A stretch of 64,000 nt of DNA from Euglena gracilis (Eukaryota). Position numbers and translations under genes: made by a program. Location: the NCBI GenBank assembly GCA_039621445.1, contig CP154954.1:22022954-22086953 (forward strand), given 5' to 3'. Within the stretch, counting starts at the first letter, position 1. Every line of letters starts with the position of its first letter. Positions 1 through 64,000 of this stretch are shown piece by piece. The notes under the pieces were generated by a model. The model made no database searches, was not told where the DNA came from, and worked only from the letters and a program-made list of their open reading frames with translations.

Positions 1-37
1 GATAGCCCCCGTACGGGGAAAACGACAACGCGGCAGA

Positions 38-1552
38 ATGCCGGGCCCCCGCCGGGTCACGCGATCAGAATCCCCATCTCCTCTCTTTTTTCGAGAATGG
101 GATTATTCCAAAGATGATTTTTACAATGATATCGTACAAAGATTGCGTAATGGTGAATTGATTGAGAATTACACCTTATCGCCTTTACGTTTGATTTTTC
201 GGAATGATACCGGATACAAGTACTGCATACCCTGTGACTTGGTTGATGACGTACTTTTGTGTTATCACAACCAAGGTCACCCTGGGGCCCCCAAACTTCT
301 TTCTTTGGTGGGTCGCAGGTACTGTACAACCCTCACCGAAAAAGAATTGTACAAGCGCTGTTTACAAATTTCACAACGGTGCCAAATTTGTCAAGCTGTG
401 AAACCGCGCAGAGGTACCCCCCCTGGTACGATGGACTTCTTCCCCGTACCAAATGACATTTTTACATCCCTCTGCATGGATTTTCTGGAACTTGAACCTT
501 GCAAAGGAACAGATGACAAAATTTACGATTACGTTCTTGTTGTCGTCTGTCGGCTGAGTGGGTACATTGTAGCCATTCCATGCCAGAAAGCAGGGTTGAC
601 AGCACAAGTTTTGGCACAAATGTTTTTAGAAAGATGCATTTGCCTCATGGGTTTACCGAATGAAATCGTGAGTGATCAAGACCATTTGATTTCTTCTCGA
701 TTTTTTACAACTCTTTGCGGTTTACTCGGAATTGAGCAGCATTTTTCTATCATTTACCGACCAAAAGGTAATGGTCGCGCTGAAGCGGCAGTGAAAGCTG
801 TAGTCAATATGCTACGACTTTCACTGGCCGAATCGCACAATGCCTGGCTACAAGTATTACCCTGGTGTTTATTTTATATCAACACTTTACCGGGGTTAAT
901 ACTACAATACTCACCGTACAAGATCGTCTTCGGACGAGACCCCCCAGCCATCGGCGACATCCCGTCAGAACGACCCGCTCGTTCTAGCGTGAGTTGCGAA
1001 ACATGGTTCTCTGAAGTAGAATCATTGCGCACGGATGTGCAAAAGCGCGTAGTCGCTATACATTTACAAAAACAAAAACAATTCTTACAAGAATACAAAT
1101 CACCGATATACAACCCAGGTGACCGCGTGTGGGTTCGGAACAGTAGAACCCGCATGCAATCCACGAAGTTGGACCCCCTCTGGATCGGGCCATGTGAGAT
1201 CCTCGACCGGTTGGGTACAAGTGGGCGCTACAAAGTCGCTTTACCCAACGGGGTTGAGGATGTGCACATGGATGACTTCAAACCATACTTGACTCCACCG
1301 AACGGTAAAGCAATACCCTGTCTCTACTTCAAACCACGGTCAAAACTGCCTGAAACAGATGATTTTGTCGTCGACAAAATCCTCGACCACAAAGTGGACA
1401 GGGGTATACACTACTGGAAAGTACGATGGAAAGGGTATGGTCCCGAAGAGGACACTTGGGAACCTGCAACTAGTTTTGTTGGTTACATCCAACAAGACTG
1501 GAAACTATGGAACAAAAGAAACAACATTGACATTTCTGTAAACATCTTCTAA
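38..1552 (+). CDS. pol: 3' end of Ty3/Gypsy pol: integrase with C-terminal chromodomain (pol probably begins upstream of the window)
   Basis: Zn-binding motif YHNQGH...CQIC; DDE core (CMDF, IVSDQD, NGRAE); GPY/F-like WIGPCEIL; chromodomain [10 protein letters not shown]...[17 protein letters not shown]; no stops in frame. Confidence 0.95.
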
Positions 1553-1601
1553 GGGATAATGTACAAATGTCCAAGATTTTGTCCATAGCCTGGACTTTTG
1601 A

Positions 1602-1647
1602 CAAAATGTATAATGGGCGGATGCCAAAATGTATAATGGGCGGATGC
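1602..1647 (+). repeat. 23-bp tandem duplication in the pol-ORF3 spacer
   Basis: caaaatgtataatgggcggatgc x2. Confidence 0.85.
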
Positions 1648-1872
1648 CAAACCATTTTGTCCCTAGCGAAGGACTTTTCGCTAAAGGACTACGGTCCTAT
1701 ACAAAGTACTTTTACACTTGGAGCTACAATTTTGATTTTACAATTATTGCAAACATACAATTATTTCTGTGTTTCTGTACACTTGGTTGCATGCGTACAA
1801 TGTTACCGTACAATGCCTTATTTCTCTGTTTCCCCACAGCTCAGTACTTGCTACTATCTGCTCTTTTTCAAG

Positions 1873-4800
1873 ATGGATGCTGGAGGAAGGGGACCTGGTC
1901 CCCCATCCTCCCAACCGTATGTTCCCCCTGGACAACCTCCTCCGGGAGGACCCCCTTACCCACAACCTCCTTCGGGAGGACGAGGACTTGTACTCCCTCG
2001 GGGAGAGCAAGTCCCCGGTCGGCATGTACAAGCTGCTTCGGCAGCAAGGCCCGTAGTGGCAACCCGTCCGTTACAAGCTGCTCCGGCAGCAAGACCCGTA
2101 GTGGCAAATCTCCCTGTGACTCAACATGCGGTTCCGCATGTTACCCCAGAACAAACTACACTTGGTGGCTTACAATCTCAACCTATGATTCCACAACAAA
2201 CGGAATCTGCCTATGAACAGTTTGCGGTGCCGCAACCGCGGCCCCCAAGGAGATACGATATGGCCAGTAGCAGTACCCAACGCGCTGCTTTTGCGGCTGC
2301 AGAGCAACAATATATACAATCGGAACAACGACAATGGGCTGAACAACTACGTAGTCACTATTACCCCGCACAACCGCCACAAGGGCAGTATGCCACACAA
2401 CCTCCACAAGGGCAGTATGCCACACAACCCCCACAAAGGCAGTATGCCGCTCCCGTGATGCCTCGGTTCCCCAAGTACATGGGTGAACTGACAACGGCTT
2501 CAACAGATACAATTCGGAACGCTCTGCGCATGTGCGCAGAGGACAGACCGGATCCCTTCATCCGAGTGATGTGGGATTCCTACTGCCGACAATTGCTTGC
2601 AATCGCCAACAAACCTATCGCCACCTGGGACATGTGGTCCCAGAGTACGATAGCTGGCAGAATTTTCTTCCAACCCGGAGAATCCGGATTTCCAGACAAT
2701 GTAACCCTCAGGGACCTGGGAGTCCTGGTCCCGCCTGTGCTCCGCGGAGTGCACCCAGTGGGTGCTTACGCGGAACACATGCGCCGCTATACTCCAGAAC
2801 TCACAGAAAGTGAGATGGGTGACGTACAAATGCAAGAACCAATATATTTACCAACACAACGGTTTTCTTCGCCCCCCGTCAGGCCGCCTGCCCGGAACTG
2901 GGAGGCTGGCACACAATCACAATACGCTATGGAGGCCGAAGAGCCATACGACGAACACTATCCTGAAGAACTGGCCGAAATGGCCGAATGTGACGAGTAT
3001 ACAACGGCAGAACCTGAGCCGGAGTATACCATGGAAACAGACGAACCACCACAACCCGTACAATCCGTACAACCCCAACCACCACAAGCTGTACAATCAC
3101 CGCAACCTGTACAATCTTCGCCAGAAACAGCCGCCGACAACCCCCAACCCCGCGTACCGCTGCCGGAACCGACAGCGATACGGGTTGTCGGAGAACACCC
3201 TCTGCATCCCGTAGTGGACAACATTCACTATGAACGAGTGCCACAATCTGGAGATTTTGCTTACACAACTCAGAACGAACAATACCTTCCACTCGACAAA
3301 ATTTACGAACTGGGATCCCATTTGGGAACCATCAACGTACAAGGAGTGATAACGGATGGAAGGGGACCAAACGCCAAAATTTTGGGTATTCCCACCTGGG
3401 CACTACCCCAAGTTTTACGTGTGAATGCACCCCCACATCCACCTGGTCCAACAGAACAACTCGCTTCTGCGTCGAACCTTGTGCCGCCAGTAGCTCAACC
3501 TACTCCGGCACCACAGACAACACCGGTACAAGCAGTTTCGACTGCACAATCGACTGCCACTCAGCCTGCCGCATCCGCAGCAGGTTCAAACCAACCTACA
3601 CCTATACAAAGAACAGGACCCCCTGCTCAAGCCGCGCAGTCGGCACGCGCAAAACCACCCGCACAATCTACAATTCCTGTACGGGTACCTCCTGTTACGA
3701 CCGCTCCACAACCTGTACCTTCACAACCGGCTTCGGCTGGACAGACACAACCACCTGTTGAACCGGGACAACCTTTCTCGGGTCAACCTCGGTTTCAGTC
3801 GCCAGCACAGCACGCTACTTACAAGGAAGCTCTACAACATTTAACAGCTCCAGCTAAACCCTACAACGTTGACGCACGCAAACGTCCGCGTGGACCGGAG
3901 TTTGCGACACCTCCACAAACACGTCCAACGCCCGACACACAACGTCGTCGTTTGGACGACAACCCACAAAGCGCGGACGCGCAACGAGATCGTCAGGACA
4001 ACGATGACCTGCCGATCCCGTCCAACGTACAACGATCTTTACAAGAAATCTATCATCTAATGCGTCCAGACAAGCCCTTCGACGACATCGCTGGACATTA
4101 CACCGCTGGTGTAACTGTTACAATGTGGAGAAAAACACGAGCATACCGAAAAGACGGTGCATACCGTTGGAACGAACAAGAGCGCGAAGCCGCAAAAGGA
4201 CAGAAAGGCCAGAAAGGCAAAGGAAAGAGCGAAGGCTCACCTGGTTACGACTTGGACGTACAATTTATGATTGACCATCTGTTCTGGATTTCAGACGGAT
4301 GTGATACAATTATGCACGAGTACTACGAGGGACAACACCCCTGGGTTGTTGCTCCCGAAGTACATCACAACATGGTCAAACTCTACAAGGAAAAAGCTCG
4401 TGGCTTTTTCTTCGACGGTACAATTTCCTGTTACGAAAGCCAGGATGGCATCGACAAATTGCCGGGTTTCTGGCAACTACTTTTCTGGCTTGGATTCCAT
4501 TGCCTGAACTTCGGTTCATTTGCAATGCCGGCCAGCAAAGCGCACTACTTGCCACATCCAAAGCTACAATACGGATGGGAATCATCCCTTGACGCACTGA
4601 AGACAATGTTCGACAATATCCGAGAAATCGGACCACAAGGCATACAATGGGAAGTATTCCCACTTCCAAAGGACATACAATTGGTCACACACGAAATGTT
4701 CTGTTACAATTACCAAATTTTCCTCAACGAACACTACGGCCCACACTTCCAAGTGGTCGGAATCGACCTGACATACCCACAAAAATTCGTGCTTTGGTGC

Positions 4801-7800
4801 ACCCACTGCCACCACAAGTTCCCCGTGGACTTCTGGGGCTTTGGCGTGCGCGGTCGGACAACCGACCGCCCAAATGCACAAAGGGCGCAGCCCCACCAAC
4901 GCGAATGGGCGGAGGCCCAACAACAACGAAGACTACTCGGACACATCTGCCACAATCCCCTCGAAGTCAGGGAAATCGGATACGCCAGACGAAACCACCG
5001 ACAAATGCTTCTGCATATGCAGACCTTCCAATGGAGAGCATGGGTGTCCTATGCTCTGGAAATCTACAACCTACTCAACCCAAAACAACCACTTCCACAG
5101 GAATACCTCCCTCTTCGACCTGCATGGGACGAAGAAGGAAAACGGAAGTACATCAAACGCCTGTTTGGCGAAACCCTCCGAAGAGAGGACTTTGCCCCAT
5201 TTTTCAAGGGGAAACGTACAAATAAGGATGGGTTGGCCATCCCGATACTGGACTGGCTTCCTCGCGGATTGGGAGGAAACAGATTTGTCGGATGGCAAAA
5301 CTTCCGTCTGCGACCACGTATAAGACTTCCTGAACCTGAACCTGAACCCCAGCCGGCGGAGTCCGAAGCAGCGCAGTCTGCAATTGAACAACCTATAATG
5401 GCTGCATCATCTACAACAACAACAACGAAGACAGCAGCGAAGCCTGCAACTAAACGTTCCGAAGAACGTTTACCTCCACCTTCACCTTCACCTTCACCTG
5501 CTCCTACAATGCCGGTGGAACATACACCCGTACACTCTTCGGACTCTTCATCCGTTTCCTCTTCTGGATCATCCGGCGATGAGGAAATGGAAGAAGGGAC
5601 AGACAATGAACACAGTACACGCTCCGTCTCCTCCGCATCTGTGGATTCTGAAAGCGGAGAAGGTAGCGTACAACAGGCTCTAAGGGCCGAAGTGCCACCC
5701 ACAACGCCTGTTCAGCAACGACCACAAACACCATTACCAGAAACAGAACCGGAGACACCTACGGAACCTCCAACGGCCGGACGGCCTACAACTCCCACAA
5801 TGGCCGAAATGCCTTCCGAAACCACGACAGCCCCTGTACCTTCGTCAGACACGGTTCCTTCCGTCTGGGCAAATGCGCCAGTCGTAAGAGAAATCACTGA
5901 CGAAGAACTGGCACAAAGATGGACAGACCCGAACGACTTTATACTTATACCACCCGAAGTCGGACGAGCCGCCGGACGCGTCCTCGGAAGCGTCCGAAGT
6001 GGCGTAGCCTCGATGGTTGCAATGGTGCGATCGAGGTCTTCTTCTTTGACGCGAAGTCCCCGCGACACGGGACTTGGCGAAGCAACCACACAAGAAGCTC
6101 CGGCTTCGACAACAACACTGGCCGCAGACGCGGTTGATGTCCAAACACCCGAAGCGGTGACAACAACCGAATCGACTACGGTCGAACAAACGCCAGCACA
6201 TGACACAACACCCGTAGTGGTACACACACCTGAACAGGTGGTACCGACGGCTGCTGACGTACCATCTAATACCACTACTACTACCACACCAACAGCCAAA
6301 CCTGCTCCAAAATCGCCTGCAGAACGCCCTCTTCCGCCGCAGCGGAAAGAGAAAGGCAGTAAGTCCAAAGCCAAACCTCAGCTTGCAGAACCATGCAAAC
6401 CGGCTGAGCGACACAACGAGCCAAAACCACCACCGCCTGGGAGTGGTAGCAAATCAGGAAAGAAGGCAAAAACCTCAGCCGCTACCACACCAGCCCCGAC
6501 ATATACCGAAGTGGCCGGGAAAAGCCGGGTCACTTCTACCATTCGAGGCAGAACGCGACAAGATACAACGTCGGAGACCTCACAAGATGACAACATGCCG
6601 GTTGATGATAATGCCACACTTTGGCAAGAAGACATTATCTCCAACCTGCCGAGCGTCGGAGAACGCATTGTCAACATACAATTAACACGCGAACGCGGAC
6701 AACTGTTGAACAAGTGGATTCAACCGCTTTTCTTCAACGAAGAGAGGTACAATTACTATGTTCGACATATTTGGCGATTCTACAATGCCAGATCACCAAG
6801 AGTGTTTGCCCAATACCTTGGGGAGACATTCCTGTTTGACAATCGGCCGAATGGCCAAACAACCTGGCTCTGTACAGTCTGTCACAACATCCGTAACAGC
6901 ATGCCCGCTGTGCATGTCTGTTATGCAGACAACAAACGGAAGAACTTTCACCACAATGAATTCGTGCCAAACACAGCCGCCCTGATTTGTGGTGATTGTA
7001 TGCTTGCCTGGAGAAAACTGAACAACTTCCGGTGGTCGGAAGAGGACAGAGACCGTGACGTACCAGTTTTCTGTGTCAACTGCCTACGGGCAGACATATG
7101 GTTGCCCGCAGATGGCGGAAATCTCAAGATCGTACCCGGAAACGAGGAAGGTCTTGAAGATTTCCTGAACTACTACAAATCGAAACGACAAATGTACCAA
7201 TTCAAAAGTTTCAAGAAAGCTGATGCTTTTGAGCGCGGCGGAATCGCCTTTGACTTCCAAACTGATTCCGGCGGAATCAGACTGGCTGTGGAATGTACAA
7301 AAGGGCGATTGCCCCTGCTGTTCAATGATGACGACTGGAAACGCGTCATCTACCCACTGTTTACAAAGCCTTCGAAGGTTTCTGAAACCACACAACGTTG
7401 GTTACTCCCTGAGTACCCACCAGAACGACATGGATACGAACACTATTCAGAATGGGTTGGCTCCATTCTGAAACCCCATATAACCCGTTGTGCCTGTGCA
7501 TCCCGCGTGCATAACGTTGATTTCAACGCTATGCCTGGCATGCCACCACAGGTACCAGCAAATCATCCAAGATGGAACTACTACATTTGGCCTGCAACTT
7601 TTCCGAGAGTTTTCTGGGAAAACTTGCAAATTTACCTCCACAAGCGAGCTGAAACGATCAGAACAGAACTTCCCAAGGAGATACAAGAAGTCAAAAGTTG
7701 GGTTATCCCCAGGATTGACATGGATAATCCTGACAAGGATACCCTGGACCTACGTCCAACCGAAATGACCTTGGTACAAGACCCACACATGGGTGAGTAC

Positions 7801-7824
7801 TTCAAGGAAACCCACAAACGTTGA
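1873..7824 (+). CDS. Large additional ORF (ORF3, ~1983 aa) between integrase and 3' LTR; Pro/Gln/Thr/Ser low-complexity tracts plus two globular Cys/His-containing regions; function unknown
   Basis: Frame is open from 1567 to 7824. The likely start MDAGG at 1873 follows pyrimidine-rich AG acceptors. Motifs WCTHCHHK...HIC and a C-terminal CTVC...HVC...CGDC...CVNC. Confidence 0.85.
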   Translation: MDAGGRGPGPPSSQPYVPPGQPPPGGPPYPQPPSGGRGLVLPRGEQVPGRHVQAASAARPVVATRPLQAAPAARPVVANLPVTQHAVPHVTPEQTTLGGLQSQPMIPQQTESAYEQFAVPQPRPPRRYDMASSSTQRAAFAAAEQQYIQSEQRQWAEQLRSHYYPAQPPQGQYATQPPQGQYATQPPQRQYAAPVMPRFPKYMGELTTASTDTIRNALRMCAEDRPDPFIRVMWDSYCRQLLAIANKPIATWDMWSQSTIAGRIFFQPGESGFPDNVTLRDLGVLVPPVLRGVHPVGAYAEHMRRYTPELTESEMGDVQMQEPIYLPTQRFSSPPVRPPARNWEAGTQSQYAMEAEEPYDEHYPEELAEMAECDEYTTAEPEPEYTMETDEPPQPVQSVQPQPPQAVQSPQPVQSSPETAADNPQPRVPLPEPTAIRVVGEHPLHPVVDNIHYERVPQSGDFAYTTQNEQYLPLDKIYELGSHLGTINVQGVITDGRGPNAKILGIPTWALPQVLRVNAPPHPPGPTEQLASASNLVPPVAQPTPAPQTTPVQAVSTAQSTATQPAASAAGSNQPTPIQRTGPPAQAAQSARAKPPAQSTIPVRVPPVTTAPQPVPSQPASAGQTQPPVEPGQPFSGQPRFQSPAQHATYKEALQHLTAPAKPYNVDARKRPRGPEFATPPQTRPTPDTQRRRLDDNPQSADAQRDRQDNDDLPIPSNVQRSLQEIYHLMRPDKPFDDIAGHYTAGVTVTMWRKTRAYRKDGAYRWNEQEREAAKGQKGQKGKGKSEGSPGYDLDVQFMIDHLFWISDGCDTIMHEYYEGQHPWVVAPEVHHNMVKLYKEKARGFFFDGTISCYESQDGIDKLPGFWQLLFWLGFHCLNFGSFAMPASKAHYLPHPKLQYGWESSLDALKTMFDNIREIGPQGIQWEVFPLPKDIQLVTHEMFCYNYQIFLNEHYGPHFQVVGIDLTYPQKFVLWCTHCHHKFPVDFWGFGVRGRTTDRPNAQRAQPHQREWAEAQQQRRLLGHICHNPLEVREIGYARRNHRQMLLHMQTFQWRAWVSYALEIYNLLNPKQPLPQEYLPLRPAWDEEGKRKYIKRLFGETLRREDFAPFFKGKRTNKDGLAIPILDWLPRGLGGNRFVGWQNFRLRPRIRLPEPEPEPQPAESEAAQSAIEQPIMAASSTTTTTKTAAKPATKRSEERLPPPSPSPSPAPTMPVEHTPVHSSDSSSVSSSGSSGDEEMEEGTDNEHSTRSVSSASVDSESGEGSVQQALRAEVPPTTPVQQRPQTPLPETEPETPTEPPTAGRPTTPTMAEMPSETTTAPVPSSDTVPSVWANAPVVREITDEELAQRWTDPNDFILIPPEVGRAAGRVLGSVRSGVASMVAMVRSRSSSLTRSPRDTGLGEATTQEAPASTTTLAADAVDVQTPEAVTTTESTTVEQTPAHDTTPVVVHTPEQVVPTAADVPSNTTTTTTPTAKPAPKSPAERPLPPQRKEKGSKSKAKPQLAEPCKPAERHNEPKPPPPGSGSKSGKKAKTSAATTPAPTYTEVAGKSRVTSTIRGRTRQDTTSETSQDDNMPVDDNATLWQEDIISNLPSVGERIVNIQLTRERGQLLNKWIQPLFFNEERYNYYVRHIWRFYNARSPRVFAQYLGETFLFDNRPNGQTTWLCTVCHNIRNSMPAVHVCYADNKRKNFHHNEFVPNTAALICGDCMLAWRKLNNFRWSEEDRDRDVPVFCVNCLRADIWLPADGGNLKIVPGNEEGLEDFLNYYKSKRQMYQFKSFKKADAFERGGIAFDFQTDSGGIRLAVECTKGRLPLLFNDDDWKRVIYPLFTKPSKVSETTQRWLLPEYPPERHGYEHYSEWVGSILKPHITRCACASRVHNVDFNAMPGMPPQVPANHPRWNYYIWPATFPRVFWENLQIYLHKRAETIRTELPKEIQEVKSWVIPRIDMDNPDKDTLDLRPTEMTLVQDPHMGEYFKETHKR

Positions 7825-8197
7825 GGGTTTCCTGTCTCGTACAATCAGCTTCGGCTGAAATGGGCGTAGTCCCAAACAATGAGCGAAGTCTCGAGCGTGT
7901 ATACGCATTTCATCATCGCCTTCAACGCCGTCCCAAGACACAATGGCGGAATCGCCTTAAGTTCGGTGGATAACATGTTGATCGCGAAGATTCAAGACCA
8001 CAAGGACACTACGGTGTCAAGTAAGAAGACGCACAAAGCACAGCATGCGCGTCAGAATTCTTTTGCGCTTTGTGCTCCAAACAAGGTAACCACAATTGGG
8101 AACCAGACCATGGTATCCTGGTACTGTCTCCCTGAACCTGGGACTGTGCCTGGCATCCCGACTGGCCTGGTCCAGAAGGGAAATCGGGCAGAGCCCT

Positions 8198-8207
8198 GGG
8201 AGGGGGA
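8198..8207 (+). promoter_or_regulatory. Polypurine tract (PPT)
   Basis: gggaggggga directly before the LTR start tgtgtacc. Confidence 0.85.
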
Positions 8208-8640
8208 TGTGTACCAGGCAGCCATTCTGCCATGGCACTGTGTACCAGATACAAGGGGCTACGGCCTACAACCTGGCTACGGCCGGGCCGTACACAGTGG
8301 CATGGTTAAAACCATAAGACAAAGAGAGAATCTCAGAGCTAGCGAAAGCTTAGCGAAAGTAACTGGTTCCTAATTCAAGGTTACAGGGTTTGGTGCTTTG
8401 CAATTCTGTTTTAGAATTCTGAGGGCGAAGTCCCATTTGAATAGAAGTTTTCTTTCTTTCTTTTACAAAGCTCGAAAGAGCAAAAGTCACAATCATATAA
8501 GGGACTGCGGTCCCACCAATTCTTCTGCTTGTGTGCTTTGCATTCAAAAGGGGAAAAGGGAAGCAAATTTTATTGTTACTCCCCCCACGTGCTTTTCAGG
8601 GGAATACCTTAAATAGAAAAGCCGGGGTGGGACGTACACT
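8208..8640 (+). mobile_element. 3' LTR of the chromodomain-Gypsy element (same family as the array LTRs, slightly diverged)
   Basis: TGTGTACC...GTACACT; colinear with the eight LTRs downstream; preceded by a PPT and not followed by a PBS. Confidence 0.92.
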
Positions 8641-8860
8641 AAGCCCCCCCACCTCTTTCCTCCGACAAGCATGGGGAAAGAGTCTTTGAACAGAAAATCT
8701 GAAAAACGATTCCAAACGAAACAAACTCTGGGCACTCCACCCCAAGGCCTAAGTCCCACGCTGCCCCCTTGGTTAAAATTCTTTCCTTTTTGCAGCTTTC
8801 ATTGTGTGAGACTTCATTTGTCCATTTTTTAAAAGAAAAATCAGGGTTTTTTGGGTGAAA

Positions 8861-9410
8861 ATCAAGCGCGTTGAATTGTGCTCACCTGCATCGACGTGGG
8901 TGTTGCGGTGTTCTGAACCTCACAATTGAAAATTTCATTTGTCTCCCCAAGCAAAAATGTGTATACCCGATATCAATTTTTCCGCAATTTCCGCAATTTT
9001 TCCGCAATTTTCCGCAATTTCCACAATTTTCCGCAATTTTCCGCAAATTTTCCGCAGTTTTTCCGCAATTTCCGCAATTTCTCACCATTTTTTTGAAGAA
9101 TTTTTTCCCCACCACCGAAGATGGAAGATGCAATGAGTTCAAGCCACTCTTCAAATGGATCAACAGGTGTGCTATTGTGTTCTGTTGTCCCCCCCAGTTT
9201 ACCAATTTTTTTCACAGGTGCACCACTGGTCACAGGATTGGGTGCGTCCCACCTGTGCAAAGAACATCAAGCGCGTTGATTTGTGCTCGCCTGCATCGAC
9301 GTGGGTGTTGCGGTGTTCTGAACCTCACAATTGAAAATTTCATATGTCTCCCCAAGCAAAAATTGTTTATACCCGATATCAATTTTTCCGCAATTTCCGC
9401 AATTTTTCCG
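8861..9410 (+). repeat. ~140-bp direct repeat pair (8861-~9003 and 9266-~9410) with an expanded (ttccgcaatt)n microsatellite
   Basis: atcaagcgcgttga...cctgcatcgacgtgggtgttgcggtg...cccgatatcaatttttccgcaa occurs twice; ttccgcaatt units at ~8980-9080. Confidence 0.8.
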
Positions 9411-9849
9411 ATATCAATTTCCCCCCCCTGCCTTAAGAAAAGGAGTGACCCCCCCCGGGGTCGGTAAGCAATTGTGCGGTCCCCCCCCCCCGCGGGCCAG
9501 GACGGGGGGACATCGCCCCAGGTGAACAGTGAGCAAAGCGCCGGGCCGAATTTTTTTGACCCCCCCCCAAAAGTTCCATTTTGGGCACTTTTTTTGGGCA
9601 AAAATGCAAAAAATTTTCGGCGCGAAACGTTGGAGGACAAGATTGACGCTTTTTGGGGGGGGTAGGGTCTGTCCGGACCCCCCTTGCACGTGGGGGGTAG
9701 TGGTCCGGACCTAACCCATGCACGCCCTCCCAATATCGAACCCTTGCTGTGCTCTTCAACCACGGGAAAAAAAAGGACACCTCGGGCTCCGCACTTTGCC
9801 CTTGTGAGGCCATGCCTTGTTCGCCGGCGAAAAAAGGCACAAGGTCTTG

Positions 9850-11299
9850 CCTTCAGGTCTATTTTTGCAGCCCAGTGGCCTTTTTCCAAAACTGGAAAAA
9901 TGTGCTGGATATGATCCAGCTTGAAGGGTTTTACTTGAAACTGCTGATTTAATTCTCTGCAGTCGCTGATCATTCTCCATTTGGTTGTTCCCCCTTCTGG
10001 TTTCGAAATTAGAAACCATGGGATTAAATGCTGGGTTTCTGAATCCCAAACTCGTTTTATTGACCCAGTTTTTTCGTAATCCAGCAGGATTTTTTCTGCC
10101 TGGTTCAGGTCCAGGTTGGCTCTGGGTTTTGGGTGGGTGGACAATTTTGGGGGATTTACCCAGGGGGGTTGGATTCCACTCTTGATCAATTGACATGTTG
10201 CCTGGGGGGCATGTTTTGACCACCATTTTAGACTTTTGTGAAGTCTTTGGTACAGGGGGGTATCTTCCCATTTTTCCTCCATGGAATTTATTTTCCCAAT
10301 TAGATGATTTTCTGGGTGCTGGGTGGGGGGTGTTGGACATTGCACCCCTGGTGTGAATTGAGCATTCTGCAAAGGTGTTTGGGGGGGTGTGCATGCTCTG
10401 CTCACAAACTCTTTGATCCTCCACTTTGTTGTTGGTGTTGTCAATTGACATACCATAGGGGCCCCTTTTTGGGTCTCCCCCTTGTTTTGACTTGCCCCTG
10501 CCATGGGCACTGAAGAATGAACTTGAGGGGGGGTGGCCCCCTTGTCCTCCATGGCCCCTTCTGGGGCATCCTCCTGAGCCTGCTTGAATAAAATATTGAA
10601 ATCCCCTGCTGGGGGACAGCTTTTTAGCTTCTGGGGGTTCTCCCCTTCTGATATTCGATGGCCCCAGTGGCCTTGATGATAATTCTGGCCCCACTGGCCC
10701 TCTGGAAATTTTGATAGTCTCCATTGACTTCTCTCTGATCTTGGGCGCCATGCCCATTGAAAATCTTGGGGGGCCTCTGTGGGCCATTCCTTTTCCCCTG
10801 ATGGGGTTTGTGATGAAGAAATGGTTGGGGGGGTGTTGTGGACCTGTCCTGCCCCTGCCACTGGGCATTTGTTTGTGGAATCGGCCACCCTGGCCTTGGT
10901 ATTGTTGGCCACACTGGCCTTTGTTCCATCGGCCACCATGGCCATTGCTGTTTTGGCCGCCCTGGCCCAGCTTGCTGTTGTGGCCGCCCTGGCCCAGCTT
11001 GAACACGGTATTGGTGTAACTGGCATAATGTTGGCCCCAATGGCCCTGGATCCAATGGCCATAGTGGCCCGCTGGTCGTTGCTTCTGCCCCTTTCGAGGT
11101 CTTCTGACCACTGTCTGCCAGGGTCCGTGGCCATCACTTTGGGGGGTTTGAGTTCTGGAAATTTCTGTGGGGGAAATTTCTTTTGGGGAAGGGGCAGCCA
11201 CGGCTCGCCACAGTTAAACCGCGTCGTCAGGTTGTCCAGCTTCTGCTGCTGCTGCTGCCCCTTGAAGTTCTCCAGCGCTGTGCTTCTTTGAAGTTGCAT
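9850..11299 (-). mobile_element. Truncated DIRS-like (tyrosine-recombinase class) retrotransposon: overlapping gag-like ORF and N-terminal part of RT
   Basis: WFLISKPEGGTTKWRMISDCRELNQQFQVKPFKLDH...AAKIDLK resembles the DIRS RT N-terminus and breaks before the expected DAY motif; overlapping Gly/Gln/Lys-rich ORF 9756-11201 in another frame. Confidence 0.7.
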
Positions 11300-11724
11300 C
11301 TTGCATTGAATTCTTTCGAAATGTCAACAACTTTTGATTTGAATTTCTGCACGAGCGTGAATTTCTGGATAGTTTGTATCGATTGATTGACTTCTTCTTT
11401 TCTCAATTGGTGAAGTCTTCGAAGTTCCTGTCTTCTGGGTGTCGAAGGGCAATTTAGGAATCAGCCAACTCCGGCGAAAAAAGGCACTAAGCAGGGACTC
11501 CTAACCCGACGCACCAAAACAAGGTCTTTGTGCTTCGCCCTCGGTGTCCCTTCCTCCCTGGTCGGTTTTCCTCGAGGGAGTACGAAGCCCAGTGACTGCA
11601 ACCACCTATTTCACGTACAAAGATCTGCCATCCCTGCCTGCATATTCTCAATCAAGCGGCAGCCAACCTTCATTCCCAGCTCCCTCCTAGTTGCCCCCCC
11701 CCCGACCAAACGCCCCGGGGAATT

Positions 11725-11858
11725 CACCCCCCCCCTAACTGACTGCCCGGGGGAGATTCTGTGCTGACGCACCCCTGAATTGACGATACCCCCCCCCTAA
11801 TTGACCAAAAGGGAGTTCCCGTGAGAGGTCCCACGGTCAATTGGGGAGGTGGTAGGCA
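11725..11858 (+). repeat. Dispersed repeat copy 1 (C-run/ctaattgacc motif ending aggtcccacggtcaatt...aggtggtaggca)
   Basis: Same motif order as 14407-14581. Confidence 0.7.
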
Positions 11859-11985
11859 GCTCCACTGAAAATCTGAAGCCCAACCAGTATGGTGGCAAAA
11901 AAAACAAAAAAACAAAACAGCGTGAGACGGTTTGGATCAGGCTGTCAGTACAACAGGACAACTCTGGGCAGTCGACTGACCCTAT

Positions 11986-12164
11986 CAGGGGTTTTTTAAG
12001 ACCGGGGGGGGGGGTCCCCCCACCGCCCGGGGGGGGGGACCCACGAAAAATCGCGAAAAGTGCTCCGAAAAGTATATCCCACCCCCCTCCGGGACCGGGG
12101 GGGGGGCTCGGCCAGACCCACCCACCCCTTCCCCCCCCGGGGTCCAAATTTAAAAAAATCCCTG
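11986..12164. mobile_element. Non-autonomous hAT-type MITE
   Basis: Imperfect TIRs caggggtttttt / aaaaaatccctg; 8-bp TSD gaccctat at 11978-11985 and 12165-12172. Confidence 0.85.
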
Positions 12165-13048
12165 GACCCTATGATACTTGTTTCGCTCAAGGTCATCACC
12201 AAACCGGAAGTCAGGGTCATTCACTCTCGGGGAAAATGGAGAAATCATGAACAAACGAATACATGCTTCCCACAGTCAAGCTTTCACTTGGAGGTTCATT
12301 TCATGGGGGAAAATGACGCAACAGGGTCATTCAAAATTTTCTGAAGAGATGGATGATTGAATGGCGGCTGCCCAGTGCTGGAACCCAAAAGTGGGGAAGC
12401 TGGCTCGGACAGAGGCACCTGTTCAGGCACGCAATTTATCACCACACCAGAGGCACTGAACCAGTCATCACACCAGCGGTTGTTCCTTCAGGACAAAAGC
12501 AGCCACAAACCTCCAAAAATGGCTGTTTCGAAAATTTTGAAAATCGAAAAAAAGTAAAAAAAGGTTTCCCCGAGACGGGGAGTGGCGGTATCAACCTCCC
12601 CACCCACCACCCTGGCTGTTTGGGTGCGCTCTGAGGTGTGAGCAGCGATGGATGGTTGGGAAGCCTTGAAGGGGGGAGGTCGGGCCCCCGACACGGGGGG
12701 TCGGATGCCCCCTCCTACGTTGAAACTGAGGGGGGCCGAAAACTTTTCGATTTTATGGACAGGCAAAGTGACGGAAATCACGTCGAAACCGGTCAAAAAT
12801 CTCTGATTTTTCTTTGAAAATCAACTCAAAAATGCTCATTTTTGAACATTTTTTGGGGGGGAAATTCAAGCATTTTTTCTCATTTAATGCAATTTTTGTA
12901 CCTGTCAAGGCCCCTGCCAACATCTAGGACGGGGGGTGGTCCGGAACTGGGGGGGGGGGTGGTCCTGCCACCTCAGCCTCCAGGGTTGGTGGTCCTACCA
13001 CCCACCTCAAAACCGAAGGGCTTCCCATCATCCTGGTAATGTTGGGAT

Positions 13049-13301
13049 CAGGCTTCTTTTTGAAGTCATCTGAACCCCCCTGGGGGGAGGTGGTGGGTGC
13101 GTGGGTCCGACGGGGGGGGGTCCCGCGCCGGAGGCGCTGGGTATACCTTTCCGGCGCGAAGCGCAGAAAATTTTAGTTGCCCCAGTCATTGCCTTTAACG
13201 GGCCCGATTTTGCGCGGGGTCCCCCCCCCAGGGGGTCCCGCGCCACCCTGGGTGGGTGGGGGGACCCCCCCTCTCCCCCAGGGGTCTCAAAAAGAAGCCT
13301 G
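13049..13301. mobile_element. Non-autonomous hAT-type MITE
   Basis: Perfect 15-bp TIRs caggcttctttttga / tcaaaaagaagcctg; 8-bp TSD gttgggat at 13041-13048 and 13302-13309. Confidence 0.9.
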
Positions 13302-13562
13302 GTTGGGATTCAATTGTGCACCATCCTGGTTCCTCAAGGGGGGTCCTCTGACTGAGGCTGAAAAGAAAAATGCTGTTTCTCATGTTTTAAGTACCCAAAA
13401 TGTTGCACATTTCGGCTTCTGCCACCCCTGGGAGGGGGCCCAACATGCTTCCAAAACTGGTCAGTACACATACCCGCTGGCAACACTTAAAGCCCTTTAT
13501 CTAGATGACGAACAAGTGCCTCCATTCCAGTTTCAAAAAAATACAGTGGAACTTATATGTGC

Positions 13563-14305
13563 TCACTTCTGGTCCCTCCTCTTGGAGTACATCTCCACAC
13601 CTTCACCAGTCATTTCAACAACCATGTTTGCCCGCTTAATACCAGCAGCCTTGGAGCGGTCATAGTACTCCTGGTTGTTCCCACCAGATCCGATGTCTGG
13701 GTTGCCAGCAGTCTTCACGTACAGGATGACCAAGAAGAAGGTTGGCAGGGCAATGAACAGGGCTGTGGCGATTGGCGCCTGAGAGTTCGTCTGCATGGCC
13801 CAGGCGGGTTGGGCAGCCAACATTGTTGCAGCTGGAAGAGCACCCTTGGTGTACACATCCACGGGGGCTGAAAATGAGAGGGGGAACACATTTGTAAACG
13901 ACGCTCATACACACCAATGGTTGGAACACGCTGGACCGCTGCCTTGGCCTTGTATGCGATGGCCCCGACCAATGCACCGGTGGCAGCGGCAATGCCCGCA
14001 GCCCAGCCATTGACTCCCTGTGCCTGAGGAGCTGCGTAAACAGTCTCCACCATTTCGTCAACGGGAGCCTCCTCCACGGTGTTCACAGACATATCGTTGG
14101 TGGCGGCCATCTGGCTGATGGGGGCTTGCACCACTGCCGGCTGGAGAGTGGTCGCAACAGGGGCATAAAGGGTGGTCTCGGCGGAGCTGGAGAAGGCGAT
14201 GCCAGCGGTAACACCAACGGCCAAGGATGCAGTAGCAACCAAGGCAACCACAGCAGTGGTGCTCCACGCCTTGCCCTCCAAGTTCTGGTATCCAGCACGT
14301 TGCAT
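13563..14305 (-). CDS. psbM: Nuclear-encoded photosystem II subunit M precursor (231 aa; exons 14305-13915 and 13867-13563)
   Basis: Mature part MQTNSQAPIATALFIALPTFFLVILYVKT (from 13796) matches the PsbM consensus (MEVN...IATALFI.VPT.FL.I.YVKT). It is preceded by an AxA site (AWA), a second hydrophobic segment followed by KAK, an S/T/A-rich transit region and an N-terminal hydrophobic segment. Splicing joins the two ORFs in frame (TI|APVDV). Confidence 0.9.
13868..13914 (-). other. 47-nt conventional GT-AG intron in psbM
   Basis: G|GTGTGT...CCCCCTCTCATTTTCAG|CC; removing it restores the frame. Confidence 0.85.
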
Positions 14306-14316
14306 TTTTAAGTGGT

Positions 14317-14355
14317 CTGTTTGGGAAAACGTGGAGGAGAAATCCACTCAGTCAC
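14317..14355 (-). promoter_or_regulatory. Putative spliced-leader trans-splice (or 5'-UTR intron) acceptor of psbM
   Basis: Minus strand reads tgactga...tttctcctccacgttttcccaaaCAG, 11 nt before the ATG. Confidence 0.55.
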
Positions 14356-14406
14356 CTCTGCATCTTCCTAACCTGCGGTCAAACGCCGCGGGGAAATTTT
14401 TTTCAA

Positions 14407-14581
14407 CCCCCCCCCCCTAATTGACTGCCCGGGGGGATTCCGTTCCCAGCACCCCCTAATTGACGGTACCCCCCCCCTAATTGACCAACCCCCCCAAATT
14501 GAACCCCCCCCCCTAATTGACCAAAAGGGTGGTCCCGTGGAGAGGTCCCACGGTCAATTAGGGGGGGGGAGGTGGTAGGCA
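14407..14581 (+). repeat. Dispersed repeat copy 2, with tandem ccccctaattgac units and an inverted ggtcaattaggggggg
   Basis: Several ctaattgac units, one reverse-complement unit, and homology to 11725-11858. Confidence 0.75.
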
Positions 14582-15422
14582 TTTGCCACTCATGGCAGCC
14601 AAAATTGTCAGGCAGCGGATGGACTTCGAGTGCCTCGAACCCAAGGGCTAATGCCCCCCGGCGAGTTTAGCTCCACCGGCGAGAAACACACCAAAAAAAA
14701 GCTTTTTTGACCACCTTGGGTCCGCAGTGACCAAAGCAGAAAGTGGGCTTTGCTCATTTTCAAAGCGGAGGTGCCTTTTGCGGCGTCCTCCCTTTAACCC
14801 TCCCCTTCCCCTACGACGACATAACGTTGTTTTGTTAATACCTCTCACCTGACTCCAACGTCGTACAATTTGTAAACATTTTTCATAGAACGCCCCAATG
14901 AGTCCCCTCGGGATGACGTGGAATGCATATTTCTGATCCAACGGAGCACAATGTACATGAAGGTGCACGCCGGTTATATATGTTCGTCATCAGAAGTTGG
15001 AAGTTCTTCCGCCCTCCCACGGGGGGTATTCCAGGTTCGGACAAAATCTGATCGCTGTTTTCACAACTTTCATCTCGTTGTTGGTGCAAAACAAATTTTG
15101 TTGGCCAGAAGTTACCTATTGCCCAAATTGCACAGTGACACACAATCAGCCCCTGCTGATGACGCACTTCTGCAATATGTTTCACAGCAGAGAGCCTGCA
15201 CCCACAGAGCTAACAAAGCTCCCACAGAACCATAACGGACGGGACGAAACCAAGGTGGTGGTCTCGCCTCCTTCTCTCCTCTCCCTAACTGGCCTTTCTA
15301 CCCATCCGTGCATCACACTGCTGCGTTTCATTTCTCATTGAAAACAAAAACCACTTTCTACCAAACACGACGCGCTCATGACGACTCTTTTTGACCCTAG
15401 GTGCACATGACGTGTGCGGTAC

Positions 15423-16224
15423 TGTGTGCGGCAGACGGGAGATCCTACGGAGGTTGGTAGCCGGCGCGTAGTACCAAGCTTAGTATCGCTCGAGTAGCTT
15501 ATTCGCTAAGGTGCTGGGCTCACACGCGGGAGGTCGTGGGTTCGAGACCCAGGTCCCGCCGTGTGAGTCCTGAACGATCCCGTACGGGCAGAGGGCATAC
15601 CGCGGGGATCGTTCGGCGCGCGCAACTGCGCAAATGGACGAGACAGTGGCTGGCCGGACCATGTGCGCAGTTCCCCGGCTGAGGACGAGCCACGGCAAGT
15701 AGTATGAGCTGTCCCGTGGCCGTCCAACGGCGGGTGGTGACAACCAACGCAAACATGGTAGCAGGGGAACCCGTCTAATGCCACACGAACCGGGAAATCA
15801 CAGCCTGACCCCACGGCGCCCGGAAGGCGGAGGCGGACGCGCCGAGTCTAGGGCGACTGAAACTCCTACACCGTTCCAAAAGCCTCAAGCCGATGCTAAG
15901 GGGGACGCTCCAAGGCGGCAGAGCCCGTGGAAGTCGACAACACGTAAACTGCCGGCAATAGCAAACCCGAGCTGCAGGGGTCGGCGGCCTGGTGACGCAG
16001 TACTCGTGAGAAGCACTCAGCCAACTAGGGCCGTGTGAGGCATAACCCGAGCTGCAGGGTGACGCAAGAGGCTAGTGTAGTAAGGCTCTTGGGAGGGGAG
16101 TGTGTGCGGCAGACGGGAGATCCTACGGAGGTTGGTAGCCGGCGCGTAGTACCAAGCCGAGTATCGCTCGAGTAGCTTATTCGGTAAGGTGCTGGGCTCA
16201 CACGCGGGAGGTCGTGGGTTCGAG
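15423..16224 (+). mobile_element. TRIM (non-coding LTR element): intact LTR 15423-15755, PBS from 15756, internal region, PPT 16091-16100, second LTR from 16101 interrupted at 16224 by the Gypsy insertion
   Basis: LTR TGTGTGCG...CGCAAACA (333 bp); PBS tggtagcagg; PPT gggaggggag; the LTR start recurs at 16101. Confidence 0.9.
15488..15560 (+). promoter_or_regulatory. tRNA-Val(CAC)-derived Pol III-type internal promoter within the TRIM LTR (not a functional tRNA)
   Basis: A-box-like tagcttattcg(c/g)taag; anticodon-loop-like ctCACac; variable loop gaggtc; T-arm tggg-TTCGAGA-ccca (B-box ggttcgagacc); the acceptor stem does not pair. Confidence 0.7.
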
Positions 16225-16655
16225 TGTGTACCAGGCAGCCATTCTGCCATGGCACTGTGTACCAGATACAATGGGATACGGCCTACAATCTGGCAACGGC
16301 CGGGCTGTACACATTGGCATGGTTAAACCATAGACAAAGAGAGAATCTCAGAGCTAGCGAAAGCTTAGCGAAAGTAACTGGTTCCTAATTCAAGGTTATT
16401 GGGTTTGGTGCTTTGCAATTCTGTTTTAGAATTCTGAGGGCGAAGTCCCATTTGAATACAAGTTTTCTTTCTTTCTTTTACAAAGCTCGAAAGAGCAAAA
16501 GTCACTTTCATATAAGGGACTGCGGTCCCACCAATTCTTCTGCTTGTGTGCTTTGCATTCAAAAGGGGAAAAGGGAAGCAAATTTTATTGTTACTCCCCC
16601 CACGGGCTTTTCGGGAGGAAAGCATAATTAGAAAAGCCGGGGTGGGACGTACACT
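16225..16655 (+). mobile_element. Gypsy LTR, followed by PBS
   Basis: TGTGTACC...GTACACT; left flank tcgag. Confidence 0.93.
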
Positions 16656-16665
16656 TGGTAGCAGA
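16656..16665 (+). promoter_or_regulatory. Primer binding site complementary to the initiator tRNA-Met 3' end (also at 24859, 34193, 42654, 50917, 59159)
   Basis: TGGTAGCAGA directly after the LTR. Confidence 0.85.
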
Positions 16666-16877
16666 ATAGGTTTAACGGTCGAACGACCAAAGAAAAACTC
16701 AGAAAAAGGTGCGTACGCACAGGCGAGGTGTCTCAGTGGCACAAGTGGCTACGGCTGCATCACAAAGCCTCTGAGCCCCCGCCTTTGCTGACTTTTTTGG
16801 GTCTTTTCACACAAATTTTTACAATTTTTTACAATTTTTACGATTTTCACAAAAATTTTCCCAATTTTTCAGCAGAA

Positions 16878-19800
16878 ATGCAAAGCGCACATGCGCACAC
16901 TGGAAACGCACCTATTAACTACGCTTTGTTAATAGGTTCGCTTCGTGGACTGCAGAATGCAGACGAAGTCGCTACGGCGACAGGAAAATTTTCCTTACAA
17001 GGGGCGGATGCCCAAGTCGCTTTAGCGACAGAAAAATTTTATCCACAAGGGGCGGATGCCCAAGCCGCTTCTGCGGTGGAAAAATTTTCCATACAAGGGG
17101 CGGACGCCCAAGCCGCTTCGGCGGTACCCCCCCCCCCCCCACAACTGGGTTTTCGAACCCAAACCGCATTAGCGGTGCCCCCCCCCCTACAACAAGCCGC
17201 TTCGGCGGTGCCCCCCCCCTCCAAGGGTCTTCGGACCCAAGCCGCTTCGGCGGTGCCCCTCCCTCCAAGGGTCTTCAGACCCAAGCCGCTTCGGCGGTGC
17301 CCCCCCCCTTCCAAGGGTCTTCGGACCCAAGCCGCTTCGGCGGTGCCCCCCCCATCCAAGGGTCTTCGGACCCAAGCCGCTTCGGCGGTGCCCCCCCCCT
17401 CCACGGGTCTACGGACCCAACCCGCATTCGCGGACCCACCTTTAAAACAGCCGCATTTGCGGTACAACATAACCCTACAATGGGTCTACGGAACCCCTCC
17501 GCTTCTGCGGAGTCTGACCCACAAGTGGGCAGAATGCCCGAACGGGACTGGCAATTAGTGCCTTTTGGCACCCAATTGCCAACAGAGCCCCCCCCTTACG
17601 AGGACGGGTTGGAAACACCTTGTTTTTTCAAACCCCCCAGCCCTACCACCGGTAAGCCCCATTCGGGACTTGCCCCCCCCTCCACAATTGGGAGAAATCC
17701 CAGAACTACCTTGGTCCGCTGAAATGCGGTTGGTGGTCCCATACACTGCCGGTGTCATTGTTCCTATGGAAAATGACCCCGAGGAAGACCGGGATTCGTT
17801 CTCCAGTAATACCGTTGAGCGCGTAGTCGCAAATTTACCGGAGAACCACCCACTACAACAGCAATTTCGACACATCGAAGCATGTGTCCAAAATTGCGCT
17901 AAAACACTGAACCAAGTCCTACAATTTGATGAAGACAGTCACAAGGCCGTTTTCGGCAAGCTGGACTTCCTTTGGCAATATATCCAAGAATTTGGACAAT
18001 TTTGCCAAAAGAATTTCAACTCCACTACAATGGACCTCCAGAACCTCCACCAAGGTTTTGACGCATTTTTGCGCGACACCTTGGTGCACAACTTCCAATA
18101 GGCACAAGAGACCTTCCAAACCGCGGAATCGCGGAATAACGCAAAATTTTCACATTTACAACAAAATCTACAACAATTGTTCACACAACTGGAAAACATT
18201 TCTTATACAATGCAAGAAATGCAGTCCCGCCTACAACAACGGAATAAAGCGCCTACGGGTGCGGAACTTGGCTCATATGTCTCATATGAGCAATTCTCAA
18301 CTTTGTCCAATGTTGTACAACAGTCCCAAGAACGCATTTTGCGTTTGGGTGATGAAAACGCGAGTTTTCATCAAAATTTTGCACAAATACGCGAAAACTA
18401 TGTACAAAGAGCTTTTGCTCAACAACTGGAAGAGCGGATTGCTCGTTTGGAACAAACTTCCTGCAAATGCGGTGAAGTTTCCCACAACTTGACCACATTG
18501 CACACTCAAGTGGCAGAAATCGCGCATCGGCAAGATTTCCTCCATGAAAAGTGGCAAAACGACATACAAAAACTTGAAACTGCTTCCAACGCCTTACAAA
18601 CCGCTACGGCGGAACTCCAATCCCGCGATGCGGTGATTCTTAGCTTACAAACCGCGAACGCGGAACTCCAAGACCGAGAAACGGTCATAATTACCATCCA
18701 AACCGCGAATGCAGACCTCCAAATTGCGTTTGCAGACCTGAAAACCGCTTTTGCGGAAGTTTCGGGACTACAAACTGCAATTGGGGACTTACAACGCCGC
18801 TTTGCGGAAACTTCCACAAAAAAATCCCAGTATGGGAGCATTACGATCCACTGTAACCAATTTGCACAATCAGTTACAAGCGGATGTGAACAAAATCGAA
18901 TCCGCGTTTGCGGATTTGCACAAACGGTGCAACGGTATTCAAAACTCAATTCCGGATATCACCGGCATTGAAACCGCACTTGCGGATTTGAATACCCAAC
19001 ACAAAACCTTACAATCCACCACTTCCCATTTACAAAAACGCGTACAAACACTTTCTACAAGGGTCTCCGGACTCCAACCATCCTCGGATGGACAAACGGT
19101 TCGCGAAGTCGAACTACCCCTTGATTTTCGCACATTTTACTACCAAATGCTTGCGAAAAATAAGGAAAACGTACAAGAATTTTGTGAAACCTTGATGAGG
19201 ACCAAAAATTCGGTCACCCAACAAGTTCTCACACTAAAACAACAATTTTCGGTGTTGGAGAACCGACTTTCTGCAATGATGGATGACAAAACCGCTGAAA
19301 ATGCGGTAGGGGTACCCCAACCCACGTTGGGTACCACAACCCCACAAACCGAGAATCGGTTGAACGCCCTTACAACCGCAATGGAAACTTTGGTTAAGCG
19401 GGTCCAATTCTTGGACACCACTTTCCCAAAGCTTTCAGTGGATTTTGACTCCATTGTTGACAAACTACCACTTTTGGATGAGTTACCCTCACACCGCAAA
19501 CGTATTAAGCGTTTGCAGGGTGATGTTGAACGAATTTCGGACCTTTTCCAAGTGGTTGGTTCATTGGAACAAAGTATCCAAGATTTTGCATTGAGTTTGG
19601 ATGAGATTCCTGCAAAATCCCGCAACCCCCCGCACTTTGCCCCTGAAAACCGTGTTTTCGGTGGTCAAAATGCAACTTCCAGCTCACAACGCGCTTTTCG
19701 CGCATCAACCGAAGCATCTTCGGATGCCCGACATCCAACTCGCGACTTTGTGCATCAAATTCGCGATTCGTTGGATGCCAATCCTTCCAAAAGCGCAGCA

Positions 19801-21631
19801 TGCGCACCCTTACAAGCCTCTTCCGATGCGCATGCCCTACAAGCATCCACGGATGCACATGATCATGAACATGCCTACAATCGCGATTACAATCGCCCGT
19901 TTATACCACAACTTAGGATTCCCCCCCTAAGGGTGAATCTTCGGATGATGAACCGGTTTTTACCACAAAAACCGCGAATCATCCGGTTTTACAACAAGAA
20001 ATTCGCGAATCGGGACTGATTCGCGGTATGAGCCATACCCCTACCCCGGGTATTGGCCATGGATCGCGAATGCGAAACACGGAATTTACCGCGGTTCCCC
20101 GATTTGCGGGTGAACAACGGGATTCCTACCCCCCTGGGCTGTTGAACACACCCCGAATCGCGGAATCGCGACCCTTTACAATCCGAATCGCGGAATCACG
20201 AACCACAACCATACAATTCGCGGAATTGCGATGTACCAAATACCCATGGTACCTACGGTACCATGAGTATCATTATGGATGCGCATTCGCGCATGCCACA
20301 ACAACAACCTTACCCCAACAATTACGATGGAAATCGCGGTCTACAACGCGATTTCAAAGGTACAATCACAATTGCCAACAAGGTTAAGCCACAATGGGAC
20401 GGAGATCCCACAACTTGGAAACAATTTTGGCGCGACTGGACATACTACTGGGACTTGAAGGGTCCAACCCAAGACGGGAACCCTGAGGTAATCAAGATAG
20501 AATTCATTGATTGTCTCCCCAAGGAAGAAAAAGATCGTGCCCGACAACTTGTGATCCGGAATCGGATTACTTTTGATGAACTGGTTGACCAATATGCGTC
20601 AACTTGTTCAAGCCTAATTTCGCGAATTACGCTGGAGAAAAAATGGTGGCAATTCGCGCCCAGTGACCGAAAATGGAAGTCAATCGACCTTTGGTATTCC
20701 AAATGGTTGGGATTGGCTTCTGAGGTTGATGAACTGGGAGAGAACCAAATGAAAGAACAATTCGATGCGGTTCTCCTCCATTTCATTCCTACAATTATCA
20801 AAGACATTCACCGTGAGGAACTCTCCGACAACAAACTTACACTTGGACAACGATGGAACTACAAACTCCCCAAAGGGAGATACAAAAACGCGCTATCCGC
20901 GCTCATTTGACCAATCTTCTGACAAAACTTGCTTTTTGTGCAACAAATCGGGACATACGTCCCGTGACTGCCCCCACCCTGATACGCGAAAGCGGTATCA
21001 GAGTCCAAGGGGTTCACAATCCTCGCGGAGCTCGCGCCCCTCCGGATATTCGCACAAATCTGGACAATCACAATCGTCGGGTTATCGACAAAGGTCTCGA
21101 TCACCGTTCCGCGACCGCGGACGCGATCGCGCACCTCCTGGTCGATCACCCCGACCCCCTTACAAACGTGATACAAATCGCGACTCATCGCGATCACGTT
21201 CGCGAAGTGGATCATCTTCTTCGCGATCGTCATCCGGGAAACCGGATTACAACAAGAACCGTGGTCGAACGGGATTCCGTTCACCAAGACCTCCAAGGGG
21301 TGAAAGCCCATCACAAAACCGACAACAGTCACAAAACCGACAAAAGTGTTCCCTTTGTGGATCACATAACCACCATTCGTCCAAATGTTACCGTTCTCGC
21401 TCTCCCCGCCCGAACCAACGTCACCACAATGATACAAAACACAACAACAAACACAAGGTCGGGTTCAAAATCTCCTCTTTAGAGGAGGGAACCCTGGCTT
21501 CGGGCAGGGAAGGGGATGAGAACTCCGAAACCTCGTTGGAGGACGACCGCAATGCGGTCCGCGCGTTGCGCGCTATCTACTCACACAAGAAAACGATAAA
21601 CAGCCGAAGTGCTGAATCGGACTTGGAGTAG
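16878..21631 (+). pseudogene. gag: gag copy 1 (Pro-rich VNTR, coiled coil, capsid-like region, two CCHC knuckles around an RS-rich tract); disrupted
   Basis: KPQWDGDPTTWKQFW, CFLCNKSGHTSRDC, CSLCGSHNHHSSKC; stop at 18099, frameshifts, 149-bp deletion at ~20861. Confidence 0.85.
17108..17420 (+). repeat. ~42-bp VNTR in 5' gag built from two C(TTCG)G hairpins per unit
   Basis: Unit ccaa-gggtcTTCGgaccc-aag-ccgcTTCGgcgg-tg-(C)n; unit number differs between array copies. Confidence 0.9.
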
Positions 21632-24426
21632 GGGAGCCCGAGGTCTGTGGGCACGGACCTCTGGGCTGATGAACAGACGGAAGTAGGACCTGATCAACCT
21701 TACTTTCCCTGCCCATCTGCCTTTTTGGTCGGTACCCGGAAAATTTTCGGGTACCCACCCCCCACTCCAAATTTCTGCCTGGAATGCTGCGCAAAGTTGG
21801 AAGGGGATCCTGGAATAGTTGGAGAGACAACAATTTCACACCGGATCCTGCACTTTGCGTACCCCCCATGGAACGTTTGGTCCAAGCGGAAATCCGAACA
21901 CAAAATTTTTCTACCAAATGCAAAGTTTTGGTCGACACAGGGTGTCGAATTCCCCTTCTCTTTTGAACGGGATTAATTCCCAACTCCCTCTTGGTGAAAG
22001 CCAAGTACCCCATCAAAATTATGACTGCTGACAACAGCCCCATGTGTGGTGGTGACTTGGGATGCTTTTTGGACATACTCCTCCCCATCATCCCCAAGCA
22101 CCACTCACAGCCCCCACACATACAAAATTTTCTGGGTACCTGGAGTTACGAATCGGGTATTCGCGGCTCTGACGTAATTTTGGGTGTTCCGTTCTTGCGT
22201 CAGAACCGCCTTATTGTGGATTGCCCCTCCCTCGGTTTGCGCACTACTTCACGCACACAACCCACACCACCGAATTTCTCCCCCAAGGCATCTTCCCAGA
22301 TGTCCCCCCGCCTTGCCACAACGTTTTCTACAACCGAAAACACCGTTTCCTACCCTAGGGGTAAAGAGAAAGCTGCCCCCCTGCCCACTACACTTTTACC
22401 GCACGTTTCCCATGCGGTAGGGACAGCGAGTAGCTTAACCCCCCACGTTTCACTGGGTTCCAAGGCGAAAGCCCAAAGGCCTGAAGAAATTTCGGTGTCG
22501 AGTAGCTGCCCAGCTGCACAACTTTTACGTTTTCCACCAGGTGTGTCGATTTGGGACACCCCTGTACACCCCCACCGCAGCTACAACTTTCAACACCCCC
22601 ATACACACACTACACATGACTGACATGCACTACCAGACCGACACCTCCTACCAATGCGCACATTGCCGGAGAATTTCCACACAAGCTGATTTCGACTGTG
22701 GATGTACTGTTGAACCTTCCAAACTAGTCGCTTTACACAACAACCAGAGTACACTTGGTACCGGAACCGGTACCGAGTTTACCCTGACCGCTTAACGAGA
22801 ATACAACACACCGGGTTGTTACCCGTTGTGTGTCGAAGTACATCGACAATTGGACAAACGCGGAATCGCGTCCCTGTTCGGAATCACGAGAATCGCGCAG
22901 CAGGACCTCCAATGGCAGAAAGCCAATCTCTCTGACCCCGAATGGCAGAATGCCAACCCCTTTAATGCCCCTGCATACAAGTGGCAGAATGCCAACGACA
23001 ATCGTCCTCTACACAATACACCTGATACACCTGGTATAATGCCTGATGAAGTGTCTTCGGACACAACGTATTACCGGTGTGGCTCGGTAAACTGTGTTTC
23101 AGCCCTCCATAGGACTGAAACCGCAACAGTTTTCGCGAACCGCATCTGGAATGCGTTCAATTTTGGACAATACCGCATTTTGGAAACTTGGTTTTCCAAA
23201 ATCGCACAAATCGCGAAGTCGATGGACCTACAATTGGAGATTGACGCATTCTCGTCAGAAGCGCATTCTCGTTTATCCAATTATACTGGTCAAGCCATAC
23301 AAATGCGTTTGATAAGTTTTGGGGTGATGTGGTCCTGTGGCTACATCCTCCTCTGAAACTTATCCCTCTTGTTGTTGACAAGATCCCTCGGGATCAAGCA
23401 CGCGGTGTGCTGCTCATTCCTATAAATCCCGAAGCGGAATGGTTCCAACAACTGACGTATGTCACTTTTCAGTGGTGGGATTTACCGAATGACACCCCTT
23501 TGTTTGAATATTTTTGCGGTGTCATGTTACCACCATTGAAAGAAATCATTTTTCGTGTTTGTTTCTTTGATGCATTCGGAACTGTTGACCACACTGACAA
23601 ATTCCTACGGGATAAAGGTCAGAATGACCAAATATACCAACTATCCGCAGTGATAGAAAGCGGTGGGCAACATCCCAAATCACAAGAACTATGTACAAAG
23701 ATCAATCGCGAATTCAGTGATGTTTTAGAACATCCTATCTATGCCCATGACATAGATCCTGCAATTCGCGGACCTTTTGGTGTCTGTAAAATCGAACTCA
23801 AAGAAGGTGCACAGCCCATGCACCGAAAATTCTTTCGCTGTTCAGGCGAAAGAGAACAAGCTCTCAATACAATGATCGAAAAACTGATTGAACGAAAATG
23901 GATCATACCCTCCAAAAGCGAGTGGACCTCACATGCTTTTGTTGTACCCAAGCCTCCCGATGCTTCTGGAGAGAAGAAGTGGTGACTTCTGCTGGATTAC
24001 CGTTACTTGAACTCACAGACAAAAGACGATCCATTTCCGTTACCACTTATCGAGGACCTGATTACAAAACAAGCGGAAGACCGCCTTTGGTCGATTTTCG
24101 ACTTAGAGGATGGTTTTCACCAGATGCACTTACACCCTGACTCACAACCATACACCGCAATTTTAACCTCCCGCGGAGTTTACCAACGGACGGTGTTACC
24201 AATGGGTGTTAAGAATGGCCCAGCCATGTTCCAAAGAATGATACAATGGATTTTACGAGACTTACCGTTTGCAATGGTATACATTGATGACGTGCTGATT
24301 GGCACACCTCCTCCACTTACAAATTCGGGTAGAGATATCCTTGATATTCACTACCGCGATATACGTTCCGTACTGACAACGTTTCACAAGCATTTGCTTC
24401 TCGACAAAGGTGCGAAAATGCATTTG
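21632..24426 (+). pseudogene. pol: pol copy 1: aspartic protease, MTase-like domain, RT truncated at the LTR
   Basis: VDTGC, DVILG.PFL, EIDAFSS...WLHPP, FDLEDGFHQ, LPMGVKNGPAMFQR, YIDD; stops and frameshifts. Confidence 0.9.
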
Positions 24427-24858
24427 TGTGTACCAGGCAGCCATTCTGCCATGGCACTGTGTACCAGATACAATGGGATACGGCCTACAATCTGGCAACG
24501 GCCGGGCTGTACACAGTGGCATGGTTAAACCATAAGACAAAGAGAGAATCTCAGAGCTAGCGAAAGCTTAGCGAAAGTAACTGGTTCCTAATTCAAGGTT
24601 ATTGGGTTTGGTGCTTTGCAATTCTGTTTTAGAATTCTGAGGGCGAAGTCCCATTTGAATACAAGTTTTATTTCTTTCTTTTACAAAGCTCGAAAGAGCA
24701 AAAGTCACTTTCATATAAGGGACTGCGGTCCCACAAATTCTTCTGCTTGTGTGCTTTGCATTCAAAAGGGGAAAAGGGAAGCAAATTTTATTGTTACTCC
24801 TCCCACGGGCTTTTCGGGAGGAAAGCATAATTAGAAAAGCCGGGGTGGGACGTACACT
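24427..24858 (+). mobile_element. Gypsy LTR shared by units 1 and 2
   Basis: Same LTR sequence; no PPT before it, PBS after it. Confidence 0.93.
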
Positions 24859-25080
24859 TGGTAGCAGAATAGGTTTAACGGTCGAACGACCAAAGAACAA
24901 CTCAGAAAAAGGTGCGTACGCACGGGCGAGGTGTCTCAGTGGCACAAGTGGCTACGGCTGCATCACAAAGCCTCTGAGCCCCCGCCTTTGCTTACTTTTT
25001 TGGGTCTTTTCACACAAATTTTTACAATTTTTACAATTTTTTACGAATTTCACAAAAATTTTCCCAATTTTTCAGCAGAA

Positions 25081-28000
25081 ATGCAAAGTGAACATGCGCA
25101 CACTGGAAACGCACCTATTAACTATGCTTTGTTAATAGGTTCGCTTCGTGGACTGCAGAATGCAGACGAAGTCGCTACGGCGACAGGAAAATTTTTCTTA
25201 CAAGGGGCGGATGCCCAAGTCGCTTTAGCGACAGAAAATTTTTATCCACAAGGGGCGGATGCCCTAGCCGCTTCTGCGGTGGAAAAAGTTTCCATACAAG
25301 GGGCGGACGCCCAAGCCGCTTCGGCCGTACCCGCCCCCCCACAACTGGGTTTTCGAACCCAAACCGCATTAGCGGTGCCCCCCCCCCTACAACAAGCCGC
25401 TTCTCCGGTGCCCCCCCCCCCTCCTCCAAGGGTCTTCGGACCCAAGCCGCTTCGGCGGTGCCCCCCCCTCCAAGGGTCTTCGGACCCAAGCCGCTTCGGC
25501 GGTGCCCCCCCCCCTCCACGGGTCTACGGACCCAACCCGCATTCGCGGACCCACCGTTAAAACAGCCGCATTTGCGGTACAACATAACCCTACAATGGGT
25601 CTACGGACCCCCTCCGCTTCTGCGGAGTCTGACTCACAAGTGGGCAGAATGCCCGAACGGGACTGGCAATTAGTGCCTTTTGGCACCCAATTGCCAACAG
25701 AGCCCCCCCCTTACGAGGACGGGTTGGAAACACCTTGTTTTTTCCAACCCCCCCCCCGCCCTACCACCGGTAAGCCCCATTCGGGACTTGCCCCCCCCTC
25801 CGCAATTGGGAGAAATCCCAGAACTACCTTGGTCCGCTGAAATGCGGTTGGTGGTCCCAGACACTGCCGGTGTCATTGTTCCTATGGACAATGACCCCGA
25901 GGAAGACCGGGATTCGTTCTCCAGTAATACCGTTGAGCGCGTAGTCGCAAATTTACCGGAGAACCACCCACTACAACAGCAATTTCGACACATCGAAGCA
26001 TGTGTCCAAAATTGCGCTAAAACACTGAACCAAGTCCTACAATTTGATGAAGACAGTCACAAGGCCGTTTTCGGCAAGCTGGACTTCCTTTGGCAATATA
26101 TCCAAGAATTTGGACAATTTTGCCAAAAGAATTTCAACTCCACTACAATGGACCTCCAGAACCTCCACCAAGGTTTTGACGCATTTTTGCGCGACACCTT
26201 GGTGCACAACTTCCAACAGGTACAAGAGACCTTCGGAATCGCGGAATAACGCAAAATTTTCACATTTACAACAAAATCTACAACAATTGTTCACACAACT
26301 GGAAAACTTTTCTTATACAATGCAAGAAATGCAGTCCCGCCTACAACAACGGAATAAAGCGCCTACGGGTGCGGAACTTGGCTCATATGTCTCATATGAG
26401 CACTTCTCAACTTTGTCCAATGTTGTACAACAGTCCCAAGAACGCATTTTGCGTTTGGGTGATGAAAACGCGAGTTTTCATCAAAATTTTGCACAAATAC
26501 GCGAAAACTATGTACAAAGAGCTTTTGCTCAACAACTGGAAGAGCGGATTGATCGTTTGGAACAAACTTCCTGCAAATGCGGTGAAGTTTCCCACAATTT
26601 GACCACATTGCACACTCAAGTGGCGGAAATCGCGCATCGGCAATATTTCCTCCATGAAAAGTGGCAAAACGACATACAAAAACTTGAAACTGCTTCCAAC
26701 GCCTTACAAACCGCTACGGCGGAACTCCAATCCCGCGATGCGGTGATTCTTAGCTTACAAACCGCGAATGCGGAACTCCAAGACCGAGAAACGGTCATAA
26801 CTACTATCCAAACCGCGAATGCGGACCTCCAAATTGCGTTTGCAGACCTGAAAACCGCTTTTGCGGATGTTTCGGGACTACAAACTGCAATTGGGGACTT
26901 ACAACGCCGCTTTGCGGAAACTTCCACAAAAAATCCCAGTATGGGAGCATTACGATCCACTGTAACCGATTTGCACAATCAGTTACAAGCGGATGTGAAC
27001 AAAATCGAATCCGCGTTTGCGGATTTGCACAAACGGTGCAACGGTATTCAAAACTCAATTCCGGATATCACCGGCATTGAAACCGCACTTGCGGATTTGA
27101 ATGCCCAACACAAAACCTTACAATCCACCACTTCCCATTTACAAAAACGCGTACAAACACTTTCTACAAGGGTCTCCGGACTCCAAGCATCCTCGGATGG
27201 ACGAACGGTTCGCGAAGTCGAACTACCCCTTGATTTTCGCACATTTTACGACCAAATTCTTGCGAAAAATAAGGACAACAATTTTGTGAAACCTTGATGA
27301 GGACCGAAAATTCGGTCACCCAACAAGTTCTCACACTAAAACAACAAATTTCGGTGTTGGAGAACCGACTTTCTACAATGATGGATGACAAAACCGCTGA
27401 AAATGCAGTAGGGGTACCCCAACCCACGTTGGGTACCACAACCCCACAAACCGAGAATCGGTTGAACGCCCTTACAACCGCAATGGAAACTTTGGTTAAG
27501 CGGGTCCAATTCTTGGACACCACTTTCCCAAAGCTTTCAGTGGATTTTGACTCCATTGTTGACAAACTACCACTTTTGGATGAGTTACCCTCACACCGCA
27601 AACGTATTAAGCGTTTGCAGGGTGATGTTGAACGAATTTCGGACCTTTTCCAAGTGGTTGGTTCATTGGAACAAAGTATCCAAGATTTTGCATTGAGTTT
27701 GGATGAGATTCCTGCAAAATCCCGCAACCCCCCGCACTTTGCCCCTGAAAACCGTGTTTTCGGTGGTCAAAATGCAACTTCCAGCTCACAACGCGCTTTT
27801 CGCGCATCAACCGAAGCATCTTCGGATGCCCGACATCCAACTCGCGACTTTGTGCATCAAATTCGCGATTCGTTGGATGCCAATCCTTCCAAAAGCGCAG
27901 TATGCGCACCCTTACAAGCATCTTCCGATGCGCATGCCCTACAAGCATCCACGGATGCACATGATCATGAACATGCCTACAATCGCGATTACAATCGCCC

Positions 28001-31000
28001 GTTTATACCACAACTTAAGATTCCCCCCCCTAAGGGTGAATCTTCGGATGATGAACCGGTTTTTACCACAAAAACCGCGAATCATCCGGTTTTACAACAA
28101 GAAATTCGCGAATCGGGACTGATTCGCGGTATGAGCCATACCCCTACCCCGGGTATTGGCCATGGATCGCGAATGCGAAACACGGAATTTACCGCGGTTC
28201 CCCGATTTGCGGGTGAACAACGGGATTCCTACCCCCCTGGTATGTTGCCACACCCCGAATCGCGGAATCGCGACCCTTTACAATCCGAATCGCGGAATCG
28301 CGAACCACAACCATACAATTCGCGGAATTGCGATGTACCAAATACCCATGGTACCTACGGTAGTATGAGTATCATTATGGATGCGCATTCGCGCATGCCA
28401 CAACAACAACCTTACCCCAACAATTACGATGGAAATCGCGGTCTACAACGCGATTTCAAAGGTACAATCACAATTGCCAACAAGGTTAAGCCACAATGGG
28501 ACGGAGATCCCACAACTTGGAAACAATTTTGGCGCGACTGGACATACTACTGGGACTTGAAGGGTCCAACCCAAGACGGGAACCCTGAGGTAATCAAGAT
28601 GGAATTCATTGATTGTCTCCCCAAGGAAGAAAAAGATCGTGCCCGACAACTTGTGATCCGGAATCGGATTACTTTTGATGAACTGGTTGACCAATATGCG
28701 TCAACTTGTTCAAGCCTAATTTCGCGAATTACGCTGGAGAAAAAATGGTGGCAATTCGCGCCCAGTGACCGAAAATGGAAGTCAATCGACCTTTGGTATT
28801 CCAAAGGGTTGGGATTGGCTTCTGAGGTTGATGAACTGGGAGAGAACCAAATGAAAGAACAATTCGATGCGGTTCTCCTCCATTTCATTCCTACAATTAT
28901 CAAAGACATTCACCGTGAGGAACTCGCGGACAACAAACTTACACTTGAACAACGATGGAACTATGTTTCCAAACAAATGAAACTCTCACAACTTTTGGGA
29001 CAGATACAATCGGCTTACACCCACCACCCTACCGCTGGTCTCCCTAGCGGTACGGTAACTGCCCTACAAAAGACTTCTTCTGCAAAATCCCCACGGGGAT
29101 ACGGTAAACATACAAACTCCCCTATCCGCGCTCATCTGACCAATCCTCTGACAAAACTTGCTTTTTGTGCAACAAATCGGGACATACGTCCCGTGACTGC
29201 CCCCACCCTGATACGCGAAAGCGGTATCAGAGTCCACGGGGTTCACAATCCTCGCGGAGCTCGCGCTCCTCCGGATATTCGCACAAATCTGGACAATCAC
29301 AATCGTCGGGTTATCGACAAAGGTCTCGATCACCGTTCCGCGACCGCGGACGCGATCGCGCACCTCCTGGTCGATCACCCCGACCCCCTTACAAACGTGA
29401 TACAAATCGCGACTCATCGCGATCACGTTCGCGAAGTGGATCATCTTCTTCGCGATCGTCATCCGGGAAACCGGATTACAACAAGAACCGTGGTCGAACG
29501 GGATTCCGTTCACCAAGACCTCCAAGGGGTGAAAGCCCATCACAAAACCGACAACAGTCACAAAACCGACAAAAGTGTTCCCTTTGTGGATCACATAACC
29601 ACCATTCGTCCAAATGTTACCGTTCTCGCTCTCCCCGCCCGAACCAACGTCACCACAATGATACAAAACACAACAACAAACACAAGGTCGGGTTCAAAAT
29701 CTCCTCTTTAGAGGAGGGAACCCCGGCTTCGGGCAGGGAAGGGGATGAGAACTCCGAATCCTCGTTGGAGGACGACCGCAATGCGGTCCGCGCGTTGCGC
29801 GCTATCTACTCACACAAGAAAACGATAAACAGCCGAAGTGCTGAATCGGACTTGGAGTAGGGGAGCCCGAGGTCTGTGGGCACGGACCTCTGGGCTGATG
29901 AACAGACGGAAGTAGGACCTGATCAACCTTACTTTCCCTGCCCATCTGCCTTTTTGGTCGGTACCCGTAAAATTTTCGGGTCCCCCACCCCCCACTCCAA
30001 ATTTCTGCCTCGAATGCTGCACAAAGTAGGAACGGGATCCTGGAATAGTTGGAGAGACAACAATTTCACACCGGATCCTGCACTTTGCGTACCCCCCATG
30101 GAACGTTTGGTCCAAGCGGAAATCTGAACACAAAAAATTTCTACCAAATGCAAAATTTTGGTCGACACAGGTGTCGAATTCCCCTTCTCTTTCGAACGGG
30201 ATTAATTCCCAACTCCCTCTTGGTGAAAGCCAAGTACCGCATCAAAATTATGACTGCTGACAACAGCCCCATGTGTGGTGGTGACTTGGGATGCTTTTTG
30301 GACATACTCCTCCCCATCATCCCCAAGCACCACTCACAGCCCCCAGACGTACAAAATTTTCTGGGTACCTGGAGTTACGAATCGGGTATTCGCGGCTCTG
30401 ACGTAATTTTGGGTTTTCCGTTCTTGCGTCAGAACCGCCTTATTGTGGATTGCCCCTCCCTCGGTTTGCGCACTACTTCACGCACACAACCCACACCACC
30501 GAATTTCTCCCCCAAGGCATCTTCCCAGATGTCCCCCCGCCTTGCCACAACGTTTTCTACAACCGAAAACACCGTTTCCTACCCTAGGGGTAAAGAGAAA
30601 GCTGCCCCCCTGCCCACTACACTTTTACCGCACGTTTCCCATGCGGTAGGGACAGCGAGTAGCTTAACCCCCCACGTTTCACTGGGTTCCAAGGCGAAAG
30701 CCCAAATGCCTGAAGAAATTTCGGTGTCGAGTAGCCGCCCAGCTGCACAACTTTTACGTTTTCCACCAGGTGTGTCGATATGGGACACCCCTGTACACCC
30801 CCCCGCAGCTACAACTTTCAACACCCCCATACACACACTACACATGACTGACATGCACTACCAGACCGACACCTCCTACCAATGCGCACATTGCCGGAGA
30901 ATTTCCACACAACCTGATTTCGACTGTGGATGTATTGTTGAACCTTCCAAACTAATCGCTTTACACAACAACCAGAGTACACTTGGTACCGGAACCGGTA

Positions 31001-32651
31001 CCGAGTTTACCCTGACCGCTGAACGAGAACACAACACACCGGGTTGTTACCCGTTGTGTGTCGAAGTACGTCGACAATTGGACAAACGCGGAATCGCGTC
31101 CCTGTTCGGAATCACGAGAATCGCGCAGCAGGACCTCCAATGGCAGAAAGCCAATCTCTCTGACCCCGAATGGCAGAATGCCAACCCCTCTAATGCCCCT
31201 GCATACAAGTGGCAGAATGCCAACGACAATCGTCCTCTACACAATACACCTGATACACCTGGTATAATGCCTGATGAAGTGTCTTCGGACACAACGTATT
31301 ACCGATGTGGCTCGGTAAACTGTGTTTCAGCCCTCCATAGGACTGAAACCGCAACAGTTTTCGCGAACCGCATCTGGAATGCGTTCAATTTTGGACAATA
31401 CCGCATTTTGGAAACTTGGTTTTCCAAAATCGCACAAATCGCGAAGTCGATGGACCTACAATTGGAGATTGACGCATTCTCGTCCAAAGCACATTCTCGT
31501 TTATCCAATTACTGGTCAAGCCATACAAATGCGTTTGATAAGTTTGGGGTGATGTGGTCCTGTGGCTACATCCTCCTCTGAAACTTATCCCTCTTGTTGT
31601 TGACAAGATCCTTCGGGATCAAGCACGCGGTGTGCTGCTCATTCCTATAAATCCCGAAGCGGAATGGTTCCAACAACTGACGTATGTCACTTTTCAGTGG
31701 TGGGATTTACCGAATGACACCCCTTTGTTTGAATATTTTTGCGGTGTCATGTTACCACCATTGAAAGAAATCATTTTTCGTGTTTGTTTCTTTGATGCAT
31801 TCGGAACTGTTGACCACACTGACAAATTCCTACGGGATAAAGGTCAGAATGACCAAATATACCAACTATCCGCAGTGATAGAAAGCGGTGGGCAACATCC
31901 CAAATCACAAGAACTATGTACAAAGATCAATCGCGAATTCAGTGATGTTTTAGAACATCCTATCTATGCCCATGACATAGATCCTGCAATTCGCGGACCT
32001 TTTGGTGTCTGTAAAATCGAACTCAAAGAAGGTGCACAGCCCATGCACCGAAAATTCTTTCGCTGTTCAGGCGAAAGAGAACAAGCTCTCAATACAATGA
32101 TCGAAAAACTGATTGAACGAAAATGGATCATACCCTCCAAAAGCGAGTGGACCTCACAAGCTTTTGTTGTACCCAAGCCTCCCGATGCTTCTGGAGAGAA
32201 GAAGTGGAGACTTCTGCTGGATTACCGTTACTTGAACTCACAGACAAAAGACGATCCATTTCCGTTACCACTTATCGAGGACCTGATTACAAAACAAGCG
32301 GAAAACCGCCTTTGGTCGATTTTCGACTTAGAGGATGGTTTTCACCAGATGCACTTACACCCTGACTCACAACCATACACCGCAATTTTAACCTCCCGCG
32401 GAGTTTACCAATGGACGGTGTTACCAATGGGTGTTAAGAATGGCCCAGCCATGTTCCAAAGAATGATACGATGTATTTTACGAGACTTACCGTTTGCAAT
32501 GGTATACATTGATGACGTGCTGATTGGCACACCTCCTCCACTTACAAATTCGGGTAGAGATATCCTTGATATTCACTACCGCGATATACGTTCCGTACTG
32601 ACAACGTTTCACAAGCATTTGCTTCTCGACAAAGGTGCGAAAATGCATTTG
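25081..32651 (+). pseudogene. gag (25081-29860) and truncated pol (29861-32651), copy 2
   Basis: Colinear with copy 1; frameshifts; same RT breakpoint. Confidence 0.9.
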
Positions 32652-33083
32652 TGTGTACCAGGCAGCCATTCTGCCATGGCACTGTGTACCAGATACAATG
32701 GGATACGGCCTACAATCTGGCAACGGCCGGGCTGTACACAGTGGCATGGTTAAAACATAAGACAAAAAGAGAATCTCAGAGCTAGCGAAAGCTTAGCGAA
32801 AGTAACTGGTTCCTAATTCAAGGTTATTGGGTTTGGTGCTTTGCAATTCTGTTTTAGAATTCTGAGGGCGAAGTCCCATTTGAATACAAGTTTTATATCT
32901 TTGATTTTCAAAGCTCGAAAGAGCAAAAGTCACTTTCATATAAGGGACAGCGGTCCCACAAATTCTTCTGCTTGTGTGCTTTGCATTCAAAAGGGGAAAA
33001 GGGAAGCAAATTTTATTGTTACTCCCCCCACGGGCTTTTCGGGAGGAAAGCATAATTAGAAAAGCCGGGGAGGGACGTACACT
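32652..33083 (+). mobile_element. Gypsy LTR followed by TSD tcgag
   Basis: ...gtacact|tcgagacccagg resumes the TRIM LTR. Confidence 0.93.
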
Positions 33084-33761
33084 TCGAGACCCAGGTCCCG
33101 CCGTGTGAGTCCTGAACGATCCCGTACGGGCAGAGGGCATACCGCGGGGATCGTTCGGCGCGCGCAACTGCGCAAATGGACAGTGGCTGGCCGGACCATG
33201 TGCGCAGTTCCCCGGCTGAGGACGAGCCACGGCAGGTAGTATGAGCTGTCCCGTGGCCGTCCAACGGCGGGTGGTGACAACCAACGCAAACATGGTAGCA
33301 GGGGAACCCGTCTAATGCCACACGAACTGGGAAATCACAGCCTGACCCCACGGCGCCCGGAAGGCGGAGGCGGACGCGCCGAGTCCAGGGCGACTGAAAC
33401 TCCTACACCGTTCCAAAAGCCTCAAGCCGATGCTAAGGGGGACGCTCCAAGGCGGCAGAGCCCGTGGAAGTCGACAACACGTAAACTGCCGGCAATAGCA
33501 AACCCGAGCTGCAGGGGTCGGCGGCCTGGTGACGCAGTACTCGTGAGAAGCACTCAGCCAACTAGGGCCGTGTGAGGCATAACCCGAGCTGCAGGGTGAC
33601 GCAAGAGGCTAGTGTAGTAAGGCTCTTGGGAGGGGAGTGTGTGCGACAGACGGGAGATCCTACGGAGGTTGGTAGCCGGCGCGTAGTACCAAGCCGAGTA
33701 TCGGTCGAGTAGCTTATTCGGTAAGGTGCTGGGCTCACACGCGGGAGGTCGTGGGTTCGAG
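33084..33761 (+). mobile_element. Circularly permuted TRIM unit: right LTR half (to 33292), PBS, internal region, PPT, left LTR half (33638-33761)
   Basis: Near-identical to 15542-16224. Confidence 0.9.
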
Positions 33762-34192
33762 TGTGTACCAGGCAGCCATTCTGCCATGGCACTGTGTACC
33801 AGATACAATGGGATACGGCCTACAATCTGGCAACGGCCGGGCTGTACACAGTGGCATGGTTAAACCATAGACAAAGAGAGAATCTCAGAGCTAGCGAAAG
33901 CTTAGCGAAAGTAACTGGTTCCTAATTCAAGGTTATTGGGTTTGGTGCTTTGCAATTCTGTTTTAGAATTCTGAGGGCGAAGTCCCATTTGAATACAAGT
34001 TTTATTTCTTTCTTTTACAAAGCTCGAAAGAGCAAAAGTCACTTTCATATAAGGGACTGCGGTCCCACCAATTTTTCTGCTTGTGTGCTTTGCATTCAAA
34101 AGGGGAAAAGGGAAGCAAATTTTATTGTTACTCCCCCCACGGGCTTTTCGGGAGGAAAGCATAATTAGAAAAGCCGGGGTGGGACGTACACT
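33762..34192 (+). mobile_element. Gypsy LTR, followed by PBS
   Basis: Same LTR sequence; left flank tcgag. Confidence 0.93.
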
Positions 34193-34414
34193 TGGTAGCA
34201 GAATAGGTTTAACGGTCGAACGACCAAAGAAAAACTCAGAAAAAGGTGCGTACGCAGGGGCGAGGTGTCTCAGTGGCACAAGTGGCTACGGCTGCATCAC
34301 AAAGCCTCTGAGCCCCCGCCTTTGCTGACTTTTTTGGGTCTTTTCACACAAATTTTTACAATTTTTTACAATTTTTACGATTTTCACAAAAATTTTCCCA
34401 ATTTTTCAGCAGAA

Positions 34415-37400
34415 ATGCAAAGCGCACATGCGCACACTGGAAACGCACCTATTAACTACGCTTTGTTAATAGGTTCGCTTCGTGGACTGCAGAATGCAGA
34501 CGAAGTCGCTACGGCGACAGGAAAATTTTCAGTACAAGGGGCGGATGCCCAAGTCGCTTTAGCGACAGAAAAATTTTATCCACCCGAAGACCCAACTACA
34601 ACTACAAGAACTACAACAAGCCGCTTCGGCGGTGCCCCCCCCCCCCCTCCAAGGGTCTTCGGACCCAAGCCGCTTCGGCGGTGCCCCCCCTCCCCTTCCA
34701 ATGGTCTTCGGACCCAACCCGCATTCGCGGACCCACCGTTAAAACAGCCGCATTTGCGGTACAACATAACCCTACAATGGGTCTACAGAACCCCTCCGCT
34801 TCTGCGGAGTCTGACTCACCAGTGGGCAGAATGCCCGAACGGGACTGGCAATAAGTGCCTTTTGGCACCCAATTGCCAACAGAGCCCCCCCCTTACGAGG
34901 ACGGGTTGGAAACACCTTGTTTTTTCAAACTCCCCCCAGCCCTACCACCGGTAAGCCCCATTCGGGACTTGCCCCCCCCTCCACAATTGGGAGAAATCCC
35001 AGAACTACCTTGGTCCGCTGAAATGCGGTTGGTGGTCCGAGACACTGCCGGTGTCATTGTTCCTATTGAAAATGACCCCGAGGAAGACCGGGATTCGTTC
35101 TCCAGTAATACCGTTGAGCGCGTAGTCGCAAATTTACCGGAGAACCACCCACTACAACAGCAATTTCGACACATCGAAGCATGTGTCCAAAATTGCGCTA
35201 AAACACTGAACCAAGTCCTACAATTTGATGAAGACAGTCACAAGGCCGTTTTCGGCAAGCTGGACTTCCTTTGGCAATATATCCAAGAATTTGGACAATT
35301 TTGCCAAAAGAATTTCAACTCCACTACAGTGGACCTCCAGAACCTCCACCAAGGTTTTGACGCATTTTTGCGCGACACCTTGGTGCACAACTTCCAATAG
35401 GTACAAGAGACCTTCCAAACCGCGGAATCGCGGAATAACGCAAAATTTTCACATTTACAACAAAATCTACAACAATTGTTCACACAACTGGAAAACATTT
35501 CTTATACAATGCAAGAAATGCAGTCCCGCCTACAACAACGGAATAAAGCGCCTACGGGTGCGGAACTTGGCTCATATGTCTCATATGAGCAATTCTCAAC
35601 TTTGTCCAATGTTGTACAACAGTCCCAAGAACGCATTTTGCGTTTGGGTGATGAAAACGCGAGTTTTCATCAAAATTTTGCACAAATACGCGAAAACTAT
35701 GTACAAAGAGCTTTTGCTCAACAACTGGAAGAGCGGATTGCTCGTTTGGAACAAACTTCCTGCAAATGCGGTGAAGTTTCCCACAACTTGACCACATTGC
35801 ACACTCAAGTGGCAGAAATCGCGCATCGGCAAGATTTCCTCCATGAAAAGTGGCAAAACGACATACAAAAACTTGAAACTGCTTCCAACGCCTTACAAAC
35901 CACTACAGCGGAACTCCAATCCCGCGATGCGGTGATTCTTAGCTTACAAACCGCGAACGCGGAACTCCAAGACCGAGAAACGGTCATAATTACCATCCAA
36001 ACCGCGAATGCAGACCTCCAAATTGCGTTTGCAGACCTGAAAACCGCTTTTGCGGAAGTTTCGGGACTACAAACTGCAATTGGGGACTTACAACGCCGCT
36101 TTGCGGAAACTTCCACAAAAAATCCCAGTATGGGAGCATTACGATCCACTATAACCGATTTGCACAATCAGTTACAAGCGGATGTGAACAAAATCGAATC
36201 CGTGTTTGCGGATTTGCACAAACGGTGCAACGGTATTCAAAACTCAATTCCGGATATCACCGGCATTGAAACCGCACTTGCGGTTTTGAATACCCAACAC
36301 AAAACCTTACAATCCACAACTTCCCATTTACAAAAACGCGTACAAACACTTTCTACAAGGGTCTCCGGACTCCAACCATCCTCGGATGGACAAACGGTTC
36401 GCGAAGTCGAACTACCCCTTGATTTTCGCACATTTTACGACCAAATGCTTGCGAAAAATCAGGAAAACTTACAAGAATTTTGTGAAACCTTGATGAGGAC
36501 CGAAAATTCGGTCAACCAACAAGTTCTCACACTAAAACAACAAATTTCGGTGTTGGAGAACCAACTTTCTACAATGATGGATGACAAAACCGCTGAAAAT
36601 GCGGTAGGGGTACCCCAACCCACGTTGGGTACCACAACCCCACAAACCGAGAATCGGTTGAACGCCCTTACAACCGCAATGGAAGCTTTGGTTAAGCGGG
36701 TCCAATTCTTGGACACCACTTTCCCAAAGCTTTCAGTGGATTTTGACTCCATTGTTGACAAACTACCACTTTTGGATGAGTTACCCTCACACCGCAAACG
36801 TATTAAGCGTTTGCAGGGTGATGTTGAACAAATTTTGGACCTTTTCCAAGTGGTTGGTTCATTGGAACAAAGTATCCAAGATTTTGCATTGAGTTTGGAT
36901 GAGATTCCTGCAAAATCCCGCAACCCCCCGCACTTTGCCCCTGAAAACCGTGTTTTCGGTGGTCAAAATGCAACTTCCAGCTCACAACGCGCTTTTCGCG
37001 CATCAACCGAAGCATCTTCGGATGCCCGACATCCAACTCGCGACTTTGTGCATCAAATTCGCGATTCGTTGGATGCCAATCCTTCCAAAAGCGCAGTATG
37101 TGCACCCTTACAAGCATCTTCCGATGCGCATGCCCTACAAGCATCCACGGATGCACATGATCATGAACATGCCTACAATCGCGATTACAATCGCCCGTTT
37201 ATACCACAACTTAAGGTTCCCCCCCCTAAGTGTGAATCTTCGGATGATGAACCGGTTTTTACCACAAAAACCGCGAATCATCCGGTTTTACAGCAAGAAA
37301 TTCGCGAAACGGGACTGATTCGCGGTATGAGCCATACCCCTACCCCCAATCAAAGACATTCACCGTGAGGATCTCGCGGACAACAAACTTATACTTGAAC

Positions 37401-40400
37401 AACGATGGAACTATGTTTCCAAACAAATGAAACTCTCACAACTTTTGGGACAGATACAATCGGCTTACACCCACCACCCTACCGCTGGTCTCCCTAGCGG
37501 TACGGTAAGTGCCCTACAAAAGACTTCTTCTGCAAAATCCCCACGGGGATACGGTAAACATACAAACTCCCCAAAGGGAGATACAAAAACGCGCTATCCG
37601 CGCTCATCTGACCAATCCTCTGACAAAACTTGCTTTTTGTGCAACAAATCGGGACATACGTCCCGTGACTGCCCCCACCCTGATACGCGAAAGCGGTATC
37701 AGAGTCCAAGGGGTTCACAATCCTCGCGGAGCTCGCGCTCCTCCGGATATTCGCACAAATCTGGACAATCACAATCGTCGGGTTATCGACAAAGGTCTCG
37801 ATCACCGTTCCGCGACCGCGGACGCGATCGCGCACCTCCCGGTCGATCACCCCGACCCCCTTAGAAACGTGATAGAAATCGCGACTCATGGCGATAACGT
37901 TCGCGAAGTGGATCATCTTCTTCGCGATCGTCATCCGGGAAACCGGATTACAACAAGAACCGTGGTCGAACGGGATTCCGTTCACCAAGACCTCCAAGAG
38001 GTGAAAGCCCATCACAAAACCGACAACAGTCACAAAACCGACAAAAGTGTTCCCTTTGTGGATCACATAACCACCATTCGTCCAAATGTTACCGTTCTCG
38101 CTCTCCCCGCCCGAACCAACGTCACCACAATGATACAAAACACAACAACAAACACAAGGTCGAGTTCAAAATCTCCTCTTTAGAGGAGGGAACCCCGGCT
38201 TCGGGCAGGGAGGGGGATGAGAACTCCGAATCCTCGTTGGAGGACGACCGCAATGCGGTCCGCGCGTTGCGCGCTATCTACTCACACAAGAAAACGATAA
38301 ACAGCCGAAGTGCTGAATCGGACTTGGAGTAGGGGAGCCCGAGGTCTGTGGGCACGGACCTCTGGGCTGATGAACAGACGGAAGTAGGACCTGATCAACC
38401 TTACTTTCCCTGCCCATCTGCCTTTTTGGTCGGTACCCGGAAAATGTTCGGGTCCCCCACCCCCCACTCCAAATTTCTGCCGGGAATGCTGCGCAAAGTT
38501 GGAAGGGGATCCTGGAATAGTTGGAGAGACAACAATTTCACACCGGATCCTGCACTTTGCGTACCCCCCATGGAACGTTTGGTCCAAGCGGAAATCCGAA
38601 CACAAAATTTTTCTACCAAATGCAAAATTTTGGTCGACACAGGGTGTCGAATTCCCCTTCTCTTTCGAACGGGATTAATTCCCAACTCCCTCTTGGTGAA
38701 AGCCAAGTACCCCATCAAAATTATGACTGCTGACAACAGCCCCATGTGTGGTGGTGACTTGGGATGCTTTTTGGACATACTCCTCCCCATCATCCCCAAG
38801 CACCACTCACAGCCCCCAGACGTACAAAATTTTCTGGGTACCTGGAGTTACGAATCGGGTATTCGCGGCTCTGACGTAATTTTGGGTTTTCCGTTCTTGC
38901 GTCAGAACCGCCTTATTGTGGATTGCCCCTCCCTCGGTTTGCGCACTACTTCACGCACACAACCCACACCACCGAATTTCTCCCCCAAGGCATCTTCCCA
39001 GATGTCCCCCCGCCTTGCCACAACGTTTTCTACAACCGAAAACACCGTTTCCTACCCTAGGGGTAAAGAGAAAGCTGCCCCCCTGCCCACTACACTTTTA
39101 CCGCACGTTTCCCATGCGGTAGGGAAAGCGAGTAGCTTAACCCCCCACGTTTCACTGGGTTCTAAGGCGAAAGCCCAAAGGCCTGAAAAACATTTCGGTG
39201 TCGAGTAGCCGCCCAGCTGCACAACTTTTACATTTTCCACCAGGTGTGTCGATTTGGGACACCCCTGTACACCCCCACCGCAGCTACAACTTTCAACACC
39301 CCCATACACACACTACACATGACCGACATGCACTACCAGACCGACACCTCCTACCAATGCGCACATTGCCGGAGAATTTCCACACAACCTGATTTCGACT
39401 GTGGATGTATTGTTGAACCTTCCAAACTAATCGCTTTACACAACAACCAGAGTACACTTGGTACCGGAACCGGTACCGAGTTTACCCTGACCGCTGAACG
39501 AGAACACAACACACCGGGTTGTTACCCGTTGTGTGTCGAAGTACATCGACAATTGGACAAACGCGGAATCGCGTCCCTGTTCGGAATCACGAGAATCGCG
39601 CAGCAGGACCTCCAATGGCAGAAAGCCAATCTCTCTGACCCCGAATGGCAGAATGCCAACCCCTCTAATGCCCCTGCATACAAGTGGCAGAATGCCAACG
39701 ACAATCGTCCTCTACACAATACACCTGATACACCTGGTATAATGCCTGATGAAGTGTCTTCGGACACAACGTATTACCGATGTGGCTGGGAAAACTGTGT
39801 TTCAGCCCTCCATAGGACTGAAACCGCAACAGTTTTCGCGAACCGCATCTGGAATGCGTTCAATTTTGGACAATACCGCATTTTGGAAACTTGGTTTTCC
39901 AAAATCGCACAAATCGCGAAATCGATGGACCTACAATTGGAGATTGACGCATTCTCGTCCAAAGCACGTTCTCGTTTATCCAATTACTGGTCAAGCCATA
40001 CAAATGCGTTTGATAAGTTTTGGGGTGATGTGGTCCTGTGGCTACATTTTCCTCTGAAACTTATCCCTCTTGTTGTTGACAAGATCCTTCGGGATCAAGC
40101 ACGCGGTGTGCTGCTCATTCCTATAAATCCCGAAGCGGAATGGTTCCAACAACTGACGTATGTCACTTTTCAGTGGTGGGATTTACCGAATGACACCCCT
40201 TTGTTTGAATATTTTTGCGGTGTCATGTTACCACCATTGAAAGAAATCATTTTTCGTGTTTGTTTCTTTGATGCATTCGGAACTGTTGACCACACTGACA
40301 AATTCCTACGGGATAAAGGTCAGAATGACCAAATATACCAACTATCCGCAGTGATAGAAACCGGTGGGCAACATCCCAAATCACAAGAACTATGTACAAA

Positions 40401-41108
40401 GATCAATCGCGAATTCAGTGATGTTTTAGAACATCCTATCTCTGCCCATGACATAGATCCTGCAATTCGCAGACCTTTTGGTGTCTGTAAAATCGAACTC
40501 AAAGAAGGTGCACAGCCCATGCACCGAAAATTATTTCGCTGTTCAGGCGAAAGGGAACAAGCTCTCAATACAATGATCGAAAAACTGATTGAACGAAAAT
40601 GGATCATACCCTCCAAAAGCGAGTGGACCTCACAAGCTTTTGTTGTACCCAAGCCTCCCGATGCTTCTGGAGAGAAGAAGTGGAGACTTCTGCTGGATTA
40701 CCGTTACTTGAACTCACAGACAAAAGACGATCCATTTCCGTTACCACTTATCGAGGACCTGATTACAAAACAAGCGGAAAACCGCCTTTGGTCGATTTTC
40801 GACTTAGAGGATGGTTTTCACCAGATGCACTTACACCCTGACTCACAACCATACACCGCAATTTTAACCTCCCGCGGAGTTTACAAATTTACGGTGTTAC
40901 CAATGGGTGTTAAGAATGGCCCAGCCAATGTATTTTACGAGACTTACCGTTTGCAATGGTAAACATTGATGACGTGCTGATTGGCACACCTCCTCCACTT
41001 ACAAATTCGGGTAGAGATATCCTTGATATTCACTACCGCGATATACGTTCCGTACTGACAACGTTTCACAAGCATTTGCTTCTCGTCAAAGGTGCGAAAA
41101 TGCATTTG
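34415..41108 (+). pseudogene. gag (34415-38332, capsid region deleted at ~37347) and truncated pol (38333-41108), copy 3
   Basis: ORF 39244-40962 carries the MTase-like domain and RT in one frame; internal deletions. Confidence 0.9.
39874..40275 (+). other. DIRS/Dam-like N6-adenine methyltransferase domain within pol (best-preserved copy)
   Basis: YRILETWF...LEIDAFSSKARSRLSNYWSS..NAFDKFWG..LWLH(P/F)PLKLIPLVVDKILRDQARGVLLIP....EWFQQL parallels the DIRS MT consensus IDLFAS..N..Y.S..DAF..W..YAFPP..LI..VL.KI.....LI.P.W....WF. Confidence 0.75.
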
Positions 41109-41539
41109 TGTGTACCAGGCAGCCATTCTGCCATGGCACTGTGTACCAGATACAATGGGATACGGCCTACAATCTGGCAACGGCCGGGCTGTACACAGTG
41201 GCATGGTTAAACCATAAGACAAAAAGAGAATCTCAGAGCTAGCGAAAGCTTAGCGAAAGTAACTGGTTCCTAATTCAAGGTTATTGGGTTTGGTGCTTTG
41301 CAATTCTGTTTTAGAATTCTGAGGGCGAAGTCCCATTTGAATACAAGTTTTATTTCTTTCTTTTACAAAGCTCGAAAGAGCAAAAGTCACTTTCATATAA
41401 GGACTGCGGTCCCACAAATTCTTCTGCTTGTGTGCTTTGCATTCAAAAGGGGAAAAGGGAAGCAAATTTTATTGTTACTCCCCCCACGGGCTTTTCGGGA
41501 GGAAAGCATAATTAGAAAAGCCGGGGTGGGACGTACACT
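41109..41539 (+). mobile_element. Gypsy LTR followed by TSD tcgag
   Basis: Same LTR sequence and junction as 32652-33083. Confidence 0.93.
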
Positions 41540-42222
41540 TCGAGACCCAGGTCCCGCCGTGTGAGTCCTGAACGATCCCGTACGGGCAGAGGGCATACCG
41601 TGGGGATTCTTCGCCGCGCGCAACTGCGCAAATGGACGAGATACTGGTTGGCCGGACCATGTGCGCAGTTCCCCGGCTGAGGACGAGCCACGGCAAGAAG
41701 TATGAGCTGTCCCGTGGCCGTTCAACGGCGGGTGGTGACAACCAACGCAAACATGGTAGCAGGGGAACCCGTCTAATGCCACACGAACCGGGAAATCAGA
41801 GCCTGACCCCACGGCGCCCGGAAGGCGGAGGCGGACGCGCCGAGTCTAGGGCGACTGAAACTCCTACACCGTTCCAAAAGCCTCAAGCCGATGCTAAGGG
41901 GGACGCTCCAAGGCGGCAGAGCCCGTGGAAGTCGACAACACGTAAACTGCCGGCAATAGCAAACCCGAGCTGCAGGGGTCGGCGGCCTGGTGACGCAGTA
42001 CTCGTGAGAAGCACTCAGCCAACTAGGGCCGTGTGAGGCATAACCCGAGCTGCAGGGTGACGCAAGAGGCTAGTGTAGTAAGGCTCTTGGGAGGGGAGTG
42101 TGTGCGGCAGACCGGAGATCCTACGGAGGTTGGTAGCCGGCGCGTAGTACCAAGCCGAGTATCGCTCGAGTAGCTTATTCGGTAAGGTGCTGGGCTCACA
42201 CGCCGGAGGTCGTGGGTTCGAG
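41540..42222 (+). mobile_element. Circularly permuted TRIM unit (LTR end 41753, PBS 41754, LTR start 42099)
   Basis: Near-identical to 33084-33761. Confidence 0.9.
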
Positions 42223-42653
42223 TGTGTACCAGGCAGCCATTCTGCCATGGCACTGTGTACCAGATACAATGGGATACGGCCTACAATCTGGCAACGGCCG
42301 GGCTGTACACAGTGGCATGGTTAAACCATAGACAAAGAGAGAATCTCAGAGCTAGCGAAAGCTTAGCGAAAGTAACTGGTTCCTAATTCAACGTTATTGG
42401 GTTTGGTGCTTTGCAATTCTGTTTTAGAATTCTGAGGGCGAAGTCCCATTTGAATACAAGTTTTATTTCTTTCTTTTACAAAGCTCGAAAGAGCAAAAGT
42501 CACTTTCATATAAGGGACTGCGGTCCCACAAATTCTTCTGCTTGTGTGCTTTGCATTCAAAAGGGGAAAAGGGAAGCAAATTTTATTGTTACTCCCCCCA
42601 CGGGCTTTTCGGGAGGAAAGCATAATTAGAAAAGCCGGGGTGGGACGTACACT
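42223..42653 (+). mobile_element. Gypsy LTR, followed by PBS
   Basis: Same LTR sequence. Confidence 0.93.
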
Positions 42654-42876
42654 TGGTAGCAGAATAGGTTTAACGGTCGAACGACCAAAGAAAAACTCAG
42701 AAAAAGGTGCGTACGCACGGGCGAGGTGTCTCAGTGGCACAAGTGGCTACGGCTGCATCACAAAGCCTCTGAGCCCCCGCCTTTGCTTACTTTTTTGGGT
42801 CTTTTCACACAAATTTTTACAATTTTTTTACAATTTTTACGATTTTCATAAAAAATTTCCCAATTTTTCAGCAGAA

Positions 42877-45800
42877 ATGCAAAGCGCACATGCGCACACT
42901 GGAAACGCACCCATTAACTATGCTTTGTTAATAGGTTCGCTTCGTGGACTGCATAATGCAGACGAAGTCGCTACGGCGACAGGAAAATTTTCCTTACAAG
43001 GGGCGGATGCCCAAGTCGCTTTAGCGACAGAAAATTTTTATCCACAAGGGGCGGATGCCCAAGCCGCTTCTGCGGTGGAAAAATTTTCCATACAAGGGGC
43101 GGACGCCCAAGCCGCTTCGGCGGTACCCCCCCCCCCCCACAACTGGGTTTTCGAACCCAAACTGCATTAGCGGTGCCCCCCCCTACAACAAGCCGCTTCG
43201 GTGGTGCCCCCTCCCCCTCCAAGGGTCTTCGGACCCAAGCTGCTTCGGCGGTGCCCCCCCCCCCCCTCCAAGGGTCTTCGGACCCAAGCCGCTTCGGCGG
43301 TGCCCCCCCTCCCCTTCCAATGGTCTTCGGACCCAACCCGCATTCGCGGACCCACCGTTATAACAGCCGCATTTGCGGTACAACATAACCCTACAATGGG
43401 TCTTCGGACCCCCTCCGCTTCTGCGGAGTCTGACTCACAAGTGGGCAGAATGCCCGAACGGGACTGGCAATTAGTGCCTTTTGGCACCCAATTGCCAACA
43501 GAGCCCCCCCCTTACGAGGACGGGTTGGAAACACCTTGTTTTTTCAAACCCCCCCCAGCCCTACCTCCGGTAAGCCCCATTCGGGACTTGCCCCCCCCTC
43601 CACAATTGGGAGAAATCCCAGAACTACCTTGGTCCGCTGAAATGCGGTTGGTGGTCCCAGACACTGCCGGTGTCATTGTTCCTATGGACAATGACCCCGA
43701 GGAAGACCGGGATTCGTTCTCCAGTAATACCGTTGAGCGCGTAGTCGCAATATCACCGGAGAACCACCCACTACAACAGCAATTTCGACACATCGAAGCA
43801 TGTGTCCAAAATTGCGCTAAAACACTGAACCAAGTCCTACAATTTGATGAAGACAGTCACAATGCCGTTTTCGGCAAGCTGGACTTCCTTTGGCAATATA
43901 TCCAAGAATTTGGACAATTTTGCCAAAAGAATTTCAACTCCACTACAATGGACCTCCAGAACCTCCACCAAGGTTTTGACGCATTTTTGCGCGACACCTT
44001 GGTGCACAACTTCCAACGGGCACAAGAGACCTTCCAAACCGCGGAATCGCGGAATAACGCAAAATTTTCACATTTACAACAAAATCTACAACAATTGTTC
44101 ACACAACTGGAAAACTTTTCTTATACAATGCAAGAAATGCAGTCCCGCCTACAACAACGGAATAAAGCGCCTACGGGTGCGGAACTTGGCTCATATGTCT
44201 CATATGAGCACTTCTCAACTTTGTCCAATGTTGTACAACAGTCCCAAGAACGCATTTTGTGTTTGGGTGATGAAAACGCGAGATTTCATCAAAATTGTGC
44301 ACAAATACGCGAAAACTATGTACAAAGAGCTTTTGCTCAACAACTGGAAGAGCGGATTGCTCGTTTGGAACAAACTTCCTGCAAATGCGGTGAAGTTTCC
44401 CACAATTTGACCACATTGCACACTCAGGTGGCGGAAATCGCGCATCGGCAAGATTTCCTCCATGAAAAGTGGCAAAACGACATACAAAAACTTGAAACTG
44501 CTTCCAACGCCTTACAAACCGCTACGGCGGAACTCCAATCCCGCGATGCGGTGATTCTTAGCTTACAAACCGCGAACGCGGAACTCCAAGACCGAGAAAC
44601 GGTCATAACTACCATCCAAACCGCGAATGCAGACCTCCAAATTGCGTTTGCAGACCTGAAAACCGCTTTTGCGGATGTTTCGGGACTACAAACTGCAATT
44701 GGGGACTTACAACGCCGCTTTGCGGAAACTTCCACAAAAAATCCCAGTATGGGAGCATTACGATCCACTGTAACCGATTTGCACAATCAGTTACAAGCGG
44801 ATGTGAACAAAATCGAATCCGCGTTTGCGGATTTGCACAAACGGTGCAACGGTATTCAAAACTCAATTCCGGATATCACCGGCATTGAAACCGCACTTGC
44901 GGTTTTGAATACCCAACACAAAACCTTACAATCCACCACTTCCCATTTACAAAAACGCATACAAACACTTTCTACAAGGGTCTCCGGACTCCAACCATCC
45001 TCGCCTGGACGAACGGTTCGCGAAGGCGAACTACCCCTTGATTTTCGCACATTTTACGACCAAATGCTTGCGAAAAATCAGGAAAACTTACAAGAATTTT
45101 GTGAAACCTTGATGAGGACCGAAAATTCGGTCACCCAACAAGTTCTCACACTAAAACAACAAATTTCGGTGTTGGAGAACCAACTTTCTACAATGATGGA
45201 TGACAAAACCGCTGAAAATGCAGTAGGGGTACCCCAACCCACGTTGGGTACCACAACCCCACAAACCGAGAATCGGTTGAACGCCCTTACAACCGCAATG
45301 GAAACTTTGGTTAAGCGGGTCCAATTCTTGGACACCACTTTCCCAAAGCTTTCAGTGGATTTTGACTCCATTGTTGACAAACTACCACTTTTGGATGAGT
45401 TACCCTCACACCGCAAACGTATTAAGCGTTTGCAGGGTGATGTTGAACGAATTTCGGACCTTTTACAAGTGGTTGGTTCATTGGAACAAAGTATCCAAAA
45501 TTTTGCATTGAGTTTGGATGAGATTCCTGCAAAATCCCGCAACCCCCCGCACTTTGCCCCTGAAAACCGTGTTTTCGGTGGTCAAAATGCAACTTCCAGC
45601 TCACAACGCGCTTTTCGCGCATCAACCGAAGCATCTTCGGATGCCCGACATCCAACTCGCGACTTTGTGCATCAAATTCGCGATTCGTTGGATGCCAATC
45701 CTTCCAAAAGCGCAGTATGCGCACCCTTACAAGCATCTGCCGATGCGCATGCCCTACAGGCATCCACGGATGCACATGATCATGAACATGCCTACAATCG

Positions 45801-48800
45801 CGATTACAATCGCCCGTTTATACCACAACTTAAGATTCCCCCCCCTAAGGGTGAATCTTCGGATGATGAACCGGTTTTTACCACAAAAACCGCGAATCAT
45901 CCGGTTTCACAACAAGAAATTCGCGAATCGGGACTGATTCATGGTATGAGCCATACCCCTACCCCGGGTATTGGCCATGGATCGCGAATGCGAAACACGG
46001 AATTTACCGCGGTTCCCCGATTTGCGGGTGAACAACGGGATTCCTACCCCCCTGGTATGTTGCCAGTCGCGGAATCGCGACCCTTTACAATCCGAATCGC
46101 GGAATCGCGAACCACAACCATACAATTCGCGGAATTGCGATGTACCAAATACCCATGGTACCTGCGGTACCATGAGAATCATTATGGATGCGCATTCGTG
46201 CATGCCACAACAACAACCTTACCCCAACAATTACGATGGAAATCGCGGTCTACAACGTGATTTCAAAGGTACAATCACAATTGCCAATAAGGTTAAGCCA
46301 CAATGGGACGGAGATCCCACAACTTGGAAACAATTTTGGCGCGACTGGACATACTACTGGGACTTGAAGGGTCCAACCCAAGACGGGAACCCTGAGGTAA
46401 TCAAGATGGAATTCATTGATTGTCTCCCCAAGGAAGAAAAAGATCGTGCCCGACAACTTGTGATCCGGAATCGGATTACTTTTGATGAACTGGTTGACCA
46501 ATATGCGTCAACTTGTTCAAGCCTAATTTCGCGAATTACGCTGGAGAAAAAATGGTGGCAATTCGCGCCCAGTGACCGAAAATGGAAGTCAATCGACCTT
46601 TGGTATTCCAAATGGTTGGGATTGGCTTCTGAGGTTGATGAACTGGGAGAGAACCAAATGAAAGAACAAATTGATGCGGTTCTCCTCCATTTCATTCCTA
46701 CAATTATCAAAGACATTCACCATGAGGAACTCTCCGACAACAAACTTACGCTTGAACAACGATGGAACTATGTTTCCAAACAAATGAAACTCTCACAACT
46801 TTTGGGACAGATACAATCGGCTTACACCCACCACCCTACCGCTGGTCTCCCTAGCGGTACGGTAAGTGCCCTACAAAAGACTTCTTCTCCAAAATCCCCA
46901 CGGGGATACGGTAAACATACAAACTCCCCAAAGGGAGATACAAAAACGCGCTATCCGCGCTCATCTGACCAATCGTCTGACAAAACTTGCTTTTTGTGCA
47001 ACAAATCGGGACATACGTCCCGTGACTGCCCCCACCCTGATACGCGAAAGCGGTATCAGAGTCCAAGGGGTTCACAATCCTCATGGAGCTCGCGCTCCTC
47101 CGGATATTCGCACAAATCTGGACAATCACAATCGTCGGGTTATCGACAAAGGTCTCGATCACCGTTCCGCGACCGCGGACGCGATCGCGCACCTCCGGGT
47201 CGATCACCCCGACCCCCTTACAAACGTGATACAAATCGCGACTCATCGCGATCACGTTCGCGAAGTGGATCATCTTCTTCGCGATCGTCATCCGGGAAAC
47301 CGGATTACAACAAGAACCGTGGTCGAACGGGATTCCGTTCACCAAGACCTCCAAGGGGTAAAAGGCCATCACAAAACCGACAACAGTCACAAAACCGACA
47401 AAAGTGTTCCCTTTGTGGATCACATAACCACCATTCGTCCAAATGTTACCGTTCTCGCTCTCCCCGCCCGAACCAACGTCACCACAATGATACAAAACAC
47501 AACAACAAACACAAGGTCGAGTTCAAAATCTCCTCTTTAGAGGAGGGAACCCCGGCTTCGGGCAGGGAGGGGGATGAGAACTCCGAATCCTCGTTGGAGG
47601 ACGACCGCAATGCGGTCCGCGCATTGCGCGCTATCTACTCACACAAGAAAACGATAAACAGCCGCAGTGCTGAATCGGACTTGGAGTAGGGGAGCCCGAG
47701 GTCTGTGGGCACGGACCTCTGGGCTGATGAACAGACGGAAGTAGGACCTGATCAACCTTACTTTCCCTGCCCATCTGCCTTTTTGGTCGGTACCCGGAAA
47801 ATTTTCGGGTCCCCCACCCCCCACTCCAAATTTCTGCCTGGAATGCTGCGCAAAGTTGGAAGGGGATCCTGGAATAGTTGGAGAGACAACAATTTCACAC
47901 CGGATCCTGCACTTTGCGTACCCCCCATGGAACGTTTGGTCCAAGCGGAAATCCGAACACAAAATTTTTCTACCAAATGCAAAATTTTGGTCCACACAGG
48001 GTGTCGAATTCCCCTTCTCTTTCGAACGGGATTAATTCCCAACTCCCTCTTGGTGAAAGCCAAGTACCCCATCAAAATTATGACTGCTGACAACAGCCCC
48101 ATGTGTGGTGGTGACTTGGGATGCTTTTTGGACATACTCCTCCCCATCATCCCCAAGCACCACTCACAGCCCCCACACATACAAAATGTTCTGGGTACCT
48201 GGAGTTACGAATCGGGTATTCGCGGCTCTGACGTAATTTTGGGTTTTCCGTTCTTGCGTCAGAACCGCCTTATTGTGGATTGCCCCTCCCTCGGTTTGCG
48301 CACTACTTCACGCACACAACCCACACCACCGAATTTCTCCCACCAAGGCATCTTCCCAGATGTCCCCCCGCCTTGCCACAACGTTTTCTACAACCGAAAA
48401 CACCGTTTCCTACCCTAGGGGTAAAGAGAAAGCTGCACCCCTGCCCACTACACTTTTACCGCACGTTTCCCATGCGGTAGGGAAAGCGAGTAGCCTAACC
48501 CCCCACGTTTCACTGGGTTCCAAGGCGAAAGCCCAAAGGCCTGAAGAAATTTCGGTGTCGAGTGGCCGCCCAGCTGCACAACTTTTACGTTTTCCACCAG
48601 GTGTGTCGATTTGGGACACCCCTGTACACCCCCACCGCAGCTACAACTTTCAACACCCCCATACACACACTACACATGACTGACATGCACTACCAGACCG
48701 ACACCTCCTACCAATGCGCACATTGCCGGAGAATTTCCACACAACCTGATTTCGACTGTGGTTGTACTGTTGAACCTTCCAAACTAATCGCTTTACACAA

Positions 48801-50485
48801 CAACCAGAGTACACTTGGTACCGGAACCGGTCCCGAGGTTACCCTGACCGCTGAACGAGAACACAACACACCGGGTTGTTACCCGTTGTGTGTCGAAGTA
48901 CATCGACATTTGGACAAACGCGGAATCGCGTCCCTGTTCGGAATCACGAGAATCGCGCAGCAGGACCTCCAATGGCAGAAAGCCAATGTCTCCGACCCCG
49001 AATGGCAGAATGCCAACCCCTCTAATGCCCCTGCATACAAGTGGCAGAATGCCAACGACAATCGTCCTCTACACAATACACCTGATACACCTGGTATAAT
49101 GCCTGATGAAGTGTCTTCGGACACAACGTATTACCGATGTGGCTGGGAAAACTGTGTTTCAGCCCTCCATAGGACTGAAACCGCAACAGTTTTCGCGAAC
49201 CGCATCTGGAATGCGTTCAATTTTGGACAATACCGCATTTTGGAAACTTGGTTTTCCAAAAACGCACAAATCGCGAAGTCGATGGACCTACAATTGGAGA
49301 TTGACGCATTCTCGTCCAAAGCACATTCTCGTTTATCCAATTACTGGTCAAGCCATACAAATGCGTTTGATAAGTTTTGGGGTGATGTGGTCCTGTGGCT
49401 ACATCCTCCTCTGAAACTTATCCCCCTTGTTGTTGACAAGATCCTTTGGGATCAAGCACGCGGTGTGCTGCTCATTCCTATAAATCCCGAAGCGGAATCG
49501 TTCCAACAACTGACGTATGTCACTTTTCAGTGGTGGGATTTACCGAATGACACCCCTTTGGTTGAATATTTTTTGCGGTGTCATGTTACCACCATTGAAA
49601 GAAATCATTTTTCGTGTTTGTTTCTTTGATGCATTCGGAACTGTTGACCACACTGACAAATTCCTACGGGATAAAGGTCAGAATGACCTAATATACCAAC
49701 TATCCGCAGTGATAGAAAGCGGTGGGCAACATCCCAAATCACAAGAACTATGTACAAAGATCAATCGCGAATTCAGTGATGTTTTAGAACATCCTCTCTA
49801 TGCCCATGACATAGATCCTGCAATTCGCGGACCTTTCGGTGTCTGTAAAATCGAACTCAAAGAAGGTGCACAGCCCATGCACCGAAAATTCTTTCGCTGG
49901 TCAGGCGAAAGGGAACAAGCTCTCAATACAATGATCGAAAAACTGATTGAACGAAAATGGATCATACCCTCCAAAAGCGAGTGGACCTCACAACCTTTTG
50001 TTGTACCCAAGCCTCCCGATGCTTCTGGAGAGAAGAAGTGGAGACTTCTGCTGGATTACCGTTACTTGAACTCACAGACAAAAGACGATCCATTTCCGTT
50101 ACCACTTATCGAGGACCTGATTACAAAACAAGCGGAAAACCGCCTTTGGTCGGTTTTCGACTTAGAGGATGGTTTTCACCAGATGCACTTACACCCTGAC
50201 TCACAGCCATACACCGCAATTTTAACCTCCCGCGGAGTTTACCAACGGACGGTGTTACCAATGGGTTTTAAGAATGGCCCAGCCATGTTCCAAAGAATGA
50301 TACGATGTATTTTACGAGACTTACCGTTTGCAATGGTATACATTGATGACGTGCTGATTGGCACACCTCCTCCACTTACAAATTCGGGTAGAGATATCCT
50401 TGATATTCACTACTGCGATATACGTTCCGTACTGACAACGTTTCACAAGCATTTGCTTCTCGACAAAGGTGCGAAAATGCATTTG
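42877..50485 (+). pseudogene. gag (42877-47689, the most complete copy) and truncated pol (47690-50485), copy 4
   Basis: Long ORFs 43201-46260 and 45971-47689; protease Asp mutated (VHTG); same RT breakpoint. Confidence 0.9.
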
Positions 50486-50916
50486 TGTGTACCAGGCAGC
50501 CATTCTGCCATGGCACTGTGTACCAGATACAATGGGATACGGCCTACAATCTGGCAACGGCCGGGCTGTACACAGTGGCATGGTTAAACCATAAGACAAA
50601 GAGAGAATCTCAGAGCTAGCGAAAGCTTAGCGAAAGTAACTGGTTCCTAATTCAACGTTATTGGGTTTGGTGCTTTGCAATTCTGTTTTAGAATTCTGAG
50701 GGCGAAGTCCCATTTGAATACAAGTTTTATTTCTTTCTTTTACAAAGCTCGAAAGAGCAAAAGTCACTTCATATAAGGGACTGCGGTCCAACAAATTCTT
50801 CTGCTTGTGTGCTTTGCATTCAAAAGGGGAAAAGGGAAGCAAATTTTATTGTTACTCCCCCCACGGGCTTTTCGGGAGGAAAGCATAATTAGAAAAGCCG
50901 GGGTGGGACGTACACT
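50486..50916 (+). mobile_element. Gypsy LTR shared by units 4 and 5
   Basis: Same LTR sequence; PBS follows. Confidence 0.93.
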
Positions 50917-51137
50917 TGGTAGCAGAATAGGTTTAACGGTCGAACGACCAAAGAAAAACTCAGAAAAAGGTGCGTACGCACAGGCGAGGTGTCTCAGTGG
51001 CACAAGTGGCTACGGCTGCATCACAAAGCCTCTGAGCCCCCGCCGTTGCTTACTTTTTTGGGTCTTTTCACACAAATTTTTACAATTTTTACAATTTTTA
51101 CGATTTTCACAAAAATGTTCCCAATTGTTCAGCAGAA

Positions 51138-54100
51138 ATGCAAAGCGCACATGCGCACACTGGAAACGCACCTATTAACTATGCTTTGTTAATAGGTTCG
51201 CTTCGTGGACTGCATAATGCAGACGAAGTCGCTACGGCGACAGGAAAAGTTTCCTTACAAGGGGCGGATGCCCAAGTCGCTTTAGCGACAGAAAATTTTT
51301 ATCCACAAGGGGCGGATGCCCAAGCCGCTTCTGCGGTGGAAAAATTTTCCATACAAGGGGCGGACACCCAAGCCGCTTCGGCGGAACCCGCCCCCCCACA
51401 ACTGGGTTTTCGAACCCAAACCGCATTAGCGGTGCCCCCCCCTACAAAAAGCCGCTTCGGCGGTGTCCCCCCCCCTCCAAGGGTCTTCGGACCCAAGCCG
51501 CTTCGGCGGTGCCCCCCCCCCTCCAAGGGTCTTCGGACCCAAGCCGCTTCGGCGGTGCCCCCCCCCCCTCCACGGGTCTACGGACCCAACCCGCATTCGC
51601 GGACCCACCGTTAAAACAGCCGCATTTGCGGTACAACATAACCCTACAATGGGTCTACGGACCCCCTCCGCTTCTGCGGAGTCTGACTCACAAGTGGGCG
51701 GAATGCCCGAACGGGACTGGCAATTAGTGCCTTGTGGCACCCAATTGCCAACAGAGCCCCCCCCTTACGAGGACGGGTTGGAAACACCTTGTTTTTTCCA
51801 ACCCCCCCCCAGCCCTACCACCCACCCCCCCCTCCACAATTGGGAGAAATCCCAGAACTACCTTGGTCCGCTGAAATGCGGTTGGTGGTCCCGGACACTG
51901 CCGGTGTCATTGTTCCTATGGACAATGACCCCGAGGAAGACCGGGATTCGTTCTCCAGTAATACCGTTGAGCGCGTAGTCGCAATATCACCGGAGAACCA
52001 CCCACTACAACAGCAATTTCGACACATCGAAGCATGTGTCCAAAATTGCGCTAAAACACTGAACCAAGTCCTACAATTTGATGAAGACAGTCACAATGCC
52101 GTTTTCGGCAAGCTGGACTTCCTTTGGCAATATATCCAAGAATTTGGACAATTTTGCCAAAAGAATTTCAACTCCACTACAATGGACCTCCAGAACCTCC
52201 ACCAAGGTTTTGACGCATTTTTGCGCGACACCTTGGTGCACAACTTCCAACGGGCACAAGAGACCTTCCAAACCGCGGAATCGCGGAATAACGCAAAATT
52301 TTCACATTTACAACAAAATCTACAACAATTGTTCACACAACTGGAAAAATTTTCTTATACAATGCAAGAAATGTAGTCCCGCCTACAACAACGGAATAAA
52401 GCGCCTACGGGTGCGGAACTTGGCTCATATGTCTCATATGAGCACTTCTCAACTTTGTCCAATGTTGTACAACAGTCCCAAGAACGCATTTTGCGTTTGT
52501 GTGATGAAAACGCGAGTTTTCATCAAAATTTTGCACAAATACGCGAAAACTATGTACAAAGAGCTTTTGCTCATCAACTGGAAGAGCGGATTGCTCGTTT
52601 GGAAAAAACTTCCTGCAAATGCGGTGAAGTTTCCCACAATTTGACCACACTGCACACTCAAGTGGCGGAAATCGCGCATCGACAAGATTTCCTCCATGAA
52701 AAGTGGCAAAACGACATACAAAAACTTGAAACTGCTTCCAACGCCTTACAAACCGCTACGGCGGAACTCCAATCCCGCGATGCGGTGATTCTTAGCTTAC
52801 AAACCGCGAATGCGGAACTCCAAGACCGGAAACGGTCATAACTACTATCCAAACCGCGAATGCGGCCCTCCAAATTGCGTTTGCAGACCTGAAAACCGCT
52901 TTTGCGGAAGTTTCGGGACTACAAACTGCAATTGGGGACTTACAACGCCGCTTTGCGGAAACTTCCACAAAAAATCCCAGTATGGGAGCATTACGATCCA
53001 CTGTAACCGTTTTGCACAATCAGTTACAAGCGGATGTGAACAAAATCGAATCCGTGTTTGCGGATTTGCACAAACGGTGCAACGGTATTCAAAACTCAAT
53101 TCCGGATATCACCGGCATTGAAACCGCACTTGCGGATTTGAATACCCAACACAAAACCTTACAATCCACCACTTCCCATTTACAAAAACGCGTACAAACA
53201 TTTTCTACAAGGGTCTCCGGACTCCAAGCATCCTCGCCTGGACGAACGGTTCGCGAAGTCGAACTACCCCTTGATTTTCGCACACTTTACGACCAAATGC
53301 TTGCGAAAAATAAGGAAAACTTACAAGAATTTTGTGAAACCTTGATGAGGACCAAAAATTCGGTCACCGAACAAGTTCTCACACTAAAACAACAAATTTC
53401 GGTGTTGGAGAACCGACTTTCTACAATGATGGATGACAAAACCGCTGAAAATGCAGTAGGGGTACCCCAACCCACGTTGGGTACCACAACCCCACAAACC
53501 GAGAATCGGTTGAACGCCCTTACAACCGCAATGGAAACTTTGGTTAAGCGGGTCCAATTCTTGGACACCACTTTCCCAAAGCTTTCAGTGGATTTTGACT
53601 CCATTGTTGACAAACTACCACTTTTGGATGAGTTACCCTCACACCGCAAACGTATTAAGCGTTTGCAGGGTGATGTTGAACGAATTTCGGACCTTTTCCA
53701 AGTGGTTGGTTCATTGTAACAAAGTATCCAAGATTTTGCATTGAGTTTGGATGAGATTCCTGCAAAATCCCGCAACCCCCCGCACTTTGCCCCTGAAAAC
53801 CGTGTTTTCGGTGGTCAAAATGCAACTTCCAGCTCACAACGCGCTTTTCGCGCATCAACCGAAGCATCTTCGGATGCCCGACATCCAACTCGCGACTTTG
53901 TGCATCAAATTCGCGATTCGTTGGATGCCAATCCTTCCAAAAGCGCAGCATGCGCACCCTTACAAGCATCTTCCGATGCGCATGCCCTACAAGCATCCAC
54001 GGATGCACATGATCATGAACATGCCTACAATCGCGATTACAATCGCCCGTTTATACCACAACTTAAGATTCCCCCCCCTAAGGGTGAATCTTCGGATGAT

Positions 54101-57100
54101 GAACCGGTTTTTACCACAAAAACCGCGAATCATCCGGTTTTTCAACAAGAATTTCGCGAATCGGGACTGATTCGCGGTATGAGCCATACCCCTACCCCGG
54201 GTATTGGCCATGGATCGCGAATGCGAAACACGGAATTTACCGCGGTTCCCCGATTTGCGGGTGAACAACGGGATTCCTACCCCCCTGGTAGGTTGCCACA
54301 CCCCGAATCGCGGAATCGCGACCCTTTACAATCCGAATCGCGGTATCGCGAACCACAACCATACAATTCGCGGAATTGCGATGTACCAAATACCCATGGT
54401 ACCTACGGTACCATGAGTATCATTATGGATGCGCATTCGTGCATGCCACAACAACAACCTTACCCCAACAATTACGATGGAAATCGCGGTCTACAACCCG
54501 ATTTCAAAGGTACAATCACAATTGCCAACAAGGTTAAGCCACAATGGGACGGAGATCCCACAACTTGGAAACAATTTTGGCGCGACTGGACATACTACTG
54601 GGACTTGAAGGGTCCAACCCAAGACGGGAACCCTGAGGTAATCAAGATAGAATTCATTGATTGTCTCCCCAAGGAAGAAAAAGATCGTGCCCGACAACTT
54701 GTGATCCGGAATCGGATTACTTTTGATGAACTGGTTGACCAATATGCGTCAACTTGTTCAAGCCTAATTTCGCGAATTACGCTGGAGAAAAAATGGTGGC
54801 AATTCGCGCCCAGTGACCGAAAATGGAAGTCAATCGACCTTTGGTATTCCAAATGGTTGGGATTGGCTTCTGAGGTTGATGAACTGGGAGAGAACCAAAT
54901 GAAAGAACAATTCGATGCGGTTCTCCTCCATTTCATTCCTACAATTATCAAAGACATTCACCGTGAGGAACTCTCCGACAACAAACTTACACTTGGACAA
55001 CGATGGAACTACAAACTCCCCAAAGGGAGATACAAAAACGCGCTATCCGCGCTCATTTGACCAATCTTCTGACAAAACTTGCTTTTTGTGCAACAAATCG
55101 GGACATACGTCCCGTGACTGCCCCCACCCTGATACGGAAAGCGGTATCAGAGTACACGGGGTTCACAATCCTCGCGGAGCTCGCGCTGCTCCAGATATTC
55201 GCACAAAACTGGACAATCACAATCGTCAGGTTATCGACAAAGGTCTTGATCACCGTTCCGCGACCGCGGACGCGATCGCGCACCTCCGGGTCGATCACCC
55301 CGACCCCCTTACAAACGTGATACAAATCGCGACTCATCGCGATCACGTTCGCGAAGTGGATCATCTTCTTCGCGATCGTCATCCGGGAAACCGGATTACA
55401 ACAAGAACCGTGGTCGAACGGGATTCCGTTCACCAAGGCCTGCAAGGGGTAAAAGCCCATCACAAAACCGACAACAGTCACAAAACCGACAAAAGTGTTC
55501 CCTTTGTGGATCACATAACCACCATTCGTCCAAATGTTACCGTTCTCGCTCTCCCCGCCCGAACCAACGTCACCACAATGATACAAAACACAACAACAAA
55601 CACAAGGTCGAGTTCAAAATCTCCTCTTTAGAGGAGGGAACCCCGGCTTCGGACAGGGAGGGGGATGAGAACTCCGAATCCTCGTTGTATGTTTACCGTA
55701 TCCCCGTGGGGATTTTGGAGAAGAAGTCTTTTGTAGGGCACTTACCGTACCGCTAGGGAGACCAGCGGTAGGGTGGTGGGTGTAAGCCGATTGTATCTGT
55801 CCCAAAAGTTGTGAGAGTTTCATTTGTTTGGAAACATTGGAGGACGACCGCAATGCGGTCCACGCGTTGCGCGCTATCTACTCACACAAGAAAACGATAA
55901 ACAGCCGAAGTGCTGAATCGGACTTGGAGTAGGGGAGCCCGAGGTCTCTGGGCACGGACCTCTGGGCTGATGAACAGACGGAAGTAGGACCTGATCAACC
56001 TTACTTTCCCTGCCCATCTGCCTCTTTTGGTCGGTACCCGGAAAATGTTCGGGTACCCACCCCCCACTCCAAATTTCTGCCTGGAATGCTGAGCAAAGTA
56101 GGAACGGGATCCTGGAATAGTTGGAGAGACAACAATTTCACACCGGATCCTGCACTTTGCGTACCCCCCATGGAACTTTTGGTCCAAGCGGAAATCCGAA
56201 CACAAACTGTTTCTACCAAATGCAAATTTTTGATCGACACAGGGTGTCGAATTCCCCTTCTCTTTCGAACGGGATTAATTCCCAACTCCCTCTTGGTGAA
56301 AGCCAAGTACCCCATCAAAATTATGACTGCGGACAACAGCCCCATGTGTGGTGGTGACTTGGGATGCTTTTTGGACATACTCCTCCCCATCATCCCCAAG
56401 CACCACTCACAGCCCCCACACATACAAAATTTTCTGGGTACCTGGAGTTACGAATCGGGTATTCGCGGCTCTGACGTAACTTTGGGTTTTCCGTTCTTGC
56501 GTCAGAACCGCCTTATTGTGGATTGCCCCTCCCTCGGTTTGCGCACTACTTCACGCACACAACCCACACCACCGAATTTCTCCCCCAAGACATCTTCCCA
56601 GATGTCCCCCCGCCTTGGCACAACGTTTTCTACAACCGAAAACACCGTTTACTACCCTAGGGGTAAAGAGAAAGCTGCCCCCCTGCCCACTACACTTTTA
56701 CTGCACGTTTCCCATGCGGTAGGGAAAGCGAGTAGCCTAACCCCCCACGTTTCACTTGGTTTCAAGGCGAAAGCCCAAATGCCTGAAGAAAATTCGGTGT
56801 GGAGTAGCCGCCCAGCTGCACAACTTTTACGTTTTCCGCCAGGTGTGTCGATTTCGGACACCCCTGTACACCCCCCAGCAGCTACAACTTTCAACACCCC
56901 CATACACACACTACACATGACTGACATGCACTACCAGACCGACACCTCCTACCAATGCGCACATTGCCGGAGAATTTCCACACAACCTGATTTCGACTGT
57001 GGATGTATTGTTGAACCTTCCAAACTAATCGCTTTACACAACAACCAGAGTACACTTGGTACCGGAACCGGTACCGAGTTTACCCTGACCGCTGAACGAG

Positions 57101-58726
57101 AACACAACACACCGGGTTGTTACCCGTTGTGTGTCGAAGTACATCGACAATTGGACAAACGCGGAATAGCGTCCCTGTTCGGAATCACGAGAATCGCGCA
57201 GCAGGACCTCCAATGGCAGAAAGCCAATCTCTCTGACCCCGAATGGCAGAATGCCAACCCCTCTAATGCCCCTGCATACAAGTGGCAGAATGCCAACGAC
57301 AATCGTCCTCTACACAATACACCTGATACACCTGGTATAATGCCTGATGAAGTGTCTTCGGACACAACGTATTACCGATGTGGCTCGGTAAACTGTGTTT
57401 CAGCCCTCCATAGGACTGAAACCGCAACAGTTTTCGCGAACCGCATCTGGAGTGCGTTCAATTTTGGACAATACCGCATTTTGGAAACTTGGTTTTCCAA
57501 AAACGCACAAATCGCGAAGTCGATGGACCTACAATTGGAGATTGACGCATTCTCGTCCAAAGCACGTTCTCGTTTATCCAATTACTGGTCAAGCCATACA
57601 AATACGTTTGATAAGTTTTGGGGTGATGTGGTCCTGTGGCTACATCCTCCTCTGAAACTTATCCCTCTTGTTGTTGACAAGATCCTTCGGGATCAAGCAC
57701 GCGGTGTGCTGCTCATTCCTATAAATCCCGAAGCGGAATGGTTCCAACAACTGACGTATGTCACTTTTCAGTGGTGGGATTTACCGAATGACACCCCTTT
57801 GGTTGAATATTTTTTGCGGTGTCATGTTACCACCATTGAAAGCAATCATTTTTTATGTTTGTTTCTTTGATGCATTCGGAACTGTTGACCACACTGACAA
57901 ATTCCTACGGGATAAAGGTCAGAATGACCAAATATACCAACTATCCGCAGTGATAGAAACCGGTGGTCAACATCCAAAATCACAAGAACTATGTACAAAG
58001 ATCAATCGCCCATTCAGTGATGTTTTAGAACATCCTATCTATGCCCATGACGTAGATCCTGCAATTCGCGGACCTTTTGGTGTCTGTAAAATCGAACTCA
58101 AAGAAGGTGCACAGCCCATGCACCGAAAATTCTTTCGCTGTTCAGGCGAAAGAGAACAAGCTCTCAATACAATGATCGAAAAACTGATTGAACGAAAATG
58201 GATCATACCCTCCAAAAGCGAGTGGACCTCACAAGCTTTTGTTGTACCCAAGCCTCCCGATGCTTCTGGAGAGAAGAAGTGGAGACTTGTGCTGGATTAT
58301 CGTTACTTGAACTCAGAGACAAAAGACGATCCATTTCCGTTACCACTTATCGAGGACGTGATTACAAAACAAGCGGAAAACCGCCTTTGGTCGATTTTCG
58401 ACTTAGAGGATGGTTTTCACCAGATGCACTTACACCCTGACTCACAACCATACACCGCATTGGTAACCTCCCGCGGAGTTTACCAATGGACGGTGTGACC
58501 AATGGGTGTTAAGAATGGCCCAGCCATGTTCCAAAGAATGATACAATGGATTTTACGAGACTTACCGATTGCAATGGTATACATTGATGACGTGCTGATT
58601 GGCACACCTCCTCCACTTACAAATTCGGGTAGAGATATCCTTGATATTCACTACCGCGATATACGTTCCGTACTGACAACGTTTCACAAGCATTTGCTTT
58701 TTGTCAAAGGTGCGAAAATGCATTTG
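51138..58726 (+). pseudogene. gag (51138-55932) and truncated pol (55933-58726), copy 5
   Basis: ORF 56086-57870 carries the protease and MTase-like domain in one frame; stops; inverted insertion at 55688-55836. Confidence 0.9.
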
Positions 58727-59158
58727 TGTGTACCAGGCAGCCATTCTGCCATTGCACTGTGTACCAGATACAATGGGATACGGCCTACAATCTGGCAACG
58801 GCCGGGCTGTACACTGTGGTTTGGTTAAACCATAAGACAAAAAGAGAATCTCAGAGCTAGCGAAAGCTTAGCGAAAGTAACTGGTTCCTAATTCAAGGTT
58901 ATTGGGTTTGGTGCTTTGCAATTCTGTTTTAGGATTCTGAGGGCGAAGTCCCATTTGAATACAAGTTTTATTTCTTTCTTTTACAAAGCTCGAAAGAGCA
59001 AAAGTCACTTTCATATAAGGAACTGCGGACCCACCAATTCTTCTGCTTGTGTGCTTTGCATTCAAAAGGAGAAAAGGGAAGCAAATTTTATTGTTACTCC
59101 CCCCACAGGCTTTTCGGGAGGAAAGCATAATTAGAAAAGCCGGGGTGGGACGTACACT
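58727..59158 (+). mobile_element. Gypsy LTR shared by units 5 and 6
   Basis: Same LTR sequence; PBS follows. Confidence 0.93.
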
Positions 59159-59379
59159 TGGTAGCAGAATAGGTTTAACGGTCGAACGACCAAAGAAAAA
59201 CTCAGAAAAAGGTGCGTACGCACGGGCGAGGTGTCTCAGTGGCACAAGTGGCTACGGCTGCATCACAAAGCCTCTGAGCCCCCGCCGTTGCTTACTTTTT
59301 TGGGTCTTTTCACACAAATTTTTACAATTTTTATAATATTTACGATTTTCACTAAAATGTTCCCAATTTTTCAGCAGAA

Positions 59380-62300
59380 ATGCAAAGCGCACATGCGCAC
59401 ACTGGAAACGCACCTCTTTACAATGCTTTGTTAATAGGTTCGCTTCGTGGACTGCAGAATGCAGACGAAGTCGCTACGGCGACAGGAAAATTTTCCTTAC
59501 AAGGGGCGGATGCCCAAGTCGCTTTAGCGACAGAAAATTTTTATCCACAAGGGGCGGATGCCCAAGCCGCTTCTGCGGTGGAAACATTTTCCATACAAGG
59601 GGCGGACGCCCAAGCCGCTTCGGCGGTACCCCCCCCACCACAACTGGGTTTTCGAACCCAAACCGCATTAGCGGTTCCCCCCGCTACATCAAGCCGCTTC
59701 GGCGGTGCCCCCCCCTCCAAGGGTCTTCGTACCCAAGCCGCTTCGGCGGTGCCCCCCCCCCCTCCAAGGGTCTTCAGACCCAAGCCGCTTCGGCGGTGCC
59801 CCCCCCCCCTTCCAAGGGTCTTCGGACCCAAGCCGCTTCGGCGGTGCCCCCGCCTCCAAGGGTCTTCGGACCCAAGCCGCTTCGGCGGTGCCCCCCCCCT
59901 CCACGGGTCTACGGAAACAACCCGCATTCGCGGACCCACCGTTAAAACAGCCGCATTTGCGGTACAACATAACCCTACAATGGGTCTACGGACCCCCTCC
60001 GCTTCTGCGGAGTCTGACTCACAAGTGGGCAGAATGCCCGAACGGGACTGGCAATTAGTGCCTTTTGGCACCCAATTGCCAACAGAGCCCCCCCCTTACG
60101 AGGACGGCTTGGAAACACCTTGTTTTTTCCAACCTCCCCCAGCCCTACCACCGGTAAGCCCCATTCGGGACTTGCCCCCCCCTCCACAATTGGGAGAAAT
60201 CCCAGAACTACCTTGGTCCGCTGAATTGCGGTTGGTGGACACTGCCGGTGTCATTGTTCCTATGGACAATGACCCCGAGGAAGACCGGGATTCGTTCTCC
60301 AGGAATACCGTTGAGCGCGTAGTCGCAAATTCACCGGAGAACCACCCACTACAACAGCAATTTCGACACATCGAAGCATGTGTCCAAAATTGCGATAAAA
60401 CCCTGAACGAAGTCCTACAATTTGATGAAGACAGTCCCCAGGCCGTTTTCGGCAAGCTGGACTTCCTTTGGCAATATATCCAAGAATTTGGACAATTTTG
60501 CCAAAAGAATTTCAACTCCACTACAGTGGACCTCCAGAACCTCCACCAAGGTTTTGACGCATTTTTGCGCGACACCTTGGTGCACAACTTCCAACAGGTA
60601 CAAGAGACCTTCCAAACCGCGGAATCGCGGAACAACGCAAAATTTTCACATTTACAACAAAATCTACAACAATTGTTCACACAACTGGAAAACTTTTCTT
60701 ATACAATGCAAGAAATGCAGTCCCGCCTACAACAACGGAATAAAGCGCCTACGGGTGCGGAACTTGGCTCATATGTCTCATATGAGCACTTCTCAACTTT
60801 GTCCAATGTTGTACAACAGTCCCAAGAGCGCATTTTGCGTTTGGGTGATGAAAACGCGAGTTTTCATCAAAATTTTGCACAAATACGCGAAAACTATGTA
60901 CAAAGAGCTTTTGCTCAACAACTGGAAGAGCGGATTGCTCGTTTGGAACAAACTTCCTGCAAATGCGGTGAAGTTTCCCACAATTTGACCACATTGCACA
61001 CTCAAGTGGCGGAAATCGCGCAGCGGCAAGATTTCCTCCATGAAAAGTGGCAAAACGACATACAAAAACTTGAAACTGCTTCCAACGCTACGGCGGAACT
61101 CCAGTCCCGCGATGCGGTGATTCTTAGCTTACAAACCGCGAATGCGGAACTCCAAGACCGAGAAACGGTCATAACTACTATCCAAACCGCGAATGCGTAC
61201 CTCCAAATTGCGTTTGCAGACCTGAAAACCGCTTTTACGGATGTTTCGGGACTACAAACTGCAATAGGGGACTTATAACGCCGCTTTGCGGAAACTTCCA
61301 CAAAAAATCCCAGTATGGGAGCATTACGATCCACTGTAACCGATTTGCACAATCAGTTACAAGCGGATGTGAACAGAATCGAATTCGCGTTTGCGGATTT
61401 GCACAAACGGTGCAACGGTAATCAAAACTCAATTCCGGATATCACCTGCATTGAAACCGCACTTGCGGATTTGAATACCCAACACAAAACCTTACAATCC
61501 ACCACTTCCCATTTACAAAAACGCGTACAAACACTTTCTACAAGGGTCTCCGGACTCCAACCGTCCTCGGATGGACAAACGGTTCGCGAAGGCGAACTAC
61601 CCCTTGATTTTCGCACACTTTACGACCAAATGCTTGCGAAAAATAAGGAAAACTTACAAGAATTTTGTGAAACCTTGATGAGGACCAAAAATTCGGTCAC
61701 CGAACAAGTTCTCACACTAAAACAACAAATTTCGGTGTTGGAGAACCGACTTTCTACAATGATGGATGACAAAACCGCTGAAAATGCAGTAGGGGTACCC
61801 CAACCCACGTTGGGTACCACAACCCCACAAACCGAGAATCGGTTGAACGCCCTTACAACCGCAATGTAAACTTTGGTTAAGCGGGTCCAATTCTTGGACA
61901 CCACTTTCCCAAAGCTTTCAGTGGATTTTGACTCCATTGTTGACAAACTACCACTTTTGGATGAGTTACCCTCACACCGCAAACGTATTAAGCGTTTGCA
62001 GGGTGATGTTGAACGAATTTCGGACCTTTTCCAAGTGGTTGGTTCATTGTAACAAAGTATCCAAGATTTTGCATTGAGTTTGGATGAGATTCCTGCAAAA
62101 TCCCGCAACCCCCCGCACTTTGCCCCTGAAAACCGTGTTTTCGGTAGTCAAAATGCAACTTCCAGCTCACAACGCGCTTTTCGCACATCAACCGAAGCAT
62201 CTTCGGATGCCCGACATCCAACTCGCGACTTTGTGCATCAAATTCGTGATTCGTTGGATGCCAATCCTTCCAAAAGCGCAATATGTGCACCCTTACAAGC

Positions 62301-64000
62301 ATCTTCCGATGCGCATGCCCTACAAGCATCCACGGATGCACATGATCATGAACATGCCTACAATCGCGATTACAATCGCCCGTTTATACCACAACTTAAG
62401 ATTCCCCCCCCTAAGGGTGAATCTTCGGATGATGAACCGGTTTTTACCACAAATACCGCGAATCATCCGGTTTACAACAAGAAATTCGCGAATCGGGACT
62501 GATTCGCGGTATGAGCCATACCCCTACCCCAGGTATTGGCCATGGATCGCGAATGCGAAACACGGAATTCACCGCGGTTCCCCGATTTGCGGGTGAACAA
62601 CGGGCTTCCTACCCCCCTGGTATGTTGCCACACCCCGAATCGCGGAATCGCGACCCTTTACAATCCGAATCGCGGTATCGCGAACCACAACCATACAATT
62701 CGCGGAATTGCGATGTACCAAATACCCATGGTACCTACGGTACCATGAGTATCATTATGGATGCGTATTCGCGCATGCCACAACAACAACCTTACCCCAA
62801 CAATTACGATGTAAATCGCGGTCTACAACGCGATTTAAAAGGTACAATCACAATTGCCAACAAGGTTAAGCCACAATGGGACGGAGATCCCACAACTTGG
62901 GAACAATTTTGGCGCGACTGGACATACTACTGGGACTTGAAGGGTTCAACCCCAGACGGGAACCCTGAGGTAATCAAGATAGAATTCATTGATTGCCTCC
63001 CCAACGAAGAAAACGATCGTGCCCGACAACTTGTGATCCGGAATCGGATTATTTTTGATGAACTGGTTGACCAATATGCGTCAACTTGTTCAAGCCTAAT
63101 TTCGCGAATTACGCTGGAGAAAAAATGGCGGCAATTCGCGCCCAGTGACCGAAAATGGAAGTCAATCGACCTTTGGTATTCCAAATGGTTGGGATTGGCT
63201 TCTGAGGTTGATGAACTGGGAGAGAACCAAATGAAAGAACAATTCGATGCGGTTCTCCTCCACTTCATTCCTACAATTATCAAAGACATTCACCGTGAGG
63301 AACTCGCGGACAACAAACTTACACTTGAACAACGATGGAACTATGTTTCCAAACAAATGAAACTCTCACAACTTTTGGGACAGATACAATCGGCTTACAC
63401 CCACCACCCTACCGCTAGTCTCCCTAGCGGTACGGTAAGTGCCCTACAAAAGACTTCTTCTCCAAAATCCCCACGGGGATACGGTAAACATACAAACTCC
63501 CCAAAGGGAGATACAAAAACGCGCTATCCGCGCTCATCTGACCAATCCTCTGACAAAACTTGCTTTTTGTGCAACAAATCGGGACATACGTCCCGTGATT
63601 GCCCCCACCCTGATACGCGAAAGCGGTATCAGAGTCTAAGGGGTTCACAAACCTCCCGGAGCTCGCGCTCCTCCGGATATTCGCACAAATCTGGACAATC
63701 ACAATCGTCGGGTTATCGACAAAGGTCTTGATCACCGTTCCGCGACCGCGGACGCGATCGCGCACCTCCTGGTCGATCACCCCGACCCCCTTACAAACGT
63801 GATACAAATCGCGACTCATCGCGATCACGTTCGCGAAGTGGATCATCTTCTTCGCGATCGTCATCCGGGAAACCGGATTACAACAAGAACCGTGGTCGAA
63901 CGGGATTCCGTTCACCAAGACCTCCAAGGGGTAAAAGCCCATCACAAAACCGACAACAGTCACAAAACCGACAACAGTGTTCCCTTTGTGGATCACATAA
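59380..64000 (+). pseudogene. gag: gag copy 6, disrupted, runs off the window
   Basis: Colinear with the other copies; several in-frame stops. Confidence 0.88.

What the first reader, a model, noticed from the sequence alone, without database searches (positions are those of the whole stretch)
1873..7824. Giant intact extra ORF (~1983 aa) in the env position of a chromodomain Gypsy
Seen: a ~6-kb uninterrupted sense ORF lies between the integrase-chromodomain stop and the PPT/3' LTR, so it is inside the element. From the 1873 start I see no signal peptide or transmembrane segment, so it is unlike env. Low-complexity linkers separate an aromatic-rich region with CxxC...HxC (~4050-5330) and a C-terminal region with RING/PHD-like spacing CxxC...HxC...CxxC...CxxC (~6600-7800). 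Inference: an accessory protein, for example an anti-silencing factor or ubiquitin ligase, kept intact by selection or recent activity.
Basis: partly seen in the sequence, partly recalled or inferred. Interest (0 to 1): 0.75.

Follow-up and report, generated by a model that had tools for sequence, protein, structure and literature searches.

The report
Giant orphan gene inside euglenid-like retrotransposon
A very abundant jumping gene of the Ty3/Gypsy chromodomain type carries, after its integrase, an intact gene for a 1,983-residue protein with conserved zinc-binding blocks that match no known family; extra genes in such elements are known, but this protein is new and its role is untested.

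Summary
One frame is open from 1531 to 7824; ATG 1873 gives 1,983 aa. It lies between the integrase-chromodomain stop (1550-1552) and a purine tract (8198-8207) plus a 433-nt LTR (8208-8640). That LTR recurs 8 times downstream, with primer-binding-like sites and a 5-bp target duplication.

The ORF is not an envelope gene (no membrane segment). It is not a RING or PHD protein by Pfam, and its ligand spacing does not fit.

About 60% is P/Q/T/A/S-rich linker. Two large blocks carry Cys/His ligands conserved in relatives: residues 790-1150 (CxxC...HxC) and 1575-1983 (CxxC-HxC-CxxC-CxxC). A 1.84-billion-protein search gave 18 short unnamed relatives. The only two named ones are Euglena gracilis transcripts (41-47% identity), so the host is probably a euglenid.

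In one DNA run 47,942 contigs lay on window 1-10000, with similar summed depth over integrase and ORF. The ORF therefore belongs to a very high-copy, recently active family and is not a single host gene.

Structure prediction failed or matched nothing, so function is inferred only. My best guess is a non-membrane, zinc-binding, largely disordered scaffold protein, made from a spliced or trans-spliced RNA. This is a new variant of the known class of additional ORFs in LTR retrotransposons.

The parts
2..1552 (+). 3' end of pol: integrase (H2C2 zinc domain, catalytic core, SH3-like domain) with a C-terminal chromodomain; stop TAA at 1550-1552
   Evidence: Pfam hits: Chromo 2.6e-09, rve 3.4e-09, SH3_Tf2-1 6.1e-07, Integrase_H2C2 4.3e-06. 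The best PDB sequence match is the Ty3 Gag-Pol 7q5b, residues 1089-1420, E 4.8e-16; the chromodomain matches MPP8/HP1.
1553..1872 (+). A+T-rich spacer (GC 0.39) that stays open in the ORF3 frame. It holds in-frame ATGs at 1567, 1606, 1621, 1636 and 1813, a 23-nt tandem duplication (1602-1651), and a pyrimidine tract ending in AG at 1838-1839
   Evidence: The ORF3 frame has 0 stops in 114 codons (1531-1872), against a mean of 6.7 in shuffles; 13 of 20,000 shuffles had none. The codon-usage score is ambiguous (0.088).
1873..7824 (+). ORF3, 1,983 aa counted from ATG 1873 (context A at -3, G at +4); stop TGA at 7822-7824
4240..5322 (+). Block C (residues 790-1150): aromatic-rich domain, preceded by a Lys/Gly-rich basic patch. 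It carries C976-x2-C979 ... H1024-x-C1026 and a conserved YPQ..C..C......DFWGF motif
   Evidence: phmmer hits P0011, P0015-P0018 and P0020 (E 1e-08 to 4.4e-04). In alignment A2 the CxxC and HxC are kept in 5 of 6 relatives. In the AF2 model residues about 190-300 reach pLDDT 65-89.
6595..7821 (+). Block E (residues 1575-1983): C-terminal domain with eight conserved Cys/His (C1667, C1670, H1681, C1683, C1706, C1709, C1734, C1737) and a conserved PGMPPQ..ANHP..N..IWP motif
   Evidence: phmmer hits P0003 (E 3.7e-50) and P0004-P0009; alignments A1 and A3. P0003 and P0004 are Euglena gracilis transcripts.
5863..6042 (+). Block D (residues 1331-1390): short non-repetitive island inside the long linker
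   Evidence: Composition. The fragmentary relatives P0014 and P0019 keep this stretch.
2470..3432 (+). Blocks A and B (residues 200-345 and 440-520): non-repetitive islands in the N-terminal third. They are defined by composition only and were not covered by the sensitive search
   Evidence: Pfam, NCBIfam and PDB sequence searches of the whole ORF found nothing.
7825..8197 (+). 3' untranslated stretch between ORF3 and the purine tract
   Evidence: RNA-library contig X15 #15 covers 7815-8084 with 2 differences, and X16 #22 bridges 7809-8221.
8198..8207 (+). Polypurine tract (10 purines) abutting the LTR
8208..8640 (+). 3' LTR (433 nt, starts TGTGTAC, ends GTACACT), followed here by unrelated DNA
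   Evidence: Eight more copies in the window at 93-95% identity. Six of them are followed by the same TGG-initiated primer-binding-like site, and two have a matching 5-bp target duplication with the upstream flank. In one search a contig of run X16 continues from 8640 into that primer-binding-like sequence.

Best explanation
ORF3 is a genuine accessory gene carried by a very high-copy, recently active Ty3/Gypsy chromodomain retrotransposon of a protist that is probably a euglenid.

Shown:
- It sits in sense orientation between the pol stop and the PPT/3' LTR.
- It is intact.
- It is as abundant in genomic reads as the integrase next to it.
- It encodes two large blocks conserved in distant relatives, each with invariant Cys/His ligands.

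Inferred:
- The protein is soluble rather than membrane-bound.
- It consists of long P/Q/T/A-rich disordered linkers joining folded modules with about three zinc sites: one C2HC site in block C, and a C2HC plus a C4 site in block E.
- A Lys/Gly-rich basic patch precedes block C.
- I take it to be a multivalent scaffold that binds the element's nucleic acid or nucleoprotein particle and helps assembly or nuclear delivery. In role, though not in sequence, it would resemble the post-pol inclusion-body protein P6 of caulimoviruses or the additional ORFs of plant Ogre/Retand elements.

Expression (inferred): from a processed RNA that uses the strong acceptor ending at 1839. This could be spliced-leader trans-splicing, which would make 1873 the first ATG. 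It could also be a 302-nt GT(1538)...AG(1839) intron, which would fuse integrase-chromodomain in frame to ORF3.
For: Position and anatomy.

Abundance:
- Run X1 laid 47,942 contigs on window 1-10000: 11,573 at >=99%, 18,136 at 95-99% and 18,233 at 90-95% likeness.
- Summed word depth is 69k-461k over ORF3 bins, 352k-365k over integrase-chromodomain bins 1003-1670, and 722k-899k over the LTR. The tool warns that this is not a copy number.
- A 94%-alike contig (X16 #22) bridges ORF3 end to LTR (7809-8221).
- Contigs from one RNA library (X15) and two probable RNA runs cover ORF3 in pieces.

Conservation:
- 18 hits at E<=1e-3, of which 6 at <=1e-10.
- The hits map onto blocks C, D and E. The hits on the linkers are only close, fragmentary relatives.
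- All 8 ligands of block E are kept in P0003, P0005 and P0009.
- Both named relatives (2 of 2) are E. gracilis transcripts.

Coding signals:
- Repeat periods are all multiples of 3.
- GC3 is 0.33-0.40 in linkers whose overall GC is 0.54-0.57.
- Of the 8 listed contig pieces on ORF3 that have gaps, 5 have gap totals divisible by 3.

Other points:
- No membrane segment.
- No flanking repeats that would mark a nested element.
- Acceptor and in-frame donor.
- Euglena uses trans-splicing and cis-splicing (PMC6366073, passages read).
Against: - The 5' LTR and the rest of this copy are outside the window. No second full copy could be fetched, so presence and intactness of ORF3 in other full-length copies were not checked directly.
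- No splice junction or spliced leader was seen. One probable-RNA contig (X17 #25, 1761-2436) runs unspliced through the acceptor.
- The 19 majority differences listed in ORF3 split 7 synonymous to 12 non-synonymous, which shows no clear purifying selection.
- Function has no direct support. AF2 gave mean pLDDT 36.7 for block E and 50.3 for block C, and no fold match.
- ORF3 is G+C-richer than the integrase (0.52 against 0.46), as a captured gene might be.
- The RNA libraries may contain DNA.
Confidence: 0.62

Rival explanations
1. ORF3 is made not as a separate protein but as a C-terminal extension of Pol. Removing a 302-nt intron (GT at 1538, AG at 1838-1839) would delete the pol stop. That would join integrase-chromodomain, minus its last 4 residues, in frame to ORF3. 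ORF3 would then act at the integration step, for example in target choice.
For: - The donor candidate tct|GTAAAC lies at a codon boundary of pol, and the exon start 1840 lies at a codon boundary of ORF3.
- The interval is A+T-rich (GC 0.39) with a pyrimidine tract before the AG.
- Spliced pol genes are known in plant Ogre elements (recalled, not read here).
Against: - One candidate GT in three is in frame by chance: 3 of the 10 GTs between 1400 and 1570 are.
- No such joint is among the 15 joints shown of 135.
- It does not explain why the ORF3 frame stays open across the supposed intron.
- ATG 1873 has a good start context.
Confidence: 0.2
2. ORF3 is a host gene, or a fusion of host gene pieces, that this element family captured fairly recently. 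It is carried along without serving the element.
For: - It has no retroelement domain.
- Its composition differs from the integrase.
- The E. gracilis relatives are ordinary transcripts whose genomic context is unknown.
Against: - The whole 6 kb is as abundant as the integrase in genomic reads, across copies from 90% to over 99% alike.
- The relatives found are all short unnamed fragments, several of them degenerate like transposon copies.
- No known host family matches.
- A useless 6-kb load would be lost quickly from an actively copying element.
Confidence: 0.12
3. The open frame is a young copy that has not yet decayed, or a separate gene or nested element lying between a truncated Gypsy and a solo LTR. 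It would have no role in the element.
For: - The LTR pair cannot be seen in the window.
- The neighbouring array shows that this LTR family undergoes rearrangement.
Against: - The blocks are conserved at 23-47% identity in distant relatives.
- A purine tract abuts the LTR, and no primer-binding site follows it, as expected for a 3' LTR.
- No terminal repeats flank ORF3.
- Read depth is continuous across both junctions.
Confidence: 0.06

Closest known systems
Additional ORFs (aORFs) of plant Ty3/Gypsy elements: the post-pol ORFs of Ogre/Tat/Retand and the env-like ORF of Athila (PMC11963269, seen in a search listing and abstract only; the rest recalled)
   Same: A sense ORF between pol and the PPT/3' LTR of an unusually long LTR element, with no recognised domain.
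   Different: - Those lineages lack a chromodomain.
- Their ORFs are far shorter.
- No sequence similarity was detected.
- The host here is a protist, and the protein has conserved Cys/His blocks.
Caulimovirus P6 (inclusion-body matrix protein and translational transactivator, ORF VI), recalled
   Same: A gene directly downstream of the reverse-transcribing pol gene, non-membrane and multi-domain with disordered stretches, made from its own RNA. It serves here as a model for a scaffold role.
   Different: No Pfam Cauli_VI or any other match. ORF3 is about four times larger and sits in an LTR element, not a pararetrovirus. This is an analogy only.
Euglena gracilis DAM-LTR / EpiLTR elements (bioRxiv 10.64898/2026.05.21.726589, passages read)
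   Same: Structurally complex chromodomain LTR retrotransposons of a euglenid that carry extra modules beyond gag-pol.
   Different: Their extra modules are Dam and DNMT methyltransferases inside or appended to pol. ORF3 has neither. The passages I read describe no ORF of this kind; the preprint's supplements are closed and were not seen.
Retroviral and errantiviral env
   Same: Position after pol, with a splice acceptor just upstream of the start codon.
   Different: No signal peptide, no membrane anchor and no env family match.

Membership tests
Chromovirus (Ty3/Gypsy LTR retrotransposon with chromodomain integrase): the carrier element | Integrase with H2C2 zinc domain, DDE core and a C-terminal chromodomain | tested here: met
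   Pfam hits above gathering for Chromo, rve and Integrase_H2C2; Ty3 Gag-Pol is the best PDB sequence match.
Chromovirus (Ty3/Gypsy LTR retrotransposon with chromodomain integrase): the carrier element | LTRs with a PPT upstream of the 3' LTR, a PBS after the 5' LTR, and a target site duplication | tested here: inconclusive
   - The PPT and 3' LTR are present.
- A PBS-like site and a 5-bp duplication are seen only at sister LTR copies in the window.
- The 5' LTR of this copy is outside the window.
Chromovirus (Ty3/Gypsy LTR retrotransposon with chromodomain integrase): the carrier element | Ty3/Gypsy-type reverse transcriptase in the same element | not testable with these tools
   The RT of this copy lies upstream of the window. 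Sister units with the same LTR have a Ty3-like RT (PDB 4ol8, E 6.9e-34).
Additional ORF of LTR retrotransposons (a class defined by position) | ORF beyond gag-pol, inside the element, in sense orientation between pol and the PPT | tested here: met
Envelope protein (env) | Signal peptide and a membrane-spanning anchor | tested here: not met
   The highest 19-residue hydropathy mean is 1.24 in ORF3 and 1.31 in the upstream extension, below the usual 1.6 cut-off. No env family appears in Pfam.
RING finger / ubiquitin ligase | Eight ligands in cross-brace spacing, with ligand pairs 3-4 and 5-6 only 2-3 residues apart (consensus recalled) | tested here: not met
   The spacing is C-x2-C-x10-H-x-C-x22-C-x2-C-x24-C-x2-C. 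No zf-RING or related Pfam hit at E<=1 in ORF3 or in any of the 9 members of A1.
PHD finger | C4HC3 ligand order and spacing (recalled), Pfam PHD match | tested here: not met
   The ligand order is C2-HC-C2-C2, and there is no Pfam hit.
Retroelement DNA methyltransferase modules (Dam, DNMT) as in Euglena EpiLTRs | Pfam Dam or DNA_methylase match in the extra coding region | tested here: not met
   0 Pfam families at E<=1 for ORF3.
Any known fold (blocks C and E) | Structural match of a confident model | tested here: inconclusive
   - The block E model is too poor to search (mean pLDDT 36.7).
- For block C the best VIA Z is 3.7, with 0 of 48,161 chains at Z>=5.
- Foldseek found 0 matches at E<=0.001.

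The most novel reading that the evidence does not exclude
ORF3 founds a previously undescribed, euglenid-wide family of retrotransposon-borne zinc-binding proteins. The family would be needed for the success of giant (about 17-18 kb) chromoviruses. It would be made either by spliced-leader trans-splicing of the element's genomic RNA or as an alternatively spliced integrase-chromodomain-ORF3 fusion. It would act on chromatin or on particle assembly, and so would be a new kind of retroelement accessory function.
Probability: 0.15. Interest if true: 0.75.

Novelty: new variant of a known kind. Interest (0 to 1): 0.55.

Why it matters
Extra genes in LTR retrotransposons show how these elements deal with their hosts, and very few have a known role. 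This one is exceptionally large and is carried by a family that fills a sizeable part of a repeat-rich protist genome. Its domains are conserved across distant relatives yet match nothing known.

If the host is a euglenid, it also offers a test of whether a retroelement can use spliced-leader trans-splicing to express a downstream gene. The two orphan domains deserve family definitions so that genome annotation stops calling them hypothetical host genes.

Tried and rejected
- **Whole genome:** none is held.
- **Other copies or relatives with context:**
  - The metagenome scans with A3 and with block E confirmed nothing.
  - The viral scan found nothing.
  - A1 and A2 were too variable for a scan.
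- **Word-index protein searches:**
  - Region 720-1150, near lengths: none.
  - Region 1575-1983, shorter: none.
  - A1, longer: none, so no fused long form was found; this is weak evidence.
- **Protein Atlas:** the best score for block E was 0.78, which is chance level; block C gave no usable hit.
- **Family and sequence libraries:**
  - Pfam found nothing in the ORF. Among the members of A1 and A2 it gave only five single-member chance-level hits, best E 0.048.
  - NCBIfam found nothing.
  - PDB searches by sequence and by profile gave no significant match: no hit for the ORF at E<=1, and best profile E 0.75 for A1 and 0.4 for A2.
- **Are blocks C and E related to each other?** hhalign probability 0.2, so no.
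- **ORF3 against the 1,029-aa ORF of the array:** no similarity.
- **AF2 and fold search:** uninformative.
- **dN/dS:** only 19 of the roughly 650 differences were listed. They split 7 synonymous to 12 non-synonymous, which is inconclusive.
- **tRNA-like look of the array's insertion site:** ARAGORN and Rfam found nothing.
- **Rfam on the whole window:** 0 matches.
- **Loose-end sequence upstream of 8165 in other copies:** not present in the window.
- **Proteome and transcript tables of PMC6366073:** the two E. gracilis transcript names are not in the 5 supplementary files held.
- **Earlier findings of this scan:** nothing relevant.
- **Sensitive search coverage:** residues 1-783 of ORF3 were never put through the sensitive search (one job only, limit 1,200 aa).
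Full report
**1. The observation**

Under the standard code a single + strand frame is open from 1531 to the TGA at 7822-7824. The first in-frame ATG is at 1567 (2,085 codons). No other frame across this stretch holds more than 220 codons.

All 8 tandem repeats that TRF finds inside the ORF have periods divisible by three: 27, 9, 33, 18, 9, 24, 6 and 6. Third-position GC is 0.33-0.40 in linkers whose overall GC is 0.54-0.57. The low-complexity parts therefore also look like coding sequence.

Upstream, 2-1552 encodes the end of a pol gene. Pfam finds the integrase zinc domain, catalytic core, the Tf2-type SH3 domain and a chromodomain. The best solved relative by sequence is the Ty3 Gag-Pol polyprotein. 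The stop is at 1550-1552.

Downstream, ten purines at 8198-8207 abut a 433-nt repeat at 8208-8640.

**2. Is 8208-8640 an LTR, and is the ORF inside the element?**

The same 433 nt recur eight times further on in the window at 93-95% identity. One search adds detail:
- Six of those copies are followed by one and the same TGG-initiated primer-binding-like sequence.
- Two are followed by host flank that begins with the 5 bases that end the flank upstream of the element, which is a target site duplication.

So 8208-8640 is a real LTR of an integrase-mobilised family.

At 8208 the LTR is preceded by a purine tract and followed by unrelated DNA. That is what a 3' LTR looks like. The matching 5' LTR lies beyond the window start and no genome is held, so the pair cannot be shown.

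Public reads fill part of the gap:
- 14 DNA runs of one coded organism hold 70-77% of the ORF's sampled words.
- In run X1, 47,942 contigs lay on window 1-10000: 11,573 at 99% or more, 18,136 at 95-99% and 18,233 at 90-95%.
- Summed word depth is 69k-461k over ORF3, 352k-365k over the end of integrase and the chromodomain, and 722k-899k over the LTR.

The tool warns that summed depth is not a copy number. Even so, the order of magnitude is the same along the whole stretch, and the LTR is about twice as deep. That is the pattern of one repeat unit.

A 94%-alike contig bridges the ORF end and the LTR (7809-8221). No direct or inverted repeats flank the ORF, so a nested element is unlikely.

I conclude that ORF3 belongs to the element. 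This is not a single-copy host gene.

**3. The protein**

About 60% of ORF3 is P/Q/T/A/S-rich linker; proline alone is 12%. Five non-repetitive islands stand out. The two large ones are block C (residues 790-1150) and block E (1575-1983).

There is no membrane-like segment. The highest 19-residue hydropathy mean is 1.24. It is not an envelope protein.

Pfam gives 0 families at E<=1, NCBIfam 0, and PDB sequences 0.

I ran a full HMMER search of residues 784-1983 against 1.84 billion representatives. It gave 18 hits at E<=1e-3, 6 at <=1e-10 and 1 at <=1e-30. All hits are short (74-689 aa).
- Seven hits cover block E at 27-47% identity.
- Six cover block C at 23-48%.
- Five are fragmentary, partly frame-shifted close relatives that cover linkers and block D.

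Only two hits carry a name. Both are Euglena gracilis transcripts that match consecutive parts of block E. The host is therefore probably a euglenid. This fits a repeat-laden genome (PMC11252322 and PMC6366073, passages read), but the organism itself is coded and I did not identify it.

**4. The metal-ligand motifs**

In block E the eight ligands are C1667, C1670, H1681, C1683, C1706, C1709, C1734 and C1737. All eight are kept in every relative that spans them intact (P0003, P0005, P0009). P0006 keeps the four it covers.

In block C, the C976-x2-C979 and H1024-x-C1026 motifs are kept in 5 of 6 relatives, and the last Cys is invariant.

The block E spacing is C-x2-C-x10-H-x-C-x22-C-x2-C-x24-C-x2-C. 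It reads most simply as a C2HC site followed by a C4 site. It is not a RING or PHD cross-brace, whose middle ligand pairs are 2-3 residues apart (consensus recalled). No zinc-finger family of Pfam matches ORF3 or any relative.

A Lys/Gly-rich basic patch precedes block C in ORF3 and in three relatives (P0011, P0017, P0020). This hints at nucleic-acid binding. Blocks C and E are not detectably related to each other.

**5. Structure**

- AF2 with the small alignments gave mean pLDDT 36.7 for block E, which is unusable.
- For block C it gave 50.3, with a core of about 110 residues at 65-89.
- Foldseek against the PDB gave no match at E<=0.001.
- The aligner-only search gave a best Z of 3.7, with 0 of 48,161 chains at Z>=5.

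This shows neither a known nor a new fold.

**6. How it may be expressed**

The 320-nt spacer between the pol stop and ATG 1873 is A+T-rich (GC 0.39) and has eleven ATGs before 1873 in all frames. It ends in a long pyrimidine tract plus AG at 1838-1839, 33 nt before ATG 1873. That is a good 3' splice site, and three routes are open:
- **(a) Trans-splicing.** Spliced-leader trans-splicing at 1840 would make 1873 the first ATG. Trans-splicing is established in Euglena (PMC6366073, passage read).
- **(b) Cis-splicing.** An intron from the GT at 1538 to this AG would fuse integrase-chromodomain, minus four residues, in frame to ORF3.
- **(c) Start at 1567.** The ORF3 frame has no stop in the 114 codons from 1531 to 1872, where shuffles give a mean of 6.7 and only 13 of 20,000 give none. 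The other two frames have 6 and 4 stops.

A codon-usage score for the spacer (0.088) falls between in-frame ORF windows (minimum 0.113) and off-frame windows (maximum 0.071). The contig data show no joint at these places among the 15 joints shown of 135. One probable-RNA contig runs unspliced through the acceptor. The route is open.

**7. Selection**

Conservation of the blocks across relatives at 23-47% identity is the main argument that the protein works.

Within the family the evidence is thin:
- The 19 majority differences listed inside ORF3 split 7 synonymous to 12 non-synonymous.
- Of the 8 listed contig pieces on ORF3 that have gaps, 5 have gap totals divisible by three (6, 12, 12, 12, 21) and 3 do not (2, 2, 22).
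- A +1/-1 indel pair seven bases apart restores the frame.

**8. Surroundings**

The rest of the window is all retroelement sequence. From 15541 onward the same LTR family forms a higher-order array. A 684-nt host flank is followed by LTR-internal-LTR units of about 8.2 kb, and the whole is repeated three times.

Each internal part encodes the following:
- a 1,029-codon coiled-coil frame;
- a CCHC gag-like frame;
- a stretch with a sub-threshold Dam hit;
- the N-terminal two-thirds of a Ty3-like RT, which runs straight into the next LTR without a purine tract.

On the Ty3 polyprotein the array ends at residue 757 and the window's integrase starts at 1089. If these units are the 5' half of the same family, a full element would be about 17-18 kb. 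I could not test that link.

**9. Verdict**

Additional ORFs in LTR retrotransposons are a known class. This one is a new variant because of its size, its chromovirus carrier, its probable euglenid host, and two orphan zinc-binding domains with relatives in other datasets. Its function is inferred only.

Noticed in passing
window 15541-64000: Higher-order tandem array. A 684-nt host flank (15541-16224, 33084-33761, 41540-42222) is each time followed by LTR-internal-LTR units of about 8.2 kb, with 2, 1 and at least 3 internal parts. TCGAG is duplicated at both ends. Each internal part ends in a Ty3-like RT cut directly at the next LTR, with no purine tract.
   Followed up: partly
window 43171-46260 (and sister units): A 1,029-codon coiled-coil open frame with no family match lies upstream of the CCHC gag-like frame. 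This is a second large unexplained coding region in this LTR family.
   Followed up: partly
window 48499-49629: Sub-threshold Pfam Dam (adenine methyltransferase) hit, E 0.0099 and 16 bits against a cut-off of 28.1, between gag and RT of the array units. No PDB sequence match. It may relate to the DAM-LTR elements reported in Euglena gracilis.
   Followed up: partly
window 9230-11323, minus strand: A 697-codon open frame with an RT-like motif near its middle. Pfam, NCBIfam and PDB find nothing. It is probably a fragment of another retroelement, and reads show this stretch is also highly repeated.
   Followed up: partly
window 8857-9410: A 149-nt segment is duplicated (8857-9004 and 9262-9410, 96% identical), each copy followed by a 10-nt satellite (unit TTTTCCGCAA, about 10 copies at 8978-9080).
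   Followed up: no
window 16160-16224 with 33084-33110: The target of the array's element, read across the duplication, looks like a tRNA T-arm. ARAGORN and Rfam find no tRNA or SINE there.
   Followed up: yes
window 1602-1651: A perfect 23-nt tandem duplication (2.2 copies) lies in the spacer between pol and ORF3 and is read in two frames by the open frame. If the spacer were coding, copies without the duplication would be out of frame upstream of it.
   Followed up: no
window 5345-6012: Read depth in the DNA run dips to 69k-177k over the linker between blocks C and D, and a 12-nt in-frame deletion at 5477 recurs in several runs. The linkers vary in length among copies.
   Followed up: no
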